Positions 1 to 64,000 of a DNA stretch of 64,000 nt are shown one piece after another (within the stretch, counting starts at the first letter, position 1; every line of letters starts with the position of its first letter). The position numbers were made by a program, and so were the translations under genes. The notes under the pieces are model-generated. The model had not been told where the DNA came from, made no database searches, and was given only the letters and a program-made list of their open reading frames with translations. The stretch spans positions 116,454 to 180,453 of the forward strand of contig CAZUTV010000001.1 in assembly GCA_964623495.1 (NCBI GenBank), read 5' to 3'. The stretch is from Candidatus Woesearchaeota archaeon. Lineage in GTDB: Archaea > Nanobdellota > Nanobdellia > Pacearchaeales > GW2011-AR1.

Positions 1-1173
1 GAAACGCTCAGCAGAGAAGAAAAAACAGTTTTCAGCGTCAAAGGCACTTGCAAGACCACAAACCAAGAAACAACTTCTTTACTGACTTTCACCGGACTAG
101 GCGAAACATTCAGTACAGCATCAACCCTCCAGGAAAGATACGAAGAAAAAGGATCTGAATGGTGCAAATGGAAGCTTGAAAACCTTCTAAAAGAAAGGAA
201 AGAACTAGAAAATAGCTTTAATGAAGAATATGCAAGGTGGTTTTTTGAAGAATATCTGCCAAATTCTGCAGAGGACTGGGAAGGTAAAAAACAGGCAATA
301 GTTAAAATTCACCTCAAGAATATAGAAAACCAAATTGAAACGGCGAAAATGATGGAATGCGCAGGAATTAAAGAGCTATCAGAGTATAGCCTAATAAATA
401 TCAAATATGAGGCTGCTTTTGGCAGCTTAGAATATAACGAAAAAGTTGACGATGTTCGATTCGAAGGAATGACAAGGGATGTAAAAATAATCTCTCCTTC
501 ACTAAAGCTTGTGATAATTCCATCCAAAGAATTCATTAAAGAAGAGCTAAAAAAAGAGATGAATAACTATGATTTCCCGGGATCGATTGAATCAAAATCA
601 CAAAGAAAAAGAACAGGAGGCTTAACTTCAGAAGAACTTCAAATAATAAGGGATAATCCAGAACTGCTCGCTAAGATAAAAACGCTTGCTGAAGGCTACC
701 AGGATGGATACTTAAATGTCCAGATATCTATCACAGATAATGAAGAAATAATATATAATCTTTATGCCAAACTAAATTCAGAAGAGATAAAAGTACAGCC
801 CCTTCCTCCAAAGAATGTTCCAAAAAAAGATGTGGAGATAACAATTCCCTTTGAAAGCATTTATGAAGTTATAAAAAAAGGCATGGAAACTTCATATATA
901 ATTTATGCACCTTGGGATAAATCAATAAGACCTGTAGAAAAGGCAAAAACAATATCCAACCTAATAAGTGCCTGGTTAAAAACCAGAAGTATGATGTCTT
1001 CTATAGAAGTAAATCCTCCAAGGCTCGAAAGCAGCATAAAAGACCTGTTTAAGGAGATTTTCTTTGTTATCCAAGAAGACAAGACAAAAGACGAGATAAC
1101 CAAAACCACAGAAGAAAAACAGATTATAACCTGGGACTCTAAAGGCCAAGTAAGAGTAACCAATCTTAAATAA
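1..1173 (+). CDS. Hypothetical protein, 5' end truncated by the window edge (reading frame is open from position 1 into ORF 349..1173)
   Basis: Frame 1 translates without stops from nt 1 into the 274-aa ORF. No recognisable motifs. Confidence 0.4.
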   Translation, partial: ETLSREEKTVFSVKGTCKTTNQETTSLLTFTGLGETFSTASTLQERYEEKGSEWCKWKLENLLKERKELENSFNEEYARWFFEEYLPNSAEDWEGKKQAIVKIHLKNIENQIETAKMMECAGIKELSEYSLINIKYEAAFGSLEYNEKVDDVRFEGMTRDVKIISPSLKLVIIPSKEFIKEELKKEMNNYDFPGSIESKSQRKRTGGLTSEELQIIRDNPELLAKIKTLAEGYQDGYLNVQISITDNEEIIYNLYAKLNSEEIKVQPLPPKNVPKKDVEITIPFESIYEVIKKGMETSYIIYAPWDKSIRPVEKAKTISNLISAWLKTRSMMSSIEVNPPRLESSIKDLFKEIFFVIQEDKTKDEITKTTEEKQIITWDSKGQVRVTNLK

Positions 1174-1402
1174 GGGAGATATCCGACGAGACAAATAGCT
1201 TTTTTTGGATAGAAATATTTAAAAACGTCGGGTTTTTAAATGGATTATATAAAAAACGAGGGAGAAAAAGGACAAGGTCCTAAAAACCAAGATGGAGGAG
1301 GATATTGATCCTCAAAAAAATAAAAGTCCGGAAGAGGATGACGATTTAGACCAAGAGTTTGATTTTCTGGATGAATAATTTCTTATTTTTATTTTTAATG
1401 TT

Positions 1403-2320
1403 TCATTTTTTTATTTCTAGTTTAATTTCATTATTGCTCTTATCAAGTTCATCTTGGGTGTGATTAATGAATAAGGTTAGCTGATTAACGCTAAGTTTTG
1501 GAACAAATAGATTAGTAAGGCTTATCACCCTCCCATAACCTGCTTCCATAGAGCCAATCTCAAATTCCTTAATCTTCTTGCTATCAGCATAAACCTCAAT
1601 TATGGCGTTGGAAGATTGTCTTAATCCATTATTTCTTACGCTAAAATTCAAATCAAGATATTTTCCTTTCATAAATGCAGAAGCGTCTTCAAAGCTAAGA
1701 TCAGAAAGACTAGAAATTGAGTAAAGGCTATAAAGAGTTTGTATTGTAGAGGAGCTTATTTCCTGGTCACATTTGCTTACATTATACATTATGTCCCAAG
1801 GATCATTAACATGATCAAACCCAAGCACATGCAAAAGCTCGTGGATGGCGACATTTGGCTGTGGGCAAGATGATTCTTTAAATAATAGTATTTTCCCGCT
1901 AAAAATAACATTGAATCTGCCAGATTTTGTTATGTTGACTGGGCCTCCTTCTCCAGCAACAAAAAAGCCCTCTTCTATCTTAGTATTGCTGTCGCAAAGA
2001 ACAGAAATCTGCTCAAAATTTTCGACTGGAAAAAATCTTAGGAGGGTTTTGCTCTCAATTAAATCAAAAGCTCTTTCCATGTCGTCTTTCTTTTGCAGAG
2101 TGCATGACTCTTCAATCCTATAGGAAATCTTGGAATCTGGAAACCTCATATTTTGATAGAATTGGCTTCCCGAACTGCTTGAATTTTCAGGAGATTTTTT
2201 ATAGGGGTAAAATTCGGTGTTTGAAAAAGGAATAAACCAGTAAAAAACCAATAAAATAATCACTAACAAAAAAAACAGAAAGCTAAGAAAAAATTTGGCG
2301 TTCATAAGATAGAACAACAA
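1403..2320 (-). CDS. Membrane-anchored zinc metalloprotease (HExxHxxGxxH metzincin-like motif HELLHVLGFDH) with C-terminal CARDB-like domain
   Basis: N-terminal hydrophobic TM segment. HELLHVLGFDHVND zinc-binding motif. C-terminal segment NFSVRNNGLRQSSNAIIEVYADSKKIKEFEIGSMEAGYGRV...NNEIKLEI resembles a CARDB adhesion domain. Confidence 0.55.
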   Translation of the reverse strand: MLFYLMNAKFFLSFLFFLLVIILLVFYWFIPFSNTEFYPYKKSPENSSSSGSQFYQNMRFPDSKISYRIEESCTLQKKDDMERAFDLIESKTLLRFFPVENFEQISVLCDSNTKIEEGFFVAGEGGPVNITKSGRFNVIFSGKILLFKESSCPQPNVAIHELLHVLGFDHVNDPWDIMYNVSKCDQEISSSTIQTLYSLYSISSLSDLSFEDASAFMKGKYLDLNFSVRNNGLRQSSNAIIEVYADSKKIKEFEIGSMEAGYGRVISLTNLFVPKLSVNQLTLFINHTQDELDKSNNEIKLEIKK

Positions 2321-2367
2321 AAAGATTATATAAACTTATTGCAAAAAGAAAAGGAAAAAAGAAGATT

Positions 2368-2517
2368 AATATTCGTCTTCATCCCAGGATTTCTTGCCGC
2401 GACTTTCTTCTTCATCTTCAGGATCTTCGTCCATGTCTTCGTCATCTTCATCCCAAGATTTTTCGGACTCATCTTCTTCTTCGTTCATTTCTTCTTCGGA
2501 TTTTTTCTTCGCCATTT
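2368..2517 (-). CDS. Small (49 aa) highly acidic protein, MAKKKSEEEMNEEEDESEKSWDEDDEDMDEDPEDEEESRGKKSWDEDEY. Not in ORF track (<60 aa)
   Basis: Manual reverse-strand translation gives an ATG..TAA ORF with a repeated SWDED motif. The plus-strand ORFs over the same DNA (2339..2654) are Ser/Phe low-complexity and less gene-like. Confidence 0.3.
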
Positions 2518-2642
2518 TTTTAAAATCGAATCACCCCAGTTTAATTACGCAAACCAAGATTAGAGGCCTTTTAAAACTTTTCGGCCCTTATTTACCACTA
2601 ATTCATCAACAGCAAGGTTTTTATATAAAAAAATATCAGGGG

Positions 2643-3593
2643 CTAGCACCCTAACTTTTCCTCGGTTATATATTCATAAGCAGAATAAGCGGCAGTGCAG
2701 CCATCTGCCACTCCAGTAATTAACTGCTTGAAGGGCTTGTCCGTAACATCTCCGGCAGCATAGATTCCAGGAACATTAGTCTCTGACGTTTTATGGTCAA
2801 TCACAATTTCAGATTTGCCATTAAGTTTAACCCCAAGAGGCTTTGCTAAATCTGAAATAGCAATATGCCCTATTGACACATATAATCCTTCCAACAGCAA
2901 TTCTTTGTGCCCCCTATATGGCTTGTCTAAAACTATGCTTTTAAGAAATCTCTCTCCTTTTACTTCGAGAATATTGGTGTTGTTTATTATCTCAATTTTC
3001 TTGTTTTTATTTATCTTCTCTAAATTAATTGGCTCTGCTCGCAGTTTATCCCCTCTATAAATAAGATAAACTTTCTTAGCATGCTCTGCAGCAATTAGGG
3101 CGTCTATGGCAGCAGTATCCCCTCCCCCAACCACTGCAACAATTTTTTCTTTGTACAATGGTCCATCACACAAAGCACAATAGCTTATTCCTCTCCCTTC
3201 AAGTTCTTTGCTTCCCGGAACCTCTAATTTTCGCCATTTTGTTCCTGTAGCAAACAAAATTGTCTTAGCCCCATAATCACCCTTGCTGGTTTTTATCTTG
3301 AAACATTTCTTGTCTCTTTTAATCTCCTCAACTTTTTCTTCTTTAACTGTCACAAGACCATAAGATTTGGCATGATCTGCAATTTGTTTTGAAAGATACA
3401 ATCCCGAAGTAATCTTAAATCCCGGATAATTTTCAACTACTTTAGTTGTTGTGATAACCCCCCCTATCGGAAGTTCTGTGCCATGAGAATGCCCAAAAAC
3501 AACGGTTTTAAGCTTAAGCCTTGCAGCATACATCGCTGCAGCTAGTCCGGTTCCTCCTGCCCCAATTACTGCAAAATCATATTTATCGGCCAT
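2643..3593 (-). CDS. trxB: Thioredoxin-disulfide reductase
   Basis: FAD motif VIGAGGTGLAAAMYAAR, redox-active CALCDG, NAD(P) motif VVGGGDTA, C-terminal GIYAAGDV. Confidence 0.85.
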   Translation of the reverse strand: MADKYDFAVIGAGGTGLAAAMYAARLKLKTVVFGHSHGTELPIGGVITTTKVVENYPGFKITSGLYLSKQIADHAKSYGLVTVKEEKVEEIKRDKKCFKIKTSKGDYGAKTILFATGTKWRKLEVPGSKELEGRGISYCALCDGPLYKEKIVAVVGGGDTAAIDALIAAEHAKKVYLIYRGDKLRAEPINLEKINKNKKIEIINNTNILEVKGERFLKSIVLDKPYRGHKELLLEGLYVSIGHIAISDLAKPLGVKLNGKSEIVIDHKTSETNVPGIYAAGDVTDKPFKQLITGVADGCTAAYSAYEYITEEKLGC

Positions 3594-3642
3594 AGTTAAG
3601 GATAAGAAAAACTTTATATAAAAAGTTTTGGATTAAAAAGTC

Positions 3643-4554
3643 TTACCTCTCTCTACGCCTTGCGGCATCTCTTCTCTGATCAGCATCATAAGAATTAACG
3701 GGTGCTCTTGGCATTTTGGAATAAATAGCCGCCACCCCAACTCTTCTAACATGGCCCCTATCTAGATCTGGTTTTTTAATTTCTTTTACAGGAATTTCAT
3801 CTCTTTTAGGGGAATCTCTTTGAATAGTCATTCTCTCAAAAAAATCTTCAGCACCAGGAAGCTCTAAAGCATGATTCCACCACACATCACCTTGAATTTT
3901 CCCATTTCTTAAATCAGCTAGTAACCTTAAATTCTCTTCATAAACGCCTTGATCAGAATAAAATCCAAGCAAATCTGCATCAATATGCTTATAAGTTTGG
4001 GGCATTCCACGCTGATAATGTCTACCCAATCTGAAAATCAAAGCAGCACAGGGTTTCTCAAGAGAAAAAGAATCCATATCCCTAGAATGATGAACCATCA
4101 TCTCATATTTATTATTCAAGACATAATTCCCCTCTGGAGTCTTGTGCAGATTTCCGTTATAAAATGCTCGTGATCTCCTTAAACACATCCCGGGATGAGT
4201 TGCTTCTTCTAACACCAAATCAACACAGACTCCTCCAGGAAAAACAAAATGGACATTTGGGGGCTCAAGTAAAAAAGAATAATCTCCATCAAAAGCTCTG
4301 ACAACCGGGAAAACAATTCCGGGATCATCAGAACTTAATCCAAAAAAATAATCAAGCGGATAACCTCCAACATTAAAATCAACTTTAAGATCAAACCTTC
4401 TTCTGCATCTTAATTCTAATCCAGAGTCTTCGTTTCTAATAGTTACAAAATTAAGATCCTCGCTTCTTCCAACATAAGTGTTATTAAGAATTATCTGCCC
4501 GGGAGCAAATTGCCCATTAGCATCAGCGACAATTCCCATAGTTAAAATAAGCAA
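3643..4554 (-). CDS. Hypothetical protein with predicted signal peptide; GC content locally elevated
   Basis: Long ORF; N-terminal hydrophobic segment MLILTMGIVADA. No family recognised. Codon and GC usage differ from neighbours. Confidence 0.4.
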   Translation of the reverse strand: MLILTMGIVADANGQFAPGQIILNNTYVGRSEDLNFVTIRNEDSGLELRCRRRFDLKVDFNVGGYPLDYFFGLSSDDPGIVFPVVRAFDGDYSFLLEPPNVHFVFPGGVCVDLVLEEATHPGMCLRRSRAFYNGNLHKTPEGNYVLNNKYEMMVHHSRDMDSFSLEKPCAALIFRLGRHYQRGMPQTYKHIDADLLGFYSDQGVYEENLRLLADLRNGKIQGDVWWNHALELPGAEDFFERMTIQRDSPKRDEIPVKEIKKPDLDRGHVRRVGVAAIYSKMPRAPVNSYDADQRRDAARRRER

Positions 4555-4631
4555 AAGGAATTTTTAAATATATTTATGGAGCAAAATTCGTTATAAGCAA
4601 CATACTTAAACCAAAAAAACAAAGAATAAAT

Positions 4632-5183
4632 GTGGACACCATATCACACGGACTTTGGGCAATTGTTTTAGTAAAGGGGTTTTTCAAAAAGACCAGCCTC
4701 TGGCTTAGTTTTTTATTTGGAATTCTCCCAGACATAATCCCTTTTGGAATTCCTTTCATTCAAATGGTTTTTTCTGGATTTTCTTTTTCAAGAGATCATG
4801 CTCCGCAATTTGTTCCAGGATATACTCATTTTTTATATAATTTTACGCATAGCTTAATTATAGTTCTGCTGGTTTTTCTAGCAGTATATTTATTCAAAAA
4901 AAAGATCTACTTTTTTATGCTTGGCTGGCCACTGCATATTTTAATAGACATTCCTACACACTCCAAGGAGTTTTTCCCAACACCTTTCTTATACCCTCTA
5001 GCAAGCGTTTCAATAGATGGAATTAGCTGGGGGAATCCATACATATTCTTCACAAATTGGATTTTGTTGATAATACTGCTTGTTGTTGTATTCAGAAAAG
5101 AAATAAAGGAAAAAATAAAACACGCCCACGCCGGGAGTCGAACCCGGATCGCATCCGCGACAGGGATGAGTCATAGCCGCTAG
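4632..5183 (+). CDS. Polytopic membrane protein (hypothetical); annotated 3' end reads into the antisense tRNA-Asp
   Basis: Multiple hydrophobic helices. The last ~20 codons overlap the tRNA on the opposite strand, so the true C-terminus is uncertain. Confidence 0.4.
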   Translation: MDTISHGLWAIVLVKGFFKKTSLWLSFLFGILPDIIPFGIPFIQMVFSGFSFSRDHAPQFVPGYTHFLYNFTHSLIIVLLVFLAVYLFKKKIYFFMLGWPLHILIDIPTHSKEFFPTPFLYPLASVSIDGISWGNPYIFFTNWILLIILLVVVFRKEIKEKIKHAHAGSRTRIASATGMSHSR

Positions 5184-5194
5184 ACCACGTAGGC
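5122..5194 (-). tRNA. tRNA-Asp (anticodon GTC), 73 nt, CCA not encoded
   Basis: Reverse complement GCCTACG-TG-GTC..GAC-T-CATCC-CTGTCGC-GGATG-CGAT-CCGGG-TTCGACT-CCCGG-CGTGGGC-G folds as a cloverleaf with a 7-bp acceptor (one G-U pair), GTC anticodon in a 7-nt loop and a GTTCGACTCC T-loop. Confidence 0.8.
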
Positions 5195-5239
5195 TTTTGT
5201 TTTGCCGGGTGGACTTTAGCAGAATCCGCAGATTCTAGC

Positions 5240-5254
5240 CTAGACCACGTAGGC
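5240..5254 (-). repeat. 15-nt exact direct repeat (ctagaccacgtaggc) of the 5' end of tRNA-Asp, 46 nt upstream of the tRNA (tRNA orientation), preceded by a TTTATA TATA-like box
   Basis: Identical 15-mer at 5180..5194 and 5240..5254. The upstream copy lacks D/anticodon/T arms, so it is not a second tRNA. Confidence 0.6.
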
Positions 5255-5334
5255 GCACCCTATAAAATACAAAACTTCATTTTTAAAGCTTACTCCTCAA
5301 AAACATTTATTAAACCAAATGGCTAAGTAGTTAT

Positions 5335-5877
5335 ATGAAAAAGAGGGGTTCTATTCAAAAAGTTGAATCAAAATATCTCCCGGAAATTGTCTATGGAGGA
5401 ATTGATGGCGCTGTGACAACTTTCGCAGTTGTCTCTGGCGCAATAGGCGCTTCATTAAGCTCTGCTGTTGTCCTAATCCTAGGATTTGCAAATCTTATTG
5501 GGGATGGATTTTCAATGTCAATATCAAACTACCTATCCACAAAATCAGAAAAAGAGCTCCATCCAAGGCACAGATGCAGCATCGATAAGAACCCAACAAA
5601 AACAGCCTGGGCAACATTCCTCTCTTTTTTAATAATAGGCTTTATTCCCCTGCTTTCATTTGTGATCGCTGCTGTGCTAAAAAATAAGTACCTTGCATCA
5701 AACCAGTTCATTTTCTCTTTTATATTAACTGGAATCGCACTAGCTATTGTCGGATTATTTAAAGGAGAAATCACAGGAAAGCACCCGGTAAGATCTTCAA
5801 TTGAAACACTAATAATAGGCGGAATTGCGGCAGCACTTGCATTTGGGGTCGGATTTTTTGTTAAATCAATATTATAG
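5335..5877 (+). CDS. VIT1/CCC1-family (DUF125) iron/manganese transporter
   Basis: YGGIDGAVTTFAVVSGAIGA signature and multiple TM helices. Confidence 0.7.
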   Translation: MKKRGSIQKVESKYLPEIVYGGIDGAVTTFAVVSGAIGASLSSAVVLILGFANLIGDGFSMSISNYLSTKSEKELHPRHRCSIDKNPTKTAWATFLSFLIIGFIPLLSFVIAAVLKNKYLASNQFIFSFILTGIALAIVGLFKGEITGKHPVRSSIETLIIGGIAAALAFGVGFFVKSIL

Positions 5878-5950
5878 AATAAGAAGAAAGACCCTCACCC
5901 CTTCTTTTCTCGTTTTTAAAAACAAAGGATGAAAAAATCTTTGATTTTTT

Positions 5951-7414
5951 CTACTTTTTCTTCTTTTTGCTAATTTTTTTCTTTGGCTTCTTTATCTTTG
6001 CAGTCTTCTTTTTCGGAGGAGGTGCAAGTTTCTTCTTAAAGCTCTCTGGCTTAATTTCAGTTTTCTTTGGCTCTGTCTTTTTTACTTCAATCTTCTTAGA
6101 TTTTATTTCTTTATGCTGGCCAAGCCTGGGCAGCATTGAAGTTTTAGGTTTTATTTCTTTGAACCCGGTATACTTCCAAAGAACAGGAGGAATCTTAATG
6201 CTTCCGTCTTTTTGCTGGAAGTTTTCCATTAAAGCAACTAAACCCCTAGAAGTTGCGATAACTGTGTTATTCAAGGTGTGTGCAAAATACCTCTCTCCTT
6301 TACTCTCAAACTTAATGTTAAGTCTTCTTGCCTGTGCATCTGTAAGATTTGAGCAAGAGCCAACCTCATAATACTCGTTCTTTACAGGGCTCCAGGCCTC
6401 AATATCTACCTGCCTGTTTTTTAAATCACCAAGATCTCCTGAGCACATTTCCAGAACCCTCACAGGTATTCCAAGCTTAGAAAAAAAATCAGTAGTAATC
6501 TCAACCATTCTTTCAAACCATTTTTCAGACTCGCCGGGAGAGCAAATGACTATCATCTCCTGTTTATTAAACTGATGTGTTCTAAAAAGCCCCTTCTCCT
6601 CAATTCCATGAGATCCAACCTCCCTTCTAAAACACATAGAATAGGCTGTTTGAAGCATAGGAAGATCTCTTTCATTAATGGTTTTATTAATAAACTGCCC
6701 TATAAGTGAATGCTCGCTGGTTCCTATCAAATATAAGTCCTCATCTTGAACTTTGTAAATCATAGAGTCTAACTCGGAAAAGCTCACAACGCCATCGACA
6801 ATCTCCTTCCTTATCATCAAAGGAGGTTCTACATACTGAAATCCCTGCTTAACCATATACTCTCTAGCAAAATTGATTAAAGCCTGATTCAAAATAGCCA
6901 AATCCCCTTTCAAGTAATAAAATCCTTTTCCAGACACTTCTGCAGAAATATCAAAATCCAGAATTCCAAGACTTTCTCCAAGCTCAATATGATTTCGGGG
7001 TTTAAAATCAAACTTTCTAGGTACCCCAAATTTCTTAAGCTCAACATTTTCCTTTGAATCTTTTCCAGAAGGAACATGCGGATGTATTATATTGGGGATT
7101 AGCATCAATGAAAGCCTCAATTCACCCTCAAGCTGCTTTCTCTTTTCTTCAATTTTCTCAATCTGCCCGGGAATTTTCTTAGCCATAGCAAGCTCTTTGC
7201 TTACATCTTTCTTCTCTTTCTTAAGCTGGTTGATTGCGAGGGAAATTTTGTTTCTGCTGGCTCTCAAACTATCTTCCTCGTGCTTAAGTTTTCTCCATTC
7301 TTCATCAAGCTTCTTTGCTTTGTCAACAAGAAAAAGCTTTTCATCCTGAAACTTCTTTTTTATATTATCTTTAACTAATTCCGGATTTTCACGTATAAGC
7401 TTTATATCAATCAT
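5951..7414 (-). CDS. serS: Seryl-tRNA synthetase with unusual ~60-aa Lys/Pro-rich C-terminal tail
   Basis: N-terminal coiled-coil MIDIKLIRENPELVK, class II motifs FRREVGSHG and NNTVIATSR. C-terminus KKIEVKKTEPKK...KKKISKKKKK. Confidence 0.9.
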   Translation of the reverse strand: MIDIKLIRENPELVKDNIKKKFQDEKLFLVDKAKKLDEEWRKLKHEEDSLRASRNKISLAINQLKKEKKDVSKELAMAKKIPGQIEKIEEKRKQLEGELRLSLMLIPNIIHPHVPSGKDSKENVELKKFGVPRKFDFKPRNHIELGESLGILDFDISAEVSGKGFYYLKGDLAILNQALINFAREYMVKQGFQYVEPPLMIRKEIVDGVVSFSELDSMIYKVQDEDLYLIGTSEHSLIGQFINKTINERDLPMLQTAYSMCFRREVGSHGIEEKGLFRTHQFNKQEMIVICSPGESEKWFERMVEITTDFFSKLGIPVRVLEMCSGDLGDLKNRQVDIEAWSPVKNEYYEVGSCSNLTDAQARRLNIKFESKGERYFAHTLNNTVIATSRGLVALMENFQQKDGSIKIPPVLWKYTGFKEIKPKTSMLPRLGQHKEIKSKKIEVKKTEPKKTEIKPESFKKKLAPPPKKKTAKIKKPKKKISKKKKK

Positions 7415-7490
7415 TTTATATAAAAAACAAGAGCATATTTAAATTTAATCTCTTCCAAACTTTTAAAAAAGAAAGATTCTTTTATTTAAC

Positions 7491-8117
7491 ATGGGGATAG
7501 AGGTACTAGCGCAGGCATATAGCTCAATACTTTCAAGTATTCCTTTATGGGCTCAAAAAGCAATTAATTTGCTCTTTCTTATAATGCTGGTTGTGATATA
7601 TGCTGTATTCATTTGGAAGCTCCACAGATTTGTAGCCAAGAAAAATATCTTAGAATTAAATTTAAACAAATACAACACTTCAGAACATCCAATCCTATCA
7701 AAATTCTTTGGGTTCTTATTATACTCTTTAGAATATCTCATAATTTTCCCGATATTAATCTTCTTCTGGTTCTGTGTATTTGGGGTTTTTTTGATCCTAA
7801 TGACCCAAAATATTGAAGTAAGCAACATAATCATTCTAACAGCAACAATAGTTGGCGCAATAAGAGTAATTTCATACCTTCCAAAATTCGGAGAAGCGCT
7901 AGCAAAAGAAATTGCAAAGCTCCTTCCATTAACACTATTAGCAATAGCAATGATAACCCCAAATTTCTTTGACTTTTCAAGGATAATACAAAATCTCAGT
8001 GAGATCCCAGAGTTTGTGGGGGAGATAGCGGCATACCTCGTATTCATACTGGCATTAGAAACAATCTTAAGATTAATCGACTCAATAGCTTCTGCCTGGA
8101 GACCGGAAAAATCTTAG
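7491..8117 (+). CDS. Polytopic membrane protein (hypothetical)
   Basis: Five to six hydrophobic helices. No motif recognised. Confidence 0.4.
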   Translation: MGIEVLAQAYSSILSSIPLWAQKAINLLFLIMLVVIYAVFIWKLHRFVAKKNILELNLNKYNTSEHPILSKFFGFLLYSLEYLIIFPILIFFWFCVFGVFLILMTQNIEVSNIIILTATIVGAIRVISYLPKFGEALAKEIAKLLPLTLLAIAMITPNFFDFSRIIQNLSEIPEFVGEIAAYLVFILALETILRLIDSIASAWRPEKS

Positions 8118-8171
8118 CCTAATTTATCCATATAATTTTTAAACCAAGGCACCCTATTAATAAAATAAAAG

Positions 8172-9884
8172 ATGGTGAACCCAATATTTACTCAACTTAG
8201 CCTGGTATTATTGATTGTGTTAGGGGTCTCTCTTGTGATGAGGATTCTTAAGCAGCCGTTAATAATTGGGTATATTATTGCAGGAATCTTAATAGGTCCT
8301 GTTGTTTTTGATTTGCTTCCGCATACAGAGACTATCTCTACTTTTTCTGAAATGGGAATTGCATTTCTGCTTTTTATCGTTGGACTGCACCTAAGCCCAA
8401 AGGTAATAAGGGAGGTCGGAAAAATATCTCTAATAACAGGAATAGGCCAGGTTTTGTTTACTTCAATAATAGGATATTTTATTTGCTTGGCATTAGGATT
8501 CAACTCAATAACCTCTGTTTACATTGCTGTTGCATTAACCTTTTCCTCAACAATCATAATCATGAAACTGCTTTCAGACAAAGACGCATTAGACAAATTA
8601 TATGGAAAGATCTCAATTGGTTTTCTTCTGATCCAGGACCTAATAGCAATAATTATTCTAATAGTAATCTCTTCTTTTTCTGGGAAAGGAAGCGGGGCAA
8701 CTTCAGCTCTCTTAACCCTCGGAAAAGGCACCCTGATTATTGCAGTGCTATTCCCACTTTGCTATTATCTTCTGCCTAAATTCAGCTCTTTCTTTGCAAA
8801 ATCCCAAGAGTTTTTGTTTGTATTCGCTATATCCTGGGGTTTGGGATTTGCGGCACTATTCTCGTATATGGGCCTATCCATAGAGGTCGGGGCATTAATT
8901 GCAGGCGTGTTGCTGTCAGTATCGCCATATGGCTATGAAATAAGTTCTAAATTAAAATCCCTAAGAGACTTCTTCATAATATCCTTCTTTATACTGCTAG
9001 GTTCACAAATGATATTCACAGATATAAGCAGATACATCATCCCCGCAATAGTGCTTTCATTATTCATTCTTATAGGAAACCCCCTAATAGTCATGATTTT
9101 AATGGGTTTATTTGGATACGGAAAAAATACCGGGTTTATGGCGGGCCTTACAGTCGCACAGATAAGCGAATTTTCCTTAATTCTCGTCGCTCTTGGGGCA
9201 AAACTCGGCCATGTTTCAAACGAAATTCTCTCTTTTGTAACAATAATAGGGCTGATAACTATTGCTGGCTCCACATACTTGATTATGTATTCAGATAAAG
9301 TATACCAGAAGATTTCAAAACGCCTTGGTATCTTTGAAAAAAAGAAGATAAAAGAAAAATTAATAATAAGTGAAAATTATGAATACGTTCTTTTCGGGGA
9401 GAACAGAATAGGATTTTCAATAATGAAAAAGTTCATTGAGTTAAAAAAGAAATACATTATTATAGACTTCAACCCAGAAAGAGTCAAAAAACTGCAGAAA
9501 CGAGGGATAAACTGCGTTTATGGAGATGTTTCCAACTCAGACCTTATTGATGAGCTAAAACTGGACAAGGCAAAGCTAATTGTCTCGACAATTCCAGAAA
9601 CAGAAGTCAGCACAATGCTACTTAACAAAATAAAAAGAAAGAATAAAAATGCAATAGTCATAGTGACCGGAAGGCAGATATCTGAAGCATTTGATCTTTA
9701 TAAGACAGGAGCAGATTATGTAATCATGCCCCATTTCCTGGGGGGAGAATATACTGCAGAGATTATAGAAAAAGCAGGGGATGAAAAAGTGGAGTATGAG
9801 ATAGAAAAAGCAAGGCATATTGCTGACCTAAAAGATAGGTTAAAAGAAGGGCAAGAGCATCCTTCGGTTGAAAAAGACCACTAA
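8172..9884 (+). CDS. CPA2-family cation:proton antiporter (KefB/NapA-like) with C-terminal TrkA-N/RCK domain
   Basis: N-terminal ~390-aa polytopic Na/H-exchanger-like domain; C-terminal Rossmann-like segment VLFGENRIGFSIMKKFIE...IIIDFNPERV typical of TrkA-N. Confidence 0.75.
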   Translation: MVNPIFTQLSLVLLIVLGVSLVMRILKQPLIIGYIIAGILIGPVVFDLLPHTETISTFSEMGIAFLLFIVGLHLSPKVIREVGKISLITGIGQVLFTSIIGYFICLALGFNSITSVYIAVALTFSSTIIIMKLLSDKDALDKLYGKISIGFLLIQDLIAIIILIVISSFSGKGSGATSALLTLGKGTLIIAVLFPLCYYLLPKFSSFFAKSQEFLFVFAISWGLGFAALFSYMGLSIEVGALIAGVLLSVSPYGYEISSKLKSLRDFFIISFFILLGSQMIFTDISRYIIPAIVLSLFILIGNPLIVMILMGLFGYGKNTGFMAGLTVAQISEFSLILVALGAKLGHVSNEILSFVTIIGLITIAGSTYLIMYSDKVYQKISKRLGIFEKKKIKEKLIISENYEYVLFGENRIGFSIMKKFIELKKKYIIIDFNPERVKKLQKRGINCVYGDVSNSDLIDELKLDKAKLIVSTIPETEVSTMLLNKIKRKNKNAIVIVTGRQISEAFDLYKTGADYVIMPHFLGGEYTAEIIEKAGDEKVEYEIEKARHIADLKDRLKEGQEHPSVEKDH

Positions 9885-9914
9885 ATCTTTTAAATAAACT
9901 CCATAAATAGAAAA

Positions 9915-12563
9915 ATGGCAAAATACGCGGGGCTTGAAAAAAAAGAAGTAGAAAAAAACTTAAAAAAATACGGATATAATGAGATAGAAGATATAAATAA
10001 GGTATCTATTCCCAAAATCTTGCTAAGGCAGGTGAGAAGCAACCTTATTCTTTACTTGCTGATTGCTGCAACAGCAATCTCATTTTTCGTTGGGGAAGAA
10101 ATAACCGCCTATGTAATTCTTGCAGTTATTTTCTTGGTGGTTGCTACCGGATTCTTTCAGGAGTACAAGGCAGAAAAAGCGATAAATGCATTAAAAGAAA
10201 TGATAGTGCCAATATCTATAGTAATTCGCGACGGAAAAGAAGAGGAAGTTCCTTCAAGAGAAATAGTCCCAGGAGATATAATTATCCTAAGGAATGGGGA
10301 GAGAATACCTGCAGACTGTATGGTTTTAGAAGAAACAGATTTGAAAGTTAACGAATCTGTACTTACAGGAGAATCGAGGGAAGTAGAAAAGTATGCAATA
10401 AAGGCAGAGAACTCCTATGAAGAAAAGAACATTGTATTTACAGGTTCATTTATAACAAACGGGAAATGCATAGCCAAAGCAGTTAACACAGGCATGAATA
10501 CTAAGTTTGGAAAAATTGCGGGGCTTATATCTACTGCTGAAAAAGAGCTTCTTCTGCAAAAAAGAGTTAACAAAATTTCAAAAACAATGGCCATAGTGGG
10601 AATTATTATTTCAATAATCACTGGTTTGATAATTTTCTTCCAAAACCCAAACTCAAATGAGGGATATATCCTAGAAGTTTTAATTATAGTTATAGCAATA
10701 ACAGTATCCTCGTTTCCCGAAGGATTTCCAGTAGTTCTCATAACAACTTTATCTCTTGGGGCATATAGAATGGCAAAAAAGAATGCAATAGTGAATAGGA
10801 TGTCAATAATAGAAACTCTTGGGGAAACAACAGTGATTTGCTCAGACAAAACAGGAACAATAACAAAAGGGGAAATGACTGCCAAAGAGCTATACGCCAA
10901 CCACAAAAAATACAGTATAACCGGCGTAGGCTATGAAGCAAATGGCGGATTTTTTGTTGATGAAAAAATGGCAAAGGCAGAAAAAGACCCTATTTTGAAT
11001 TCAATTCTAAAAACAGCCATCTTATGCAATGATGCTAGGATAATAAGGAAAGGAGAAGACAAGCTCTACCACATAAACGGCTCCCCAACAGAAGCGGCCT
11101 TATTAATAATGTCTGCAAAAGAAAATATTTTCTCAGAAGACATAAACCATGAAAGACTGGAAGAGATACCTTTTAGTTCTGAAAGAAAAATGATGTCGGT
11201 ATTATGCAAAGAAACAAAAGAAAAAACCCTCTATGCAAAGGGCGCTTTAAACGTCGTTTTTGAAAAATGCTCTTTCATTGAGAGAGATAATGGAACATTT
11301 AAACTGATAGAAAAAGACAAAAAAAGAATAAAAGAAGTGGAAGCAGAAATGGCTTCAAGATCTTTAAGAATTGTCGCTTTGGCCTATAAAAAAGTCAAGA
11401 ACTACACAAAAGACGATCTTGAAAAAGAGCTCGTGTTCTTGGGATTGGTTGGCATGGAAGATCCGCCAAGACCAGAGGTAAAAGAAGCGCTTGTCTTATG
11501 CAAAAAAGCAGGAATAAAAGTCAAAATGATAACCGGCGATGACAAAAAAACAGCAATGTCAATAGCAGCAGAGATAGGCCTGGCAAAAGGAACAGTAATA
11601 GAAGGTGATGAAATGGACAAAATAAGCGATCCAGATCTGGTTAAAATAGTCAACCAGGTTGTAATCTTTGCCAGAGTAAAGCCAGAGCACAAACTTAGAA
11701 TTGTCAAGGCCCTAAAAGAGAACAAAGAGATAGTAACTATGACGGGCGATGGGGTCAATGACGCCCCTGCACTAAAAGAAGCGCATATCGGGGTCGCGAT
11801 GGGAAAGAACGGAACAGATGTCTCAAGATCTGTGGCAGACCTAACCCTAAAGGACGATAATTTTGTAACAATAGTTGACGCAATAAAAGAAGGAAGGACA
11901 ATCTTTAACAACGCAAGAAAGTTTATCAGCTACCAGTTATCCTGCAACTATGCAGAGCTTGCCATACTTCTTGTAGGAGTGATTCTGGCCCCGGTTCTTG
12001 GATGGCCTGTCCCAATCCTGCTTGCCCTGCATATCTTATTTATGAATCTCGTAACAGACGACCTTCCTGCAATAACTCTGGGATTTAATGCTTCATCAAA
12101 GGATATAATGGAAGAAAAGCCAAGAAAAAAATCAGAGCTACTAAACAAAAAGTTTGTTCTTTTAATAGCATTTAACGGATTTATAATGGCATTCTTGACT
12201 TTAATGACTTTTTATGTCACTTACAACCTAATGCACGAAAATGTTTCTTATGCAAGAAGTTCTGCCCTTGTTGGCCTTATAGCCTTAGAAATCGCAGGTG
12301 CTTTTAACTTTAGGAGCTTCAGAAAAGGGGTGATGAACAGGTCTCCGTTAGTAAACAAATGGCTCCTTTATGCATCAATCATCTCCATACTTGCAACCCT
12401 AGCAATAATATACACCCCATTAAACATTGCATTTGAAACTTCCTCTCTTCACATAAGCGACTGGGTTGTTGCAATAGGCCTAGCTCTAGGGTCTATAGTA
12501 ATCTTTGATATTTTAAAATACTATAACAACAGAAAGAAATTCTGGGATTATGAAAAAGAATAA
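9915..12563 (+). CDS. P-type cation-transporting ATPase (type IIA Ca2+/Mg2+-like)
   Basis: Phosphorylation motif CSDKTGTIT, hinge MTGDGVNDAPALKEAHIGVAMG, TGES-like LTGES, 10 TM segments. Confidence 0.9.
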   Translation: MAKYAGLEKKEVEKNLKKYGYNEIEDINKVSIPKILLRQVRSNLILYLLIAATAISFFVGEEITAYVILAVIFLVVATGFFQEYKAEKAINALKEMIVPISIVIRDGKEEEVPSREIVPGDIIILRNGERIPADCMVLEETDLKVNESVLTGESREVEKYAIKAENSYEEKNIVFTGSFITNGKCIAKAVNTGMNTKFGKIAGLISTAEKELLLQKRVNKISKTMAIVGIIISIITGLIIFFQNPNSNEGYILEVLIIVIAITVSSFPEGFPVVLITTLSLGAYRMAKKNAIVNRMSIIETLGETTVICSDKTGTITKGEMTAKELYANHKKYSITGVGYEANGGFFVDEKMAKAEKDPILNSILKTAILCNDARIIRKGEDKLYHINGSPTEAALLIMSAKENIFSEDINHERLEEIPFSSERKMMSVLCKETKEKTLYAKGALNVVFEKCSFIERDNGTFKLIEKDKKRIKEVEAEMASRSLRIVALAYKKVKNYTKDDLEKELVFLGLVGMEDPPRPEVKEALVLCKKAGIKVKMITGDDKKTAMSIAAEIGLAKGTVIEGDEMDKISDPDLVKIVNQVVIFARVKPEHKLRIVKALKENKEIVTMTGDGVNDAPALKEAHIGVAMGKNGTDVSRSVADLTLKDDNFVTIVDAIKEGRTIFNNARKFISYQLSCNYAELAILLVGVILAPVLGWPVPILLALHILFMNLVTDDLPAITLGFNASSKDIMEEKPRKKSELLNKKFVLLIAFNGFIMAFLTLMTFYVTYNLMHENVSYARSSALVGLIALEIAGAFNFRSFRKGVMNRSPLVNKWLLYASIISILATLAIIYTPLNIAFETSSLHISDWVVAIGLALGSIVIFDILKYYNNRKKFWDYEKE

Positions 12564-12604
12564 CGCCCAGAAACCTTTAAAAACTAATTTTTAATCTTAC
12601 TGTT

Positions 12605-12913
12605 ATGCCAAAGGTAAGAATAAAATTAAACAGCACAGACATAACAATGCTTAATGATATTTGCAATTCTATTAAAGATATAGCCAATAAATCTGGAATT
12701 GTCATTTCTGGACCAGTTCCATTGCCCACAAAGAAACTAAGGATAACAACAAGAAAATCTCCGTGCGGAAACGGCACAGCAACATTTGACAGGTATGAAA
12801 TGAGAATCCATAAAAGACTAATAGACTTGCCTGCAAACGAAAAAGTCCTGCATCATATTATGAGAATGAGAATTCCAAAGAACATCAACATAAAAATAGA
12901 GATGAAAGATTGA
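12605..12913 (+). CDS. rps10: 30S ribosomal protein uS10
   Basis: MPKVRIKL...GPVPLPTKKLRITTRKSP...RYEMRIHKRLIDL matches the S10 family signature. Confidence 0.85.
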   Translation: MPKVRIKLNSTDITMLNDICNSIKDIANKSGIVISGPVPLPTKKLRITTRKSPCGNGTATFDRYEMRIHKRLIDLPANEKVLHHIMRMRIPKNINIKIEMKD

Positions 12914-12951
12914 ACAGTAATTCTTAAAAACCCTAATTCTAATCAAGGCTA

Positions 12952-13362
12952 ATGTTACCTAAAGATTTTCCAAAAGAAAGTCCTGTAATCAGATTACCTG
13001 AAGACTCAGAAAGAATATCCCGGTTAAGGTTTAAACTTGCAGAGTATGACGCAAGAATAGATTTAAGAATAAGACTTACACAAGAAAGAATTCCTGGAAT
13101 TCCAACCGAATACTTAATAAACCTTCACAAAAAAGGCCATTTAGACTATTATAAAAGAACAGTATTGGAAGAACTATTAGAAAAAGGACAAATAGTAACA
13201 TGGGATATGGCAAGAAGGCTTGCAAAAGAAATGGGAAATCTGTACAATTGCATACTTTTCTCAGAAGCATGCGGGATTATAAATGACTATTGCAACACAG
13301 GCGGAAAAAATTGCAGGGATGGAACCGGATTGTCAAATACAAGATTATGGTTTGGAGTGTAA
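12952..13362 (+). CDS. Hypothetical protein
   Basis: 136-aa ORF with ordinary composition. No motif recognised. Confidence 0.35.
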   Translation: MLPKDFPKESPVIRLPEDSERISRLRFKLAEYDARIDLRIRLTQERIPGIPTEYLINLHKKGHLDYYKRTVLEELLEKGQIVTWDMARRLAKEMGNLYNCILFSEACGIINDYCNTGGKNCRDGTGLSNTRLWFGV

Positions 13363-13394
13363 AAACTTAAATACCTCTTACCCTAATAACTTCC

Positions 13395-13976
13395 ATGGAA
13401 AAAAGTGCTATAATTGTTATGGTGCTTGTATTAATATTGGCTGCTGTTTTTGGGTTTGTCTCCAAAGGCAGAACAACAGGACAAACAACAATGACAGATG
13501 AAATAAAAATCAAACTAGAAACAACAAAAGGAGATATTATTATAAAATTATATCCTGATAAAGCGCCAATAACAGTAAAGAATTTTCTTGATTATGTAAA
13601 TTCAGGATTCTATGAAGGAACAATATTTCACAGAGTTATTGAAGGATTTATGGTTCAGGGAGGAGGATATGCTTCTGATGGAAAAGAAAAACAAACAAAC
13701 CATGCAATTAAACTCGAATCAAATAACGGCCTTAAAAACACCAGAGGCACTATCGCAATGGCCAGGACAAATGTTCCTGACTCTGCAACCTCACAATTCT
13801 TTATAAACACAGCAGACAATGACTTCTTAAATTATGGAGTAAGAGATCGGGGCTATGCTGTATTTGGCGAAGTCATTGAAGGCATGGATGTAGTTGATGA
13901 AATTGGAAGTGTTGCGACAGATGCAAGCGACAGACCTTTGGAAGAAGTAAAAATCTTAAAGGCGGAAATAATCTAA
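13395..13976 (+). CDS. Cyclophilin-type peptidyl-prolyl cis-trans isomerase with N-terminal signal/TM anchor (extracytoplasmic)
   Basis: [28 protein letters not shown] motifs. N-terminal hydrophobic segment [16 protein letters not shown]. Confidence 0.85.
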
Positions 13977-14008
13977 ACATTTAAATAACAAGAAAAATTA
14001 AAAACAAA

Positions 14009-14305
14009 ATGGAACGTGACATAGGCAAAATACCCAAGAACCCAACAACAGACATAGTTATCCGGGTAGATGACTTTGGTGGAAGAACAGGATTAACAAT
14101 AAGAGAGTTTGTTTCCGGGGAAAGATACACAGGATTTACAAAAGCAGGAACAAGAATACCTGCAGAGCACTTTCAGAAATTCAAGGAAATGATCAATTCT
14201 ATATCTGAGGAAGACATGACTCCTGCAGAAGGTGCAGAAAAAAAGGAATTCAAAAAGCCGTCAAAAGGCCAGCAATCTCTGGATGAAGACATTCCAGATT
14301 ATTAG
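14009..14305 (+). CDS. PC4/Sub1-like ssDNA-binding domain protein (tentative)
   Basis: IVIRVDDFGGRTGLTIREFVSGERYTGFTKAGTRIPAEHFQKF follows the PC4 pattern v.vr.f.g...idiRe....g.tkkGisl..e. Confidence 0.45.
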   Translation: MERDIGKIPKNPTTDIVIRVDDFGGRTGLTIREFVSGERYTGFTKAGTRIPAEHFQKFKEMINSISEEDMTPAEGAEKKEFKKPSKGQQSLDEDIPDY

Positions 14306-14559
14306 TTAAAATGACCATCTCAGTAGAAGACCTAATGAAAGCTCCAACTTGGGAAGACAGACATCCAAAAAAAAACTCCAGAGATCACAAATGATGAAGG
14401 CAGAGATTATTCATATATTAGAACAATATTATATCTGGCAACACATCCAAGACAAGCCATAAAAACAATAAGGTCATTACATTATGTTATCCACGGCGGG
14501 CCGCTTTGAAATCAATTTCTTCATAACATTTAAAAGATATAAATTGCATTATTTAGAGT

Positions 14560-14898
14560 ATGTCGAAGAATAAATGGATTAATATTGGGATAATTCTTGG
14601 AATTTTGGTTCTTGCAATTATAATAATAGAACTAAGAAAGCCGAACAACATAACAACAGAAGAAATTGCAAAGTGCATAGGAGAAACCTCAAAAATTTAC
14701 GTCCAACTAGGATGTCATTATTGTGAAAAACAATATGAACTATTCGGCAACTACACCAATTATTTAAACAAGGTTGACTGTTTCTATGAACGAGAAAAAT
14801 GTTCAGAGATTGATGGGACCCCTACCTGGCTGATAAAAGGAGAATATTACGAAGGGTATAAGGACTTAGAAACACTAAGAGAATTAACCGGGTGCTAA
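14560..14898 (+). CDS. Membrane-anchored thioredoxin-fold CxxC protein
   Basis: N-terminal TM helix, then GCHYC CxxC motif in a ~90-aa soluble domain. Immediately precedes ccdA. Confidence 0.55.
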   Translation: MSKNKWINIGIILGILVLAIIIIELRKPNNITTEEIAKCIGETSKIYVQLGCHYCEKQYELFGNYTNYLNKVDCFYEREKCSEIDGTPTWLIKGEYYEGYKDLETLRELTGC

Positions 14899-14899
14899 A

Positions 14900-15595
14900 A
14901 TGACAGAGTTCCTAAAAATAACCACTCTCGCCCTTGCAGATTCTGTAAATCCGTGCGAGATAGCAATTCTCGCAATGGTTTTAATATCCATATTAATCCA
15001 GCATCCTGAAAAAAAGCACAAAGTTTTGTCTGCCGGCTTTGCATTCGTTGCAGCAGTTTTTATAGGATACTTAGTTTATGGATTAATAATAGTGCAGTTC
15101 TTTAGGTTTTTTGCAGAATTTTTAAGGCAAAATTCAGCAGTCATTTACGACATGCTTGCAATTCTAGCAATGATTCTCGGAGCATTAAACATAAAAGATT
15201 TCTTCCACTACCAAAAGGGCAGCTTTGCAACAGAGATGCCGATTTTTTTAAGGCCAAAAGTAAAAAAGATCATAGACAAAATAACTTCCGCTAAAGGTGC
15301 ATTCATCCTTGGGTTTATAATAACTTTATTCTTATTGCCCTGCACCATGGGCCCATATATTGTAGCCTCTGGCTTATTGGCGAATCTGGGAATTATGGAC
15401 GCATTGCCTTGGCTGATATACTACAACATAATATTCTTGCTCCCAATGATCGCGATTGTCTTAATTGTATATTTCGGAGTTGCAAGAGTAGAAGATGTTG
15501 CTGGCTGGAAAGATAAAAATATCAAAATACTGCATTTAATAGCAGGGATTTTACTATTCTTAGTAGGGTTGGCAATGCTGTTAAAATGGCTATAA
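14900..15595 (+). CDS. ccdA: CcdA/DsbD-family transmembrane thiol-disulfide electron transporter
   Basis: LADSVNPC signature with first conserved Cys, second Cys in LLPCTMGP, 6 TM helices. Start is 2 nt after the stop of the upstream CxxC gene. Confidence 0.75.
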   Translation: MTEFLKITTLALADSVNPCEIAILAMVLISILIQHPEKKHKVLSAGFAFVAAVFIGYLVYGLIIVQFFRFFAEFLRQNSAVIYDMLAILAMILGALNIKDFFHYQKGSFATEMPIFLRPKVKKIIDKITSAKGAFILGFIITLFLLPCTMGPYIVASGLLANLGIMDALPWLIYYNIIFLLPMIAIVLIVYFGVARVEDVAGWKDKNIKILHLIAGILLFLVGLAMLLKWL

Positions 15596-15862
15596 ATTCC
15601 CAGAAGCGTAATCAAGAATCAGATTGAGAAACACTTTTCCCCTGTCATTAATTCTATAGAAATCCTCCGGCTGAGCATGACTTGTCATGTCTGGCTCAGA
15701 TGTCCTATCCACCATCCCCATACCAACTAAATCAGAAGCGGCTTCCAAACCTCCAGGTAAGATTATAAGTCTTCCAAAGTGAATTGATTTTTCCTGGCCA
15801 TTAAGAAAAGCCAAAACCCCCAAATGATAAGAATCAATTGCCCTAGTCATTTTAAAAACCAA
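15590..15862 (-). CDS. Hypothetical protein
   Basis: 90-aa ORF. No motif recognised. Coding status uncertain. Confidence 0.3.
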   Translation of the reverse strand: MVFKMTRAIDSYHLGVLAFLNGQEKSIHFGRLIILPGGLEAASDLVGMGMVDRTSEPDMTSHAQPEDFYRINDRGKVFLNLILDYASGNL

Positions 15863-15926
15863 AATCCAAGATATTTAAACATTATTGTAATGCGAAACCC
15901 TTATATATTTCTAAGCCCTTGAATTA

Positions 15927-16000
15927 ATAGGGGTGGGGCGGGAGAATCAGTCTATAGCTGATCTTCGGATTTAGCTAACTGACTTCGGGCGCCCCTATCC
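15927..16000 (+). ncRNA. Candidate small structured RNA (~74 nt): GC-rich terminal helix ATAGGGG../..CCCCTAT enclosing nested helices with two UUCG tetraloops
   Basis: ATAGGGG pairs with CCCCTAT; TCAGT/ACTGA and AGCT/AGCT are nested; gATC-TTCG-GAT and C-TTCG-G are UUCG-capped hairpins. Intergenic, immediately upstream of the rSAM island. Strand assignment is tentative. Confidence 0.3.
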
Positions 16001-16070
16001 TTTTTTATTCTCTTTTTCAATTATCCTTCTCAAAATAAATTCTTATAAACCCAAAACCGAAAAAGATTAT

Positions 16071-16277
16071 ATGGATAATGGATTAATAGAAGGAAGATTT
16101 GAATTAACATATAGGGTAGGTGAAGGATATGTATTGCTAGCAAAGATAATCAACCCTGCAACAAAAAGACCAGAATATAAGGAAATCTCCATAAGCGAAG
16201 AGCAATATCAAAGATATTCGAAATCAAGCAAAGGAGAAAGAATAAAGCTATCTAAGGACCTTGCAGCAGTGCTCTAA
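16071..16277 (+). CDS. Small protein (68 aa) preceding the radical-SAM gene; possible accessory or second precursor
   Basis: ATG preceded by an AT-rich TATA-like region. No Cys. Function unknown. Confidence 0.35.
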   Translation: MDNGLIEGRFELTYRVGEGYVLLAKIINPATKRPEYKEISISEEQYQRYSKSSKGERIKLSKDLAAVL

Positions 16278-16320
16278 AATAAATCGGAATCTTTATATAC
16301 CTTCAACTTTAAGGAATTAT

Positions 16321-17667
16321 ATGCCTCCAAACACTCTTGGCATTGAAGAGGTGATTGAAGGACGAAATAGTGTACTTCTAAGTAACTCAAATATAACGGT
16401 TCTTTATGAAAAATTAGCCAACACCATTCATTCTGGCGAAAGAAGCGAGTTACTACAGTTGCAGCGCGAAGTAGAATGTATTGACTATAATCCCGAATAT
16501 GAAGCAGGCTCTCTTAGGGCACAAAAAACCGAGAGAATGAGTGGATTAGTATTAAACGTAACAGAAAACTGTGATTTCAGATGTTCATACTGCCAAAACA
16601 ATGGGGCTTATGAGCGGGAAAGAAGAATTAACCCTGCAAGAATGGAGTTCGAAACAGCAAGGAAAGGTGTAGATCTATTCATGCCCAGAGCAAAAGAACC
16701 TGCATTAATCTCTTTCTATGGAGGAGAACCCTTGCTCAATATGGATCTAGTTGCAAGAGTTATTAGTTACACTAGAAGAAGATATCCCAATCAAGAAGCA
16801 AGATTCTCAATGACAACAAATTTTTATGATGCTGAAAGACATTTTTCAACAATAGTGGATAACGATATTCATCTGCTTGTAAGCATAGACGGACCCAGGC
16901 AGATACACGATAACCATAGAGTTCATGTTTCGGGAAAAGAAACCTGGGGGAGAATTATGGAAAATCTAAGAAGGCTGGAAAGATACTCTCCAGGTTATGT
17001 AAGAAATAAAGTTGGAATAAGCGTTACTGTTCCAGACTACTCTGAACTAAAGACAATAGTTGATTACTTTATGGCTACAGATCTCAATATATTTAGAGTT
17101 GGCGGAATAGAACAAAAAGGATTAAGAAAAGGGGATGGAGTAAAAGATCTTTCTCAAGTATTAAGCCTTGCATCAGATTTTTGTGATAGGATTGATAAGC
17201 AAGAACCTCTTCCAGACATACTCAGACTTTTGTTTGAATCCAGATTAAAGACAATTTCTGCCAGAAGCAGAAAAGAAATGCCAAGCGAATTAATGCTCCA
17301 GGGCTCTTGCTATCCTGGAAACAGAAAATTATATGTAGACACCTCTGGAGAGTTATATATGTGTGAAAAATTTGGGGGCAGAATGACGATAGGGCATGTG
17401 GATACAGGGATCTCAGACCCGCTAGTTGATGATTCTATAGGACAATTCCAAAAAATAAGAAACCAATTATGTACTTCTGGTTGTTGGGCTCAAAGACTAT
17501 GCACCCCCTGCATACAAGCTGCAAAAGATCCTGAAGGAGAAATCTCAGTCGAAGGATTAGCACAAACATGTGGCCCTTCAAAACACGAAATAATGCTATC
17601 ATTAATGCTATATACCGAAATCATTAAAAGGAATAAAGGATATATAGAGTCGCTAACTCAGCGATAA
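16321..17667 (+). CDS. Radical SAM enzyme with C-terminal SPASM-type auxiliary Fe-S domain (peptide-modifying maturase-like). Start moved to the MPPNTLG Met inside ORF 16261..17667
   Basis: CDFRCSYC (Cx3Cx2C) radical-SAM cluster motif ~90 aa from the N-terminus. C-terminal Cys cluster GSCYPG...YMCEKFGG...CTSGCWAQRLCTPC...TCGPS is consistent with a SPASM/twitch domain. The ~90-aa N-terminal extension could be an RRE-like domain. Confidence 0.8.
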   Translation: MPPNTLGIEEVIEGRNSVLLSNSNITVLYEKLANTIHSGERSELLQLQREVECIDYNPEYEAGSLRAQKTERMSGLVLNVTENCDFRCSYCQNNGAYERERRINPARMEFETARKGVDLFMPRAKEPALISFYGGEPLLNMDLVARVISYTRRRYPNQEARFSMTTNFYDAERHFSTIVDNDIHLLVSIDGPRQIHDNHRVHVSGKETWGRIMENLRRLERYSPGYVRNKVGISVTVPDYSELKTIVDYFMATDLNIFRVGGIEQKGLRKGDGVKDLSQVLSLASDFCDRIDKQEPLPDILRLLFESRLKTISARSRKEMPSELMLQGSCYPGNRKLYVDTSGELYMCEKFGGRMTIGHVDTGISDPLVDDSIGQFQKIRNQLCTSGCWAQRLCTPCIQAAKDPEGEISVEGLAQTCGPSKHEIMLSLMLYTEIIKRNKGYIESLTQR

Positions 17668-17687
17668 TTAAATGATCGGAGGTAAAA

Positions 17688-17906
17688 ATGCTTGAAAGTG
17701 GAAGACTATACACAGAGAATAGCACAGTGCTAGAAAGACTTGGATCAAGTAGAACCAATGTTGATAAGGCCAGCAACCTAGAATACAACGTTGATGCCTG
17801 CGATTGTATGGGCTGCGGGTGTTTCGAAAGTGCCTGGACAATTGTTCTATCCCCTGCAGGAGTAGCTGCAGGAATGGCTGCTTATGCTGCTGATGCTGCA
17901 TTATAA
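17688..17906 (+). CDS. Candidate RiPP precursor peptide (72 aa) with Cys-rich core CDCMGCGC and Ala/Gly-rich C-terminus
   Basis: Starts 20 nt after the rSAM/SPASM stop. Leader-like N-terminal 35 aa, then NVDACDCMGCGCFESAW...GVAAGMAAYAADAAL. Confidence 0.45.
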   Translation: MLESGRLYTENSTVLERLGSSRTNVDKASNLEYNVDACDCMGCGCFESAWTIVLSPAGVAAGMAAYAADAAL

Positions 17907-17916
17907 TTAGCAGAAA

Positions 17917-18537
17917 ATGAAAGAAAATCCAAGCTTACCTGGAAGGCTCGTACGTGTGGATGGAACAAACTACCACATTCACGGACTAGTGCACGGAAAT
18001 CCCTTAATTAGGCTAACTCCCGAGTTTAAGCAAGAAGTCAACAAATCTCTATATGGATTAGAAGTTATATCTGAAGATGGTTTTTCAGAGTGGATAAATG
18101 GATCAAGATCTTTAAATGAATCAGAACATTTTGGGTACGATAGTTTAAGCTTATCAAAATTATTCTTTGCTTTAAGGAGTTATCTTCACAACAGATTTAT
18201 TTTAAGATCTCATAAAAGCCCGCTAGCAGTTAAAGTAAAAGAAATGAGGTCTGTTCAAGAATTAATTCTTATCCGAGAAGAATTATTTAGAACATATCCC
18301 CCTGAACCAGAAGGCATGAATTCGCTTCTTTCTACGAATAACAACGGAACCATAGATAGTCTGCATGGAAAACTCCCAAACAGAATAAAAAGGTATTTAT
18401 ACGAAGCAGGAGAATCCATAAGATATGCTCAAACAGAAAAGTTGCAAGACCTGCACATTGTAGTCGGATGTTCTCACGAATTGCCTCTAGAATATCTATT
18501 ACTACATCCCGAAATATTGGACCAACGTGAAGTTTAA
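17917..18537 (+). CDS. Hypothetical protein, possibly TraB/TIKI-like (GT.H...VVGxxH pattern)
   Basis: N-terminal VRVDGTNYHIHGLVHG and C-terminal HIVVGCSHELP resemble the two conserved His-containing motifs of TraB/GumN/TIKI-family putative proteases. Weak, by eye. Confidence 0.35.
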   Translation: MKENPSLPGRLVRVDGTNYHIHGLVHGNPLIRLTPEFKQEVNKSLYGLEVISEDGFSEWINGSRSLNESEHFGYDSLSLSKLFFALRSYLHNRFILRSHKSPLAVKVKEMRSVQELILIREELFRTYPPEPEGMNSLLSTNNNGTIDSLHGKLPNRIKRYLYEAGESIRYAQTEKLQDLHIVVGCSHELPLEYLLLHPEILDQREV

Positions 18538-18824
18538 GGGTTTGGATTCCACTTCTTAGTCTCTATTTTTTTAAGGCCAAACAAAAGATCCTTTGCCAGT
18601 TTTTTCTTTTCCTCAGATACCTCTTTCTTTAGTTTTTCGTTCCAATTTCTTTCCAGATATCTGAAAAAAGGAGTCATCCCTTGTCCAACCAAAGATCCAA
18701 TAATCACAGTCCTATTTGTCTTAGTAAGTTTTGAGAGATCGTCTATTATATCCAAGATCTCCACATTCATATCCAAAGATATCTTTTTCACATTTTCAAA
18801 TGGTTTTTGAGTTATTTTTTCCAT
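18534..18824 (-). CDS. Ribbon-helix-helix (CopG-like) DNA-binding protein (tentative)
   Basis: KKISLDMNVEILDIIDDLSKLTKTNRTVIIGSLV resembles the RHH beta-strand plus two-helix pattern. Convergent with and overlapping the end of the rSAM-island gene. Confidence 0.4.
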   Translation of the reverse strand: MEKITQKPFENVKKISLDMNVEILDIIDDLSKLTKTNRTVIIGSLVGQGMTPFFRYLERNWNEKLKKEVSEEKKKLAKDLLFGLKKIETKKWNPNP

Positions 18825-18908
18825 ATAAATATATTATTTCCATATTATTTAAATGTTGTGGTTCTCCCATTTCAAAACCTTTTTAATATAACTTCTTTTA
18901 TCATTCTT

Positions 18909-20660
18909 ATGACGCAAATAAAAACAATAAGACAACCAATTGTTACAGTCTGCGGACACGTAGATCACGGAAAGACAAGCATACTGGACAGTTTAAGGGA
19001 CACATGCATGGCTGACGAAGAAGCTGGAAGAATAACTCAAAAGATATCCTTTACATCTTATCCTATAAACCAGGTAAGAAAGGCCTGCCCGATAATTGAC
19101 CGGTCTGGAATTAAATTAGACATCCCAGGATTCTTATTAATAGACACCCCAGGACATGCTGCGTTCACAAACTTAAGGAAAAGAGGAGGGAGCTTAGCTG
19201 ATCTAGCAGTCCTTGTAATAGACATTAACGAAGGGATAAAGCCCCAAACCTCTGAAGTAATCCAAATTCTAAAATTGAATAAAACCCCCTTTCTTATTGC
19301 ATTAAATAAAATAGACAACGTCCAGGGCTGGAGAAGCGCCAGCAAGGATTTGGACCTAAAAGAAAGCATAGACACACAGCCCCAAAGAGTTAAAGAGATT
19401 TTCGCAGAAAAATACCTGACGCTGATAGCATCACTTCAAAGCTACGGATTTGATGCAGACCTATATTATAACATAAATGACTTCACAAAGAAAATTGCAT
19501 TAGTTCCTTGCTCTGCAAAAACTAAAGAAGGAATTCCTGAATTAATTATGATACTTTGCGGCTTAAGCCAGAGATATTTGACAAACAGGCTAACTCTGGG
19601 AAAAGATGCAAAAGGGGTTTTATTAGAGATAAAAAAAGAAAAGGCAACAAATTATATTGAAGCAATAATATATGACGGAGAGCTTTCAAAAAGCGATGAG
19701 ATAGCGGTATCTAATTTAGACGGCAAACCAACAATCACAAAAATAAGAGTTTTAGAAGAAATAGAACCCTTATGCAATAAATTCAAACCAAAAGAGAAGG
19801 TCAGTGCAGCTACCGGATTAAGAATTCAGTTTGCGGACAGACTGGAGATACTGCCAGGAATGCCATTTATAAAATTCAAAGGTAACAGGTCTGAAATTGA
19901 AAAACTATTCAAACAAGAGCTTACAGAAGCAATAAAAACAGATAAGCAAGGAATAATTGCAAAAGCAGACTCACTTGGAAGCCTGGAAGCATTGCTTGTT
20001 TTATTAAAACAAGCAAATATCCCGGTAATAAAGGCAGGCATAGGAAATATAAATAAAACAGATATAATTTCTGCCAAGGCAAATCTTGAAATTAACGAGC
20101 TGGACGCGATAATTGCAGGATTTAATATAGGAACAGATGAAGAGGCTGAGGAAATAAAAGGCAATGTAAAGATAATCACAGAGGATGTAATCTACAAGCT
20201 GATTGAAAACCTTGTTAAATTCAGGCAGGAAAAAGCCAAGGAAATTGAAAAGAAAAGATTAATGCAGCTAACAACCTTATGCAAACTTAAAATCCTCCAT
20301 CAGTATGTTTTCAGAAATACAAACCCCGCAATATTTGGGATTAGTGTTGAAACTGGAAAGATAATCCATGGGACAAGACTGATAAATGAAGGTAATGAAG
20401 AAATCGGAAGATTAAAGGCAATTCAATCAGAAAACAAATCAGTTGAAGAAGCAAACGAAGGAATGGAAGTTGCTATCTCGATTTCAGGGGCAAACTATGA
20501 AAGGCAGATAAAAAACCTAAAATTCCTGTATTCTGATCTGACAGAATCTCAGTTTAAAAATTTCAAGAAAAACAAAGATCTTTTATCTTCTAAAGAAACG
20601 GGCTTATTGCAGGAAATTGCAGAAATAAAACGCAAAACAAAATCTGATTGGGGAAACTAA
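18909..20660 (+). CDS. infB: Translation initiation factor aIF5B (IF-2 homologue)
   Basis: G1 VCGHVDHGKTSILD, G3 DTPGHAAF, G4 LNKID, C-terminal beta-barrel domains. Start chosen at the MTQIKTIRQP Met rather than the upstream extension. Confidence 0.9.
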   Translation: MTQIKTIRQPIVTVCGHVDHGKTSILDSLRDTCMADEEAGRITQKISFTSYPINQVRKACPIIDRSGIKLDIPGFLLIDTPGHAAFTNLRKRGGSLADLAVLVIDINEGIKPQTSEVIQILKLNKTPFLIALNKIDNVQGWRSASKDLDLKESIDTQPQRVKEIFAEKYLTLIASLQSYGFDADLYYNINDFTKKIALVPCSAKTKEGIPELIMILCGLSQRYLTNRLTLGKDAKGVLLEIKKEKATNYIEAIIYDGELSKSDEIAVSNLDGKPTITKIRVLEEIEPLCNKFKPKEKVSAATGLRIQFADRLEILPGMPFIKFKGNRSEIEKLFKQELTEAIKTDKQGIIAKADSLGSLEALLVLLKQANIPVIKAGIGNINKTDIISAKANLEINELDAIIAGFNIGTDEEAEEIKGNVKIITEDVIYKLIENLVKFRQEKAKEIEKKRLMQLTTLCKLKILHQYVFRNTNPAIFGISVETGKIIHGTRLINEGNEEIGRLKAIQSENKSVEEANEGMEVAISISGANYERQIKNLKFLYSDLTESQFKNFKKNKDLLSSKETGLLQEIAEIKRKTKSDWGN

Positions 20661-20926
20661 TTATCACTAAAAGGCCTTGAAGATCCCCTATGATTTACAA
20701 TTCCAATAATGGTAACTTTTTCACTAGGGTTTATGGGAACTCCGCATCCAGGGCAAGGAACATAATTTTCCTTACTAGGGCTCCTGCCTCCACCAATGTT
20801 AAATCCGGCCATGACCTTTGTAGCCAAACCTCCACAATCACACTTATCAGTACCAGAATCTTTCATGGACTTGCTTCTTTCATAAGTTGTCCCACAATCA
20901 ATGCAATTGTACACATAGGTTGGCAT
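20657..20926 (-). CDS. FmdB-family zinc-ribbon protein
   Basis: MPTYVYNCIDCGTTYE...CDCGG CxxC...CxxC pattern typical of FmdB/CxxC_CXXC_SSSS. Additional CPGCG. Confidence 0.6.
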   Translation of the reverse strand: MPTYVYNCIDCGTTYERSKSMKDSGTDKCDCGGLATKVMAGFNIGGGRSPSKENYVPCPGCGVPINPSEKVTIIGIVNHRGSSRPFSDN

Positions 20927-21003
20927 TTGGTCTAACTAAGATCCCCCTTAAAAATCTTTCTAAATCCAAAATCTTTATAAAACCCAATATCTTATAAAAA
21001 CAC

Positions 21004-22059
21004 ATGGAAAATAAAGGGGTTTTATCTATATCTTTGATTGTAATGTCAATCCTTGCTGTTTTTCTAGTGGGTTTCGTAATGGCCGAAGATAATAATAGTT
21101 TAGGTAATAACAATTCAGGGAACGACAACAACCAAACACCAAACAACAATTCCGATAATAATGCTACCTCCTGCACAGAAGATTCTGATTGTACAAGAGG
21201 CTATGAATGCGAAGATGGCTTATGTGTTTTGGATGACGATGATGAGGAGGAAAATGAAACAGATGACGATTCTGATGACAATGAAGAAAACGAAACATCA
21301 TGTGAATGGAGATGCGGGGGTTGGTCTACATGTGCAAATAACAGCCAGACAAGAACCTGTGAAAATCCCATGAACTGCACAAGCCAAACACCTAAGTTAA
21401 GTAGATACTGCGCACAAAGAGATAAAGTTTGCTGCAAGTCAACAGAGATTGATGAAGATAACGAGACTAAAATAGAATATGAATATGAAGACCGATCTTC
21501 CTGTGTAAGTGAAGAAGGAGAAACAAAAGAAATTGTTGAAAAATCTCTTTGCATGAACAGGATAAGGGAAGAGTGTGATTACGACTCCGTAAAAGACCGG
21601 GTAAAATGCAGACTCGAAAACAGAAACAGGTTTGCAAACTTTTCAGAGTCTAATGAAACCTGTGAGGGATTGAGAAACAAAGGACTGTGTGTTGCGCTAT
21701 ATGTTCGGTCACAAAACTGTTTTAAGTTTGAAGAAGGAGAGAAAAAAGACCGATGCTTCAAGCAGGTCGCTGAATTCAGGCAGCACCAATTAAATAAGGA
21801 AGTAAATGAAAGCACAAACCAAACAAAAGCAAAAGAGAAAGTAAGGACTTACATGGTGTTGGTTTTGGAAAACCTACAAAAAAGAGCTGAGAAGGCTGTC
21901 GAGAATGGCAAGCTAACTTCATTGCAAGGAGCTAACATAATTGAGAGAATAGTTGAACTAAAGCAATCTCTACTAAATGAGGAAGATAAAGAAACAATTA
22001 GATTACAGATTCAAGAACTAAAAAACCTATGGAAGGTGCAGAGACTAGAAAATGAATAA
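21004..22059 (+). CDS. Secreted Cys-rich protein with Asn/Asp/Glu low-complexity region and conserved EWRCGGWSTC...TRTCENPMNCT module
   Basis: Signal/TM LSISLIVMSILAVFLVGFVMA. Cys module shared with ORF 27054..28217, including a 33-nt identical DNA stretch. Confidence 0.5.
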   Translation: MENKGVLSISLIVMSILAVFLVGFVMAEDNNSLGNNNSGNDNNQTPNNNSDNNATSCTEDSDCTRGYECEDGLCVLDDDDEEENETDDDSDDNEENETSCEWRCGGWSTCANNSQTRTCENPMNCTSQTPKLSRYCAQRDKVCCKSTEIDEDNETKIEYEYEDRSSCVSEEGETKEIVEKSLCMNRIREECDYDSVKDRVKCRLENRNRFANFSESNETCEGLRNKGLCVALYVRSQNCFKFEEGEKKDRCFKQVAEFRQHQLNKEVNESTNQTKAKEKVRTYMVLVLENLQKRAEKAVENGKLTSLQGANIIERIVELKQSLLNEEDKETIRLQIQELKNLWKVQRLENE

Positions 22060-22086
22060 ACTTTCATCAGAGGCAGAGAGAGAAAG

Positions 22087-22332
22087 TTGGCTCGGATGCA
22101 GGATAAAAACCCGCAGGTGGTTTTTAAAATGAATAAGAAGTTGATTTGGACTATTACAATTGCAGTATTAGTTATACTTTTCATATTCTTAATAGTAAAT
22201 AATAGTGATAAAACTCCCAGTGAAGAGGAAGGGGGGGATCTCCCAGACACAGACAAAGTGCAATACAACGCACTAGCCACATCAAGCGATGATTTCCAAG
22301 CATTAGAAGAAGCAGTTAATCAGTTGGGATAA
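22087..22332 (+). CDS. Small membrane-anchored protein (hypothetical)
   Basis: Single TM helix IWTITIAVLVILFIFLIV, acidic C-terminus. Confidence 0.3.
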   Translation: MARMQDKNPQVVFKMNKKLIWTITIAVLVILFIFLIVNNSDKTPSEEEGGDLPDTDKVQYNALATSSDDFQALEEAVNQLG

Positions 22333-22398
22333 TTCTTAGATGATATCTATTCTTAAGCAGAATTAATCTTTTAAGCGTTCTTTTCTCTTTGAAGCTTA

Positions 22399-22749
22399 AT
22401 GACTGAACAATTAATAAGAAAAATATATAGATTGCTTCTAAAATATATAAATTCGGAGGTTTCTAGTAGAGCAGTAGGAATTAGAAACCCAGATTATGAA
22501 GCCCAAGGAAAAGGAGATTTAGGGAGAATAGCTATAAGGACCGGCCTCTCAATAGATAAGCTTGTGAAGGAGGGGGTAGAATATGCATATCTTGAATCTG
22601 AATTTGAAACTCAAACCCAAAACCCAACCAGAACAACTCCTGAAATTGGAAGACTATTAGTATCAAAAGACGGCCAAAGGTACTCAATCTCAATAGCCAG
22701 AAAGGATACAACCATGCCTTATATGATTAATGTTTCTAGACAAGTATAA
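22399..22749 (+). CDS. Hypothetical protein
   Basis: 116-aa ORF. No motif recognised. Confidence 0.35.
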   Translation: MTEQLIRKIYRLLLKYINSEVSSRAVGIRNPDYEAQGKGDLGRIAIRTGLSIDKLVKEGVEYAYLESEFETQTQNPTRTTPEIGRLLVSKDGQRYSISIARKDTTMPYMINVSRQV

Positions 22750-22793
22750 ACAAAACCTTTTTAAGCTAAATTTTACCTAATCTATAATATAAC

Positions 22794-23273
22794 ATGTTCA
22801 AAATTAATATATCTACAAAAGAAGGAAAAACCTACAAGCTGGAACTAGAAAGCGAAGCGCTTACTGAAAAAGAACTTCATTCAAAAATCCCGGGAAATGA
22901 TTTGCTTCCTGCATTAGACGGCTATGAATTGGAGATTACAGGAGCAAGTGACAAAGCAGGTTTTCCTGCAGTTGAAGAGGTTGAAGGTGTTGGACTAAAA
23001 AAAGTTTTGCTAAAATACGGAAAAGCTATGAAAAACAGGCCAAGAAAATTTGGGAAGAAAAAAAGGTCAAAAAACAAACCAAAAGGCCTAAGATTGAGAA
23101 AAACAGTAAGGGGAAAGGTTATCTCTCCGGACATTATTCAAATTAATTTAAAAGTAATTAAGGAAGGGAAAAAAAGCCTTCAAGAGATATTCCCAGAGCA
23201 AAACAAGCCAAAGGAAAAAGTCAAATGGCAGCCTCCAAAGCCTGCAGAAGCTCCGGCAGAACCTGCGCAATAA
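22794..23273 (+). CDS. rps6e: 30S ribosomal protein eS6 (S6e) with Lys/Pro-rich C-terminal extension
   Basis: GYELEITGASDKAGFP...RKTVRGKVISPDIIQINLKVIKEG matches archaeal S6e (GYKLKITGGSDKDGFPM...RRKTVRGN.IS.DIVQIN). Confidence 0.8.
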   Translation: MFKINISTKEGKTYKLELESEALTEKELHSKIPGNDLLPALDGYELEITGASDKAGFPAVEEVEGVGLKKVLLKYGKAMKNRPRKFGKKKRSKNKPKGLRLRKTVRGKVISPDIIQINLKVIKEGKKSLQEIFPEQNKPKEKVKWQPPKPAEAPAEPAQ

Positions 23274-23341
23274 TTGATACTTCTTATCAGTAACAACAAA
23301 ATAGAAACATTTATAAACCTCTAATTTCTAAGCAAAATACA

Positions 23342-23551
23342 ATGACAAATGAGGATTATTCAAGACTTGCAATAGAAGACGCTTATGATAATTTAGTTGC
23401 AACACGAACACCAAATCCTAGAAGCAATCAAACACTAACATACGAATGCGGACGCTGCGGGCAAAGTGTCGGTGATTTAGTTGCTCACCAGGATGTTTTT
23501 CACCCAGATGTTGTTCAAGCAAGAAACTTAAGCTTAACAAGAAAAAGATAA
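23342..23551 (+). CDS. Small hypothetical protein with CGRCG motif
   Basis: 69-aa ORF; YECGRCGQSVGDLVAHQ. Uncertain. Confidence 0.3.
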   Translation: MTNEDYSRLAIEDAYDNLVATRTPNPRSNQTLTYECGRCGQSVGDLVAHQDVFHPDVVQARNLSLTRKR

Positions 23552-23552
23552 A

Positions 23553-23900
23553 ATGAGGACATTAAAAAGAGTGTTCATTAACACAACATTAATTGCAACA
23601 GGATTATTATTTGTTCCACCCATAGTAGAATCTCTCTTTGATAAGCCAATTAAACAAACAAGTGCAGAACAAAGACCATTGACTACCCAAGATATTCAAA
23701 CTGCAAACTGGTTAAAATATGAGGGCAACAAGGAAAGAAGAGATCCAAGTTACAAATTCTTTAGTTTTGAAAATGTTCCGCAGAGAATAGGTAATGAAAA
23801 TACCTATGTTAGAGAAGTTGAACAAAGAAATTATGGGGCAGCAGATAGTTTGTGGGAATATCCAGACCTAGACGGAAACGGAATAGTTAAATCAAGATAA
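23553..23900 (+). CDS. Small secreted hypothetical protein
   Basis: N-terminal signal-like segment TLIATGLLFVPPIV. Confidence 0.3.
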   Translation: MRTLKRVFINTTLIATGLLFVPPIVESLFDKPIKQTSAEQRPLTTQDIQTANWLKYEGNKERRDPSYKFFSFENVPQRIGNENTYVREVEQRNYGAADSLWEYPDLDGNGIVKSR

Positions 23901-24593
23901 TTATCTTTCTTTCAAAAAATCATAAAATCTCATTCCTTTAATTTTTTCTAAATCTTCTTGAGAAACATCCACATTAGGGAGATGATAATAAACCATAGTT
24001 CCTTCATCCATAAAGCCAGTTGTTCCATGCGAATCAAGAATAAATCTCTTAAATCCCTGTCCGCCATCAGGCCTAATCTGCCTCCTAGATAAAGACTCAA
24101 GAGCTCTTAAAACAACTCTAACAGCCATGCTAGGAGAATAAATTGAAGGTCTTCTTTTAGTCAATAACTGAATTTGTTCTGGATCCTTTTCAACCAGCTC
24201 TGTTGCAAGGATGTCTTCATTCTTACGAATAACTTTAGAATAATTAAATCCTCCCCCTCCATCTCTAACATGAATCAAAACGTCAGAAGGATAAAAATCT
24301 CTCCCAACAATAACATGTTCATACGGAAAGCCCTTATTTCCCCATTCTGCAGCATTCCTCACCATCTCAAGTTCAGCACTTTCAAGCCATTCTGCAATAG
24401 TATGGTGCTCATTTATTCTTCTGTCTCCGAAAACTCCAGAATAAACTTGCATTAAGTATCTTTGATAAGCAGACGTATCCTCTCCTTCTTGCGCATAAAA
24501 ACGCCTCAAATCAGAACCAAAAGCCTCTGAATGAGTATATAATGGATCTCCTAATTCTGCCTTAATTTCCCATAATGATTTATCAGAAATCAT
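23901..24593 (-). CDS. GHKL/histidine-kinase-like ATPase domain protein (RsbW/SpoIIAB-like serine kinase fold), tentative
   Basis: LEMVRNAAEWGNKG (N-box-like E..NA..HG) followed by VLIHVRDGGGGF (G1 box D.G.G). GC elevated relative to flanks. Start overlaps the stop of the upstream HicA-domain gene. Confidence 0.5.
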   Translation of the reverse strand: MISDKSLWEIKAELGDPLYTHSEAFGSDLRRFYAQEGEDTSAYQRYLMQVYSGVFGDRRINEHHTIAEWLESAELEMVRNAAEWGNKGFPYEHVIVGRDFYPSDVLIHVRDGGGGFNYSKVIRKNEDILATELVEKDPEQIQLLTKRRPSIYSPSMAVRVVLRALESLSRRQIRPDGGQGFKRFILDSHGTTGFMDEGTMVYYHLPNVDVSQEDLEKIKGMRFYDFLKER

Positions 24594-24594
24594 C

Positions 24595-24951
24595 TTAATC
24601 CTCTCTGTTGATGCCTAAAAGACGCAGGATATTTTTAAGGGTCCCAGGACGAACATCTTCATTATCATTTCTGTGTGGAACTGCGGCTGTTCTGCCATCG
24701 GGCATTTCATAGATTTTATGGGCAGAACTTCTAACTAATCTACCCCCATGGCTTTGAATTAATCTTCTAAGATCTCTAACCTTCATTGGTTTAAACCCCC
24801 CAAAGAAAACAACATTGTCCAGATAAGAATCATTTCTTCTCTCTCTTAAACCTTCAAAATCTATTCCAGCATAAGCTGGCTGGTAGCTTGCAAAGTAATC
24901 TAAGAATTTTTCTCTTACTGAATTGTAAATTTCTATTATTGCCTGTCTCAT
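24595..24951 (-). CDS. HicA-domain (YcfA-like) protein with ~55-aa N-terminal extension
   Basis: C-terminal KVRDLRRLIQSHGGRLVRSSAHKIYEMPDGRTAAVPHRNDNEDVRPGTLKNILRLLGI closely follows the HicA mRNA-interferase pattern (..GSH..y..p.g..ttvPhH.kdl..GtlksIl.qaGl). Confidence 0.6.
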   Translation of the reverse strand: MRQAIIEIYNSVREKFLDYFASYQPAYAGIDFEGLRERRNDSYLDNVVFFGGFKPMKVRDLRRLIQSHGGRLVRSSAHKIYEMPDGRTAAVPHRNDNEDVRPGTLKNILRLLGINRED

Positions 24952-25044
24952 TTTCTATATCACTTTTCAGTAGTTACTATTTATAAAGGTTTCTAAAATG
25001 GCTTTAAAAGAACATTTTAAAAACTTACCAAAGCATCTGTTTAA

Positions 25045-26262
25045 ATGGCAAAGACAGAAACAAAACAAGAAGCAAAAGAGATTCCAGAAATAAATGTCGG
25101 AGTAGTTGGGCACATAGATCACGGCAAAACAACACTTTTAAGCAAGCTGACCGGAAAATTCACAGACACTCATTCAGAAGAGCTAAAAAGAGGAATCACA
25201 ATAAAGCTTGGTTATGCTGATGCTACGATTTACAAAAAAGACAATGTTTTTTCAACAAAAAAAGAGCCTGGAGCTGTTCCTGTAAGATACATAAGCTTTA
25301 TTGATGCGCCCGGTCACGAGATGCTTATGGCAACAATGCTTTCTGGAGCTGCAATAATTGATGCTGCAATTCTTGTTATTGCGGCAAACGAAGGAATAAA
25401 ACCCCAAACCAAAGAGCATTTCATGGCCTTGCAGGCAAAGAAAATAAAGAACATTATAATAATCCAAAACAAAATTGACCTTGTAAACAAAGAGCAGGCG
25501 CTAAAAAACTATAAAGAAATAAAGGAATTTGTCAAAGGAAGCCTGGCAGAAAACTCCCCAATAATTCCGATTTCTGCGCAGCAGGAAATAAACATTGACA
25601 GGCTTCTTGAAAAACTCTGCAAGATAGAAATTCAAAAAAAAGACTCTGCAAGCTTTCCTCTTTTCCTAATAGCGAGAAGTTTCGACATAAACAAGCCAGG
25701 GACAAAACTCCAAAACATAAAAGGGGGGGTTCTTGGAGGAGTTTTAAAGCAAGGAAAGTTAAAAGTTGGCCAGGAGATTGAAATAAAGCCCGGATTAAAC
25801 TATGTGAAGGCAAATCAAAGAGTTTACGAGACAATAACTGCAAAAATCCTCTCGCTGCATAAAGGAAATCAAACACTTGAAGAAGTTTATCCTGGTCCAA
25901 GCATCTCAATAGAAACTTCGTTAGACCCAACACTAACAAAAACAGATTCCCTGACAGGATGCTTAGTCTCTTCAAAAGGAAATCTACCTGAAATAACACA
26001 CAAGGTAAAAATAAAATCAAGGATTTTCGGAGAAGTTCTAGGCAGTGAAAAGAGCCAGAAGGTAGACCCAATAAAGACAAAAGAACTTTTGATGCTAAAC
26101 ATAAACACAACAATAACTGTAGGCAGCGTTGAAAAAATCTCTGGAAATGAATTAGAGCTTGCATTAAATATTCCTATAGTCCCTTTAAAAGGCGAAAACG
26201 TCGGAATTGCCAGAAACATTAACGGCCACTGGAGGTTAATCGGCTGGGGCGAGATAATCTAA
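25045..26262 (+). CDS. eif2g: Translation initiation factor aIF2 gamma subunit
   Basis: NVGVVGHIDHGKTTL, DAPGHE, NKID, zinc-knuckle-lacking EF-Tu-like domains II/III. The long antisense ORFs inside it are spurious. Confidence 0.9.
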   Translation: MAKTETKQEAKEIPEINVGVVGHIDHGKTTLLSKLTGKFTDTHSEELKRGITIKLGYADATIYKKDNVFSTKKEPGAVPVRYISFIDAPGHEMLMATMLSGAAIIDAAILVIAANEGIKPQTKEHFMALQAKKIKNIIIIQNKIDLVNKEQALKNYKEIKEFVKGSLAENSPIIPISAQQEINIDRLLEKLCKIEIQKKDSASFPLFLIARSFDINKPGTKLQNIKGGVLGGVLKQGKLKVGQEIEIKPGLNYVKANQRVYETITAKILSLHKGNQTLEEVYPGPSISIETSLDPTLTKTDSLTGCLVSSKGNLPEITHKVKIKSRIFGEVLGSEKSQKVDPIKTKELLMLNINTTITVGSVEKISGNELELALNIPIVPLKGENVGIARNINGHWRLIGWGEII

Positions 26263-26344
26263 TAAGGGGAAAATTCTTTAACAATTAAACAGGACAAGAT
26301 CTATCATAAATAAGGTTTAAAAAACAGAAAAATCTTAATACAAA

Positions 26345-27022
26345 ATGATCCCAAAACATGTTGCAATAATCCCTGACGGAAACAGAAGATGGGCCAAAAA
26401 AAGGGGAATCCCAATAAGCCTGGTTTATAAGATTTCTGGAGACTATCAACGGGCTAAGAAAAAGGCAGAAGAAGCAAAAAAACTCGGGATAAAATGCCTT
26501 TCAATATGGGCCTTTTCAACAGAGAATTGGAAAAGGGATGAAAAAGAAATAAAATCAACATTTGAAACAATAAACAATTTTCTTGATTTAATGATAAAAA
26601 ATGTAAAAGACGACAAAATCGGATTTAGATGGATTGGGAGGAGCGATAGAATCCCAAAAAATACCTTAAAAAAATTAATTGAACTTGAAGCAAAAACAAA
26701 GAAATACCGGACTTTTACACTTGTGCTTGGGATAGATTATGGAGGAAGAGACGAATTAATAAGATCCATAAACAAGGCAATACAAAATAAAAAAACAATC
26801 AATGAGAAATCTTTTCAAAATTTTCTTGACACAAAAAATCTTCCTGATCCGGATCTAATAATTAGGACAGGAGGGGAGAAACGTCTTTCAGGACTGATGC
26901 CTTTCCAAGCAACCTATGCAGAGCTATACTTCACAGATAAATTTTTTCCTGAATTTGAAATAGAAGACTTAAAGAAAGCAGTAAAAGATTTTGAAAACAG
27001 AAAAAGAAATTTCGGAAAGTAA
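26345..27022 (+). CDS. uppS: Undecaprenyl/cis-prenyl diphosphate synthase (cis-IPTase)
   Basis: HVAIIPDGNRRWA, SIWAFSTENWKR, IRTGGEKRLSGLMPFQATYAELYF. Confidence 0.85.
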   Translation: MIPKHVAIIPDGNRRWAKKRGIPISLVYKISGDYQRAKKKAEEAKKLGIKCLSIWAFSTENWKRDEKEIKSTFETINNFLDLMIKNVKDDKIGFRWIGRSDRIPKNTLKKLIELEAKTKKYRTFTLVLGIDYGGRDELIRSINKAIQNKKTINEKSFQNFLDTKNLPDPDLIIRTGGEKRLSGLMPFQATYAELYFTDKFFPEFEIEDLKKAVKDFENRKRNFGK

Positions 27023-27053
27023 GGCTTATAAATCTAAAAAAACTGTCTTTAAG

Positions 27054-28217
27054 ATGAAAAAGGGGTTGCTAATCTTTGTATCTTTAGTATTAGTATTAAC
27101 TTTATCTATTAGTGCAGAAACCTATGATGCTTCTGAATCTGATCTTGTAAGCGGATACACAAAGGACCTTGAGTCAGGGGACCAGATAGAATTTACAATA
27201 GGCGTAGAAAGGTATGGCCTAAAAGTTAATGCAATATATCAAAACATGATTAAGATAAAAGTTTCCCAAAACGATCCTAAATTTTTGGGAATTTCTGGAA
27301 ATGCAAACCCATCAGAGATAAAACTTGAGCTAGATTTTGACAATTTTTATGACCTCGAAACAAAGTTGAATAGTATAGCAGAAGAAGGAAATGACTCGCT
27401 TATCGCCAGCCTAACCTTAAAAAAAATACATGAAGAAATTCCTGCAAACACGGTCTTGCCATACTCTTGTTATAAAGCCTACGCCTGCCCTAATGGAGAA
27501 AAAATAAAGCAGTGTTGGGAGATAGTTAAGGAAAATGAAACAACTGCTTGCAGATGCCAGGGAGTTTCAACAGAAGATTGTGAAAGCCAGAGGCAAGAAA
27601 AAGCGTGTGAATGGCAGTGTGGGGGCTGGACAGAGTGCATAAATGGAACAAAAACAAGAACCTGTGAAAATCCCATGAACTGCACAAAAGCAGAGCCAGA
27701 AGAATCACAAGCGTGTCAAATTCAGCAGCAAAGCGAGAAAAAAATTCTTAAGTTCGAGAATAAAACAGGGGAAGTGTGCTTGGAAGGTTGCACATGCCAG
27801 GGCGTTGTAATGAGATGTAATCTTGCAGCAGGAAGAGAAATGGTGGTTTATACATCCTCTGGAAACACAATAGTCCAGGTTCAAGGAATTAACATGACAA
27901 CAAATGTTACCTTATACAAAGAAGGGGACATTATTAAAGGAAATTTTTCAGGCAACAGGGAAAAAGAGATAATTCTTCCAGACCGCGTTAAAGAAAATAT
28001 AAAAGAAAAAATTAAATCAACCCTGGAAAATTTGGAGATGGAACTGACAAATGAAGGTTTCTACGAAGCGCACGGAAAAAAGAAAGCGCGTTTATTTTTC
28101 ATAATACCTACAAAAGAAAGCATAAATGCCCAGGTTAATGCAGAAAACGGCCAGATCATAAGCACAAGTAGCTCTTGGTGGGGTTTCCTAGCAAGAGACA
28201 GGAAGGAAAACAATTAA
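27054..28217 (+). CDS. Secreted Cys-rich protein, paralogue of 21004..22059 (shared EWQCGGWTEC...TRTCENPMNCT module)
   Basis: Start placed at MKKGLLIFVSLVLVLTLSISA (signal peptide) rather than the upstream extension overlapping uppS. Conserved Cys module. 33-nt DNA identity with the 21.3 kb copy. Confidence 0.5.
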   Translation: MKKGLLIFVSLVLVLTLSISAETYDASESDLVSGYTKDLESGDQIEFTIGVERYGLKVNAIYQNMIKIKVSQNDPKFLGISGNANPSEIKLELDFDNFYDLETKLNSIAEEGNDSLIASLTLKKIHEEIPANTVLPYSCYKAYACPNGEKIKQCWEIVKENETTACRCQGVSTEDCESQRQEKACEWQCGGWTECINGTKTRTCENPMNCTKAEPEESQACQIQQQSEKKILKFENKTGEVCLEGCTCQGVVMRCNLAAGREMVVYTSSGNTIVQVQGINMTTNVTLYKEGDIIKGNFSGNREKEIILPDRVKENIKEKIKSTLENLEMELTNEGFYEAHGKKKARLFFIIPTKESINAQVNAENGQIISTSSSWWGFLARDRKENN

Positions 28218-28305
28218 TAACCTATATATTTATCGAAAAGATCTTCCTATTAAGTCCCTTCCAAAACCCTTAAATATTGTTAATTCTTTAGATTATTTAG
28301 CTAAA

Positions 28306-30165
28306 ATGCCCAAAAAAAACTCTGAAAAGCAGATACTGTTCTTGACAATGCTTTTAACTGCAAGCGTGGCAATAAATATCTCAATGGTAATTCTAATTCA
28401 CTTAAATAACAACGAGTCTCCTGCATCTGCAATTGTCAAAACATTCACAGGAAACACCCCTTTTGAGATGATCACAAACCAAGTCATTCAGCAGACAGAA
28501 ATAACAAGAGAACCCATCCCAGAAGAGGAAATAACCCCAACACCAATAGATGAAGAAGAAATACCAATCCAAGAACCTGAAGAAGAGCCAACGACCCCTT
28601 ACGAAGAACTGCTAAAAATCGTTATTGTTGATGAAGACGTTATGCCTGTTCCTTATGCCTATTATGATTATGACAGAGACGGAAATATAGATTTAGTTAG
28701 AAAAGAAGTAGATGGAGATTATTATGTTTATAAAAATAAAGGAACAACAGAAGATAAAATATTTAAAGAAGGTACAAAGCTAAACAATTTAGAAGGCAAC
28801 CAAGTGATTGAAAATTATGCAGCAAAATCAACTTCAAGCGTAACAACTCCTGCAGAAACCCAAGTTTGGCTACCTTTCTCCCATCCACGATATGATTTAT
28901 ACATTGATGAGGCATATTATAATTCAAACGGCAACGGGCCTCTTTTAGATGATTTCTTCAACGAGTTTGATGAAAGATTTGCCTTGCTTGAATCAACAAC
29001 TGACTGGAGTTCTGAAGAAAATTCTGTTTATGGAACAAAATTGAGAATAAACGTAACTGCCACTGCCGGATGCTCTGGTGGAAGTGCTTATTTAGGTTAT
29101 GCAAATATTAAACTCTCAAATCCATTATATATGTCTGGATGCGAAATGGCTTATTTTGAAAACGGAATACCACACTTCAGCAACCCCGGAGAATTAGGAG
29201 ATTGGTGGTTTTATATGGGCACAGCAATTCATGAATCTCTTCACGGAATAAATCCAGACTCAGTCATTATAAGACCTTGGTTAACTGAAGGTTTTTCTCA
29301 ATATCAACAATATGGTATCTTATCAAATTACAATGGAAATGGTTTCCTCGATATAAATCAAGAAACAGCAGACACTTATATTTATCAAGGAACTACGGCA
29401 CATAATTGGCCAGCATATGTGACTAATGATTATCATGACACAACCCCCCAAAACAATGAAATTCAATCTAGTGCTGGTTATTCCATAACTGCCTGGATGT
29501 TTTCAATGATGCGAGACAATCATTCTTTAAATTGGAGTGACTTTTATAACCTCATAGAAAATAACCAAGAAATAAGTGATAAAGCAACACAACTATATCT
29601 CCAAACTAGTACCACTCTTCCTTCAGATATGTATCTCATCGACCTCTTCGGCAGAGCATCAAACCTAACATTTAACCAAACCAAAGCAATCTGGGAATAC
29701 GACGGACCTTCAGGGCCTGGCTGGGGGGTCAGAAACTGGGAACTTTTAGATTGGTATGCTGACTTAACCCCAACAAACATCAGCTTTTCAAAAACAAATC
29801 CTGTTAGCGGAGAAACAATAACAGCAACAGCAAATATTTCTAATAACGGGGGTGTTTCTTTAAATCAAGTTTCTGTAAGGTTTTATGCAACAAACACCTC
29901 TGGAAGCACAGTACTTGTTAATGAACAATTTGTGAATTTCAGCTTTCAATCCAGTAAGCAAGTAAATGTTTCAATCAACTCCAGCTTGCTAAATCCAAAA
30001 TATGGCGTTTACAAAATAACAGTAAAGGTTGACGAACCAAACATAAAAATAGAAACAAATGAGTTGAATAACAATTACTCAAGAAATATTACTTTCTATA
30101 CCCCAAGTGGAGGATCTGGCTGCGGATATGATAAAAGAAATAGAAGATACTATGCCTGCGCTTAG
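28306..30165 (+). CDS. Secreted protein with HExxH (AIHESLHG) putative zinc-peptidase motif and C-terminal CARDB-like domain
   Basis: N-terminal TM anchor, Glu/Pro/Thr-rich linker, WWFYMGTAIHESLHG. C-terminal NPVSGETITATANISNNGGVSLNQVSVRFYATN...NNYSRNITF resembles CARDB. Confidence 0.5.
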   Translation: MPKKNSEKQILFLTMLLTASVAINISMVILIHLNNNESPASAIVKTFTGNTPFEMITNQVIQQTEITREPIPEEEITPTPIDEEEIPIQEPEEEPTTPYEELLKIVIVDEDVMPVPYAYYDYDRDGNIDLVRKEVDGDYYVYKNKGTTEDKIFKEGTKLNNLEGNQVIENYAAKSTSSVTTPAETQVWLPFSHPRYDLYIDEAYYNSNGNGPLLDDFFNEFDERFALLESTTDWSSEENSVYGTKLRINVTATAGCSGGSAYLGYANIKLSNPLYMSGCEMAYFENGIPHFSNPGELGDWWFYMGTAIHESLHGINPDSVIIRPWLTEGFSQYQQYGILSNYNGNGFLDINQETADTYIYQGTTAHNWPAYVTNDYHDTTPQNNEIQSSAGYSITAWMFSMMRDNHSLNWSDFYNLIENNQEISDKATQLYLQTSTTLPSDMYLIDLFGRASNLTFNQTKAIWEYDGPSGPGWGVRNWELLDWYADLTPTNISFSKTNPVSGETITATANISNNGGVSLNQVSVRFYATNTSGSTVLVNEQFVNFSFQSSKQVNVSINSSLLNPKYGVYKITVKVDEPNIKIETNELNNNYSRNITFYTPSGGSGCGYDKRNRRYYACA

Positions 30166-30367
30166 GATTAATATCTCGTCATCTTGCTAAAATCATTAAA
30201 AACAAATGGGTCCTATACTAAGATTTAGCTCTACAAACTTTTAACCAACTAATACATTAAGTGACCTAAAATGCAGATAAAATTCCAAGATTGTCTCTCT
30301 AAACTAAAAATCAAAATATCTTTCAAGAAATAATAAGCTTTAAATACCAAAAAACCTATAACCTATA

Positions 30368-32908
30368 ATGGAAAAAAGAGGGGTGAAAAAGAGCTTTGTA
30401 ATCTTTGCTCTTTTTATAATATTCACACTTTCTATTTCATTAGTTTCTGCAAGTTTTTTCGCTGATTTCTTTAAAAAATTCATTACAGGAAGAGCCACTG
30501 GTGGTGAAGGCACTAACTGTGTTGATTCAGACGGACAGTGGAATTATAATGTTGCAGGAACAGTAACTTTGGGTATTGATGAAGGATCGGTAGTATATTA
30601 TGATGTTTGTGAAGAAAATATTGCTTATGATTATTACTGTGATGTGGGTGATCCATTTTATGCGAAAGCATTTCTTCCACTCACAGGAGGGGTTATAGGT
30701 GACCCTCCTTTGCCTGCCAAGGTATCAAGTAGAAACTGTGCCGAATCTGGCCAAATCTGCTGGAGCGGAGGCAGGTGTGGCTGCAACATTGCTGGAAAAA
30801 TAACCTGCGGGCCTCCTGAAGCAGGAATTGGGGTTTGCACAAGCGGAACAACCACCTGCAGCAATGGAAATTACGGACCGTGTACTGGAGCAGTTTATCC
30901 TTCAACAGAAATTTGTGATGGATTAGACAATAATTGTAACCATGCTGTTGATGATTATGCTACTTGCCCAAGCGGGCAAACCTGCACAGGAGGACAGTGT
31001 GTTCAAAGCGCATGCACCCCTGCAACATGTACTAGTCTGGGAAAACAATGTGGATCTTGGACTAATGGAACTTGCAGTGGAACAGTAAATTGTGGAAGTT
31101 GTTCTACAGGATACATTTGTAACGAAGGCGTATGTGAACCACAACAATGCACCCCAAATATAGATAAATTAGATTGCACAGTCCCAAACAAACAAGGGAT
31201 ATGTGCTCAGGGCCAAAAAACATGTTTAGCTGATGGAAGTGGCTACGGAATATGTCAGCAAGTAGTTCAACCAACAACAGAAACCTGCAATAACTTAGAT
31301 GATAATTGCGATGGAACAATAGATAATTCAACAGACGCTAACAATTGGTGCCAAGCACAACCGTCATACGGTGCAAACTACACTTGCATCGGAGGTTCAT
31401 GTATTCCACCATCTTGTCAGACAAAAACAAAAACCCAAGTATGTGATGATCAAAACATAAGGTGTGGGGAAGTTTCTGACGGCTGTGGGGGAACAATTAG
31501 CTGTGGTGTTTGTGGGCAAGGATTAACATGCACAAACGGCCAGTGTGTACAAGGCCAGGAATGCACACAAGATTCTAACTGCGCTTCTGGAAAAATATGC
31601 ACAAATTCCGGCAAGTGCAAAAATCAGTGTACGGATTTAGATGGCGACGGAAGAATCAAAGAATCAGCGGCAAGCTTTAACTCAGCATCTGGTTGCGGTT
31701 ACAGACCAACAACATCCAACAACCCACAAGGTTTAGCAATGAACACTATACCTAACTACCAGCTCCTTGCAACAGGCACTGATGACGCTCCTTTAGGATA
31801 CGAAGACTGCAATGATACTGATCCAAAAATCTACCCCGGAGCAGCAGAAACGTGCAACAATATAGACGACAATTGCAACAATGAAATAGACGACGGCCTT
31901 ATAGGAAACCAGCTGACTTGTGTTACAGAAGAATACGGATGCATAGGTGTTTTTCAGGACTGCTATTTTGGGGTCCATTATGATTCCTGTTCATCTTTGA
32001 ATTTTAAAGATGCCCAAGCAGCAGAAGTTTGCGGAGATAACTTCGATGATAACTGCGATGCTGATGGAAGTCTCGTTGACGGATGCACTCAGCCATGCAC
32101 TGATGGAGACACCTCTTCATGTAGGACAGACAACCCTTGTGAAGAAGCAGAGCAAACCTGCACAAACGGAGTATGGGGAGCATGTAAGGTGGTATCCACA
32201 GATCCTGATTGCGATGAAGAAACCGCATGCACTCCTTTGGAACAGGAAATTTGCGGAAAGAATGTGGGGATCTGCTCTGTAGGATCCAGAACCTGCAAGA
32301 CAGACGGAACATGGGGAGAGTGCACTGATGTAAAGCCAGTATCTGAAATATGTAATGATAATCTAGATAATGACTGTGACGAAGAAACAGATGAAAACTG
32401 CCAAACAGGTTCATCAAGCTCTTCCTCATCAAGTTCTAGCTCTTCAAGCAGTTCTTCTTCGGGCGGAGGAATAGAAGAAGAAAACACAAGCTTCTGGGAC
32501 AGACTAATTAACTTTTTCCTTGCAATATTCAGAGTAGGCCAGGTATTGCTCGGAGGATCAATAACTCCTTCAACAACTCCTGCTGCAACAGAAGTATTCT
32601 GTGCAGATTCAGATAATGGAAAATCTATCTTTGTAAAAGGCACAGGAGAGGGGCTTAACATGCAGGATATAAAAACATTCTTCACAGATACCTGCTTTGA
32701 AGGCGATTTAAATAATCAGGTTGAATCGTGCTTAGACGAAAATTGCTACCTAGCAGAACATTTCTGCGAAAACAAGTATGTAAAATATGAAAGAGAAGAA
32801 TGTGACTTCGGATGTTCTCAGGGCGCATGTCTTCCAACAGAACAAAGCCAGAATTGTGAGCCTTACCTTGATGAAGAAACATTCCAACTGGTAAACCCTT
32901 GTGAATGA
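30368..32908 (+). CDS. Large secreted Cys-rich protein with multiple MopE-like (C-x-D/N-x-D-N-D/N-C-D/N...D) putative metal-binding repeats and an 18-residue poly-Ser tract
   Basis: Signal peptide; repeats EICDGLDNNCNHAVDD, ETCNNLDDNCDGTIDN, ETCNNIDDNCNNEIDD, EVCGDNFDDNCDADGS, EICNDNLDNDCDEETDENC. Over 90 Cys. Poly-Ser SSSSSSSSSSSSSSSSSS. Confidence 0.55.
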   Translation: MEKRGVKKSFVIFALFIIFTLSISLVSASFFADFFKKFITGRATGGEGTNCVDSDGQWNYNVAGTVTLGIDEGSVVYYDVCEENIAYDYYCDVGDPFYAKAFLPLTGGVIGDPPLPAKVSSRNCAESGQICWSGGRCGCNIAGKITCGPPEAGIGVCTSGTTTCSNGNYGPCTGAVYPSTEICDGLDNNCNHAVDDYATCPSGQTCTGGQCVQSACTPATCTSLGKQCGSWTNGTCSGTVNCGSCSTGYICNEGVCEPQQCTPNIDKLDCTVPNKQGICAQGQKTCLADGSGYGICQQVVQPTTETCNNLDDNCDGTIDNSTDANNWCQAQPSYGANYTCIGGSCIPPSCQTKTKTQVCDDQNIRCGEVSDGCGGTISCGVCGQGLTCTNGQCVQGQECTQDSNCASGKICTNSGKCKNQCTDLDGDGRIKESAASFNSASGCGYRPTTSNNPQGLAMNTIPNYQLLATGTDDAPLGYEDCNDTDPKIYPGAAETCNNIDDNCNNEIDDGLIGNQLTCVTEEYGCIGVFQDCYFGVHYDSCSSLNFKDAQAAEVCGDNFDDNCDADGSLVDGCTQPCTDGDTSSCRTDNPCEEAEQTCTNGVWGACKVVSTDPDCDEETACTPLEQEICGKNVGICSVGSRTCKTDGTWGECTDVKPVSEICNDNLDNDCDEETDENCQTGSSSSSSSSSSSSSSSSSGGGIEEENTSFWDRLINFFLAIFRVGQVLLGGSITPSTTPAATEVFCADSDNGKSIFVKGTGEGLNMQDIKTFFTDTCFEGDLNNQVESCLDENCYLAEHFCENKYVKYEREECDFGCSQGACLPTEQSQNCEPYLDEETFQLVNPCE

Positions 32909-33056
32909 TTCTATTTTTTATAATTTAGGGATATTAATAAAAAGCAGGTAATAAAGAATAATGTATTCCTAACTAAGAATATAATAGTTCACAATCTCTC
33001 CAAACTTAACAGACCATCAAATAAATATTTATAATCTCCCTAATTCTTACTAAATT

Positions 33057-33860
33057 ATGGCCACATACTCATACTCAAGACTAACTACCTTTGAGCAATG
33101 CCCTTTGAAATTCAAATTTAGGTATATTGACAGGATAATTCCCAAAATAGAAAAGAGTTTTGAGGCACATCTTGGCAAAGTAGTCCACTCTTCCTTAGAA
33201 TGGCTATATACCCAGGTTAAAGAAAACAAGATTCCAGGCATAGATGAGCTAATCTCCGAATATATAAATAACTGGCAGGAAGAATACTCTCCAGAAATGA
33301 TAAATAACACAAGTTTAACGCCAGAAGACTATCTCAATAAGGGAATCCAGTTCCTTACTACTTACTACACCCAAAACCATCCGTTTGATGATAATACCAT
33401 AGAAGTCGAAAAAGAAATTATTGTTGAGCTTGATGGCAAGGAGCATAAAATTCTCGGCTTTATAGATCGGCTTGCATACAACATCCAAACAGGAGAATAT
33501 GAAATCCACGACTATAAAACAGCCAACAATCCACCTTCAAAGGAAAAATTAGAAAAAGACAGGCAGCTGGCCCTATACTCTCTAGCAATAAAAAGCATAT
33601 ACGGTCAGGAAAAAGAAGTCAAGATGGTCTGGCACTTTCTTGCATACAACACAAGAGTGAGTATAAAAAAAACAAACCAAGAATTGGATCAATTGAAAAA
33701 AGAAACCCTTGAGCTAATAAACAAAATAGAATCTACAAAAGAATTCTCTCCTTGCAAGTCTCCTCTATGCAACTGGTGTGAATATAAGCCAATCTGCCCT
33801 GCTTGGGGAAACGCCGAAATAAATAAGTATCCGACCCTAAAGAAATACATCAAGGAATAA
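33057..33860 (+). CDS. PD-(D/E)XK nuclease of the Cas4/RecB-exonuclease type with four-Cys Fe-S cluster signature (standalone)
   Basis: N-terminal Cys (FEQCPLKFKFRY), core GFIDRLAY...YEIHDYKT (D..E.K active-site pattern), C-terminal CNWCEYKPICP. No cas genes or CRISPR array in the window. Confidence 0.65.
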   Translation: MATYSYSRLTTFEQCPLKFKFRYIDRIIPKIEKSFEAHLGKVVHSSLEWLYTQVKENKIPGIDELISEYINNWQEEYSPEMINNTSLTPEDYLNKGIQFLTTYYTQNHPFDDNTIEVEKEIIVELDGKEHKILGFIDRLAYNIQTGEYEIHDYKTANNPPSKEKLEKDRQLALYSLAIKSIYGQEKEVKMVWHFLAYNTRVSIKKTNQELDQLKKETLELINKIESTKEFSPCKSPLCNWCEYKPICPAWGNAEINKYPTLKKYIKE

Positions 33861-33901
33861 AAACCTTTAAAAAAAGCAATTTCCTTTATTAATCATAAAA
33901 G

Positions 33902-34228
33902 ATGGTGAAGAATAAGCCTTTTGAAAAAAGGTTTCCAAAAACTAATAAAGGAAAAGACTTAGAGCTTCCTGTATGGACTGCAGATGGATTTGTTGGAATT
34001 CTTGGCTTAATGATATACAACTTTATTCTTTACTTACTCAAAATTGCAGGGGCAGGTGGAATAATTGCAAAAATGGAAGAAACAATGGGCTATTTCACAT
34101 TAAATACTTTCGTTGATCTTGGGTTTTCCCCTGGAGAAATGTTCTTTGGGTTGATAATAACCTTGATAGTTTCATTTTTGCTTGGAGTTTTCATAGCAAA
34201 AATAGTGAGAAAAAACAGAAAAAGATAA
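33902..34228 (+). CDS. Small membrane protein (hypothetical)
   Basis: Three predicted hydrophobic helices. Confidence 0.3.
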   Translation: MVKNKPFEKRFPKTNKGKDLELPVWTADGFVGILGLMIYNFILYLLKIAGAGGIIAKMEETMGYFTLNTFVDLGFSPGEMFFGLIITLIVSFLLGVFIAKIVRKNRKR

Positions 34229-34245
34229 AAAATAAAAAATTTTAA

Positions 34246-34331
34246 TTCTGATTAGAATCTTCTTGGATTTCTTCCGGAGTTTTTACAAAGTAAAACTACG
34301 TGAAATCTGAATTAGAATCTTCTTGGATTTC
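34246..34331. repeat. Two ~25-nt direct repeats (ctga(a)ttagaatcttcttggatttctt) 59 nt apart; the distal copy duplicates the last 5 codons plus stop of the zinc-ribbon gene
   Basis: Copy 1 at 34246..34271, copy 2 at 34305..34331. Copy 2 overlaps the stop and C-terminal NPRRF codons of the minus-strand gene 34312..34509. Confidence 0.5.
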
Positions 34332-34509
34332 TTTTATTATAGCAATCTTTGCAGTAAACTGGCTTGCCTTCTGTTGGCTTGAAAGGAACTTCACAGTCTT
34401 TCTTACATTCAGAACATACTGCTTTGTGCATTTCTCTAGGTCCGCCAAAATCTCTTCTGGGTCCCCTATTAAAACCGCCACTTCTTGGTCTGTCATCAAA
34501 TCTTCCCAT
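34312..34509 (-). CDS. Small zinc-ribbon protein with RGG/Arg-Gly-rich N-terminus (zf-trcl-like CxxC-x9-PF.P..G.PVYC..CY), probable nucleic-acid binder
   Basis: MGRFDDRPRSGGFNRGPRRDFGGPRE then CSECKKDCEVPFKPTEGKPVYCKDCY. Overlapping alternative-frame ORFs (34296..34529 -, 34300..34539 +) judged less likely. Confidence 0.5.
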   Translation of the reverse strand: MGRFDDRPRSGGFNRGPRRDFGGPREMHKAVCSECKKDCEVPFKPTEGKPVYCKDCYNKRNPRRF

Positions 34510-34618
34510 GATATAATACCTCCATACACTACTATATAGAAAAAGCTACTTTGTTTGTTTCTTGTTCTATACTAAAAAAAAGACAAATTCTGGGTATTTA
34601 AAGATATGGATTGGGGTT

Positions 34619-34882
34619 TTAAACCGTTCTTGCAATTATTCTGGGCAAAGCGCAGATCCTAAGGAAATTTGTAGAAGAATCTTGGATATAAGTTGCAACT
34701 GAGGTTCTAAACCCCGCCACTCTCAATTCAAGCCCTTCATTACTAGTCATTGATCCATTATCTGGATTATAAAAAATACTCTCACTCATTCTAGGCAAAG
34801 AATCTAAATCAACAATAGCTTCTGACCATGAACCTTCTTGATTATAAAGTAAAGAACATCTCATAAAAAAATATAAGATCAA
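34619..34882 (-). CDS. Hypothetical protein
   Basis: 87-aa ORF upstream of gyrA. No motif recognised. Confidence 0.25.
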   Translation of the reverse strand: MILYFFMRCSLLYNQEGSWSEAIVDLDSLPRMSESIFYNPDNGSMTSNEGLELRVAGFRTSVATYIQDSSTNFLRICALPRIIARTV

Positions 34883-34911
34883 TATTTTTAAAGATTTATA
34901 TAAAAAATAAA

Positions 34912-37419
34912 CTATTTATTTTCCTCTTCAATAATCCCGCCGTTCCCATTCTCTTCAACAACCCTTGCAATGTCAGTTACAGAGTCGCCTGCTTGCAATT
35001 TAACTACACGAACTCCCTGCGCAGATCTTCCCATAACCCTAATATTATCCAAGCTAGTCCTAATAACAATTCCCTTGGCTGTAGAGATAATCAAGCCATC
35101 GCTGTCATTTACAGAAACAGTATTAACGACATCCCCTGTCTTGTCCGAGATTTTTACATTAATCACGCCTTTTCCCGCTCTTGCGGTTTTCCTATAATCT
35201 TCTACAACAGTTCTTTTTCCGTATCCATTCTTTGTAATGGTGAATATTGCTGCTGTTTCTAAAACCTCCAGGCTGACCACTTCATCATTTCCATCAAGTT
35301 TTATTCCAGTAACCCCATAGCTGGATCTCCCCATCTCACGAACTTCACTTTCATTGAATCTAATCGCCTTTCCGTGTTTTGTAGCAAGCAATATTTCCTG
35401 GCCTTTCTTTAAAAGTTCAACACCAATAAGATTGTCAGAATTATCTGCAGGAAGACTTATTGCCCTAATTCCAGAAGCCCTTGGATTTGAAAAATGGCTT
35501 AAAGCTATTTTTTTAACAACGCCTTTTTTGGTTGCCATAAACAAGTGATCATCAAACTTCTTCACGCTTATAACCTTGGTTACATTTTCATTGCTTAAAT
35601 TTAACATGTTTATTATTGCTTTTCCTTTCCCGTATCTCTCTGCTTCAGGAACCTCATAAGCCTTAAGCCATAACACTCTTCCCCTTGAAGTAAAAAACAT
35701 CAAATAATCGTGAGTCGAGCAGGAGATAAGCTGCTTTACAAAATCTCCGGTGGCTAATCCACTCCCTATAACTCCTTTTCCTCCTCTTTTCTGCTCTTTG
35801 TAAGTCTTAACGTCCATTCTCTTGCAATATCCTTTGTCAGTTATAGTAATAATGACTTCCTTCATTTGAATAAGATCTTTCTCAGAAATCTCGCTTACTC
35901 TTTGCAGTACCTGTGTCCTTCTTTTATCCCCATACTTATTTTTCAACTCAGAGACTTCCTTGGTAATAATCTTCAAAACCTCCTTAACATCTGCCAATAT
36001 TGCTTCAAGCTCTGCAATTTTTTTCTTCAATTCCTCAGCTTCTTTTTTTAACTTTTCAACTTCAAGAGAAGTAAGCTGCTGCAACTTAGTTTCAAGAACA
36101 GCCTGTGCCTGCTTCTTAGTCAGCTTAAACTTGCTCATTAAAGAATCGGAAGCTTCTGCAGCAGTTTTTGACTTCTTAATCAAAGTTATTATTTCATCAA
36201 TATTCTTTAATGCAATTAACAATCCCTCAACAATCTCCTGCCTCTCCTTAGCAACCTTCAGCTCAAATTTTGTCCTATTAGTTATGATATGTTTTCTATA
36301 TTTGACATATTCTGAAAGAAAATCTTTAATGTTTAAAACTCTCGGCTGTCCGTTGACCAATGTAAGAAAGTTAGCACTAAACGAATCCTGAAGCCTAGTG
36401 TATTTATACAAAGAGTTAATTACAAATTTGGAATTGGTTCCTTTTCTTAATTCAAGAACAATTCTTATCTTGCCCTTAGCACTCTCGTCCCTTAAATCAG
36501 ACACATCCTTTATTTTCTTGTTCTGGATCATATCTGCTATTTGGGTTATTAAATCTGTTTTATTAACCATATAAGGAATCTCGGTTATAACAACAGCCTC
36601 CTTATTCTTTAAAGTCTCTACGCTTGTTCTTCCTCTAACCAGCATCTTTCCCTTTCCGGCCTTATACATTTCAAGCATATTTCCCTGCACTAAACCGCCG
36701 GTTGGAAAATCAGGGCCGTTAATGACATTACATATGTCCTCGATAGATATATCTGGATTTTTTATATAAGAAATAATTGCATCACAAACTTCAACTAAAT
36801 TGTGGGGGGGGATATTTGTAGCCATCCCGACAGCAATTCCACTAGCGCCATTTAAGATCAAAGCAGGAAGCTTTCCGGGAAGCAATTCTGGCTCTTTCAT
36901 AGAATTATCATAATTAGGAATAAACTTCACGGTTTCTTTGTCAATATCTTGAAGCAGTTCCATAGAAATTGGAAGAAGCCTTGCCTCAGTATACCTCTGT
37001 GCTGCAGGCGGATCTCCATCAATGCTCCCAAAATTTCCCTGTCCAAAAACAAGAGGATATCTTAATGAAAAATCCTGGGCCATTCTTACTAAAGCATCAT
37101 AAACAGCAGCGTCCCCGTGAGGATGGAACTTACCCATAGTATCTCCAACAATTCTGGCAGATTTTTTGGTTTGAGTGCCGGGCTTTAACCCCATAAGGTT
37201 CATTGCATGGAGAATTCTTCTCTGAACAGGCTTTAATCCGTCTTCAATTGAAGGAATTGCCCTAGAAACAATAACACTCATAGCATAATCAAGGTAAGAT
37301 TTTTTGACTTCTTCAGATATCTCTGTCTGAAAAACTCCTTTTTCTGATTCGACATTATGGCGATTCAAACCGGGCTTGCGAGTGTCTATCTCTTTTCCGT
37401 TTTCTTTTTCGTCGGTCAT
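34912..37419 (-). CDS. gyrA: DNA gyrase subunit A
   Basis: [28 protein letters not shown], catalytic-Tyr region [36 protein letters not shown]-terminal beta-pinwheel repeats. Confidence 0.95.
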
Positions 37420-37598
37420 TTTTTATAATGAATAATCATTTTTGCAACAGCATTTACTTCAAAATCAACACTTTCCTGTGAATCCTGCAACTCAAGCAGT
37501 TTCTTTATCAGCTTTTGTATCTGCTCGTCATTCAAAGCGAAATCTATTGCTCCATCCACGTCTACTTCTGTTTCATCAAAAGCGTCTATATATTTCAT
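37416..37598 (-). CDS. Small acidic protein (60 aa) whose stop overlaps the gyrA start
   Basis: ORF with 4-nt overlap to the gyrA ATG (operon-like). Acidic, helical-looking. No motif. Confidence 0.35.
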
Positions 37599-37599
37599 T

Positions 37600-37851
37600 T
37601 TATTCTTGCTCCATCTTTTTCAGGAATTCCTCCTCTGAAAGTTCTTGCTCTTTGATATCTTTTCCTATCCACTTACATTTTTTGCATTCCCACTCCCCTT
37701 TTCCTTTTCCTTCTTCGTAGCCAAGAACAACTCCTACGTCGCTGTTTTCGCACTTAGGACATACTCTTAACTTATAGGTTTTCCCGACTTTCTTTTTCTG
37801 GGGCGCTTTCCTTCCTTTCAAAATCCAATCCGGCGTCTGTATTTTACCCAT
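37600..37851 (-). CDS. Zinc-ribbon protein (CPKC...CKKC), 83 aa, with Lys-rich N-terminus
   Basis: RVCPKCENSDVGVVLGYEEGKGKGEWECKKCKWIG. Paralogous to the adjacent 52-aa zinc ribbon. Confidence 0.45.
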   Translation of the reverse strand: MGKIQTPDWILKGRKAPQKKKVGKTYKLRVCPKCENSDVGVVLGYEEGKGKGEWECKKCKWIGKDIKEQELSEEEFLKKMEQE

Positions 37852-37862
37852 GGTGTTTTTTG

Positions 37863-38021
37863 TTATTTCTCCATTTTCTCCTCATTTACTTCGGGAAATA
37901 TATAAGACATAAACCCGCAATCGTGGCACACCCACTGCTGAGGGGCACCCATAACTAAGAGTACATTAAGCTCTTTCCCAACATTCACTGACTTGCACTT
38001 CGGACAAAATATTTTCCCCAT
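37863..38021 (-). CDS. Unannotated 52-aa zinc-ribbon protein (MGKIFCPKCKSVNVGKELNVLLVMGAPQQWVCHDCGFMSYIFPEVNEEKMEK), paralogue of 37600..37851
   Basis: Manual reverse-strand translation gives ATG..TAA, 159 nt. Same CPKC-x-S/N-VG...W-x-C-x-x-C architecture as the neighbouring gene. Coordinates are my own count and may be off by one or two nt. Confidence 0.4.
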   Translation of the reverse strand: MGKIFCPKCKSVNVGKELNVLLVMGAPQQWVCHDCGFMSYIFPEVNEEKMEK

Positions 38022-38022
38022 T

Positions 38023-38334
38023 TTATTTCAACTCGCTCTCCACCCAGTTTAGATATTCACTATATCCTTTCTCAATATTAACAGCTATGATTTCTAGAGT
38101 GTCATATCTACTATTTTTAATAAGAAATTCTTTTAAAGAATCATATTTTTTATCTATAGTTTTTATCATTAATCTAAATTCCTTTGAACTATCTAACTTA
38201 CCTTTCCAGTTATAGTAACTCTTTATCTCGCTTATTTGAACACAAGCACCCAATTTAGCAGAAACTATTTTCTCAGCTAACTCTTCTGCATCATTCTTAT
38301 TTCCGGTAGTTGTAATTACAATTATAAATTTCAT
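38023..38334 (-). CDS. cutA: Divalent-cation tolerance protein CutA
   Basis: MKFIIVITTTGNKNDAEELAEKIVSAKLGACVQISEIKSYYNWKGKLDSSKEF...YDTLEIIAV matches the CutA1 fold. Start placed at MKF (ATG 1 nt after the gyrB stop) rather than the upstream extension that would overlap gyrB. Confidence 0.7.
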   Translation of the reverse strand: MKFIIVITTTGNKNDAEELAEKIVSAKLGACVQISEIKSYYNWKGKLDSSKEFRLMIKTIDKKYDSLKEFLIKNSRYDTLEIIAVNIEKGYSEYLNWVESELK

Positions 38335-38335
38335 T

Positions 38336-40240
38336 TTATATATCCAAATTTGCTTCTTTTGCATTTTCATGTATGAAGTCTTTTCTTGCCTGAACATCAT
38401 CTCCCATTAACATTGAAAAAACCCTGTCTGCCTCAATTGCATCTTCAATGAATATTTTCTTGATTTTTCTTGACTTTGGATTCATGGTTGTCTCCCACAA
38501 TTGATCAACCCCCATCTCCCCCAATCCTTTAAACCGGGTAACGTTTGCATTGCTTCCAACTTTATCCATTATTTTTTTCAGCTCTTCATCAGAATAAACA
38601 TAAAAATCCTGGCCTTTTCTAACCCTAAATAAAGGGGGCATGGCTGCATAAATCCTTCCATTTTCAATTAGCTGAGGCATAAACCTAAAAAAGAAAGTCA
38701 ACAACAGGGTCTTGATATGTTCTCCATCAACATCGGCATCTGTCATAATTACAACCTTTCCGTACCTTAACTTTGAGAGATCAAATTGCTCCCCAACACC
38801 GGTTCCAACAGCAGTAATCATATTCGTTATCTCTTCGCTGGAGAAAACCTTTGAAGGATTCGCCTTTTCAACATTCAAAATCTTTCCTTTTAATGGAAGA
38901 ACTGCTTGGACTTCTTTGTTTCTTGATTGCTTTGCGCTTCCTCCAGCACTATCCCCTTCAACAATGTATAACTCAGTATCATCTGTTTTATTGCTTGAGC
39001 AGTCAGCGAGCTTTCCCGGCAACCCTCCAAGCGAAAAAGCGCTCTTTCTTCTAACAAGCTCTTTTGCTTTTTTAGCTGCAAGCCTTGCTTTAGCAGCTTC
39101 CATCACTTTAGCAGCAATCCTTTTTGCAATCGGCGGGTTTTCCTCAAAAAATTCAGATAAAGCGCTGGTAACAATGCTCTCCACCTGGCCTTTAACCTCA
39201 GAATTTCCGAGCTTGGTCTTAGTCTGCCCTTCAAACTGAGGATCAGGAATTTTAATGCTTATAATTGCAGTAATGCCCTCCCGAGTATCATCTCCAGAAA
39301 GATCAATCTCTTTTCCGTTTCCGGTTTTCTTAATATAATCATTAACAACTCTTGTCAAAGCGCTCTTAAACCCAGAAACATGGGTTCCGCCCTCAACAGT
39401 ATTTATAGTGTTAACAAATCCAAAGATATTTTCCTGATATCCAGAATTATATTGAATGGCAACATCAATTACAACCCCGCTAATCTCTCTTTTAAAATAA
39501 ATAGGTTTGTGCAAGACTTCCTTACTTTTATTCATCCACTTAACAAACTCTATTAATCCTCCTTCAGCCAAAAACTCTTCTTTCTTGTTTTTTCCTTCAT
39601 CAACAAGGATTATTTTCAGGCCAGCATTAAGAAAAGTTATCTCTCTAAACCTGGTTTCAAGAACTTTGTAGTCAAAATCAGTAACTGAAAAAATCTCTGG
39701 ATCAGGCCAGAAAGTCACAGTAGTTCCGCTATCCTCTTCTTTGCATTTCCCAACAACCTCTAGTTTTGTTTTTTTGTCGCCCCTAGAATACTCTTGCCTG
39801 TAAACCTTTCCCTCTTTCCTTACTTCAATTATAAGTTTTTTTGAAAGCGCATTAACAACACTAACTCCCACACCATGTAAACCTCCAGAAATTTGATAAG
39901 ATTTCCTGTCAAATTTCCCTCCAGCATGCAATTTAGTTAAAGCCAGTTCAAGTGCAGGAACCTTATAAGTGGGATGTATATCTACCGGAATGCCTCTTCC
40001 ATCATCAACTACTGTAACAGATCCATCCTTATTGATAGTTACATAAATTACCTTACAATAACCTGCCAAAGCCTCATCAACACTATTGTCCACTACTTCA
40101 TACACAAGATGGTGTAGCCCATCTTTACCAGTACCCCCGATATACATTGCAGGCCTCATTCTAACCCCTTCAAGGCCTTCCAGTACCTTTATTGATTCTG
40201 CTCCGTATTTTGATTTTTCTGCAGCCATTTTGCAACTCAT
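38336..40240 (-). CDS. gyrB: DNA gyrase subunit B
   Basis: GHKL ATPase motifs LHHLVYEVVDNSVDEALAG and GLHGVGVSVVNALS, Toprim EGDSAGGSAKQ, C-terminal tail. Confidence 0.95.
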   Translation of the reverse strand: MSCKMAAEKSKYGAESIKVLEGLEGVRMRPAMYIGGTGKDGLHHLVYEVVDNSVDEALAGYCKVIYVTINKDGSVTVVDDGRGIPVDIHPTYKVPALELALTKLHAGGKFDRKSYQISGGLHGVGVSVVNALSKKLIIEVRKEGKVYRQEYSRGDKKTKLEVVGKCKEEDSGTTVTFWPDPEIFSVTDFDYKVLETRFREITFLNAGLKIILVDEGKNKKEEFLAEGGLIEFVKWMNKSKEVLHKPIYFKREISGVVIDVAIQYNSGYQENIFGFVNTINTVEGGTHVSGFKSALTRVVNDYIKKTGNGKEIDLSGDDTREGITAIISIKIPDPQFEGQTKTKLGNSEVKGQVESIVTSALSEFFEENPPIAKRIAAKVMEAAKARLAAKKAKELVRRKSAFSLGGLPGKLADCSSNKTDDTELYIVEGDSAGGSAKQSRNKEVQAVLPLKGKILNVEKANPSKVFSSEEITNMITAVGTGVGEQFDLSKLRYGKVVIMTDADVDGEHIKTLLLTFFFRFMPQLIENGRIYAAMPPLFRVRKGQDFYVYSDEELKKIMDKVGSNANVTRFKGLGEMGVDQLWETTMNPKSRKIKKIFIEDAIEADRVFSMLMGDDVQARKDFIHENAKEANLDI

Positions 40241-40345
40241 TTAGCTCCGACTAAGGGTAATTCAACAAAAATTTACCCTAAAAATCGTAAATTTATACTT
40301 ATTTTAAGGTATAATCCTTTATAAACCTTACCCCTTTAAAAAGGT

Positions 40346-40364
40346 GTTTTATCGACGATAAAAC
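40346..40364. promoter_or_regulatory. Perfect 9-1-9 palindrome GTTTTATCG-A-CGATAAAAC in the divergent gyrB/40506 intergenic region (candidate operator)
   Basis: Exact inverted repeat read directly from sequence. A second imperfect IR AGGGTAA-N13-TTACCCT lies at 40254..40279. Confidence 0.3.
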
Positions 40365-40505
40365 AAAGGAAAATAAAGGCAAAAAAACTAGAATAAAAAT
40401 ATTTATAAAACCTCATTTTAACTCTAAAGTATGGACAAAAATTTGGATATTTTACAGATAACCTAGTATCCAAATTTAAATAAATGTTAAGATATAAAAG
40501 CTAAG

Positions 40506-40826
40506 ATGGTAAAAAAAGGAAGCATAATTTTAATGCTAATAGTCTTAGGAATAATCCTACTAATCTTATCTTTAAACATGCCTAATTTATCATTAACCTC
40601 CCTCTCAATCTCCTCTACAGAGGCAAATATTCTACAAGAATCAGTCAATCTTCATGCCTGGACAAAGGCAATTTGCAACAAAGACAATTTCTGCCAGGAT
40701 TATTTAATAGAGTGCAATGATCAGGAAACGCTAAAAATAACTCCCATAGCAGGCTCTATGGCGCAATTCGATGCCTCATGGCAAGACCCCAGAACATTAG
40801 AGCAAAGAGAAAGATTGTGCGGATGA
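40506..40826 (+). CDS. Small membrane-anchored protein (hypothetical)
   Basis: N-terminal TM helix, Cys-containing soluble part. Confidence 0.3.
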   Translation: MVKKGSIILMLIVLGIILLILSLNMPNLSLTSLSISSTEANILQESVNLHAWTKAICNKDNFCQDYLIECNDQETLKITPIAGSMAQFDASWQDPRTLEQRERLCG

Positions 40827-41003
40827 TTACTTACTAGAAGTCGCTTTCTTTCCTTTAATAACCCATCTAACTTTTCTCTTTCTTGAAAGCATTGTCTTCC
40901 TGCATTTTGAAGAGCATAAATAGTTAATGCTTCCGTCATTCTTGACCAGAGTGACTCCTTTAGGAAATTCATACATTTTCCCGCAAAAAACACATTTAGG
41001 CAT
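40827..41003 (-). CDS. rpl24e: 50S ribosomal protein eL24 (L24e)
   Basis: MPKCVFCGKMYEFPKGVTLVKNDGSINYLCSSKCRK is the L24e zinc-binding TRASH-like motif. Start at MPKC inside the longer ORF. Confidence 0.8.
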   Translation of the reverse strand: MPKCVFCGKMYEFPKGVTLVKNDGSINYLCSSKCRKTMLSRKRKVRWVIKGKKATSSK

Positions 41004-41004
41004 T

Positions 41005-41214
41005 TTAAGATCTCCTCTTAACTTCCAGATAATATATCCCAGGATATTGCTTACTTGTGAGTACGTCCCTAACAAAATAACCTGGAGGAACCCTTGTCCT
41101 TATCCCTGCAATAAACTCCTCAGGATTATTTCTTCCATTAGTATCAATCTCTATAGTTGCTGAACTAATGCTCCCATCAAATCCTTGAAAAAAATCTCCA
41201 AGATCGGTAGCCAT
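41005..41214 (-). CDS. Hypothetical 69-aa protein between S28e and L24e genes
   Basis: Tightly packed in the L7Ae-S28e-L24e ribosomal cluster (1-nt spacers). No family recognised by eye. Confidence 0.35.
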   Translation of the reverse strand: MATDLGDFFQGFDGSISSATIEIDTNGRNNPEEFIAGIRTRVPPGYFVRDVLTSKQYPGIYYLEVKRRS

Positions 41215-41215
41215 T

Positions 41216-41515
41216 TTATGTGTACGCCCCCTTACTTACTTGGCTTTTAATTCTTCTTGCCTCAATTTCTGTTTCTCTAAGCATCAAAACGTCTCCAATT
41301 CTTACAGGCCCCTTAACATTTCTCCTTATAGATCTTCCCTCATCTTTTCCGGCCTGCACAAGGCATCTTACTTGAGTTATTTCTCCCCTAAATCCTGTTC
41401 TCCCAACAAGCTCTTCAACAACAGCTGGAACAACCTCTCCTAAAATCTTATCACTTCCTCTAGAACCTCCAGATTGTTTTTGTTGCTGGGGTTTTTGTTG
41501 TTGTGTCTTAGCCAT
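41216..41515 (-). CDS. rps28e: 30S ribosomal protein eS28 (S28e) with Gln/Lys-rich N-terminal extension
   Basis: [64 protein letters not shown] matches the S28e core. Unusual N-terminus [20 protein letters not shown]. Confidence 0.8.
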
Positions 41516-41523
41516 TTTAAGAA

Positions 41524-41826
41524 TTATTTCAAGCTAGCAATATCTTTGTCTGCATCTCCCGGACTAATTACAGCAATTGAAGAAGCTGCAACTTGCAATC
41601 CTGCAGCAATTCCTAGCTTATTTTTATTATCAACTTCCTTGCAAGGTATTTTCTTCTCCTTGCACAAAACAGGCAGATGCTGGACAACTTCTTTTGGTTC
41701 AACATCAGAAGCGTAGACAACTAATTTTGCAGTGCCTCTTTCTATAGCTTTAGTAACTTCGTTGGTTCCTTTCTCTATCTTTCCTGTTTTTCTTGCTTTC
41801 TCTATTATAGAATATATGTCTGCCAT
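41524..41826 (-). CDS. rpl7ae: 50S ribosomal protein L7Ae (eL8; K-turn binder)
   Basis: [29 protein letters not shown]...[33 protein letters not shown]. Confidence 0.9.
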
Positions 41827-42017
41827 GTTAAAACCTAATCTGTTTTTGGAACCTTTTTTAAAAGATTCGTTGTCTAGAACGAAATTTAATCTTCATCTGA
41901 ACATTTTCGCTCATCAGACAAATTAAGATGAAAAAGTTAATTTATAAAGCTTTCTACAAAATTTATCTCCATCTAACATCAACTTAATCTGTGCGTTCTC
42001 CCGGAGACCTTCTAGGT

Positions 42018-43088
42018 CTACGCAGAACTGACTTTCCATGTCACGTTAACTTGGTCGGTTCTCTCTCTTGGTTTTATATCCAAACTCTGAATTTCTTTTC
42101 CCTTGAATTTTATCCCAGCCCTGAACATGATCTCTCCAAGATAAGCAATCATGGCTCCATTGTCAACAAGTAAAGGCTTCTCAGGAACAAACATCTTTGC
42201 CTCTCTTTCTGCACACATAATTTTGCTCATCTCCTGAAGTCTTGCATTGCATGCAACCCCTCCCCCAAGAACAAGCTCTTTCTTCCCAACATGAGCTAAA
42301 GCTCTTTCAGAAACCTCCACCAGCATTGGAAAAACAGTTTCCTGCATGCTAAAAGCAAGATCTTTCCTATTATAATTAAGTAAAAGTTTATTCTTATCTG
42401 AATTAACAACACTTTTAAGAAACCTTAGTTCATCTTTAGGCATCTGCTCAATTTTTTCAATCTTCTGTTTCAAATTAGTTAATATCCCACTAAGCGCAAT
42501 ATCCATTCCCTTTACAGTGTAAGGCAATTCAATATAATTTTTTCCTTGCAAAGCTAGCTGTTCTACCTTAGGTCCTCCTGGAAAACCCAAACCCAGATAC
42601 CTAGCAAAAGTGTCAATAAAATTTCCAACACCAAGATCCAGGGTCTCTCCAAAAATCCTATACCTGCCACTTACATAAGCAATTATCTGTGTATTGGCCC
42701 CAGACGCATACAAAAGCACAGGATCTCTTGCCCCTGTGATTCTTCCTATCTCTAAATGTGCTATGCAATGATTCACAGGTACAACCGGGACACTCAATTT
42801 CTTGCTCCACTCTTTCATTTTTCTTAATCCAACCAACAAACACGGACTTAACCCTGGCCCTTGTGAAAAAGCAATTCCTTGAATTTCCTTTTCATTAATC
42901 CCTGCTTCAGCTAGGGCTTTAAAATAAATCTCCTCGGCAACTCCCTCATGATGCTTTGCTGACTCTGTAGGAATTATCCCTCCACTTTCAGTAGAATACA
43001 TATCTCTAACATTACTAAGTATCTTGCCATTCTTAACCACCCCGATTCCAAAAGTATGTGCTGTGGATTCAATCCCTAAAACTATCAT
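42018..43088 (-). CDS. kae1: Kae1 (KEOPS tRNA t6A37 threonylcarbamoyltransferase, Kae1/TsaD family)
   Basis: MIVLGIESTAHTFGIGVV N-terminus, HCIAHLEIGR metal-binding His pair, GGGVACNARLQEM C-terminal motif. Confidence 0.85.
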   Translation of the reverse strand: MIVLGIESTAHTFGIGVVKNGKILSNVRDMYSTESGGIIPTESAKHHEGVAEEIYFKALAEAGINEKEIQGIAFSQGPGLSPCLLVGLRKMKEWSKKLSVPVVPVNHCIAHLEIGRITGARDPVLLYASGANTQIIAYVSGRYRIFGETLDLGVGNFIDTFARYLGLGFPGGPKVEQLALQGKNYIELPYTVKGMDIALSGILTNLKQKIEKIEQMPKDELRFLKSVVNSDKNKLLLNYNRKDLAFSMQETVFPMLVEVSERALAHVGKKELVLGGGVACNARLQEMSKIMCAEREAKMFVPEKPLLVDNGAMIAYLGEIMFRAGIKFKGKEIQSLDIKPRERTDQVNVTWKVSSA

Positions 43089-43804
43089 CTCAATCTCTCA
43101 TATTCCTCTTTAGTTCCAATATCAAACCACCACCCATCAAACTTGTAAGCATAAACGCTCTTCTTATCAACTAAATAATTCACTAAATGCCCCGGCCCTT
43201 CTTTTAATCCCCTATTCAGACATTCGTCGATGTGCTTTAAATCATCTGCTTTAAAGATATAAATTCCGGTTGAAGCCAGATTTGATCTTGGAATCTCCGG
43301 CTTTTCCTCAAAATTAAGTATTTTGTTATTATCATCTACAGAAACAACCCCAAAATTCCGTATTCTGTCTTTATCCAGCTGAATGACTCCCAAGCAAGTG
43401 TCCGCAATTTGCTTGTAAAAATGAACAAGATTCCTCAAATCAAAATTAAAATAATTATCTCCTAAAAGGACTAAAACATCCTCCTCAATCTTCCGAGCTT
43501 CCAGTGCAAATTTTAAGTCTCCTAATCCTCCCAACCTACTCTCGTTATTATTTGTTCCGTCATTTAATATTTCTATTTTGTCCTTTATCCTTAAATCTAA
43601 ATTTTGAAGCCACCAAACAAATGGATAGTAAAATTTGTCATTAGTAACTATAATTATCTCATCAATATCTTCAAGATCTCTTAACTTCTTTATGATATTA
43701 TTAAGCAGGGGTTCTCCTCTAATCGGAAGCAGAGACTTCGGTTTGGCCAGAGTCAGAGGATAAAGCCGGGTAGCGTAGCCTGCACAGAGAATAATGCATT
43801 TCAT
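43085..43804 (-). CDS. Sugar-phosphate nucleotidyltransferase (NTP-transferase fold, RfbA/GlmU N-domain-like)
   Basis: MKCIILCAGYATRLYPLTLAKPKSLLPIRGEPLL signature (GxG..R..P.T...PK). Start overlaps the kae1 stop. Confidence 0.7.
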   Translation of the reverse strand: MKCIILCAGYATRLYPLTLAKPKSLLPIRGEPLLNNIIKKLRDLEDIDEIIIVTNDKFYYPFVWWLQNLDLRIKDKIEILNDGTNNNESRLGGLGDLKFALEARKIEEDVLVLLGDNYFNFDLRNLVHFYKQIADTCLGVIQLDKDRIRNFGVVSVDDNNKILNFEEKPEIPRSNLASTGIYIFKADDLKHIDECLNRGLKEGPGHLVNYLVDKKSVYAYKFDGWWFDIGTKEEYERLR

Positions 43805-43834
43805 GTCTAATAAACAAGCAAGAAGTATATAAAA

Positions 43835-44119
43835 CTAACCAACATACTCCCTAGCAAGGGTGTACTTTACCCCTCCAAGCTCGAATATCGCTACAGTTGC
43901 ATTTCTTATATCCCTAGGCCTAAATAAAGAATGGGCATACCAAGGCTCATTAACAAAAAGCCTTGCTTTTCTTGGGAGTCGGAATTTTATCTGTTTGCTT
44001 TCTTCTTCAGTGGCATATCTGGCGCTTATTAATATTCCTCCTTCATTGGTTGATGCCTGGATAGCCAAAGGAGACTGAACAATTATTTTTCCTTCAATTA
44101 CTACAGTATTTAAACTCAT
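43835..44119 (-). CDS. Hypothetical protein
   Basis: 94-aa ORF. No motif recognised. Confidence 0.3.
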   Translation of the reverse strand: MSLNTVVIEGKIIVQSPLAIQASTNEGGILISARYATEEESKQIKFRLPRKARLFVNEPWYAHSLFRPRDIRNATVAIFELGGVKYTLAREYVG

Positions 44120-44219
44120 AAGAAACTTAAAAAAAGTTTACTTATAAACATTTATATAATAAAATGTAAAATCAGAATAATTAACTAAAAATAGATAAAA
44201 AAATAAAAAATATTAAGGC

Positions 44220-44348
44220 TTATCTTTTCTTTTTCTTCTTCTTTCCGCCTCTAGCCATCTTTGCTTCGCATACATTTCCCTTAGCATCTACATAGTAAAG
44301 ATAACCTTTCTTCCTCTTAACAACATTTTTTGCGATAACGCTTCCCAT
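44220..44348 (-). CDS. Unannotated small basic protein (42 aa: MGSVIAKNVVKRKKGYLYYVDAKGNVCEAKMARGGKKKKKKR)
   Basis: Manual reverse translation. ATG..TAA, 129 nt, in an otherwise empty 290-nt gap. Basic tail suggests nucleic-acid binding. Below the ORF-track cut-off. Confidence 0.3.
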   Translation of the reverse strand: MGSVIAKNVVKRKKGYLYYVDAKGNVCEAKMARGGKKKKKKR

Positions 44349-44411
44349 ATCACACCTCCTTTTTAAAAATTATATACTATAAAACCAAAAAGTCTTTTTA
44401 AATCTTTCTAG

Positions 44412-44777
44412 TCACCGTCGAGGTCGACACAAAAGCCCAATTTCTTTCTTATATTTATTGTTGATGGGGATCTCAACAAGTTTTTGAAATGGTTTTTTTG
44501 GAAAAATGGCAAACCTAAACGGCTTAATTGCCTGGACATCTAAGACTTTGCTTTTAGCGTCGAGCCAGATAGCCACAAAAGGGAAAAAAACAAACAAAGA
44601 AGTTATTGCTTCCCGAGTCTCTCGCTTAAAATCAAACAACAAAGCACTTGTATTTCTAGATTTAAACATCAAACCTATGGCAAAATTCGTGCAAGGCTTC
44701 AAATTCATCGTAATTTTTCTCCCTTTATAAACAAAAGAAATCCTCTTTTTCTCCATCTGTAAAAAAAGACAAATCAC
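44412..44777 (-). CDS. DUF192-like small protein (tentative)
   Basis: Size and pattern (ISFVYKGRKI...IWLD...V.D) resemble the DUF192/COG1430 family. By eye only. Confidence 0.4.
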   Translation of the reverse strand: MICLFLQMEKKRISFVYKGRKITMNLKPCTNFAIGLMFKSRNTSALLFDFKRETREAITSLFVFFPFVAIWLDAKSKVLDVQAIKPFRFAIFPKKPFQKLVEIPINNKYKKEIGLLCRPRR

Positions 44778-44785
44778 TATATAAA

Positions 44786-45514
44786 TTATTTGTGAACTCC
44801 TATTAATCCAGAAAACATTATTGCAGCACTATGATCAAAAAATGGATAAACCCTAATGTCTTTTTCATCAGCAGGCATACCTTTTAAAGTTCTCTCTAGC
44901 TCCCTTCCATGTGGGTGATATCTTATCATCAAATCACTCGTTCCGAATCTTCCTACAACCCTCTCAGCACTAACACCTTTAAGGTTTTCCACAGGAGCAA
45001 ACTCGCTAAGAACTTGCTCATATTCATAAACATCTAACCCAGAAGCCTGTGCAATATGTGAGGTTGCAATGCTATCCCAAGCAGAAAAGCCTAATCTCGA
45101 GCCTCCGACAATAGAAACCAGATCTTTAACTTTTTTTCCGGGAAGAATACTTGCACACCTAACAGACAATACATTCCCTATACTAACCCCCAAAACACTT
45201 ATCTGTCTGTATTGATCTAAATCTTGATTAATCATAGTAGCAGCATCTTCATAGATTTCTCTTAGATTATCTCTAGTTTGCTCAGCATTAGGAACAACTA
45301 GGTTAACATAAGAAACTCTGTAAGAAACAACTTTCCCACCACTAGGCAATATTCCATTTCTAACTCTTTCATTATCTAAAACCATCCTAGGAACAAAACA
45401 ATACCAAACATGGCTAGGATCTCCAAGATATTCTATTTGAGGTTTCCAATCAACTTCTTCATGAGTTACTCCTTTCTTTTTGCTAACATACAATCTATCT
45501 AAAATTCCAAACAT
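44786..45514 (-). CDS. Alpha/beta-hydrolase-fold protein (GxSxG: GVSIG)
   Basis: ISVLGVSIGNVLS nucleophile-elbow motif, downstream Asp/His candidates. Confidence 0.45.
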   Translation of the reverse strand: MFGILDRLYVSKKKGVTHEEVDWKPQIEYLGDPSHVWYCFVPRMVLDNERVRNGILPSGGKVVSYRVSYVNLVVPNAEQTRDNLREIYEDAATMINQDLDQYRQISVLGVSIGNVLSVRCASILPGKKVKDLVSIVGGSRLGFSAWDSIATSHIAQASGLDVYEYEQVLSEFAPVENLKGVSAERVVGRFGTSDLMIRYHPHGRELERTLKGMPADEKDIRVYPFFDHSAAIMFSGLIGVHK

Positions 45515-45554
45515 AAATCCAGGAAAAAAACATGATTTAAAAGGTTAATTATGT

Positions 45555-45959
45555 TTAAAACCAACTCTTTTTTCTTTCATTTTCGTCTTTTCCATACTTC
45601 AGTTTTCTATACTCCTTGTAATGCATATTAATGTTCTTCTCGCAGACAAAATCATGGTGCTTGAATCCTCCCCCAAAACTTTTCGGGATGTGCATCAATT
45701 CATGAATAATAACTTTGATTTTTTCCTCATCGCTGAGCTTGTCAAATCTTTCATGAATAAATTCAAGAGCATAATAGGCAGGAACTCCTATTGCTCTCTG
45801 CATAAGCTTTCCAAGAGCGTGGCATCTTGCAATTGTTCCTCGAGAGCTAGAACCATAGCTTCTAAAGCATTTCATTCTCTCAATCTTTACATGGGGATAA
45901 AGCATTCTTGAGATTTCGTCTGCAATTACCTGTATGTCTGGTGCTGGCTCGTATCTCAT
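45555..45959 (-). CDS. Small HExxH metallopeptidase-like protein (SprT/DUF45-like), tentative
   Basis: IIHELMHIP motif in a 134-aa protein. Start overlaps the stop of the ASCH gene. Confidence 0.45.
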   Translation of the reverse strand: MRYEPAPDIQVIADEISRMLYPHVKIERMKCFRSYGSSSRGTIARCHALGKLMQRAIGVPAYYALEFIHERFDKLSDEEKIKVIIHELMHIPKSFGGGFKHHDFVCEKNINMHYKEYRKLKYGKDENERKKSWF

Positions 45960-46327
45960 TTTATCTCTCCCTTAAATTCCCAGAAATTTAATTTTCCCTT
46001 AGCAGGAATCAAGTCAAGTCTTTTAACATTGCTAAGGACAAAACCATAACTTCCAAAGTCAGAATTAGCCAAATGCAGATTTTGATCTTTAAAAAAGTCT
46101 AGATCATTAACATATTTCTTAACATCTACTAGATTTGCTTTTCCAACTATAGACCCTAGAGGTAAATCATTAAAGCCAAATTTTCTCATAGCAGTTTTAT
46201 CAGGAATTAATGAAGAATGGATCAAAAACTCCCCCCTAAAATTAGTGTTCCACTTTCTAAGCTCAATTTTCTTCCTTCCTTGCAGTATCAACTCAGCGTA
46301 TGGCTGTTTCAACGATAGCGCTTTCAT
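45956..46327 (-). CDS. ASCH-domain (PUA-like) protein
   Basis: MKALSLKQPYAELILQGRKKIELRKW is the canonical ASCH N-terminal beta-hairpin motif. Confidence 0.6.
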   Translation of the reverse strand: MKALSLKQPYAELILQGRKKIELRKWNTNFRGEFLIHSSLIPDKTAMRKFGFNDLPLGSIVGKANLVDVKKYVNDLDFFKDQNLHLANSDFGSYGFVLSNVKRLDLIPAKGKLNFWEFKGEIK

Positions 46328-46530
46328 AATACCTCCACAAGTTTATTCTTGGATGTAAATCCGGATTTTATCCTAACTTCTCTTTTAAAATATCTTTGTA
46401 GCAACTTACAAAGCTCGACATTTGCTTTATTGTCTTGTGCTTTAGATTTAACTTTAATCAAATAGCAACCGTTTTTATCTTCAATTCCTTGTTCCTTAGA
46501 ATTAGGTTTTACTTTAACTTTTAAGATCAT
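46324..46530 (-). CDS. DUF167 (YggU/UPF0235) family protein
   Basis: LKVKVKPNSKEQGI...LIKVKSKAQDNKANVELCKLLQRYFKREVRIKSGFTSKNKLVEV matches the DUF167 pattern. Confidence 0.6.
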   Translation of the reverse strand: MILKVKVKPNSKEQGIEDKNGCYLIKVKSKAQDNKANVELCKLLQRYFKREVRIKSGFTSKNKLVEVL

Positions 46531-47378
46531 TATCTTAATCCCCTTAAAACATTATCCGGGCTTAATTTAAGTAATTTATCAATAATTCTCTCATCAAAAA
46601 GCTCTTTTTCCTTAACAAAGCAGGAAACTCCGTCGAGCTTTCCTTCCTTTGATACGTACAAAGAATACGGGCATCTTGCCAGCTTTCCTGAGGGAGTTGC
46701 AGAAGAATCCAGTATAATCTCGTCTTTTATTCTTTCATGATGGGCCCTAACCTCTACGCCAATACTTTTTGTTACCTCCTTAGCCCATTTTGTTGTAAAA
46801 CTCCCTTCATTAAAAGAAAAATGCTTCTCATAAAAACTATGAGGAACTTTCTTGTTTAAAAGAAGATATAAATGAAAACTTCTTCCTGTCCAGACAATAA
46901 AAACCTTAAATTGAATTAATTTTTTTAGCTCTTTATCTGATTTTATCTTCTTAAAAAGTTCTCGGACAACAATCAGATACTTCCCATAGCTAACCTCTTT
47001 TCCTTTATCAATATCAATAAAAATCCTGTCAATGGGTTTTCCGTAACCTTCTCCATTGCATGCGTAATGCATCTCAACAAGCTTTCTTTGAACGAAGTAA
47101 TGCCAGACGAGAATTTCTTTGTCACTTAACTGATTTTTAACATCTGCCAAATCCTCTGCTTTCCTTAACTGTAAGAACTTATCGCTTATCTTTAAATCAT
47201 TAATAAACAAGGGCTGATCTTTACTTCCCCGTTTAACAACAAAATCAACATTATCCCCAATATAAGTTTTAGTTGCTACTTCTCTTTTTCCAATAAACTT
47301 CTTTATTTTAGGAAAAATCTTTCTGTAATAGCTCAGGCAGTCCAATTGTCCTGTTGAATGCAAAATGTCTTCTTTCAT
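46530..47378 (-). CDS. Archaeo-eukaryotic primase (AEP) superfamily protein, PriS/PrimPol-like
   Basis: Motif I DRIFIDIDKG (DxD), motif II IVWTGRSFHLY (sGxrGxH-like), motif III ILDSSATPSGKLARCPYSLY (D...R.P.SlH-like), in the canonical order. Confidence 0.45.
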   Translation of the reverse strand: MKEDILHSTGQLDCLSYYRKIFPKIKKFIGKREVATKTYIGDNVDFVVKRGSKDQPLFINDLKISDKFLQLRKAEDLADVKNQLSDKEILVWHYFVQRKLVEMHYACNGEGYGKPIDRIFIDIDKGKEVSYGKYLIVVRELFKKIKSDKELKKLIQFKVFIVWTGRSFHLYLLLNKKVPHSFYEKHFSFNEGSFTTKWAKEVTKSIGVEVRAHHERIKDEIILDSSATPSGKLARCPYSLYVSKEGKLDGVSCFVKEKELFDERIIDKLLKLSPDNVLRGLR

Positions 47379-47435
47379 CTATTCTCCTCTTTTTAATTTT
47401 GTTTTTTGTATTTAAAATTTAAAGTGTAGAGAATT

Positions 47436-49364
47436 TTACATTCTCTCTTCACGCTTTTTTTTTCGTCTCTTCCACAATATCCACAAGATAAACAATATGA
47501 GAATAACTATCAATGCAATGATTATTATGTAACTTGCCCTTAGATATTTCTTCTCAACAACATTAAAGGTATCATAAGTAGTCACTGTAATATTTCCGTA
47601 TTTGGCTTCTCCAAGAACAATATAAGTTCCCTGAAGAGTATCTAACGGGACATGCATTCTTCTTTCAATTGACAAGTTTGTTTTTACAGCAAGGATTTCT
47701 TTCGAGGACTCGGAAATAACCAACTTATCAAAATCGGTAATTGTCAAATAAAGCTCAACATCCACAGGGGTTCCATACAGGCCAACATTTAACAGATCCA
47801 CTAAAACCCTAATGTCTGTACCGGGATTAACGGCCTTATACTCCTGAGGGACATTAACCTTAATATCAAAAAGAGCCTCTTTCTGCTTAATTTCAAGAAC
47901 AACGTTAACTGTCTTCTTGTTTTCTCCTTCGCCAAAGATAATTTTCCCGTAATAAACTCCAGGTTTAGCACTGCTTAAAGCATACAAATAAGCCCTAATG
48001 GTTTTTGTCTCTCCTTTCTTAACAACAAAATTTTTATCACTTAAGATTGCTTTATCAGTAAGATTTTGAGTTTCTGCAATGATATTAATGTCTCTAAATC
48101 CCACATTTTTTATTTTTATGTCAAAGCTTTTTCCTTCTTCCTTAAAAATTGTTGTTGTAATAAATAATGGGTCTATCTCAAATTCAGCATAAACTGCTCC
48201 GCCTCCGCCTCCTCCGCCGCCACCGCCTCCGCTAGGAGGAGTGGTCCCGCAGGAAACCTCGGAAACACTTATACTCCACTGCAAAGAATCATTTAGCAAT
48301 CCATCAGTAATCTCTACACTTATATTATGACTGCCCCCAACTCCGCATCCAAAGCTGTAGAAAAATTCGTCCGTTGAATTTCCGGAATCATACTCCTGAA
48401 ACAAACCATCAACATACCAATAAGCATCCGGAATAGTGCCGTCTGCATCATACTTTGTAATGTTAAAATAAAGATTATCTGTCCCTTGTGCACTAAATGA
48501 AAGATTGCTGGGATAATAAGAGGTGATATTTGGTGCCCTATTCTCATCCGTAACTGTCAAAGAAAAACTATCACAATCGCGCAAAGAGCCTCCGGTTTGA
48601 TTGCAATACCGAGTGATATTGGCATTAGGATAAGTTATCCCAGTATCATTAACGCACAATGTAACATTATAAACCCCTAAAGGAGTCTGATTGTTTGCTG
48701 TAAAATCAATAACCCCGCCGGGGCTTGTAATATTAAACAAACTAACTTGGCTTCCCGAAGAGTTTGTTATTGTAACGTTAAAAGCCAAGGTTCCGTAGCT
48801 TGGGAGTGAATTATACTCTGTGTCTGCAACATCAACTACCTCATAAAAAGTAGAATTATCCCCCTTATTCCAAACAGTCTGAACCCCTATATTTTCAATA
48901 TCCGGAGGATTATTTACCTCTATAACAGTTATATTTGTCTTGGTCGTATTTGAGCAGCACGTTGAATTAGTATCGTCAGTTATTATTACAGTTTCTTGGT
49001 AAAGTTTAGAGCTTACATTAACTCCCCCTGCATTTGTCTTGCTTAGATTTCCAGAAACAATTGCAAAGATCGTGTAGGGAGCCTGCTGATTAATCCAAAA
49101 GACAAAAAATGGATTTCTCGGGGAAATATCCCCAGACAAAACTCCATTGTCTGGATCTGTTGCATTAAATTCATAGTAGAGAATTTGATTTTCACAGACA
49201 AAGATAGACGTATTAACTCCGTTTATAATAGGAAAATAATAAGGCGCAATAACATTAACCTGAGAGGTAGTGTTTACAATACTTAATCCTAAAAATTTCA
49301 GGTTCCAGAATATAATTCCAAGAACAACAATAATCGCAAGTATTAACCACCTTTTTTTATTCAT
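47436..49364 (-). CDS. Large surface protein with N-terminal signal/TM, Asn-x-Ser/Thr-rich beta-rich body, poly-Gly linker (G11) and C-terminal TM anchor with basic tail
   Basis: MNKKRWLILAIIVVLGIIFW N-terminus, many N-glycosylation sequons, GGGGGGGGGGG, C-terminal IIIALIVILILFILWILWKRRKKKREERM. Confidence 0.45.
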   Translation of the reverse strand: MNKKRWLILAIIVVLGIIFWNLKFLGLSIVNTTSQVNVIAPYYFPIINGVNTSIFVCENQILYYEFNATDPDNGVLSGDISPRNPFFVFWINQQAPYTIFAIVSGNLSKTNAGGVNVSSKLYQETVIITDDTNSTCCSNTTKTNITVIEVNNPPDIENIGVQTVWNKGDNSTFYEVVDVADTEYNSLPSYGTLAFNVTITNSSGSQVSLFNITSPGGVIDFTANNQTPLGVYNVTLCVNDTGITYPNANITRYCNQTGGSLRDCDSFSLTVTDENRAPNITSYYPSNLSFSAQGTDNLYFNITKYDADGTIPDAYWYVDGLFQEYDSGNSTDEFFYSFGCGVGGSHNISVEITDGLLNDSLQWSISVSEVSCGTTPPSGGGGGGGGGGGAVYAEFEIDPLFITTTIFKEEGKSFDIKIKNVGFRDINIIAETQNLTDKAILSDKNFVVKKGETKTIRAYLYALSSAKPGVYYGKIIFGEGENKKTVNVVLEIKQKEALFDIKVNVPQEYKAVNPGTDIRVLVDLLNVGLYGTPVDVELYLTITDFDKLVISESSKEILAVKTNLSIERRMHVPLDTLQGTYIVLGEAKYGNITVTTYDTFNVVEKKYLRASYIIIIALIVILILFILWILWKRRKKKREERM

Positions 49365-49464
49365 TAGACATTTTAACCCCCGTAATAAACGGCTTTGACA
49401 GAAAATTTTAATTTTCTAGTCTATAGAATTAAATTAAAAGGTATTTTTATTGTTTTCTAAAGAA

Positions 49465-50109
49465 TTATTTTTTCTTTAATTCGGCTTTTAATTTAGCCAT
49501 TTTTTCCTTTATTCTTTGGTCCTTTGGCTTCCTGTATCTTCTGAATAAGACTAGTCCTATAATTCCGACAGAAAGCACAGCAACAGTGATATAAACAACA
49601 CTATAATCCCAGCCATAAGGATTGCAAGCAACTCTTACAGTCATTTCATGAGAAATCGATGCTTTTGCTGCAGAACCGCCAGCGCCAGTCAAACTGTTTT
49701 CTAACGGCACAGATTCAATAATAACCTCGCCATCATATTCTTTTATTGGCTCAGTGCACTCTAATTTATCTATAGCCTTCCCAATTAAAGGGATAGAGGC
49801 ATACTGCCGGGTATAGACTTTAGGAACCTTAAAGTAAAAATTCAAAGGAATAGCATCCTGGCTGTAAGTGTATGGAGGAAGATATTTTATATCTGCATCT
49901 TTCATCACCAAAACTTCCTGTAATTCTTCTGAAACACTGACTTGAACATTTCCCTCTGTTGAATAGGGATTATAAGCCCCCACACTTAAAGACCCTTCCT
50001 CACCCTCGTTAAGCATCAAGGATTGCTGTTTAACAAAGATCCCAATGCCTGCAGAAGCAAAAGAGCAGAGTAATAAAACCCCGACAAATAAAGCAAATAT
50101 TTTCATCAT
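49465..50109 (-). CDS. Secreted protein with signal peptide and C-terminal TM anchor plus Lys-rich tail (hypothetical)
   Basis: Start placed at MMKIFALFVGVLLLCSFASA, adjacent to the stop of the upstream gene. C-terminal ITVAVLSVGIIGLVLFRRYRKPKDQRIKEKMAKLKAELKKK. Confidence 0.35.
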   Translation of the reverse strand: MMKIFALFVGVLLLCSFASAGIGIFVKQQSLMLNEGEEGSLSVGAYNPYSTEGNVQVSVSEELQEVLVMKDADIKYLPPYTYSQDAIPLNFYFKVPKVYTRQYASIPLIGKAIDKLECTEPIKEYDGEVIIESVPLENSLTGAGGSAAKASISHEMTVRVACNPYGWDYSVVYITVAVLSVGIIGLVLFRRYRKPKDQRIKEKMAKLKAELKKK

Positions 50110-50110
50110 C

Positions 50111-50722
50111 TTAAGTACACGAACCCCCTGTTGCAACCCCTTTAAATGTAATAGTATTATTAAAAGTACCTGAAGCTGTTCCTGCAGGAACATCAAGCCA
50201 GAACCTATAATAATGGTTGCTTCCAATACTTACATTTGGCCCTGCCTTGGTGGCTGTTGTTGTCATCGCAACCTCTTGCCCTAAACTAGGATGTGTGACA
50301 TTTGTTGCAGTATGATTATAATAAGTCTCGTTTCCGACAAGGATTTGGTCTCCTCCAGAGGTTTTTAAATTATCATTTGCACTAACACAGAGATCAACAT
50401 TTGTATTGCTGTCTGTTGAAACATTGACCCACATAGAAGTGGACTGGTTTGCTGTCGCACCGCCAACAGTTGTATTAAGTCCGTCATAATTATGCGTGGC
50501 ATTTTGGTTTGTTGCAGGGAGAGAGCTTATATTTCCAAACCTTATTCCATCAGAAAGATTCGTTGAGAGATCGATTGCAAAATAAACATTTATTGTAACA
50601 TTAGACGCAGTAGTCTGCTGTGTTGCATATCCTGTAGTTTTAGCTCCTTGATTAAATAACAGAATAACAGATAGCAAAAACAAAAATCCAAAAACCAACA
50701 CTATCCAATTTTCACCCTTCAT
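50111..50722 (-). CDS. Secreted/pilin-like protein homologous to the C-terminal domain of the adjacent 2777-aa giant protein
   Basis: MKGENWIVLVFGFLFLLSVILLF hydrophobic N-terminus. IRFGNISSLPATNQ...MWVNVSTDSNTNVDLCVSANDNLKTSGGDQILVGNETY...YRFWLDVPAGTASGTFNNTITFKGV aligns with INWSLSSLPAYNQ...YWVNITSYGG..MKAESDLRTAGGDVLGIGNETY...LKFFLNAPARQAAGNYNNSLSFRAV at the giant's C-terminus. Confidence 0.45.
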   Translation of the reverse strand: MKGENWIVLVFGFLFLLSVILLFNQGAKTTGYATQQTTASNVTINVYFAIDLSTNLSDGIRFGNISSLPATNQNATHNYDGLNTTVGGATANQSTSMWVNVSTDSNTNVDLCVSANDNLKTSGGDQILVGNETYYNHTATNVTHPSLGQEVAMTTTATKAGPNVSIGSNHYYRFWLDVPAGTASGTFNNTITFKGVATGGSCT

Positions 50723-50915
50723 AATATCAACCTCTTACACAAGAAAGTAGTTTCAAGCATTTATAAATATTATTCTCTTTTAGCTTCTTCTTTATATCGC
50801 CATATAAAATATAGTTAACTACAGATTGTCATAACATCCTTCGGAGGCAAATAGAGGATGTTGCTCGAGGGATTGAGAGTTTGCATCAATAATCCAAAAA
50901 GATGCAGGCTCGAAT

Positions 50916-50932
50916 AAAAACCGTAGGTTTTT
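50916..50932. repeat. 17-nt perfect palindrome AAAAACCGTAGGTTTTT (copy 1 of 2) at the 3' end of the giant gene
   Basis: Identical 17-mer also at 61340..61356. 7-bp stem, 3-nt loop, flanked by A/T runs. Confidence 0.55.
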
Positions 50933-53900
50933 ATGGAGATTCGCCGTTCTGCACAGCCCTAAAGGATAAGCTGTTGTTATAATTCCCGGCCGCCTGCCTT
51001 GCAGGAGCATTTAAGAAAAACTTAAGATAGATTGTAGCATTCCCTATATTACTTGCTATTAAATGGTTTGAAAAATCTGTTGTAAGAGGTATTTTAATTG
51101 AATCAGGCACACTGCTGTTCGAGGTTGAATTGGAATATGTTTCATTTCCAATGCCCAACACATCTCCTCCAGCAGTTCTCAAGTCGCTTTCTGCCTTCAT
51201 GTACAAATCGCTTGTGCCCCCATAAGAGGTTATATTTACCCAGTATTCAGTTATTCCTGTACCATTATTTCCGTCTGCAGATTGATTATATGCAGGAAGA
51301 GAGCTCAAGCTCCAATTAATCATCTGGCCAAGCCTTGAAGACAAATCCATAGCCACAGAATATGCATTAGCAATTACTGTTGAATTTTGCTTTGTTGCCC
51401 CATCTAGCTTAGCATCATTTGGAGTTACCTGGCAAGTTAAGTTTTGATCTATAGCAAACTCGCCATTAACAATAGTTGAAGCATTAGAAAATCCGTTCTT
51501 GGTATCCTGATAAATCTGATAGACCTGCTGGCTTGTAAGAGTTCTATTGTAAATCTGCAAGTTATCTAAAGTCATGTTAGTATAACAATTTGAGAGACAA
51601 AGATCATTAGGGTTCATTCCAAGAATAATAGGATTATTGTACTTCCTTAAAACAGTGCTCGTATCAGTACTGTTGTCGAGAGTTCCATTTAAGTAAACAC
51701 TAACTTTAGTCCCATTATAGGTAAAAGAGATAAAGGTGAAAGAATCATTAGCTATTGTAGTGTTAGATAAAAGAAGTTGTGATGAAGTTCCTGTTTCATT
51801 GAATATAACAACACGAATTCTAGAACCACTTAACCCAATAGTATACTCTGCCCTGGTTGAAATGTCGTTGCTTTTATAGACAAAGTAATTGCTTCCAGCA
51901 TTGGGTGTTTTAGGATTTGCCCAAAATGCAACAGTTAATCCGTTATGTGTTGAATTAAGGGATGAAGAACTTGCAATATTTACAGAATCATCAACACCAT
52001 CAAAATCCAAAGCTCCCCCAACCTTCCCGCTAGATTTCCAGGTTGTGCCTGTAAGAGAGCCGTTGTTTGCATTCCCAGAATAATCTCTAACACCGACACT
52101 TCCACTAACATTAACATCAAAAGGCATATTCAAAAGCAGCATTGAATTACTATTAACAAGCCAGTTGTAAACATTAGTAACTGTATCTGATTCATTATCG
52201 CTAGTGCTTTGATTGTAACAGCTAAGATTCTGACTTGAAACTCCGGGAAAAGGGCTTAAAGAAGGAGTGTTGTGCATCGGCTCTGTGTTTGTGTCATTAA
52301 CTGTCATTGACCAAATCTGGTCATCTTCTAAATTGCCGGCAGAGATATTTACTTTTATAGAATAAGTCCCTGCCTGCGTGTAGTTTCCGACCCAGATGAA
52401 AGTAGATTGATTGTCATAAGGGGTTTGTCTGCTACTATCAACAAACCACTTTATATTTACAGGAGTAACATTGGAATAAGTTATACTAAATGTCTGATTG
52501 CTGGGTTCAGCTATTGAAAAAGTGTCTGTTGTAGGAACATAAGCCAAAATAACAGGAGTGTATAAAATTAGGTGAACCATTTTGCTAGCGTTCATTGTCA
52601 CACCAGTAAAGTTAGAGCCATAACCTGATTTTGCAGCGCTAAAATTGTGCGGGGTGGAGCAATTTATAGTTGAGCTAGAGCCAGTACATCCTGTAACATA
52701 GGTTGCATCGCCCGTTTGGTTGTACTCCATAATCCACTGTGTTGTTGTCAAGCCATTTGCATCTGTTTGGTTATTATTAATCAAGAGAGCTCCATAAGTG
52801 TCTGTAAGATTAAAATTAACAGAAGAAACAGCAGTATAAACCTGGTCTGTAGTATTTCCTGTAAACTGATAATAAACCTCCACAAAACCAGTGCTAAGAA
52901 AATCAATCTTGGATTTATTAAAACTAACATTATAAAGTTCAATATTGGTCACGGCTCCTGCACCAAGAGTAATATCAGTACTGGAGCAATTAGTGATGCT
53001 TGAATTAAAAATAGAGACGTTATCCACAACTGAAAGAAGATAAAAGGCTGTTTGGCAATTTGTGATATTTAAACCAGACAAGTTTATTGAACTTGAGGAA
53101 ACCTGAACTGAATTAACATTTGTGCCAACCAATCCAGTAATAGTATCATTATTTGTAAGAATATTACTGACTGAATCAATGTTAATTCCGGAATAATTTG
53201 AAGAAACTGGCGGATCTCTTAAGATATTATGTTCTATAACAGAATTGTTCGAACCGATAAGAATATAACTACTAGAAAAGTTTGAGAGAGTATTATAAGT
53301 TATATTTATTCCATTAGGAATATCCCCGGAAATATCCATTCCCTTAACACCATGATGCAGCTGATTGTGGTCAAATATAATCCTATCATCCATATTAAAT
53401 GCCCCTGTAAACGTTGCATTGTCTGTACTATAATTCAGCTGATTATTGTAAACAGTAATATTTCCTCCAGCAACTATAGCAATCAAGCTTTGAGCATAAG
53501 AGAGTCTGGAGTTATTCACAAAAGAGTTTGTTGTATTTTCAAATCTAATTGCATACCCTCCAGCTAAATTAGAGATGTTTGAATTTAAAATATCTACGCT
53601 ATCAGAATATGTTCCAAGAGGAAGAATAATCCCATTCCCTAGTTGAACAAACCCACCTTGACAACCGCCTGCAGCAGAAGTATCGCCATAATAATTTCCA
53701 ACAATATCATTTAAAATTGAACTATTCACTAAGACATTATTTGAATTATTGATATAGATTGCAGAAAGATTCCCAGAATAGCATGTAGAAGTGTCTGTAG
53801 AATTAGACCAAAGTTTAGTTATATTATTTAAGTTTAATGTCGTGTTGTGAGAATTATCCAAAGCAATTCCATAAACAGTAACATAAGTTGTATTTATCCA

Positions 53901-56900
53901 GCTATTATTGTAAAGTGTATTGTTTTGGATAAAAGAATTGTTCGTGCCATCAAAATGTATTACTTTAGCATACTGCTCCATTCTGCAATTCTTAATAGTC
54001 ACATTATTTCTCGCTGCAACATTTACTCCCCATATGCCATAACTGTTATTCCCAAAAATCCTATAAGAGTTGCAGTCAAAAACAACATTATCTGCAGAGA
54101 TATTGTAATGCTCGCACTGGCTACCTGTAAGCGTAGTGCTTGAAGACACCTGTGTTATAGAACACATATCTGCAGAAAATGTCCAGTTAGAGCTTGCAAA
54201 AGAAGATTTAGAAGAATTATCATAAGCCAAGCAGTTCCACAAATAGCTTCCATCACTAAGCCCTGACAAAGAGAAATTAGCATAATAATTCCTAGTGAGA
54301 TTATAGATATTGAAAATTTCTGTTGAATTCAATGTTCTGTTAAAAAAGGCAACATCATCAATTGTCCCATTAAAGTCCCTGTTTGGATTTGGTGAAGCAG
54401 CAGCATCTCTATCTCTGCCTATTAAAACATATTGCCCAGAAAAGCCAAAAATAGAATCTGAAAAAGAAGAGTCTGTTGCCTTAGAAGAACCATCAATGTA
54501 CAAAACAACATCATTGCTTGCCCAGGTTAAAGCCACATGATGCCACGAATTAACATAACTGCTGTAATTGGTTTGGGCGCTGCCTGTTGCACTTAAAAAC
54601 TCCAAATCCTGGTCATTATTCAGATAAACTAAAAACTCTCCGCTTGAAAATGCGCCGCCATTGTAGTTTCCCAGAATAGCATAATCTGTGGTTGTGTCCA
54701 CTCTATTCTTAAAGTTAACCCATGTGCTGATTGTTCCTGTTGCTGTTGCTGTAAAGATGTTAGAAGTATTAACATAATCGTCTGTGCTTATGCCAATTCC
54801 ATTCCCAGCATAAGCCTCAATAAATTCATCTCCGTCAAACCCTACAGGAGTTCCATTATTTCCGCTTCCAGAAAAATCATAAACAATACTTAAATTCTCC
54901 CCATAACCGGCATCATTATTAAAATGATAAAGTAAAGTATTTCCGGTCATATTAATATTGTTGTAGCTGTCATAAATCCCGCTGTTAGGAAGCTCTGAAT
55001 ATTTTGTCTGATTCAAGTGCCAGGTTCCTGTTGTGTTTATGTATAAGCTAATGTTCTTTATCAAAATATCATCTGTAACATTGCACTGCAAGCTTAAAGA
55101 GTTTATAGCGATATAGCTGGATCCCGAGACAGGAGAAACCAAATTAACATTTGGCGCAGAGTCGGTATAAACACTAGAATTAATGCTTGTTGCTCCGTCA
55201 AGAATAGCATCATTAGGTGTTACCTGACAGGTTATGTTCTGAGGATTAATCATTTCTTGATATACAAGAGTTGCATTGTTTGTAAGCCCGTTTCTAGTGT
55301 CTTGAAATAACTGATAAACCTGCTGGCTTGTAAGAGTTCTATTGTAAACCCTAAAGTCATCAATTGTTCCGTTAAAAGGAGAAAAAGCACCAGATGAATC
55401 CCTGCCAAGACCTATTGTTAAATTGTAATCAGCCAAGTTGCTTGGAGCCCCCAAACTTTGATTCTCTCTTGAACCATTTATGTAAAGCGTGCAATTTCTA
55501 TTATCGCAGGCAAGAGAATACATATACCAGTTACCTGGATCAGGATAAGTCGCCATAAGAAGGTAAGAGTTATTAATTCTTGTCGGTAAAATCAGTCCAT
55601 CAAATGCATTCCAATTAAGACTAACTCCAAGAGAGTAATTTCCTTTAGAGAAAAAGCCAGCATCAATAAACGGGGCTTGAGGGAATCTTCCCATATTAAA
55701 CCAAAAGTTGATTGTGAAGTTATTTCCAAGCACAAGACTGGTATTAGGCACAACTAAAAAGTCATTTGTTGATTCGTTAAAATGATAACCTCCACCAATT
55801 TTTCCGCTAGTCCATAAAGGAGTTCCGTTAATTGTTGCATTAAAGCCATTTCCAGAATAATCCTTAGCTGCGCTTGAAGAATTTGTATCAAACGGCAGGT
55901 ATAAGGCAGTTATAGAAGTTCCATCAATAAGCCAATTATAAATATTTGTAACACTATCTCCATCAGCATCAACGGTTGATTGATTTGCACAAGTGAGGTT
56001 CTGCCACAAATAAATAGGATAAGGAGATAATGAAGGGGTGTTATGTGTTGGGGCATTATCTGTAGTAAGATAAGAAAAAGTATCTGTTGAGTTCCATTGA
56101 TTAACAGAATCATTAGCAAAAACCTTCCACTGAATTAAAATATTGTATGTTGAATTAATTGTTTTTGTAACATTACTCCAGTTTGCAACTCCGTTCATTG
56201 AAACCCAAGAATCATTAATTAGTGTTCCATTTCCATTATCAAAACTGAAGATATACCCGCTAAGTGCAGTGTCATCACTCCAGGCAACACTATGCTGAAC
56301 AGAAGCTCCTCTAACTGTTGAGTTTGTTGAATTTAAAGACCATTGTGGAGCATTATCTGTAGCATTATAATTCACATCTAACTTGATCAAATCGGTCCAA
56401 AGTGTGTTATGGAAAGGATTTTCTTGATGCAATGTGAAATATCCCTCAACTCCAAGAGATGTTTTTCTCTGGAATAAAGGCAGCTCCCCAGGAATATTTT
56501 CAAAATACAAATCCAGAGTATCATTATGATTAGTAAGCAGATAATTGTTATCTGAAAATCTAATCTCTCCAAGCTCAATTTTTTCTCCATTTAATTCAAC
56601 AATAGAAGGATAAATTTTTCTAGTTATATTCAGTGAAGAAAAATTGTCATTTACAAGCAAAAATATCTCATCTAAATGACTTGTTTCATTTAATACCTCT
56701 CTTAATTGCAATTTGGCTTTTCCATCTTTAATCTCTAAATTAGGCACTTCACTTAAAATTAGTCTTTCTTTTTCTGAAGAATTAAGTTTAGGGATCCCTA
56801 CACTATCTAAAAGATATTCGCTGCCGTTCCAAGAATAAATAGTGGGGCATTCAACAAAACTATCCAGTTCCTGAACTAACATTAAAGTATGGCCAGAGCT

Positions 56901-59264
56901 ATTAATATAATGAAAAAGTGTGGAGGAGCTGCCACTTATTACTGCTGTAAGAACTCTTTCTGTCCCAGAAGTTCCACAGGCATCGTTTAAACAGCTTGTG
57001 TTTCTGCTACTTCCCCATGAACCAGCCGTAAAATTATAAACATAAAAATAAAGGTCGTTTGCTGAAGCAATTTCATTTACTATCTCGTTATATCCTTCCC
57101 AAGTATAAGTTAAATTGTTTATTGTTGACGTAGATTCACTAATTTTAAACCTCACCATAATAACATTATACTGATTAATTCCACTAACCATAGAAATAGA
57201 ATTCCAAGTATTATCGCTTCTGCTAATCTCATCTTCGTTAGTAGAATTCATTGTTGTAGGTCCACTACTCCATCCACTTAAAACAGGAGAAACCGGGTTT
57301 TGAGAATCCAATCCAAAATAACCTATCTGATCTGTTTGATTAGGGTAATAAGTGGCAACAGTTGCAGGATCAATAATATGATCAAACTCCAGGCTTCCAT
57401 CCAAAACTCTAAGATCAAAGGTATCCTGCTCGCCCTGCAAACCATCCAAATAAACAGTATTGTACTCCTCCGAGTTTAAGCTTGTAAACTCAGCAATTAA
57501 AATGCTTTGATTAACTTCATAAACCTCAATTCTCGGGGTTCCATTAACAACTCTCGGATATAAGGTTATATCTCTACTAGAATCAAGTTTATGCTCAAAA
57601 GTGGCTCTTACATAATGTCCTCCAGGAATTGTCTCGCTCCAAATACCATCCAAGTCCTTAACTTGTTCATAGATATCGCTAAGAACAGTATAGTTTTCAT
57701 CTAAATGCTCTGCTTTGGTTATTAAAATAATTCTAAATGTCTGGTTGCTTAGACTAGGAACTATCCATTCAACATAATCGTAAATTCCATTTCCATTCTT
57801 GTCTTCAACCTTTAAGGGAGTAAGATATTTAGATTGCTCTTCCCAATAAATTTTAACTTTGCTAGGATAATTAATCTTAAGATCCTCATTTAGATTTGTA
57901 AAAGCAAGAACATTTTCATAATGAATATCACCAGGCCCAATAATCTTAACCACTTTTCCATCATCAATCTCTTGTTCTTCAGAATAAGGCGCATCAGTAT
58001 AATACCCTATAGCTATTTCAGAATTATCTTCAAGTAATTCCTTGATCTCTACTTTAACCTCATCTCCTACTTCAGAGACATCAACAGCTCTGCCAGTAAT
58101 TCCTCTGCCAAAAAATCCTAAAATAAAGTTAAAAATTCCTTTAAAGAAACCACCGCCCCCGGTTTCAGAAGTTACACTACCTGTAATACCATGGCTTTCT
58201 TCTGCAATTGTCTTCTCATTTTTAACATTAACATCAAGTTCTTCTTCTTTCTCATCTTTTATTTTCTTAACAGAAACATTTCCTGCAAGATTTGGCAAGT
58301 CAACAACCAATCCTTCTGCGGAATTAGCCCCATCAATATCAACTTTAATTCTTTTCTCCCACTTAACAGGCTTACCAAGCACAGCACTATATTGAACAAC
58401 GTTTTCCTGAGTCGTAATATTAACAGTTTCATTTAAAATTGTGGTATTTGTAACATTTTGAACTATTATAAAGTTTGTTTCATTTAAAATCTCAGTTATA
58501 TTGGCAATTGTTCCATTAGTAATTACTGTTTGGTTTGTGGCATTTGTGATAGTTCCTGTCCCTTCACTAGATTCATTTGAAGGAATTTGGGGAGTTTCGA
58601 TTGTTTCATTTTCAGTTACATTTTGTTCTGGCCCAATAATTGTTTCATTAGTAGAAGGTTCTTCTGTTTCATTAGTTGCTGGTTCTTCCTGAGTTTCATT
58701 ACCTATCTCATCAGGAGTTTCTTCAGAAACTGCTTCTGTTATTTCTTCTGCCGGGGTTTCTTCAGTTGTGGTTTCTTCTGGAGTTTCAGTAGAGGTAGAT
58801 TCACTAAAAGAAGAATCACCGCCCCCAGAATCAGAACTAGAAGATTCACTTGAGCTTTCTGAGCCTGATTCACTCGGAGCTTCTTCTGAGGTCAGACCTG
58901 TAAAAAAAGACTTAACATTACTCGCAAGATTCTTAAAGCTAAAACCAGATGCTCCTTGTTCTGATTGAGAAAACTGATTACCCAGAATAAATATAGCTAT
59001 TAGAATAAAGAATATGGCTCCAAGCAAAATAAAAAGTGTTTTGTGTTGTTTAAAAGTAGGGGGTATTTTTGGGAACCTTTTTCTAAAAGGTTCATTGGAA
59101 ACCTTTTCTAAAGGTTTATTTTTAAAAGGTTCAGTTACAGCACGAGTTTCTTTGTTCTCAGAAACATATCTAGAATGGGTCTTTCCTTGCTTGTCCCTAT
59201 AAGTGTGATAATAATACGGCCCAAACCTCTTACCATTACGATAAATATAACGTTTGTATACCAA
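50931..59264 (-). CDS. Giant (2777 aa) membrane-anchored surface protein: three LamG/concanavalin-like domains, parallel beta-helix-like Asn-rich repeats, internal tandem module duplication, Ser/Glu/Thr-rich stalk. TTG start with GAGGT Shine-Dalgarno
   Basis: N-terminal basic cytoplasmic segment plus TM (LFILLGAIFFILIAIFIL). LamG hallmarks FNGTIDDFRVYNRTLTSQQVYQLFQ, FNGTIDDVAFFNRTLNSTEIFNIYN, LDNLQIYNRTLTSQQVYQIYQ. Duplicated ~300-aa modules (THNTPSLSPYPIYLWQNLTCANQST... vs MHNTPSLSPFPGVSSQNLSCYNQST...). Start codon TTG at 59262..59264 preceded by AAAAGAGGT. Confidence 0.7.
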   Translation of the reverse strand: MVYKRYIYRNGKRFGPYYYHTYRDKQGKTHSRYVSENKETRAVTEPFKNKPLEKVSNEPFRKRFPKIPPTFKQHKTLFILLGAIFFILIAIFILGNQFSQSEQGASGFSFKNLASNVKSFFTGLTSEEAPSESGSESSSESSSSDSGGGDSSFSESTSTETPEETTTEETPAEEITEAVSEETPDEIGNETQEEPATNETEEPSTNETIIGPEQNVTENETIETPQIPSNESSEGTGTITNATNQTVITNGTIANITEILNETNFIIVQNVTNTTILNETVNITTQENVVQYSAVLGKPVKWEKRIKVDIDGANSAEGLVVDLPNLAGNVSVKKIKDEKEEELDVNVKNEKTIAEESHGITGSVTSETGGGGFFKGIFNFILGFFGRGITGRAVDVSEVGDEVKVEIKELLEDNSEIAIGYYTDAPYSEEQEIDDGKVVKIIGPGDIHYENVLAFTNLNEDLKINYPSKVKIYWEEQSKYLTPLKVEDKNGNGIYDYVEWIVPSLSNQTFRIILITKAEHLDENYTVLSDIYEQVKDLDGIWSETIPGGHYVRATFEHKLDSSRDITLYPRVVNGTPRIEVYEVNQSILIAEFTSLNSEEYNTVYLDGLQGEQDTFDLRVLDGSLEFDHIIDPATVATYYPNQTDQIGYFGLDSQNPVSPVLSGWSSGPTTMNSTNEDEISRSDNTWNSISMVSGINQYNVIMVRFKISESTSTINNLTYTWEGYNEIVNEIASANDLYFYVYNFTAGSWGSSRNTSCLNDACGTSGTERVLTAVISGSSSTLFHYINSSGHTLMLVQELDSFVECPTIYSWNGSEYLLDSVGIPKLNSSEKERLILSEVPNLEIKDGKAKLQLREVLNETSHLDEIFLLVNDNFSSLNITRKIYPSIVELNGEKIELGEIRFSDNNYLLTNHNDTLDLYFENIPGELPLFQRKTSLGVEGYFTLHQENPFHNTLWTDLIKLDVNYNATDNAPQWSLNSTNSTVRGASVQHSVAWSDDTALSGYIFSFDNGNGTLINDSWVSMNGVANWSNVTKTINSTYNILIQWKVFANDSVNQWNSTDTFSYLTTDNAPTHNTPSLSPYPIYLWQNLTCANQSTVDADGDSVTNIYNWLIDGTSITALYLPFDTNSSSAAKDYSGNGFNATINGTPLWTSGKIGGGYHFNESTNDFLVVPNTSLVLGNNFTINFWFNMGRFPQAPFIDAGFFSKGNYSLGVSLNWNAFDGLILPTRINNSYLLMATYPDPGNWYMYSLACDNRNCTLYINGSRENQSLGAPSNLADYNLTIGLGRDSSGAFSPFNGTIDDFRVYNRTLTSQQVYQLFQDTRNGLTNNATLVYQEMINPQNITCQVTPNDAILDGATSINSSVYTDSAPNVNLVSPVSGSSYIAINSLSLQCNVTDDILIKNISLYINTTGTWHLNQTKYSELPNSGIYDSYNNINMTGNTLLYHFNNDAGYGENLSIVYDFSGSGNNGTPVGFDGDEFIEAYAGNGIGISTDDYVNTSNIFTATATGTISTWVNFKNRVDTTTDYAILGNYNGGAFSSGEFLVYLNNDQDLEFLSATGSAQTNYSSYVNSWHHVALTWASNDVVLYIDGSSKATDSSFSDSIFGFSGQYVLIGRDRDAAASPNPNRDFNGTIDDVAFFNRTLNSTEIFNIYNLTRNYYANFSLSGLSDGSYLWNCLAYDNSSKSSFASSNWTFSADMCSITQVSSSTTLTGSQCEHYNISADNVVFDCNSYRIFGNNSYGIWGVNVAARNNVTIKNCRMEQYAKVIHFDGTNNSFIQNNTLYNNSWINTTYVTVYGIALDNSHNTTLNLNNITKLWSNSTDTSTCYSGNLSAIYINNSNNVLVNSSILNDIVGNYYGDTSAAGGCQGGFVQLGNGIILPLGTYSDSVDILNSNISNLAGGYAIRFENTTNSFVNNSRLSYAQSLIAIVAGGNITVYNNQLNYSTDNATFTGAFNMDDRIIFDHNQLHHGVKGMDISGDIPNGINITYNTLSNFSSSYILIGSNNSVIEHNILRDPPVSSNYSGINIDSVSNILTNNDTITGLVGTNVNSVQVSSSSINLSGLNITNCQTAFYLLSVVDNVSIFNSSITNCSSTDITLGAGAVTNIELYNVSFNKSKIDFLSTGFVEVYYQFTGNTTDQVYTAVSSVNFNLTDTYGALLINNNQTDANGLTTTQWIMEYNQTGDATYVTGCTGSSSTINCSTPHNFSAAKSGYGSNFTGVTMNASKMVHLILYTPVILAYVPTTDTFSIAEPSNQTFSITYSNVTPVNIKWFVDSSRQTPYDNQSTFIWVGNYTQAGTYSIKVNISAGNLEDDQIWSMTVNDTNTEPMHNTPSLSPFPGVSSQNLSCYNQSTSDNESDTVTNVYNWLVNSNSMLLLNMPFDVNVSGSVGVRDYSGNANNGSLTGTTWKSSGKVGGALDFDGVDDSVNIASSSSLNSTHNGLTVAFWANPKTPNAGSNYFVYKSNDISTRAEYTIGLSGSRIRVVIFNETGTSSQLLLSNTTIANDSFTFISFTYNGTKVSVYLNGTLDNSTDTSTVLRKYNNPIILGMNPNDLCLSNCYTNMTLDNLQIYNRTLTSQQVYQIYQDTKNGFSNASTIVNGEFAIDQNLTCQVTPNDAKLDGATKQNSTVIANAYSVAMDLSSRLGQMINWSLSSLPAYNQSADGNNGTGITEYWVNITSYGGTSDLYMKAESDLRTAGGDVLGIGNETYSNSTSNSSVPDSIKIPLTTDFSNHLIASNIGNATIYLKFFLNAPARQAAGNYNNSLSFRAVQNGESP

Positions 59265-59284
59265 CCTCTTTTACCTCTTTTGGA

Positions 59285-59330
59285 AACCTTTCCTAAAGGT
59301 TTATTTTTGGGAACCTTTTCCTAAAAGGTT
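59285..59330. promoter_or_regulatory. Two palindromic sites AACCTTT-CCT-AAAGGTT (59285..59301) and AACCTTTT-CCT-AAAAGGTT (59312..59330), 21-66 nt upstream of the giant gene start. Two more copies lie inside its first 65 codons (59074..59092, 59100..59116)
   Basis: Four copies of the same 7-8-bp inverted-repeat half-sites with 3-nt spacers, regularly spaced ~27 nt within each pair. Read directly from sequence. Confidence 0.45.
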
Positions 59331-59404
59331 CATGTGCTGTAACTATTTAAAGATTGTTGTGAGGCAAGAAAAAGATATAAAAACAAGTAATCTACATTAA
59401 AATT

Positions 59405-60001
59405 ATGATAATAAGACATGTAAGAGCAAGTGATATAGAACAAATGTTTGATTGTTTTAGAGAAGCAGCTATAAGAACCGCAGATTTAACAAACCCAAGA
59501 GCCCAAAAAAGTGGATTTTTTGAATATCCCTTAACTTTTAAACAATTTAGGGCAAGAGCAGAATCTCCCTTAACTCTTGTAGGAGTAAGGAATGGAAGAA
59601 TTATTACCTACGCAATCTCCTATTCATTAAAAGAAGCAAAAGCCCTACAACAAAGAGGGATGTCTGATCCAGTCTTAGATAGTCTCTCTGATTTAGACAA
59701 TTCCGTAATATATCACGATCAATTATATCTACAGCCAGGATTACCTATATATGTTGGAGCAAGAATGCTTCACACCGCAACCACACAAGCTCAAAACGAA
59801 GACTCGCCGGGAGTGATTGGAGCAACACCACAAAAACCCTGGAAAAATGTTAGTGCTACTAGATTATTAGCCTATCACGGATTTAAAAGAATAGGTCTTG
59901 TAGAAGAGGGTCTTGTAAGTCTAGGATTATTTGTAAAACCTTTCTGGCATTTAGACACTCCCTTTAAATCTTGGGGAGACCATCTTGTAACTAAAAATTA
60001 A
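59405..60001 (+). CDS. Hypothetical protein, possibly GNAT-fold acetyltransferase; locally elevated GC
   Basis: MIIRHVRASDIEQMFDCFREAA resembles GNAT N-termini. Otherwise unassigned. GC higher than flanks. Confidence 0.3.
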   Translation: MIIRHVRASDIEQMFDCFREAAIRTADLTNPRAQKSGFFEYPLTFKQFRARAESPLTLVGVRNGRIITYAISYSLKEAKALQQRGMSDPVLDSLSDLDNSVIYHDQLYLQPGLPIYVGARMLHTATTQAQNEDSPGVIGATPQKPWKNVSATRLLAYHGFKRIGLVEEGLVSLGLFVKPFWHLDTPFKSWGDHLVTKN

Positions 60002-61192
60002 CTATCTCGTCACAATTTCCAAAGCATCACGATTCTTTAAAGCATAATCCTTGCCTAAAGCTTTCTTGCTTCTTGCATCAATTGCTTTTATGAAGTTATT
60101 TCCAAAATCGGTATGGAGGAAAAAGGCAAAATCCAAGGCAGTTGAACCGGGAGGCAACAAAAAACAATCCGGAAGTATTCTTCCTTTTGAATCAGCTAGC
60201 TTACTTGCACCTGCAGGAAATATTGCTAAATACCCCAAAAGCCCAAAAACCGCATAGTTAAGTATTTCTTGAACCCCTGTATTCCCATAACTATCCAAGA
60301 CACCATCTTTAATCTTGTCTAAAGCAGCTTTCTGCTTTTCATTTAGCTCTTTAACAATTCTGAAATCTATGTCTCCCGGAATATACTCAATCAAACCATG
60401 CTTAGCAGCCTCTCTTAAAGCCAGCTCTGAATCAGCGCTGCACGGAATAATAACCAGGTCAGGAAAGGTCTTTTTCAGCTTTTCAAAATTATCCTGGCCT
60501 TTTTCAGCATCTATCTTATTGGCTGCAATAATCATTGGTTTGCTCTCTTTTCTAAGTAAAGAAGCAAATCTAAGTACTTGGTCTTCTGTCCATCTGCTTA
60601 AATGTTCGGTGTTTTCTAGCTTCCTGAATACTGCCTTAGCATGCTCTTCACTTACTCCAAGCCCCGAAAACTGCTTTGCAATAGCTCTAGCATAATTAAC
60701 ATCCTTGCCTGTATCAAGCTGCCTTGAAAAAGTCTTCCAAACCTTGGCAAGTATGTTAAAATACCACCTATCTAATTCAAGCTCAAGAAACCTGACATCA
60801 TTGCAGACATCATACTCCTTGCCTGCAAGCTCTTTTCCTTCAGCATCGGTTGTTCCACTTAAGTCAACAATATGAATAAAAGCATTGGCCTGCCTTAAAT
60901 CATCTAAAAACTGATTTCCTAAGCCTTTTCCCTCTGAAGCTCCAGGAACTAGACCAGCAACATCCATTAAATCTATTGGAACAAACCTCTGCCCTTGAAT
61001 GCAAAATCCGTGATTAGGCATACACTTGACCTTAAATTCATTTTCAATGCACTCTACCTTTACATAACCAACCCCGTGATTTGGTTTTATAGTTGTAAAT
61101 GGATAGCTAGCGATTTCAACTTCTGCAAGCGTTGCTGCCTTGAAGAAAGTGCTTTTACCTACACTTGGCTTACCCACAAGTCCAATTAACAT
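60002..61192 (-). CDS. YchF/Obg-family P-loop GTPase with C-terminal TGS-like domain
   Basis: G1 LVGKPSVGKST, G2 region YPFTTIKPNHG, G3 DVAG, G4 ANKID. C-terminal region ends with a TGS-like segment. Confidence 0.7.
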   Translation of the reverse strand: MLIGLVGKPSVGKSTFFKAATLAEVEIASYPFTTIKPNHGVGYVKVECIENEFKVKCMPNHGFCIQGQRFVPIDLMDVAGLVPGASEGKGLGNQFLDDLRQANAFIHIVDLSGTTDAEGKELAGKEYDVCNDVRFLELELDRWYFNILAKVWKTFSRQLDTGKDVNYARAIAKQFSGLGVSEEHAKAVFRKLENTEHLSRWTEDQVLRFASLLRKESKPMIIAANKIDAEKGQDNFEKLKKTFPDLVIIPCSADSELALREAAKHGLIEYIPGDIDFRIVKELNEKQKAALDKIKDGVLDSYGNTGVQEILNYAVFGLLGYLAIFPAGASKLADSKGRILPDCFLLPPGSTALDFAFFLHTDFGNNFIKAIDARSKKALGKDYALKNRDALEIVTR

Positions 61193-61339
61193 AGATTATA
61201 TGAGAAATAATTGTTTAAATGAGTTTCTATAATCAATAAGGTTTTTATATCCCTTTAGCATTTAAAAATAATAATAAAGAGGAAAATAAATTGTGTAGAT
61301 TTTCATCGGAGGCAATTAAAGAAAATCGCTTGAGGGATC

Positions 61340-61356
61340 AAAAACCGTAGGTTTTT
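61340..61356. repeat. 17-nt perfect palindrome AAAAACCGTAGGTTTTT (copy 2 of 2), 3 nt upstream of the ATG of ORF 61360..61893
   Basis: Exact identity with 50916..50932. Flanks differ. Confidence 0.55.
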
Positions 61357-61359
61357 AAT

Positions 61360-61893
61360 ATGTCATTCATAGCAAATCTTGGGTACATACTTCTTGGATG
61401 CGTGATTATAGTAGCAATTTTCCTGGCAATACTCTGGATCCTGGAAAAGAAGCTTAAAATACGCCTTTTGTTTGGCTTCAAAACAAGAAACCAGGTCTTT
61501 ATTGAAAAGCTGTCAAAAACAGATGTCAGCAAACCCCAAGAAGCAATAAAGCAAATTGACAAAGTAGCAAAAGCATTTTTTGTTGAAGCTTTCCATGTCC
61601 AGAGCAGTACAGACTATTCAGAGTTAAAAGAATTTTTTTCAAAGAAAAACAACAAAAAAGCATCTGAGTTCTGTAACATAATGACCCAATTCTTATACTC
61701 GGGAATAAGGGAAAATCTGACAAAAAAAGACGTCCAGAGAATGATAACCTCCCTGGCAGAGATAATAAGCAGCAACAAGATTCTGACAAAAGAGGAAAAA
61801 GAAGAATTAGACAAAAAGGCCAGAGAAAACCAAAAACTCAAGCAAAAGCCAAAAGGCCTAAGATCTAAGCTGCCTTTTTTCAGGAAGAAATAA
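61360..61893 (+). CDS. Membrane-anchored Lys-rich hypothetical protein
   Basis: N-terminal TM YILLGCVIIVAIFLAILWIL. Basic C-terminus. Confidence 0.3.
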   Translation: MSFIANLGYILLGCVIIVAIFLAILWILEKKLKIRLLFGFKTRNQVFIEKLSKTDVSKPQEAIKQIDKVAKAFFVEAFHVQSSTDYSELKEFFSKKNNKKASEFCNIMTQFLYSGIRENLTKKDVQRMITSLAEIISSNKILTKEEKEELDKKARENQKLKQKPKGLRSKLPFFRKK

Positions 61894-61895
61894 TC

Positions 61896-62816
61896 CTAAG
61901 GCAGATTCATATATTTGGTATTGCTCAAGAAAAATTCCAACACAACAAGAATAATTGCCAGCAATAGGAGATAATCTACAGTTTCAATAGTGACTTTTCT
62001 CCGGGTAACCTTAAAAATCTGTGAAAAAGAATTTGTTAGGTTCTGCTTATTTGCGGCGCTAAAATAAACTCCGCCAGTAGAATAGGCCAGGCTCTTTAAA
62101 GAGTCTTCGTCAAGCTTCGAAATAGCAAACTCTGTCTGCCCCCCTTCAGGCGTTCCTATTCCAATAGTGTTAATAACAACATTATTTGCATTGGCGTATT
62201 CAACAGCATCGTCAACATTTCCGACATTCACCTGCCCGTCACTTAATAAAACAATGGCTTTTTGATTCTCATTTTTAAGAAGATTGGTGGAGGTAAGAAC
62301 AGCCTCGTATAAATCTGTACCCCCTATTCCGCTTATGATTATACTATCTATTGCTCTTTTCAGCTCGTCTTTCTTCTCTGTCATGTCTTTATCTATTCTA
62401 GAGCTGGAAGAAAAAGACACAACTCCAAACCTTATGTCTATAGGAGAAGATTCAATAAAACTTGTTGCAGTTTCCTTTGCTGCACTAAGTCTATCAGGAA
62501 TTAAATCTTTTGCAGTCATGCTTTGGGATACATCTATTGCAATAACAAAAGAAAAAGTGCTTGATTCTTGGGTAGTATGGACATTAAATCCTGAAACAGC
62601 AAATACCAAACATAAAACTATCACGATGTTTAAAATTAAAATCACCACATTCTTCGAGAAAAAATCAATTCCCTGTATTCTTGAAATTGCCTCAAAATTT
62701 GCAAATCTAAGGGCGGTTTTTTTCCGGCTCCCCAAAGCTAAAAAATGAATAAAAAACAATAAAGGAATAAAAAAAAGCAGAAATAAATACTGGGGATGTG
62801 AAAAAGAAAAGATCAT
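61896..62816 (-). CDS. von Willebrand factor A domain protein, BatA-like, with N-terminal TM helices
   Basis: MIDAS motif FVIAIDVSQSMTAKD, ...GGTDLYEAV..., IVLLSDGQVNVGN. Two N-terminal TM segments. Confidence 0.7.
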   Translation of the reverse strand: MIFSFSHPQYLFLLFFIPLLFFIHFLALGSRKKTALRFANFEAISRIQGIDFFSKNVVILILNIVIVLCLVFAVSGFNVHTTQESSTFSFVIAIDVSQSMTAKDLIPDRLSAAKETATSFIESSPIDIRFGVVSFSSSSRIDKDMTEKKDELKRAIDSIIISGIGGTDLYEAVLTSTNLLKNENQKAIVLLSDGQVNVGNVDDAVEYANANNVVINTIGIGTPEGGQTEFAISKLDEDSLKSLAYSTGGVYFSAANKQNLTNSFSQIFKVTRRKVTIETVDYLLLLAIILVVLEFFLSNTKYMNLP

Positions 62817-63715
62817 TAAAACCTCCTCTCCAGTCTTTCTTTAAGGAAAATTGCAAGCGGGACAGCAAAACCCTTATCAGTAACTAAATCGACATAGTCT
62901 GCCATTGTTTTTTTGAATATTCCTTCAACAATTCTTGCTTGTTCTTTAGCATAAGCCTCATAAGCTTTTCTGGCAACTTTTGGGTTGACTACCACTTGTT
63001 CGTGGGTTAATGGATTTTCAATCGTAACCTCTCCTTCAATGTCCGGCAGAGTTATATCTAAAGGATCTCTAACTCTAACAAGAATTGTTTCAAATTTCTG
63101 AGAGAGTAAACTTAGTTTTTTCTCTGTTTCTGAGTCAACTTTTAAAAAATCTGAGACCCAAATAACAGAATTTATAGACTTGTCTAAATACGTGACTGCA
63201 AAATCCAGTGCTTTATCGATGTTGCTTGCTCCGCCATATGTATCTGCCCTTGAGAGAAGATCAATAAAAAATTGAAAGTGCTTTTCCCCAAGTCTTGGAC
63301 CTATAAAGTGCCTAACTTCGTCTCCATACAAAATAAAGCCAATCCGGTCATTATTATCCATGATAATCTTTGAAAAGGCAGCAACAAGTTCTGTAATAAA
63401 TTCGCACTTTAATCTTTCAGTAGACCCGAAAACCATATTGCTTCCAACATCGACAACAAAAATCATCTTCAAATCCCTTTCTTCTTTATACTGTTTAACA
63501 AGGAGCTTCTGGCTTCTAGAACTTGCCTTCCAGTCAATATCAGAAGCATCATCATCAGGATTAAAATCCCTGTAAGCCTCAAATTCAAGCCCCTTGCCCC
63601 TAAAAAGAATCTTATAGATGTCTTTTCTAAGCCTAAATTCTTTCATAACTTCCTGAAACTCACTTATTGCGCTTGCAATATCAACGTTAAGTCTTCCTTC
63701 GTTTTTTTGTGGCAT
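62816..63715 (-). CDS. DUF58-family protein (MoxR-associated, VWA-like)
   Basis: DIDWKASSRSQKLLVKQYKEERDLKMIFVVDVGSNMVFGS is the DUF58 hallmark. Stop overlaps the batA-like start. Confidence 0.75.
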   Translation of the reverse strand: MPQKNEGRLNVDIASAISEFQEVMKEFRLRKDIYKILFRGKGLEFEAYRDFNPDDDASDIDWKASSRSQKLLVKQYKEERDLKMIFVVDVGSNMVFGSTERLKCEFITELVAAFSKIIMDNNDRIGFILYGDEVRHFIGPRLGEKHFQFFIDLLSRADTYGGASNIDKALDFAVTYLDKSINSVIWVSDFLKVDSETEKKLSLLSQKFETILVRVRDPLDITLPDIEGEVTIENPLTHEQVVVNPKVARKAYEAYAKEQARIVEGIFKKTMADYVDLVTDKGFAVPLAIFLKERLERRF

Positions 63716-63716
63716 G

Positions 63717-63962
63717 TTAGTTTTTATTTATGGCAATGCATTTATTATTTATGCAGGATAGGTTGCCAATAGTTGGACAGGCAGTGGCACACCCCTTATA
63801 ATTGCAATCTCCTCTTGAATAATCAACCTCTTCATTATAAATTTCATAATCCCCATCAAGTTTGATCACTTTTATGTTCATAGGCATTGGACAACTGCAA
63901 CAGGCAATAATATTAATAGCATAAACGCATTCAAAGTCATACTCGCAATAATCTACCTCCAC
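63717..63962 (-). CDS. Small Cys-rich protein (hypothetical)
   Basis: 81-aa ORF with 11 Cys (CCSCPMP, CNYKGCATACP, CINNKC). Located where a MoxR ATPase would be expected upstream of DUF58, but it is not an ATPase. Confidence 0.3.
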   Translation of the reverse strand: MEVDYCEYDFECVYAINIIACCSCPMPMNIKVIKLDGDYEIYNEEVDYSRGDCNYKGCATACPTIGNLSCINNKCIAINKN

Positions 63963-64000
63963 AAGCTCCTCTCTCCGGATTATAAAGTTGTCCCAGAAAA

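Follow-up and report, generated by a model that had tools for sequence, protein, structure and literature searches.

The stretch of DNA analyzed here (64,000 nucleotides, referred to as the window) carries on its minus strand two consecutive open reading frames between positions 24951 and 23901, as the initial annotation described. The upstream frame, gene 1 (24595..24951, including the TAA stop at 24597-24595), encodes a HicA-domain protein of 118 aa recognized by Pfam HicA_toxin, and the downstream frame, gene 2 (24593..23901), encodes a protein of 230 aa that family-profile and hhalign comparisons predict to be a GHKL ATP-binding protein of the HATPase_c_2, SpoIIAB/RsbW type. The junction reads GAG GAT TAA g ATG, such that a single spacer base (24594) separates the stop of gene 1 from the ATG of gene 2 at 24593-24591. 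The stop/start overlap that had been claimed for the two genes is therefore not present here; a true 4-nt ATGA overlap is found in one other lineage. The tight coupling claimed for the pair is nonetheless borne out by the 1-base gap and by a Shine-Dalgarno-like run, AGAGAGGA, which lies within the 3′ end of gene 1 on the minus strand (24599..24606), 5 nt before the ATG of gene 2. From this arrangement, we infer that the two genes are translationally coupled.

A TATA-box-like octamer, TTTATAAA, is located inside AGAAACCTTTATAAA on the minus strand (24980..24987), its start lying 36 nt ahead of the start codon of the HicA gene. Across this window, octamers of this kind begin 29-36 nt before the start codons of many genes that come first in an operon, and in locus L004 TTTATAAA is found upstream of the HicA gene with a geometry identical to that seen here. 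The octamer is likely to be the promoter of a two-gene operon, and transcription would be predicted to start some 6 nt ahead of the HicA ATG. A scan for bacterial sigma-70 promoters and terminators was discarded as uninformative for an archaeon. A 16-nt inverted repeat around the block (23302-23317 / 24980-24995) was also considered as a mobile-element terminus and rejected, because both arms copy the local TATA/BRE-like promoter motif that is found before many genes.

The 118-aa protein can be firmly placed in the HicA family, both on its sequence and on its modeled fold. It scores 38.4 bits (E 1.4e-9) against PF07927, whose curated cut-off is 27, with residues 59-114 aligning to model positions 2-58 of 58, and the source database labels it a 'predicted RNA binding protein YcfA (HicA-like mRNA interferase family)'. 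The AF2 model places a dsRBD-like alpha-beta-beta-beta-alpha domain at codons 56-114 (24610..24786, minus strand) with a pLDDT of about 85-90 and the topology H58-67, E71-75, E79-82, E88-91, H102-112. The top five Foldseek matches in the PDB are all HicA toxins (1whz, 6hpb, two chains of 6g26, and 5yrz; TM 0.72-0.86, rmsd 1.4-2.3 Å), and sequence comparison also gives weak matches to solved HicA structures. Two histidines are conserved in the domain, His78 (R-S-S-A-H) and His93 (V-P-H). His78 is invariant in 4/4 lineages, aligns with the His of the GGH motif of T. thermophilus 1whz, and adjoins the mutated H24 position of 4c26 in the alignment, corresponding to the catalytic His that HicA toxins carry on their first beta-strand in a motif of the G-S-x-H type. 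Both the HicA domain reported for the upstream gene and its catalytic His are upheld by these comparisons.

The domain match begins at residue 59, behind the extension of about 55 aa that had been noted ahead of the HicA domain. This extension (codons 1-55; 24787..24951, minus strand) is acidic (pI 5.1) and family-specific: in a search of 5.8 billion proteins, N-extended HicA proteins comprise four members only, confined to the four lineages with the GHKL partner. In an alignment of these 4/4 lineages, for which the longer start of the L003 HicA was used, the extension is kept throughout, with A26, Y27 (motif AYAG) and L44 invariant. AF2 models it as helical at low confidence (pLDDT 40-64). 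Three invariant residues of the HicA protein, S75, T88 and Y27, are putative phosphate acceptors.

Assignment of the 230-aa protein depends on the level at which it is compared. As a single sequence, it scores 11.8 bits against HATPase_c_2 (PF13581), below the cut-off of 27.4 (E 0.25), and no GHKL model is matched above its curated cut-off. Its sole match in NCBIfam, aIF-2beta at E 0.14, is attributable to chance, and a single-query search of PDB sequences gives no match. Family members P0004 and P0005 match HATPase_c_2 with E 1e-4 to 1e-3, still under the cut-off, and the family profile returns weak matches to CheA and RsbW among PDB sequences (E 0.1-0.75). When the five-member family profile is searched exhaustively against 1.84 billion proteins, the family members come first, HATPase_c_2 proteins follow at E 3.5e-8 to 7e-4, and nothing else is recovered. 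Comparison of the family with a HATPase_c_2 set by hhalign, the set having been chosen from family-profile hits with 7/7 domains passing Pfam HATPase_c_2, gives 99.2% (E 8.5e-20) and, without the lid insertion, 99.5% over 93 columns that span the N, G1 and G2 boxes and the terminal strands. The AF2 model of the whole protein has a pLDDT of 61, and its top Foldseek matches include SpoIIAB, RsbW and UsfX, though at no better than E 0.02-0.1. The GHKL identity proposed at the outset thus holds for the family profile and the three boxes, where the prediction of a SpoIIAB/RsbW-type ATP-binding protein is significant, but not for the single sequence. No HicB match was found for this protein in Pfam or NCBIfam, in line with the earlier statement that the adjacent partner of HicA is a GHKL protein instead of HicB.

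Alignment to HATPase_c_2 locates the expected nucleotide-binding motifs, all on the minus strand. The N box (E-MVR-N-AAEWGN, codons 76-86; 24336..24368) aligns with E...NA..HGN of HATPase_c_2, and its E76 and N80 are putatively the catalytic Glu and the Mg-binding Asn. The G1 box, DGGGGF (DxGxG, codons 111-116; 24246..24263), retains D111 in four of the five sequences, the residue being displaced by one position in P0005. Between the G1 and G2 boxes lies an ATP-lid insertion of ~55 residues (codons about 121-172; 24078..24233), which is basic (pI 10.4), shorter in P0005, and modeled by AF2 with a pLDDT below 50. The G2 box, DGGQGF (codons 176-181; 24051..24068), is followed by a strand motif containing G198 that is equivalent to GNEV in HATPase_c_2. 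Eight residues, E76, N80, G113, G115, G177, G178, G180 and G198, are invariant in all five sequences. At the DNA level, the G1 and G2 boxes share a 20-nt repeat. The GHKL protein has a pI of 5.4-5.6 in three of four lineages and of 8.9 in the remaining one, such that in those three lineages an acidic partner faces a basic toxin domain (pI 10.8, codons 56-118).

The pairing of these two genes recurs, as a survey of gene neighborhoods establishes. A HicA gene lies directly upstream of the GHKL gene in all four lineages with readable upstream DNA, namely the window, L001/L002/L010/L011, L003, and L004-L006/L012 (spacing +1, +1, +2 and -4 nt), over which identity to the window proteins drops to 32-34% for GHKL and 32-33% for HicA. 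The profile search of 1.84 billion proteins found only five members of the GHKL subfamily; the contig of P0003 ends 68 nt upstream. A pattern scan of 185,579 species-representative genomes found no family member. In all, the cassette is very rare, and about 15 billion proteins contain its family in no more than four or five lineages. Values of dN/dS are 0.04-0.26 for both genes, calculated from close variants with few substitutions, and indicate purifying selection on each.

Three chromosomal sites are occupied: the gap between S6e and aIF2gamma, a position between a CPA2 antiporter and SerRS, and a position beside LysRS. This window lacks the pair at the site occupied in L004, with 54 bp separating 8117 and 8172. 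Across 78 related loci and this window, the pair is absent from both comparable syntenic sites, and the S6e-to-aIF2gamma synteny is kept in 56 related genomes, all of which lack the pair. Part of the co-occurrence could reflect shared ancestry, as the family is confined to a few closely related metagenomic lineages, although the fact that the loci differ speaks against simple vertical synteny. Taken together, the genomic comparisons support a real conserved unit that behaves as an accessory, relocating cassette. Two neighboring frames, orf115 and orf69, were rejected as third components because they are conserved solely in the closest lineage and neither occurs at the loci of L003 and L004. 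In addition, weak relatives of orf115 occur in genomes without the pair. A second pair in the window with a 1-nt spacer (112 + 231 aa; 14560-15595) was likewise rejected as a paralogous copy, its products being a thioredoxin-like protein and a DsbD/CcdA-like membrane protein.

The initial annotation also placed the pair in a GC-elevated patch of foreign-looking composition, and neither description survives. GC content is 0.368 over the 1051-bp region and 0.364 over the whole window, which puts the region at the 62nd percentile when stretches of equal size are compared, and the local maximum of 0.39-0.40 (500-nt windows) is within normal variation. GC3 of the two genes (0.23-0.28) is equal to or below that of the flanking genes. 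With GC and GC3 both native-like, composition gives no sign of recent acquisition. The idea of an acquired module accordingly stands in part: the cassette is accessory, switches sites, and is missing at its relatives' syntenic sites, but its composition does not mark it as a recent arrival. A genuinely GC-rich stretch does lie nearby, at 30.4-32.9 kb.

To account for these observations, we propose, with confidence that is evenly balanced, that the pair is a putative toxin-antitoxin-like cassette of DPANN (Pacearchaeota/Woesearchaeota-like) archaea in which a GHKL protein takes the place of HicB and controls HicA in an ATP-dependent manner, by binding and/or phosphorylation. The arrangement suggests a HicA toxin restrained by an ATP-dependent enzyme. 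Gene 1 would supply a HicA-family RNase with a cassette-specific acidic extension, and gene 2, presumably co-transcribed and tightly coupled, would place the GHKL protein in the position held by HicB in hicAB operons. The GHKL protein would most likely hold HicA inactive post-translationally. One option is stoichiometric, ATP-dependent binding of HicA, much as anti-sigma factors sequester their partners. It is also possible that the GHKL protein phosphorylates a Ser or Thr of HicA in the manner of a type VII antitoxin, and the two modes may coexist. The two proteins could dock through the extension on the HicA side and the enlarged ATP-lid on the GHKL side. A drop in ATP, or loss of the GHKL protein, would then release HicA, leading to RNA cleavage and arrest of the cell, whether the physiological role is addiction, stress response or defense. 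Neither protein contains a DNA-binding domain, and there is therefore no evidence of autoregulation. A more specific version of this proposal, in which an anti-sigma-type GHKL serine kinase was recruited in DPANN archaea as the HicA antitoxin, acts by ATP-dependent phosphorylation and/or sequestration through the docking extension, and lets toxin release read the ATP supply, is offered tentatively, as it is somewhat doubtful in its full detail.

The same genes could instead form a non-toxic regulatory pair, in which the HicA-like dsRBD is an RNA-binding regulator or adaptor and the GHKL protein a kinase or partner-switching controller of an archaeal signaling module. HATPase_c_2 proteins are the classic partner-switching regulators, the fold matches are to SpoIIAB, RsbW and UsfX, and the pair sits among housekeeping and translation genes with native-like GC; the HicA fold is, moreover, an RNA-binding dsRBD fold (PMC10865869). 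A pure binder would have no need of the catalytic His and S-x-H motif, however, and both are strictly kept. Nor does a cassette that is absent from nearly all relatives and changes loci resemble a core regulator, and we consider this reading unlikely.

A primarily antiviral function, with the GHKL protein as a sensor keeping HicA in check until a viral cue or infection-induced ATP depletion triggers abortive infection, would fit an accessory cassette at variable sites. A defensive role has been argued for HicA contexts (Gerdes 2024, PMC10865869), and in the DefensePredictor study (PMC13092281) E. coli was protected by a system that contains HicA. Against this proposal, neither protein was matched by the PADLOC defense models, no homologues were found in IMG/VR viral contigs or among viral structure predictions, and no defense genes were seen beside the pair, whose neighbors, where identifiable, encode translation factors, tRNA synthetases and transporters. 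We regard a dedicated defense role as rather improbable.

The polarity of the pair could also be reversed, with the GHKL protein a harmful kinase acting on an essential target and the extended HicA its neutralizer or substrate decoy. The ATP-binding motifs are fully conserved, and kinase toxins do occur in toxin-antitoxin biology, among them a HipA-family kinase and EzeT, whose kinase domain is toxic; we know of no toxin with a GHKL fold. The HicA-first order is that of hicAB, in which the toxin gene comes first, and the catalytic His of HicA is conserved. Furthermore, a toxic GHKL protein would be hard to tolerate without its neutralizer, yet no HicA lies upstream of the stand-alone GHKL relatives wherever DNA was readable (L007-L009; P0012 and P0008). 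Reversed polarity is therefore most unlikely. That the two genes are merely chance neighbors with no functional coupling can be given almost no credence: small DPANN genomes are tightly packed, with many gene pairs of the window 1-4 nt apart and the unrelated 14560-15595 pair among them, but these two genes remain together in 4/4 lineages, even where identity has fallen to about 32%, and occupy three different loci, and each subfamily is found solely where the other is.

HicA is among the most widespread toxin domains. If the proposed restraint of HicA by the GHKL protein is correct, replacement of HicB by an ATP-binding enzyme of the anti-sigma-kinase family would represent a mechanistically different control of an RNase toxin, and would extend the small set of enzyme antitoxins with a new type VII-like class. 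It would also mean that, in archaea, the scaffold of SpoIIAB and RsbW can acquire a partner that is neither a STAS protein nor a sigma factor; as far as we know, this would be the first partner-switching kinase to control a toxin. DPANN archaea depend on their hosts for nucleotides, and so compact a pair (118 + 230 aa) bears on how growth arrest may be coupled to energy status in genome-reduced members of this group.

The nearest outgroups of the GHKL subfamily in the exhaustive profile search are the stand-alone relatives P0007 (176 aa), P0012 (192 aa) and P0008. These short-lid proteins share the NA..WGN signature of the N box, and P0007 and P0012 also share an N-terminal K-S-L-.-E motif with the GHKL protein of the pair, from which they differ in their short G1-G2 spacer. 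P0007 is a singleton, and its contig breaks off within the gene that lies upstream.

SpoIIAB and RsbW sequester one partner and phosphorylate another, dependent on ATP/ADP. With SpoIIAB, RsbW and UsfX (PF13581), the 230-aa protein shares its predicted GHKL subfamily (99.5% at the profile level and the best fold matches), intact N, G1 and G2 boxes, and the character of a small single-domain protein encoded beside its presumed partner. Here, by contrast, the protein is archaeal, about 55 residues are inserted into its ATP-lid, the region before the N box is longer, and the partner would be the toxin domain of an RNase. There is no adjoining STAS antagonist or PP2C phosphatase, and at no locus were STAS or sigma-factor genes present among the called genes and Pfam-scanned ORFs adjoining the pair. 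Archaea lack sigma factors, to our knowledge, and the substrates of those HATPase_c_2 kinases that we know of are STAS-domain proteins, not dsRBD-like ones.

In one type VII system, TakA phosphorylates the toxin TglT. TakA is mentioned together with type VII and phosphorylation in the toxin-antitoxin literature, and MntA, which polyadenylylates the HepT RNase, is likewise a toxin-modifying enzyme antitoxin (PMC7641770). What the present pair may have in common with HepT-MntA and TglT-TakA, as proposed here, is a toxin-adjacent enzyme that uses an NTP for covalent neutralization. The enzymes differ, a GHKL protein standing in place of an MNT nucleotidyltransferase or the TakA kinase, as do the toxins, HicA in place of a HEPN or MenT-like protein, and for the pair described here plain sequestration is equally possible.

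The undescribed status claimed for the pairing agrees with the literature that we searched. A GHKL partner is present in none of the 14 HicA contexts surveyed by Gerdes (2024), all but three of which have a HicB-type partner (PMC10865869), and nothing relevant was found when full texts were searched for HicA together with HATPase, GHKL or anti-sigma. Because the adjacent product is a GHKL protein and not HicB, we have not filed the pair as a hicAB system. HicB has a partial RNase-H/DUF1902-type fold and in many cases an HTH, RHH or Phd DNA-binding domain as well, whereas the partner here has no RNase-H-like/DUF1902 fold and no DNA-binding domain; the 55-aa HicA extension, in turn, was found by the search with it in no HicA protein outside the four lineages. 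The resemblance to hicAB lies instead in the layout. As in hicAB, the first gene encodes a dsRBD-like HicA with a conserved His and the second follows within a few bases, the HicA-then-partner order being that of hicAB classes 1, 3 and 4 (PMC10865869). As in classes 1 and 2, both proteins are without a DNA-binding domain, and, as with hicAB generally, the whole is a small accessory cassette at variable chromosomal sites.

Both genes are on the minus strand and arranged in tandem, an ORF of 118 aa encoding the HicA-domain protein (24951..24595) followed by the 230-aa GHKL ORF (24593..23901). The initial annotation had the HicA stop codon overlapping the GHKL start, but the junction reads GAG GAT TAA g ATG, a one-base spacer with zero overlap; it also placed the pair in a GC-elevated patch, whereas the region's GC content is 0.368 against a window mean of 0.364 (62nd percentile), with a GC3 of 0.23–0.28. 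A purine-rich run, AGAGAGGA, is found 5 nt upstream of the GHKL ATG, and the TATA-like octamer TTTATAAA starts 36 nt upstream of the HicA ATG; octamers of this kind start 29–36 nt upstream of many first-in-operon genes in the window. Based on the spacing, the purine-rich run and the octamer geometry, the pair resembles a single operon that has a short leader and an internal ribosome-binding site. The octamer position also implies that transcripts in the source genome are mostly leaderless or have very short leaders. The recurring promoter-like motif (A)GAAAC.TTTATAAA occurs at 23302–23317, at 24980–24995 and in many upstream regions. The genuinely GC-rich stretch near the pair is 30368–32908 (GC 0.43, peaking at 0.46 in 500-nt windows), an ORF of 846 aa in which putative metal-binding motifs of MopE type recur.

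The product of the first gene belongs to the HicA family and has an unusual extension at its N-terminus. Pfam HicA_toxin matches residues 59–114 at 38.4 bits (cut-off 27), bearing out the HicA domain proposed earlier, and the best match among PDB sequences is 1whz, a HicA-like protein from T. thermophilus. In an AlphaFold2 model built from the four-member HicA family, residues 56–114 adopt an alpha-beta-beta-beta-alpha arrangement (pLDDT about 85–90), and the five top PDB matches of the model, 1whz, 6hpb, 6g26 (two chains) and 5yrz, are all HicA toxin chains (TM 0.72–0.86, rmsd 1.4–2.3 Å). The histidine on which the assignment had been made to depend is present: every family member carries His78, in the motif R-S-S-A-H, and in alignment this residue matches the His of the catalytic region in known HicAs. 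Residues 1–55 are acidic (pI 5.1, versus 10.8 for the HicA domain) and are modelled as helices with low confidence only; A26 and Y27 of an AYAG motif and L44 are invariant in this extension.

The second protein is more divergent. The earlier GHKL/RsbW-like assignment does not emerge from the single sequence, which reaches Pfam HATPase_c_2 at E 0.25 and matched nothing meaningful among PDB sequences, NCBIfam or PADLOC, but it does emerge from the family. Relatives are very few: they form three clusters in 5.8 billion proteins, and when 1.84 billion representatives were searched exhaustively with a profile, two further members, P0004 and P0005, were added. After the family members, eight of the nine next profile matches to E 0.001 were checked; these match HATPase_c_2, most above cut-off, at E 3.5e-8 to 7e-4, and they include a duplicated HATPase_c_2 protein and REC-HATPase_c_2 and GAF-SpoIIE-HATPase_c_2 architectures. 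Compared profile to profile with seven HATPase_c_2 domains, all of which pass Pfam, the five-member family gave 99.2% probability from the N box to the G1 box, and 99.5% over 93 columns, reaching the G2 box and last two strands, once the ~55-residue G1–G2 insertion was taken out; the E-values of this comparison are flattering because the set was drawn from the family's own matches, a bias from which the library-wide E-values are free. Invariant family residues are E76, N80, G113, G115, G177, G178, G180 and G198. From these sequence comparisons we accept the GHKL protein as a divergent homolog of the HATPase_c_2 (SpoIIAB/RsbW) group. The predicted fold appears supportive: the AlphaFold2 model is moderate only (pLDDT 61, lid unmodelled), and its top PDB matches are SpoIIAB, RsbW and UsfX (E 0.02–0.1).

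The nearest outgroups, the stand-alone GHKL proteins P0007, P0012 and P0008, have a short G1–G2 spacer and, wherever DNA is readable, no HicA upstream. The long lid insertion is thus, as judged from sequence, a trait of the HicA-linked branch, with a shorter version in P0005. The G1 and G2 boxes of the window gene both encode DGGxGF and form a 20-nt direct DNA repeat (24049–24068 and 24244–24263, 75% identity). P0008 (114 aa; L008 514–1043) overlaps a 70-aa ORF that lies ahead of it in a different frame, and the two look like one GHKL gene of about 184 aa, frameshifted or miscalled.

Does the pair recur? Every lineage with upstream DNA has HicA directly ahead of the GHKL gene, as the earlier pairing would predict: the P0002 lineage (L001, L002, L010, L011; GHKL identity to the window protein 62–63%, spacer 1 nt), the P0004 lineage (L003; 42%, spacer 2 nt) and the P0005 lineage (L004–L006, L012; 32–34%, 4-nt overlap). 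P0003 was left out of this count, its contig ending 68 nt upstream of the GHKL gene. The N-terminal extension is common to all four HicA partners, and a profile of these partners recovered solely those four from 5.8 billion proteins, so the HicA and GHKL subfamilies exist only together. Among close variants within the P0002 lineage, dN/dS is 0.04–0.09 for HicA and 0.23–0.26 for the GHKL gene, from few substitutions. We are highly confident that this is a genuine, functionally linked gene pair.

The pair is surrounded by archaeal housekeeping genes, namely S6e, aIF2-gamma (matching TIGR03680 above cut-off), archaeal IF-2/aIF5B and a UppS-type prenyl transferase. Among 185,579 species-representative genomes, the nearest aIF2-gamma genes are 69–77% identical and lie nearly all in MAGs labelled Pacearchaeota, Woesearchaeota or Nanoarchaeota (DPANN archaea). 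Both in the window and in the P0002 lineage, S6e and aIF2-gamma flank the pair. In 56 of the 80 related DPANN genomes compared, aIF2-gamma is directly preceded by a same-strand S6e gene, and none of the 80 encodes either protein of the pair within 3 kb. Because the gap varies in length (60 to 2741 bp) and holds differing small genes per genome, it constitutes a variable hot spot for insertions. In the window (22794–26262) it carries orf69, orf115, the GHKL gene and HicA. The plus-strand orf115 (23553–23900), with a hydrophobic, signal-peptide-like N-terminus, converges on the GHKL gene, their stop codons abutting with no spacing inside a 13-nt palindrome (23889–23912); it is kept beside the pair in the closest lineage only, and genomes lacking the pair contain weak orf115 relatives.

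Elsewhere the pair occupies other sites. In the P0005 lineage it is flanked by a CPA2 antiporter gene on one side and, on the other, by a gene next to SerRS that encodes a 215-aa membrane protein, in a neighbourhood (L004 1–7794) syntenic with window 5951–12563 (SerRS 75%, P-type ATPase 61%, antiporter 49% and membrane protein 51% identical) apart from inversion of the antiporter gene; the corresponding window genes are 54 bp apart with nothing between, the pair being in L004 only. In L003 it adjoins a class II LysRS gene. A pattern scan of species-representative genomes turned up no family member, nor did a search of IMG/VR viral contigs, and no terminal repeats were seen bounding the cassette; an inverted repeat at 23302–23317 and 24980–24995 was rejected as a terminus, both arms being promoter motifs. 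The pair behaves as an accessory, relocating cassette, very rare and so far in few DPANN lineages only.

Other features of the window include Cys-rich proteins of 351 and 408 aa (21004–22059 and 26991–28217) with hydrophobic, signal-peptide-like N-termini and a nearly identical module, CEW[RQ]CGGW[ST].C.N...TRTCENPMNCT; neither has a Pfam match, and they may be a paralogous surface-protein family. A giant ORF of 2777 aa occupies 50931–59264 (minus). On the plus strand, two ORFs of 112 and 231 aa set 1 nt apart (14560–15595) resemble the cassette in size pattern and are unrelated to it, encoding a thioredoxin-like protein (CxxC) and a DsbD/CcdA-like membrane protein.

In classical hicAB operons the toxin gene comes first, followed by its partner (PMC10865869). 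Here the GHKL protein occupies the gene position HicB would take. HATPase_c_2 proteins bind one partner stoichiometrically (anti-sigma) and phosphorylate a second on Ser/Thr, their ATP/ADP state selecting between the two. TakA, named alongside type VII and phosphorylation in the TA literature, phosphorylates the toxin TglT. Enzymes that act as antitoxins by modifying their toxin make up an established class, type VII. MntA polyadenylylates the RNase HepT (PMC7641770). Based on the hicAB-like order, this dual action and the type VII precedents, we propose that the GHKL protein would keep HicA inactive via ATP-dependent binding and/or phosphorylation, with docking through the co-evolved extension of HicA and the enlarged, basic lid of the GHKL protein; the RNase would be released once ATP or the GHKL protein was lost. 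Three invariant HicA residues are candidate acceptors: S75, which precedes His78 by three positions, T88 and Y27. We give roughly even odds to the general model, in which the GHKL partner controls HicA as a toxin, whatever the biological role. That the HicA protein is instead a non-toxic RNA-binding regulator served by its kinase is unlikely, and a defence-specific role for the same HicA-GHKL mechanism is slightly less likely again. Reverse polarity, with the GHKL protein as a toxic kinase, we consider improbable, and mere chance adjacency barely credible.

The proposed control of HicA by the GHKL protein may be likened to hicAB in working mode; we do not file the pair as hicAB because HicB, that system's defining partner, is missing. 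The GHKL protein is homologous to SpoIIAB/RsbW; the partners that define the module of those proteins, a STAS antagonist and a sigma factor, are absent at all pair loci. The 14 arrangements in a survey of HicA contexts comprise HicB variants, viperin neighbours, HicA-HicB fusions and an SMC fusion, none with a GHKL partner (Gerdes, 2024; PMC10865869), and we found no description of the pair in full-text literature on HicA with HATPase, GHKL or anti-sigma. The sequences thus point to a HicA toxin-antitoxin-like cassette with an enzyme as partner, a combination that is mechanistically suggestive.

What the first reader, a model, noticed from the sequence alone, without database searches (positions are those of the whole stretch)
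49465..59404. Giant 2777-aa LamG/beta-helix surface protein with TTG start, internal module duplication and an adjacent gene encoding a paralogue of its C-terminal domain
The 8.3-kb gene encodes an N-terminally membrane-anchored protein with a Ser/Glu/Thr-rich stalk, three LamG/ConA-like lectin modules (FNGTIDDFRVYNRTLTSQQV-type hallmarks), Asn-rich parallel beta-helix-like stretches with dense N-glycosylation sequons, and two ~300-aa tandemly duplicated modules. It starts at TTG with a GAGGT SD. Immediately downstream, a 203-aa secreted protein with a pilin-like hydrophobic N-terminus is homologous to the giant's last ~150 residues, and is followed by another anchored secreted protein. Such giant lectin-like proteins are candidate host-attachment factors in episymbiotic DPANN archaea. 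The split 'C-terminal domain as separate gene' arrangement suggests modular exchange or a cognate-partner relationship.
Basis: partly seen in the sequence, partly recalled or inferred. Interest (0 to 1): 0.6.

Follow-up and report, generated by a model that had tools for sequence, protein, structure and literature searches.

The report
Giant adhesin in conserved DPANN surface cassette
The 2777-residue lectin-rich surface protein is real. It is the variable member of a four-gene cell-surface cassette conserved across Woese-/Pacearchaeota-type DPANN archaea, whose shared pilin-like domain and membrane-anchored Ig-fold partners suggest an undescribed way of displaying host-binding proteins.

Summary
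There is a 2777-aa TTG-initiated ORF (50931-59264, minus strand) with one N-terminal transmembrane helix, an acidic Ser/Thr/Glu stalk and three LamG domains. N-glycosylation sequons are 2.3-fold enriched. A ~300-aa module is duplicated but dispersed, not tandem. The last ~147 residues are homologous to the adjacent 203-aa protein. Beta-helix support is sub-threshold.

The arrangement is not a local oddity. In 59 non-redundant loci, mostly labelled Woese-/Pacearchaeota or Nanoarchaeota, the same cassette recurs. L is a large protein (394 to >3300 aa in these loci) ending in this "S domain". S is one or two small free-standing S-domain proteins. I is a ~214-aa signal peptide + Ig sandwich + C-terminal anchor. 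M is a 460-700-aa doubly anchored protein.

L-type and small-type S domains are ancient reciprocal paralogues, so they are cognate partners rather than products of recent exchange.

The predicted S fold weakly resembles donor-strand pilins (Csu, CfaB, Sulfolobus thread, AbpA, TasA). The predicted I fold resembles PapD/MSP domains, the enterococcal WxL-interacting protein and the Caf1M chaperone.

Best reading: a strand-complementation surface-display system analogous to Gram-positive WxL clusters, chaperone-usher pili and haloarchaeal tafi, with the giant as variable adhesin. The mechanism is inferred, not shown.

The parts
50931..59264 (-). L gene: 2777-aa giant surface protein, TTG start
   Evidence: The orthologue's start aligns.
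59037..59264 (-). Cytoplasmic N-terminal region (aa 1-76) with the conserved motif KRYIYRNGKRFGPYYYHTYRD
   Evidence: Conserved in the L003 orthologue. Weak DUF6788 match, E 3.9e-4, below the cut-off.
58980..59036 (-). Single TM helix / signal anchor (aa 77-95)
   Evidence: Hydropathy 3.16 over 19 aa.
58560..58967 (-). Acidic Ser/Thr/Glu-rich low-complexity stalk (aa ~100-235)
   Evidence: Translation.
55170..56063 (-). Duplicated module copy A (aa 1068-1365), containing LamG-1 (aa 1166-1316)
   Evidence: Laminin_G_3 E 2.8e-19.
54315..54785 (-). LamG-2 (aa 1494-1650)
52935..54107 (-). Asn-rich region resembling a right-handed beta-helix (aa ~1720-2110)
   Evidence: PF13229 E 0.011, sub-threshold. 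The repeat pattern is visible. 35% identity to the L003 orthologue.
51375..52292 (-). Duplicated module copy B (aa 2325-2630), containing LamG-3 (aa 2422-2581)
   Evidence: E 1.3e-21. The NCBIfam TafC hit covers the LamG part only.
50931..51374 (-). L-type S domain (aa 2631-2777): constant C-terminal pilin-like docking domain
   Evidence: BLASTP to the 203-aa protein, E 4e-16. HMM E 3.3e-24. 51-55% identity to the C-termini of otherwise unrelated giants.
50723..50930 (-). 208-nt AT-rich spacer with the TATA-like TTTATAAA (50759-50766) and a GAGGT Shine-Dalgarno-like motif upstream of the S gene. It probably carries a separate promoter for S-I.
   Evidence: Sequence read directly. This is inference.
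50111..50722 (-). S gene: 203-aa free-standing small-type S-domain protein (TM 5-23, conserved TGYAT..SNVTI..Y extension, beta-sandwich 50-197, two conserved Cys)
49465..50109 (-). I gene: 214 aa. Signal peptide, PapD/MSP/WxLIP-like Ig sandwich (23-161) with a conserved low-confidence loop GxGGSATxMSVSxP (aa ~135-155), TM 170-192, basic cytoplasmic helix.
47436..49364 (-). M gene: 642 aa. N-terminal TM, variable Ig-like ectodomain, poly-Gly linker, two conserved Ig-like domains with weak PapD/ASH-clan hits, C-terminal TM plus basic tail.
59285..59330 (.). Two palindromes AACCTTT-N3-5-AAAGGTT upstream of the start codon, duplicated at 59074-59116 inside the ORF
   Evidence: 4 found, 0 expected. 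Absent from the orthologous loci.

Best explanation
The region is the L-S-I part of a conserved four-gene (L-S-I-M) cell-surface cassette of Woese-/Pacearchaeota-type DPANN archaea.

L, the giant, is the variable cargo: a Sec-exported, heavily N-glycosylated adhesin built from LamG lectin modules, Ig-like domains and a probable beta-helix. It ends in a constant ~147-aa 'S domain'. S is the same domain as a free-standing small protein. I is a membrane-anchored Ig-fold protein of PapD/MSP/WxLIP type. M carries two similar Ig domains next to its C-terminal anchor.

Proposed mechanism (inferred): the S domain is a pilin-like beta-sandwich that is completed or bound by a beta-strand from a partner. 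Candidate donors are the conserved, unstructured Gly-rich loop of I and/or the conserved N-terminal extension (T.SNVTI..Y) of small S. The L-type and small-type S domains together with I (and M) would then form a non-covalent membrane-anchored platform. That platform holds the giant adhesin on the cell and points its lectin domains outward, towards the host.

This parallels Gram-positive WxL clusters, in which large and small WxL proteins are held by the WxL-interacting protein.

Shown: the homology, the domain content, the conservation and order of the four genes, the paralogue split and the fold resemblances.

Inferred: strand complementation, the stoichiometry, whether the N-terminal helices are cleaved, and host binding.
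For: - S domain shared by the giant and the 203-aa protein. The same C-terminal domain is found on otherwise unrelated large proteins (51-55% identity; also 404-, 545-, 1755- and 3174-aa proteins).
- Cassette conservation in 59 loci: S 55, I 55, M 47, L 44, all four 36. The shortfalls include loci cut by contig ends. The S stop and the I start are 1 nt apart.
- L-type and small-type domains are reciprocal clades.
- AF2 model of S (pLDDT 86): a TM helix, then an unstructured but highly conserved 25-aa extension, then a beta-sandwich. The top Foldseek PDB hits are almost all donor-strand fibre subunits: Csu, TLP-1a, CfaB, AbpA, Saci_0406, FimA, CupE, PapA, CanA, TasA.
- AF2 model of I (pLDDT 91): an Ig sandwich with a conserved low-confidence loop, then a C-terminal TM. 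There are 22 PDB hits at E<=1e-3, including MSP/VAP/HYDIN PapD-like domains and E. faecium WxLIP 9i1y (2.5e-4). Further hits at slightly weaker E are WxLIP bound to long WxL, 9i25 (3.8e-3), and the Caf1M chaperone (1.4e-3).
- M's membrane-proximal domains give recurrent weak PapD/ASH-clan hits.
- No peptidase or ATPase is conserved next to the cassette. This is consistent with Sec export followed by spontaneous assembly.
Against: - No sequence-level link to WxL, DUF916/DUF3324, DUF1102, TasA or any Pfam/NCBIfam family for S, I or the giant's S domain.
- Foldseek hits for S are weak (best E 5e-3, none <=1e-3, query-normalised TM-score 0.3-0.42) and could reflect generic beta-sandwich similarity.
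- No complex could be modelled, so strand donation is untested.
- The giant has an N-terminal TM helix preceded by a conserved 76-aa cytoplasmic segment and followed by a stalk-like region. This suggests it may stay anchored by its N-terminus, in which case a C-terminal anchoring domain would be redundant or would make a loop.
- The residue after the conserved TG[YHF] varies (A/V/L/D/I), so signal-peptidase cleavage of small S is uncertain.
- WxL domains bind peptidoglycan, which these archaea are not known to have.
Confidence: 0.45

Rival explanations
1. Donor-strand-exchange fibre (thread/tafi/chaperone-usher-like pilus). Small S is cleaved after its signal helix and polymerises head-to-tail through its N-terminal strand. 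The giant is the FimH-like tip adhesin (lectin part N-terminal, pilin domain C-terminal). I is a membrane-tethered PapD-like chaperone or a TafF-like terminal anchor. M is an assembly platform.
For: - The nearest structural neighbours of S are polymerising pilins with N-terminal donor strands.
- The N-terminal extension is conserved and disordered, as AF2 also predicted for the protein used to model TLP-1.
- 17 of 59 loci have two small S paralogues, as with major/minor pilins.
- The minimal L proteins (~400 aa) are LamG plus S domain. This is the same domain pair as the tafi tip adhesin TafC, in the order seen in FimH (PMC11821415).
- S-I have their own putative promoter.
- The I fold matches Caf1M.
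Against: - No conserved signal-peptidase site.
- The ~290-aa variants of S carry a ~95-aa cytoplasmic extension before the TM, which suggests stable anchoring.
- The giant also has a cytoplasmic N-terminal domain plus a TM.
- Unlike taf clusters, there is no dedicated signal peptidase or DUF5305 partner.
- No polymer could be modelled.
Confidence: 0.28
2. There is no physical coupling. The S domain is simply a conserved glycan-, S-layer- or host-binding lectin-like module used both alone and as the terminal domain of large adhesins. I and M are unrelated surface proteins that are merely co-regulated.
For: - GH123-type beta-sandwich domains also appear among the fold hits.
- S and I show no detectable sequence relation.
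- All interaction evidence is by analogy.
Against: - Strict gene order and adjacency across deep divergence.
- The domain is always at the extreme C-terminus of L.
- The reciprocal paralogue split implies distinct, complementary roles.
- I carries a conserved unstructured loop, which is typical of a binding element.
Confidence: 0.2
3. Artefact. The giant ORF or its internal duplication results from misassembly or a read-through of several genes.
For: None beyond its unusual length and repetitive composition.
Against: - Identical sequence in two independent assemblies.
- The modules are only 73% identical over 175 nt.
- Orthologous 2200-3300-aa ORFs in many genomes have collinear N-terminal, beta-helix and C-terminal parts.
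Confidence: 0.02

Closest known systems
WxL / Csc cell-surface clusters of Lactobacillales (small WxL, large WxL, WxLIP = DUF916-DUF3324-TM, LPXTG protein)
   Same: - Same cluster logic: a small secreted protein that is only the domain, and a large adhesin with that domain always at the C-terminus and variable N-terminal binding domains (including a beta-helix).
- An Ig-fold protein with a C-terminal TM helix whose disordered loop is predicted to complete the partner's sandwich.
- The I model hits WxLIP structures 9i1y and 9i25.
   Different: - No sequence similarity.
- No Trp-x-Leu motifs conserved in both types (small type YRFWLD, L type lacks the Trp).
- I has one Ig domain rather than two.
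- Archaeal host without a known peptidoglycan.
- An additional M protein.
- L and S have N-terminal TM helices, some with long cytoplasmic extensions.
Haloarchaeal Tat-fimbriae (tafi: TafA, TafE, TafC, TafF) and related Sec-dependent DUF1102/Mth60 fimbriae
   Same: - An archaeal donor-strand system with an FimA-like major subunit.
- A LamG-bearing tip adhesin (TafC).
- A TM-anchored terminal subunit (TafF).
- The giant's LamG domains hit the TafC model.
   Different: - The TafC hit is 87 bits against a cut-off of 410 and covers the LamG part only.
- Domain order is reversed: TafC has the pilin-like domain N-terminal.
- No Tat motif, no dedicated signal peptidase (TafD) and no DUF5305 (TafG) nearby.
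- No DUF1102 match.
Bacterial chaperone-usher pili (FimH/PapG two-domain adhesins, PapD/FimC/Caf1M chaperones, Csu/CFA-I pilins)
   Same: - Adhesin made of a lectin part plus a C-terminal pilin domain homologous to the rod subunit.
- A PapD-like Ig-fold partner.
- The best fold hits of S are Csu, CfaB and FimA.
   Different: - No outer membrane and no usher.
- The PapD-like protein is membrane-anchored and has a single domain.
- The adhesin is 10-20 times larger.
- The similarity is at fold level only and weak.
Archaeal threads (Saci_0406), bundling pili (AbpA), cannulae (CanA) and bacterial TasA
   Same: - Glycosylated beta-sandwich subunits with an N-terminal donor strand that are Sec-exported and assemble without a chaperone.
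- All appear among the top fold hits.
   Different: - No sequence homology.
- Those clusters lack a giant adhesin carrying the subunit domain, and lack an Ig-TM partner of this type.
Giant LamG-containing surface proteins of other DPANN (e.g. nanohaloarchaeal SPEARE proteins; recalled from memory, not tested)
   Same: - Very large, LamG-rich, putatively host-binding proteins of episymbiotic archaea.
- The L003 orthologue also carries a Peptidase_S8 domain.
   Different: - The window's giant has no protease or nuclease domain.
- To my knowledge, the constant C-terminal S domain and the S-I-M partners have not been described for those proteins.

Membership tests
Laminin_G_3 / ConA-like lectin (PF13385) | Pfam HMM match above the gathering score | tested here: met
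   187 bits against a cut-off of 27.6, three stretches. Modules scanned singly give 70 and 78 bits.
Right-handed parallel beta-helix (PF13229 Beta_helix) | Pfam HMM match above the gathering score, or a confident structural model | tested here: inconclusive
   15.8 bits against a cut-off of 25.9, E 0.011. PbH1-like repeats are visible. No PDB sequence hit.
WxL domain (large/small WxL proteins) | Sequence match to the WxL domain with two Trp-x-Leu motifs | tested here: not met
   No Pfam family at E<=10 for the 203-aa protein, and none at E<=0.01 for the giant's S domain. L-type domains lack the Trp (YLKFFL).
WxL cluster architecture | Adjacent genes for a small domain-only protein, a large protein with the domain at its C-terminus, and an Ig-fold protein with a C-terminal TM | tested here: met
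   (52 of 59 loci have S+I; 44 have L). This is an analogy of architecture, not homology.
WxLIP (DUF916 + DUF3324 + TM) | Pfam DUF916/DUF3324 match, with two tandem Ig domains | tested here: not met
   No Pfam hit for the 214-aa protein at E<=10. It has one Ig domain only. The fold-level hit to 9i1y (E 2.5e-4, query-normalised TM-score 0.39) is resemblance only.
PapD-like / MSP Ig fold (I protein) | Structural similarity to MSP/PapD-like domains | tested here: met
   Foldseek E 1e-4 to 1e-3 and target-normalised TM-score 0.53-0.62 to MSP, VAP and the HYDIN PapD-like domain; Caf1M at 1.4e-3. The model is predicted, not solved.
Donor-strand (chaperone-usher/thread/TasA-type) pilin | Incomplete Ig-like sandwich with an acceptor groove, plus an N-terminal donor strand that completes the neighbour | tested here: inconclusive
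   The fold hit list is dominated by such pilins, but the best E is 5e-3. A conserved disordered N-terminal extension is present. The groove and the complementation are not testable with a monomer model.
Type IV pilin / class III signal peptide | Short basic leader ending in [KR]-[GA] immediately before the hydrophobic helix; helix-plus-globular-head fold | tested here: not met
   No conserved G/A cleavage motif before the helix. No type IV pilin appears among the top 50 fold hits.
TafC family fimbrial protein (NF052521) | NCBIfam equivalog score >= 410 bits over the full model | tested here: not met
   87 bits. Only model positions 182-367 (the LamG part) are matched.
DUF4402 | Pfam match above the gathering score | tested here: not met
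   Only 4 of 58 family members match, best E 0.015. The window protein has no hit.

The most novel reading that the evidence does not exclude
A previously undescribed adhesin-display or pilus system, widespread in Woese-/Pacearchaeota-type DPANN archaea. It would be a membrane-tethered archaeal counterpart of chaperone-usher and WxL systems, in which a constant pilin-like domain plugs hypervariable, up to >8000-aa host-binding proteins into a conserved S-I-M apparatus by beta-strand complementation. It would be the machinery by which these episymbionts attach to their hosts.
Probability: 0.4. Interest if true: 0.75.

Novelty: new variant of a known kind. Interest (0 to 1): 0.6.

Why it matters
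How DPANN episymbionts attach to their hosts is largely unknown, and Woese-/Pacearchaeota have almost no cultured representatives. A conserved four-gene cassette that carries the lineage's most variable giant lectin protein gives concrete targets, whose partners are small enough to express:
- S, I and the ~150-aa docking domain, for structural and pull-down work.
- A marker for finding the host-binding proteins in any genome of the group.
- A test of whether strand-complementation assembly, known from chaperone-usher pili, WxL clusters, threads and tafi, has an equivalent in the smallest archaea.

If the coupling is not real, the finding reduces to one more large LamG adhesin, which is ordinary for DPANN.

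Tried and rejected
- Pfam and NCBIfam on the S, I and M proteins and on pieces of the giant found nothing above threshold except LamG.
- Sequence searches of the PDB with the S, I and M profiles and with two giant segments gave no meaningful hit.
- hhalign of the S family against the I family showed no relation (probability 8%). I is therefore not a diverged pilin by sequence.
- HMMER with default filters missed the giants' C-terminal domain because of the composition-bias filter. It was recovered with --max.
- BLASTP of the giant against itself returned only the identity hit, so I redid the comparison with masked 200-aa windows.
- Bacterial promoter/terminator scans were uninformative for an archaeon.
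- Hydrophobic/Asn autocorrelation did not give a clean beta-helix period.
- A prophage or mobile-element context was considered because of the PhageMetallopep and Prim-Pol neighbours. I rejected it because these are syntenic housekeeping neighbours in up to a third of loci and the cassette moves without them.
- A type IV pilin reading was rejected.
- Misassembly was rejected.
Full report
**1. The observation**

The ORF listing gives a 2777-aa ORF at 50931..59264 on the minus strand, starting with TTG (translation). An in-frame TAA lies three codons upstream. The orthologous giant in a related genome begins MVFKRYIHRNGKKFGPYYY, aligned with (TTG)VYKRYIYRNGKRFGPYYY. The public gene call uses the same start.

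Hydropathy finds one TM helix, at aa 77-95. It is followed by an acidic Ser/Thr/Glu-rich stretch.

Pfam finds three Laminin_G_3 stretches (E 2.6e-55). They lie at aa 1166-1316, 1494-1650 and 2422-2581.

Asn, Ser and Thr make up 32% of residues. There are 148 N-x-S/T sequons against 63.6 +/- 6.5 in shuffles.

A windowed self-comparison shows that aa 1068-1365 and 2325-2630 are homologous at ~40% identity. About 960 residues lie between them, so 'tandem' is wrong.

At the DNA level the two copies share only 73% identity over 175 nt. Two independent metagenome assemblies are 100% identical to the window over 13.7 and 10.6 kb. Misassembly is therefore excluded.

The beta-helix claim is only weakly supported. 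PF13229 scores 15.8 bits against a cut-off of 25.9, although NxxIxNN-type coils are visible.

The 203-aa protein (50111..50722) aligns to giant aa 2618-2776 at 36% identity, E 4e-16.

The next gene most likely starts at ATG 50109, one base after the preceding stop. It encodes 214 aa with a signal peptide and a C-terminal TM.

**2. Organism and context**

The window encodes eIF2-gamma, aIF5B, Kae1, a YGR210-type GTPase and gyrase A/B at 36% GC. Homologues of the small proteins are named Nanoarchaeota, Pacearchaeota or Woesearchaeota. It is a DPANN archaeon.

**3. The pair is part of a conserved cassette**

The 203-aa protein belongs to a family with no Pfam model:
- 144 relatives in the word-indexed search.
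- 605 cluster representatives at E<=1e-3 in the exhaustive search.

Among the 150 best-scoring representatives, most are 190-210 aa. A ~290-aa subgroup has a ~95-aa cytoplasmic extension, and several large proteins carry the domain at their extreme C-terminus.

The 214-aa protein has its own family of at least 114 members, found on the same contigs.

I fetched 58 loci from species-representative genomes and scored all ORFs with HMMs of the three families. Among 59 non-redundant loci:

| Feature | Loci |
|---|---|
| Small S protein | 55 |
| I protein | 55 |
| M protein | 47 |
| Large upstream ORF ending in the S domain (L) | 44 |
| All four | 36 |
| Two small S genes | 17 |

The shortfalls include loci cut by contig ends.

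The order is L, S, I, (S'), M, all on one strand. L ranges from 394 to more than 3300 aa in these loci, and a gene call of at least 8193 aa exists. The smallest L proteins are essentially LamG plus S domain.

Between the window's giant and other giants, the N-terminal anchor region, the beta-helix and the LamG modules are shared only with close relatives. The last ~147 aa are 51-55% identical even to an otherwise unrelated giant.

No peptidase, ATPase or other gene is consistently attached to the cassette.

**4. The two S-domain types are old partners**

In an all-against-all comparison of 109 domains, every L-type domain has an L-type best hit (38/38) and every small-type domain has a small-type best hit (71/71).
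- Identity is 48-49% within types and 35% between types.
- Small-type domains have a C-terminal Cys (69/71) and the YRFWLD motif (64/71).
- L-type domains have neither.

The arrangement is therefore a long-standing division of labour. It is not recent exchange between the two genes. What varies is the adhesin portion of L.

**5. Folds**

S protein. AF2 on a 58-sequence alignment gives pLDDT 86. The model has a helix at 4-24, an unstructured segment at 25-49 and a beta-sandwich at 50-197. The unstructured segment nevertheless holds near-invariant residues (TGYAT...T.SNVTI..Y).

Foldseek against the PDB gives no hit at E<=1e-3. The list from 5e-3 downward is nevertheless dominated by subunits of donor-strand fibres: Csu, TLP-1a, CfaB, AbpA, the Saci_0406 thread, FimA, CupE, PapA, CanA and TasA.

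The AF2 prediction used to model TLP-1 likewise showed the N-terminal donor strand as disordered (PMC11494351).

I protein. AF2 on 60 sequences gives pLDDT 91. The model has a signal helix, an Ig sandwich at 23-161, a TM at 170-192 and a basic helix. The only low-confidence stretch (aa ~131-150) overlaps a conserved loop, GxGGSATxMSVSxP.

Foldseek gives 22 hits at E<=1e-3. They include MSP/VAP/HYDIN PapD-like domains and the E. faecium WxL-interacting protein (9i1y, 2.5e-4). Slightly weaker hits are the same protein bound to a long WxL (9i25, 3.8e-3) and the Caf1M chaperone (1.4e-3).

M protein. Its two membrane-proximal domains give recurrent weak hits to PapD/ASH-clan families.

**6. Mechanism**

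Three described systems combine these elements.

- Chaperone-usher pili. FimH-type adhesins have an N-terminal lectin and a C-terminal pilin domain homologous to the rod subunit, and PapD-like chaperones donate a strand.
- Haloarchaeal tafi. TafA is the major subunit, the LamG-bearing TafC sits at the tip, and the TM-anchored TafF sits at the base. All were modelled as linked by donor strands (PMC11821415).
- Gram-positive WxL clusters. [quoted passage not shown] AF2 predicts that this protein's disordered loop completes the WxL sandwich (PMC10599100, PMC9772566).

The DPANN cassette reproduces the WxL gene logic most closely, and the pilin fold most closely on the S side.

My preferred reading is that S domains are held by beta-strand complementation on the membrane-anchored I (and perhaps M). 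This would form a platform that retains and presents the giant adhesin.

The main rival is a true fibre of S subunits with the giant at the tip.

I could not model complexes, so the interaction itself is inference.

Several features complicate both readings:
- The giant's conserved cytoplasmic N-terminus and TM.
- The stalk-like segment next to that TM.
- The ~290-aa S variants with long cytoplasmic extensions.
- The poorly conserved putative signal-peptidase site.

**7. Known or new**

Large LamG proteins in DPANN are a familiar theme. The cassette, the S domain and the I and M families have no Pfam or NCBIfam model. I found no paper linking DPANN to donor-strand systems or describing this cluster.

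The principle is known, but this embodiment appears undescribed. I therefore rate it a new variant of a known kind, with moderate-to-good interest that depends on the untested interaction.

Noticed in passing
window 59064-59120 and 59274-59333: Four palindromes AACCTTT-N3-5-AAAGGTT (0 expected by chance). Two lie just upstream of the giant's TTG start and two inside codons ~50-64. They form a 32-nt direct repeat that is 97% identical. The upstream copy would encode the same peptide, EPFRKRFPKI, followed by a stop. They are absent from the orthologous loci L003 and L005. Possible readings are operator sites, RNA hairpins or a remnant duplication.
   Followed up: partly
window 59115-59264 (giant aa 1-50): A conserved cytoplasmic N-terminal motif, KRYIYRNGKRFGPYYYHTYRDKQGKTH, precedes the TM helix. 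It is shared with the L003 giant and gives a weak, sub-threshold DUF6788 match. Its function is unknown. It is an unusual leader for an exported protein.
   Followed up: partly
P0265, P0266, P0289 (relatives of the 203-aa protein): A ~290-aa subgroup of the small S family has a ~95-aa, Lys/Glu-rich, coiled-coil-like cytoplasmic extension before the TM helix. This argues that at least some S proteins stay membrane-anchored.
   Followed up: no
P0243 (698 aa): A single called protein joins a small S protein directly to an M-type protein, either as a fusion or through a missed stop. It supports a functional link between S and M.
   Followed up: no
L003 17676-18809: In the syntenic Hainich groundwater genome, a reverse-transcriptase gene (RVT_1, 377 aa) sits between the NTP-transferase and Kae1 genes. 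The window has no such gene there.
   Followed up: no
window 28306-30165 and 30368-32908: Two further large secreted-type proteins: one of 619 aa with a CARDB domain and one of 846 aa with MopE-like metal-binding motifs. Neither carries an S domain.
   Followed up: no
window 45555-47378: PhageMetallopep, ASCH and LigD-type Prim-Pol genes lie downstream of the cassette and look phage-like. However, the metallopeptidase gene recurs next to the cassette in 20 loci, so it reflects conserved chromosomal synteny rather than a prophage.
   Followed up: partly
window 61896-63715: A BatA/VWA gene and a DUF58/VWA gene sit as a pair (Bat-like aerotolerance operon genes) upstream of the YGR210 GTPase.
   Followed up: no

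What the first reader, a model, noticed from the sequence alone, without database searches (positions are those of the whole stretch)
59074..59330. Four copies of an AACCTTT(T)-N3-(A)AAAGGTT palindrome flanking the start of the giant gene (two in the 5' region, two inside the first 65 codons)
Copies at 59285..59301 and 59312..59330 (upstream), and at 59100..59116 and 59074..59092 (coding, within the codons for EPFKNKPLEKVSNEPFRKRFP). Inverted repeats with 7-8-bp arms and a 3-nt spacer arranged as two ~27-nt-spaced pairs are typical of dimeric transcription-factor operator arrays (repression by roadblock/looping over the start site). Alternatively they are a short repeated DNA cassette that was co-opted into coding sequence, producing the repeated EPF...K peptide motif.
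Basis: seen in the sequence. Interest (0 to 1): 0.55.

Follow-up and report, generated by a model that had tools for sequence, protein, structure and literature searches.

The report
DPANN-wide palindromic gene-start repeat element
The four palindromes are real copies of a ~30-base, direction-specific palindromic repeat that Woese-/Pacearchaeota-type archaea carry just upstream of many genes, ribosomal ones included. At this gene two copies lie in the leader and two were inserted in frame into a dispensable protein linker.

Summary
In detail: four exact palindromes and a fifth truncated copy, against 0.03 expected by chance. They are not a private operator array of this gene. They belong to an oriented repeat family, AAAT-RAACCTTT(T)-N3-(A)AAAGGTTY-CCAAAA. 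An exact-pattern scan of 185,579 species genomes hit 29 stretches, 25 of them in Nanoarchaeota/Pacearchaeota/Woesearchaeota MAGs, with up to 9 contigs per MAG. Copies lie mostly 11-30 nt upstream of co-oriented start codons (uS10, uL4, uL24, eS19, L7Ae, aEF1A, Spt5, Rpo11) and 23 nt before a 16S rRNA gene. They often occur in tandem, sometimes inside ORF linkers, and once form a tRNA intron. Among 12 orthologous giant-gene loci, only the window has upstream copies and only 3 have coding copies. A filled/empty pair shows a clean 51-nt in-frame indel. The coding copies are therefore cassette insertions, not a conserved roadblock. The mode of action is unresolved. I favour a transcribed leader or intercistronic hairpin over a double-stranded DNA operator. 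Separately, an invariant 11-bp inverted repeat (AGTTACAGCAC / GTGCTGTAACT) brackets the promoter-to-codon-44 segment in all 12 orthologues. It is a better candidate for start-site looping or DNA inversion.

The parts
59304..59335 (-). Upstream class-1 element: acAT-GAACCTTTT-AGG-AAAAGGTTC-CCAAAAA. The palindrome proper is 59311-59331.
   Evidence: Exact palindrome. Family PWM score 48.7, while the shuffle maximum is below 0. RNA hairpin -8.5 kcal/mol. The TSS predicted from the conserved TATA falls on its first loop base, A 59322 (inferred).
59277..59306 (-). Upstream class-2 element: AAAT-AAACCTTT-AGG-AAAGGTTT-CCAAAAG. It ends 20 nt before the TTG start and is followed by two GAGG(T) Shine-Dalgarno-like boxes.
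   Evidence: PWM score 45.6. Hairpin -5.3 kcal/mol. The distance to the start codon lies within the 11-30 nt family range.
59117..59134 (-). Truncated class-1 copy (TGAACCTTTTA/AAAAATA; the right arm is deleted), directly after the RAVT codons.
   Evidence: the repeat finder family D2, 59119-59133, and the sequence itself.
59092..59121 (-). Coding class-2 element, translated as KPLEKVS.
   Evidence: PWM score 39.8.
59066..59097 (-). Coding class-1 element, translated as NEPFRKRFPK, in the cytoplasmic linker just before the TM helix.
   Evidence: PWM score 52.1. 97% identical to the upstream class-1 copy over 32 nt.
59344..59351 (-). TATA box TTTAAATA of the giant gene, part of the 20-nt block TTTAAATAGTTACAGCAC(AT) conserved in all orthologues.
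   Evidence: Invariant in 12 orthologous loci. BRE/TATA PWM score 9.2, against a median of 10.8 for real promoters.
59334..59344 (-). Left arm AGTTACAGCAC of an invariant 11-bp inverted repeat, at about -21..-11 relative to the predicted TSS.
59133..59143 (-). Right arm GTGCTGTAACT, which is codons (R41)A42 V43 T44. It is 190 nt from the left arm. The palindrome cassette starts at the next base.
   Evidence: Invariant at all synonymous sites in 12 loci, while the preceding codon varies CGT/GGT/AGT.
50931..59264 (-). Giant gene (2777 aa): N-terminal ~44-aa cytoplasmic 'FGPYYY' module, linker, TM helix, then a huge extracellular part with Laminin_G_3 domains.
41842..41873 (-). Degenerate family copy (GAATCTTTTAAAAAAGGTTCCAAAAAC) 23 nt upstream of the ribosomal protein L7Ae gene (41524-41826).
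33910..33941 (+). Family copy (AAGCCTTTTGAAAAAAGGTTTCCAAAAA) at the start of a small ORF of unknown function.
   Evidence: PWM score 36.3.

Best explanation
Shown: the four palindromes are copies of a lineage-wide, polar, hairpin-type repeat. Its consensus is AAAT-RAACCTTT(T)-N3-(A)AAAGGTTY-CCAAAA, and it comes in two length classes that both have a 3-nt centre. It is found in Woesearchaeota/Pacearchaeota-type DPANN archaea. Copies are gained and lost as short cassettes, often as dimers of about 51-57 nt. They are retained preferentially 11-30 nt upstream of start codons, in the direction of the gene. Translation and transcription machinery genes are among those marked. At this locus a class-1 + class-2 dimer sits between the conserved promoter and the Shine-Dalgarno/TTG start. 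A second array (truncated 1, then 2, then 1) lies in frame in the dispensable cytoplasmic linker between the N-terminal module and the TM helix, which is what creates the EPF..K repeats. Inferred: the element acts as a transcribed stem-loop, triloop plus an 8-9 bp stem followed by single-stranded CCAAAA, placed at the 5' edge of the ribosome-binding region. There it would act as a leader or intercistronic stabiliser/insulator, or as the docking site of one conserved hairpin-binding factor. Under this reading the upstream class-2 copy, and possibly class 1, is the working copy for the giant gene. The coding copies would be tolerated passengers.
For: Family and lineage. An exact 24-base pattern hits 29 genome stretches, 25 of them in DPANN MAGs and up to 9 contigs in one MAG. 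Low-GC metagenome contigs carry the same flanks. In 76 oriented copies the flank not imposed by the search is conserved: T at -1 in 96%, A at -2 to -4 in 67-78%.

Position and polarity. 49 copies have a co-oriented gene start downstream against 6 with a convergent gene end. Copies inside ORFs are 17 sense against 3 antisense. Distances to the start cluster at 11-30 nt.

Targets, confirmed by Pfam: eS19, Spt5, uL4, uL24, uS10, Rpo11, RNase PH and L7Ae in the window. One copy ends 23 nt before a 16S rRNA gene.

Support for a transcribed hairpin. One copy with its flanks makes up a 41-nt tRNA intron. Copies inside ribosomal-protein operons lack an upstream TATA. The distance between AACC and GGTT is 11 nt (80 copies) or 9 nt (24 copies) and almost never even (6 copies). 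That means a constant triloop with a stem that differs by one pair. In the SD-bearing group the hairpin ends 6 nt before the SD. The hairpins fold at -8.5 and -5.3 kcal/mol.

Insertion character. Only 3 of 12 orthologues have coding copies and only 1 of 12 has upstream copies. L165 versus L153 shows a clean 51-nt in-frame indel. Homologue P0001/P0004 lacks the segment. L102 reads the same DNA in another frame.
Against: There is no RNA-specific signature. Imperfect copies show 9 G.U against 7 A.C mismatches, and there are very few compensatory variants. The arms are conserved in sequence, not only in pairing.

In about a third of copies a good upstream TATA predicts a TSS inside or just after the palindrome. 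At this gene the predicted TSS is the loop of class 1, so the full hairpin would not be transcribed from that promoter.

The orientation bias could simply reflect avoidance of the two T5 tracts that the reverse orientation would put into transcripts. Oligo-T is the archaeal termination signal (established knowledge, not tested here).

The loci analysed were selected by the motif, so there is no unbiased whole-genome census. No TSS or binding data exist.
Confidence: 0.5

Rival explanations
1. Double-stranded DNA operator. A dimeric, lineage-specific transcription factor binds the dyad at or just downstream of the TSS and controls initiation of a large regulon. At this gene the upstream pair would repress or activate, and the coding pair could add a roadblock.
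For: The element has perfect dyad symmetry with a variable 3-nt centre, sequence-conserved arms and no G.U bias. In 25 of 74 copies the best BRE/TATA match lies upstream and predicts a TSS at positions 9-24 of the element. At the giant gene the conserved TATA puts the TSS on the class-1 loop. That is the classical position of archaeal repressors (established knowledge). The polar flanks could be the end of a TATA box (AAAT) and an initiator (CC/A).
Against: There are two half-site spacings, 9 and 11 nt, but almost no 10. Copies occur in a tRNA intron, in ORFs, and inside ribosomal-protein operons without a TATA. The coding sites are absent from 9 of 12 orthologues. The target set is functionally heterogeneous. 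No candidate regulator is conserved next to the locus.
Confidence: 0.28
2. An essentially selfish REP/MITE-like palindromic repeat, mobilised as a single-stranded DNA hairpin, for example by an HUH/Y1 transposase. It would survive where it is harmless, in leaders, gene ends, linkers and introns, with no dedicated function.
For: Presence and absence vary between close orthologues, and there is a clean indel of 1.5 units. Copies form tandem arrays. They are inserted in a tRNA intron and in ORF linkers. The arm and flank sequences are invariant across genomes, as expected for a site recognised by a transposase. The second coding copy in L128 and L153 has decayed.
Against: There is a strong preference for 11-30 nt upstream of starts and for the sense orientation. 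The element is retained at orthologous genes while its flanks diverge (L006/L146, L047/L148). No target-site duplication is seen at the filled site. Tandem copies are always direct, not alternating as in BIMEs. No transposase has been linked to the element.
Confidence: 0.17
3. The element is itself a BRE/TATA promoter module. Its left arm and A/T centre resemble the local consensus AnAAAnnTTTAWAAA, which would put the TSS about 13 nt after the element.
For: The promoter PWM places its best hit on the element's own centre in 49 of 74 copies. Copies with an AAA loop score 9.2, close to real promoters. About 9 genes have the start codon 11-15 nt after the element and no SD, which fits leaderless transcripts.
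Against: The commonest loop (AGA) scores only 4.1 and the window copies (AGG) score below 3, against a real-promoter median of 10.8. The main distance class, 19-23 nt, would give 6-10-nt leaders and would exclude from the mRNA the well-placed AGGAG boxes that follow CCAAAA. It also leaves the right arm and the symmetry unexplained.
Confidence: 0.05

Closest known systems
Bacterial REP/BIME elements (repetitive extragenic palindromes, mobilised by RAYT transposases)
   Same: Both are 20-40-nt palindromes with conserved asymmetric flanks and many copies per genome. Both cluster, lie in transcribed intergenic space, show presence/absence polymorphism, and form mRNA hairpins that can stabilise transcripts.
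   Different: This element is archaeal. Its flanks are AAAT/CCAAAA rather than GTAG. Tandem copies are direct, not alternating. It lies upstream of starts rather than mainly at 3' ends or between convergent genes. No RAYT-like gene is linked. The arms are perfect rather than imperfect.
Archaeal repressor operators overlapping the TSS (e.g. MDR1, Phr, Lrp/TrmB-family sites)
   Same: A palindrome placed between the TATA box and the start codon, present at several genes.
   Different: Two spacing classes. Dozens of functionally unrelated targets, including rRNA and ribosomal-protein genes. Copies inside a tRNA intron and inside ORFs. No cognate factor is known.
5'-leader and intercistronic stabiliser stem-loops (ompA 5' hairpin, B. 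subtilis 5' stem-loops/STAB-SD, malE-malF REP)
   Same: A stable hairpin immediately 5' of the ribosome-binding region or between cistrons.
   Different: Those are gene-specific structures without a shared sequence. Here one sequence is reused genome-wide and across genera.
Correia/MITE-type miniature elements that insert near genes and alter expression
   Same: Short non-autonomous repeats. Insertion polymorphism, including in-frame insertions into ORFs. Possible promoter or processing effects.
   Different: This element is only about 30 nt, against 100-150 nt or more. It has no terminal inverted repeats distinct from the body, and no target-site duplication was seen.
Invertons and fimS-type invertible switches (relevant to the 11-bp inverted repeat, not to the palindromes)
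   Same: A short perfect inverted repeat flanks a 155-242-bp segment at the 5' end of a surface-protein gene.
   Different: The TATA box lies outside the segment. All 12 loci and all assemblies are in one orientation. No recombinase is linked. The simulated flip gives no in-frame start.

Membership tests
REP/BIME (RAYT-associated) | Short (20-40 nt) palindrome present in many copies per genome, mostly extragenic | tested here: met
   About 30-nt element. 6 copies in this 64-kb window. 9 contigs of one MAG hit by the strictest pattern. Further copies in the fetched loci.
REP/BIME (RAYT-associated) | Conserved 5' GTAG-type tetranucleotide and a linked RAYT (Y1 HUH) transposase gene | tested here: not met
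   The flank is AAAT at the 5' end and CCAAAA at the 3' end. No GTAG. A RAYT gene was not searched genome-wide because whole genomes were not available.
REP/BIME (RAYT-associated) | Clusters with alternating orientation (BIME) | tested here: not met
   All tandem arrays inspected are head-to-tail in a single orientation.
Operator of a dimeric transcription factor | Dyad symmetry with fixed half-site spacing | tested here: inconclusive
   The dyad is perfect. The AACC-to-GGTT distance is 11 nt (80 copies) or 9 nt (24 copies), and rarely 10, 12 or 13 (6 copies).
Operator of a dimeric transcription factor | Position overlapping the core promoter or TSS of regulated genes | tested here: inconclusive
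   The predicted TSS lies inside or just after the element in 25 of 74 copies and at the giant gene. There is no good upstream TATA in the rest. No experimental TSS is available.
Operator of a dimeric transcription factor | Positional conservation at orthologous promoters | tested here: not met
   Upstream copies are present at 1 of 12 orthologous giant-gene loci and coding copies at 3 of 12.
Operator of a dimeric transcription factor | Binding by a cognate protein | not testable with these tools
   Needs EMSA or DAP-seq.
Structured cis-regulatory RNA | Base pairs supported by covariation, including G.U tolerance on the sense strand | tested here: inconclusive
   G.U 9 against A.C 7 among imperfect copies. 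The closing pair switches G-C/A-T between classes. There are few other variants: AACT 11, AAAC 7, GACC 5.
Structured cis-regulatory RNA | Transcribed in the sense orientation | tested here: met
   This holds for the copy in a tRNA intron, for in-ORF copies at 17 sense against 3 antisense, and for the copy upstream of a 16S rRNA gene. For promoter-proximal copies it is inferred only.
Any Rfam family | Match to a curated covariance model | tested here: not met
   No hit at gathering threshold. Only chance-level hits at E up to 10.
MITE | Terminal inverted repeats plus target-site duplication | tested here: not met
   The filled (L153) against empty (L165) site shows a 51-nt indel without a recognisable duplication.
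Inverton (for the 11-bp inverted repeat) | Both orientations found in populations; recombinase present | tested here: not met
   12 of 12 loci and 4 assemblies of this population are in one orientation. Reads could not be examined.

The most novel reading that the evidence does not exclude
There are two linked possibilities. First, the palindromic element may be the recognition site of a single conserved hairpin- or dyad-binding factor. That factor would coordinate expression of the translation/transcription apparatus and of surface proteins in genome-reduced Woese-/Pacearchaeota. This would be a lineage-wide global cis-code, spread by cassette insertion. Second, the giant surface-protein gene is additionally governed by an invariant 11-bp inverted repeat. 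One arm lies between the TATA box and the TSS. The other is imposed on the codons xAVT. Together they bracket the TSS, the start codon and the N-terminal module. This could be a DNA-inversion (phase-variation) switch or a looping operator, neither of which has been described for DPANN archaea as far as my searches show.
Probability: 0.2. Interest if true: 0.8.

Novelty: new variant of a known kind. Interest (0 to 1): 0.6.

Why it matters
DPANN archaea are uncultivated or barely cultivated, and their gene regulation is largely unknown. A single 30-nt element recurs in front of ribosomal-protein, rRNA, elongation-factor and RNA-polymerase genes across genera. It is a concrete, testable handle on global expression control, or on a new archaeal REP-like mobile repeat. 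It also matters for annotation: these cassettes extend ORFs and create spurious 'EPFxKRFPK' or 'NLLEKGSQ' peptide repeats. The invariant inverted repeat at the giant adhesin-like gene shows nucleotide-level selection inside a coding region. It offers a testable hypothesis for how an episymbiont might switch its largest surface protein.

Tried and rejected
(1) Peptide-level explanation (a conserved EPFxKRFPK motif). Rejected because the same DNA is read in another frame in L102/L010 (MNLLEKGSQ) and because spacing between copies differs.

(2) A micro-ORF starting at the ATG of ATGAACC. Rejected because class 2 has ATA, and there is no consistent stop or length.

(3) The element as the TATA box. 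Largely rejected; see the fourth rival.

(4) Long-range pairing between upstream and coding palindromes (I1/I2). RNAfold prefers the local hairpins, and the coding copies are absent from most orthologues.

(5) A fixed TATA position upstream of the element. No sharp peak was found.

(6) G.U against A.C asymmetry as an RNA test. Uninformative at 9 against 7.

(7) Rfam at both thresholds: nothing.

(8) Literature searches for the motif and for DPANN palindromic or promoter motifs: nothing relevant.

(9) Viral-contig scans for the motif and for the TATA-plus-arm block. The motif gave 0 hits and the block gave 2 chance hits.

(10) Simulated inversion between the 11-bp arms. There is no in-frame start codon, so inversion could only switch the gene off.

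(11) A regulator encoded next door. The divergent neighbour gene differs between orthologous loci.

(12) About 40 of the metagenome hits belong to unrelated repeat families in GC 0.42-0.6 contigs and were set aside.


Full report
**Observation.** The gene strand is the window's minus strand. Read on that strand, the region runs as follows:
- TATA-like TTTAAATA (59351-59344)
- AGTTACAGCAC
- AT
- class-1 palindrome GAACCTTTT-AGG-AAAAGGTTC followed by CCCAAAAATA
- class-2 palindrome AAACCTTT-AGG-AAAGGTTT followed by CCAAAAG
- AGGTAAAAGAGG
- the TTG start (59264)
- 43 codons of an N-terminal module ending in RAVT
- a truncated class-1 copy
- class 2
- class 1
- a TM helix

The strict pattern is expected 0.03 times in this 36% GC window. 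The repeat finder shows two classes with conserved, non-palindromic flanks. The two class-1 copies are 97% identical over 32 nt. Three other assemblies of the same population are 100% identical across the region.

**What the window is.** The neighbouring genes include a YGR210-type Obg GTPase, L7Ae, Kae1/TsaD and a PrimPol. Syntenic orthologous loci come from MAGs labelled Woesearchaeota/Nanoarchaeota. The giant protein (2777 aa) has a short cytoplasmic N-terminal module, one TM helix and an extracellular part with Laminin_G_3 domains.

**The motif is a lineage-wide family.**
A low-GC subset shares the asymmetric flanks AT...CCAAAA.
- The flank-extended pattern hit 29 stretches among 185,579 species genomes. 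25 of these are in Nanoarchaeota/Pacearchaeota/Woesearchaeota MAGs, with 9, 5, 3 and 2 contigs in single MAGs.
- In 76 distinct oriented copies the left flank, which the search did not impose, is AAAT. T is present at -1 in 96%.
- The distance between AACC and GGTT is 11 nt (80 copies) or 9 nt (24 copies), and otherwise rare (6 copies). The centre is therefore always 3 nt and the arms differ by one pair.
- In the low-GC loci, 302 of 6602 TTT-N-AAA frames have fully complementary outer tetramers, against 61 +/- 8 expected. 215 of the 302 are AACC/ACCT.

**Where copies sit.**
- 49 copies have a co-oriented ORF start downstream and 6 have a convergent gene end. Copies inside ORFs are 17 sense and 3 antisense. 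Distances to the start cluster at 11-30 nt.
- Downstream genes include eS19, Spt5, uL4, uL24, uS10, Rpo11, RNase PH, a DAC domain protein and a GHMP kinase.
- By eye they also include aEF1A, uS19 and uS3.
- One copy ends 23 nt before an archaeal 16S rRNA gene.
- One copy with its flanks makes up the 41-nt intron of a tRNA.
- In the window itself, a degenerate copy lies 23 nt before the L7Ae gene and another lies at a small ORF.
- Arrays of 3-5 direct copies occur. Some are read through by the C-terminal tail of the upstream ORF, and in different frames. The conservation is therefore at nucleic-acid level.

**Orthologous giant genes.** A full HMMER scan with residues 2-141 found a family of giant orthologues. 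Their linkers mostly lack motif-derived peptides. DNA was obtained for 11 further loci.
- Upstream palindromes occur only in the window.
- Coding copies occur only in the window, L128 and L153, always starting at the base after ...GTAACT.
- L165 and L153 are 82% identical in this region. They differ by one clean 51-nt in-frame indel that contains one complete and one half element.
- The second copies in L128 and L153 have decayed.

The coding copies are therefore cassette insertions into a tolerant linker, not conserved regulatory sites. The criterion 'frequency no higher than chance' clearly fails.

**Mechanism.** The local promoter consensus was derived from 79-81 leaderless-type genes. It has an A-rich BRE at -36..-32 and TTTAWAAA at -29..-22, with the TSS 22 nt after the TATA end.

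At the giant gene this puts the TSS on a purine that follows a T-rich run in most of the 12 loci (the run is absent in L159 and L163). In the window that purine is A 59322, the first loop base of class 1. Class 2 would then be in the 5' UTR, 6 nt before the first SD-like box.

Family-wide, 25 of 74 copies have a better upstream TATA, which predicts a TSS inside or right after the element. In the other 49 the best (usually weak) TATA-like match is the element's own centre. No fixed upstream TATA position exists.

In favour of a transcribed hairpin:
- the tRNA-intron copy
- operon-internal copies without a TATA
- the constant triloop with two stem lengths
- the position at the 5' edge of the ribosome-binding region
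- stable folds of -8.5 and -5.3 kcal/mol

In favour of a DNA dyad:
- sequence-level conservation of the arms
- no G.U excess (9 against 7)
- predicted TSSs within the element

The orientation bias may partly reflect avoidance of the T5 tracts that the reverse orientation would create. My estimates are about 0.5 for a transcribed cis-acting hairpin, 0.28 for a DNA operator, 0.17 for a purely selfish repeat and 0.05 for a promoter module.

**An additional feature.** RNAfold paired AGUUACAGCAC (59344-59334) with GUGCUGUAACU (59143-59133).
- The 11-mer occurs nowhere else in the window or in about 150 loci.
- In all 12 orthologous loci (42-63% amino-acid identity) the upstream block TTTAAATAGTTACAGCAC and the coding 11-mer are invariant.
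- The neighbouring FGPYYY codons vary at synonymous sites.
- The codon before the 11-mer changes between CGT, GGT and AGT, which alters only the base outside the repeat.
- Arm spacing varies from 155 to 242 nt, and the leaders between the arms are otherwise unrelated.

This is nucleotide-level selection on both arms without covariation. With the predicted TSS, the upstream arm lies at -21..-11 and is probably not transcribed. That favours a DNA-level role, either a factor site with looping or roadblock, or recombination sites. All loci are in one orientation, and a simulated flip leaves no in-frame start.

**Comparison and novelty.** The element behaves most like bacterial REPs or other miniature palindromic repeats that double as mRNA or promoter elements. 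It fails their defining features: no GTAG/RAYT, no alternating clusters and no target-site duplication. It matches no Rfam family. Nothing relevant turned up in the searchable literature. I classify it as a new variant of a known kind.

Noticed in passing
window 59334-59344 and 59133-59143 (- strand); L128 4876-4886/5129-5139; L153-L160, L163-L165: An invariant 11-bp inverted repeat, AGTTACAGCAC / GTGCTGTAACT. One arm abuts the TATA box. The other forms the codons xAVT at the end of the N-terminal module. Both are 100% conserved in 12 orthologous loci although synonymous sites nearby are saturated. The arms lie 155-242 nt apart.
   Followed up: yes
window 59133-59264 (codons 1-44); proteins P0002-P0151: The ~40-aa N-terminal module (V/A)YKRYIxxxGKxFGPYYYxxYRDxxGK..., followed by a TM helix, is shared by 162 representative protein clusters of 43 to 5004 aa. 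It has no Pfam family and its function is unknown.
   Followed up: partly
L154 1397-1500, L158 1407-1500, L157 1411-1500, L128 4889-5000: Four orthologues carry a 90-112-nt leader where the window has the palindromes. It has a conserved CGGAGGCAA loop, apparently covarying stems, and a hairpin AAAACC...GGTTTT that covers an AGGTGG box just before the ATG. No Rfam match. It may be a separate cis-regulatory RNA or an insert.
   Followed up: partly
L134 129-250: A tRNA gene whose 41-nt anticodon-loop intron consists of the palindromic element with its flanks (agatGAACCTTTTAGAAAAAGGTTCCCAAAAAAtctacaag).
   Followed up: partly
window 41842-41873 (-) and 33910-33941 (+): Two further copies of the element family in the window. 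One lies 23 nt before the L7Ae gene and has a U.G pair on the sense strand. The other lies at the start of a 108-aa ORF of unknown function and has a G.U pair.
   Followed up: partly
L007, L011, L015, L016, L019, L022, L027 and about 25 other loci (GC 0.42-0.50, microbial-mat metagenomes): An unrelated, highly repeated element shares the core GAACCTTTTTTGAAAAGGTTC. It is flanked by ...ctgatgtcttaggacataattta... and by a second partial palindrome. It is probably a cyanobacterial or mat-organism repeat family.
   Followed up: no
L009, L018, L024, L025, L040, L061, L066, L095 and others (GC 0.28-0.45): A sister variant in which the palindrome extends symmetrically (TTTTGAT-GAACCTTTT-N3-AAAAGGTTC-ATCAAAA). 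L095 has tandem 34-nt units. Compensated arm variants (GACC/GGTC, AAAC/GTTT, TACC/GGTA) occur in the same contigs.
   Followed up: no
window 49465-50722 and the loci downstream of every orthologous giant gene: The giant gene is always followed by the same set of genes without Pfam domains, of about 200 aa, about 225 aa and about 640 aa. It is usually preceded by the YGR210-type GTPase. This is a conserved gene cluster of unknown function.
   Followed up: no
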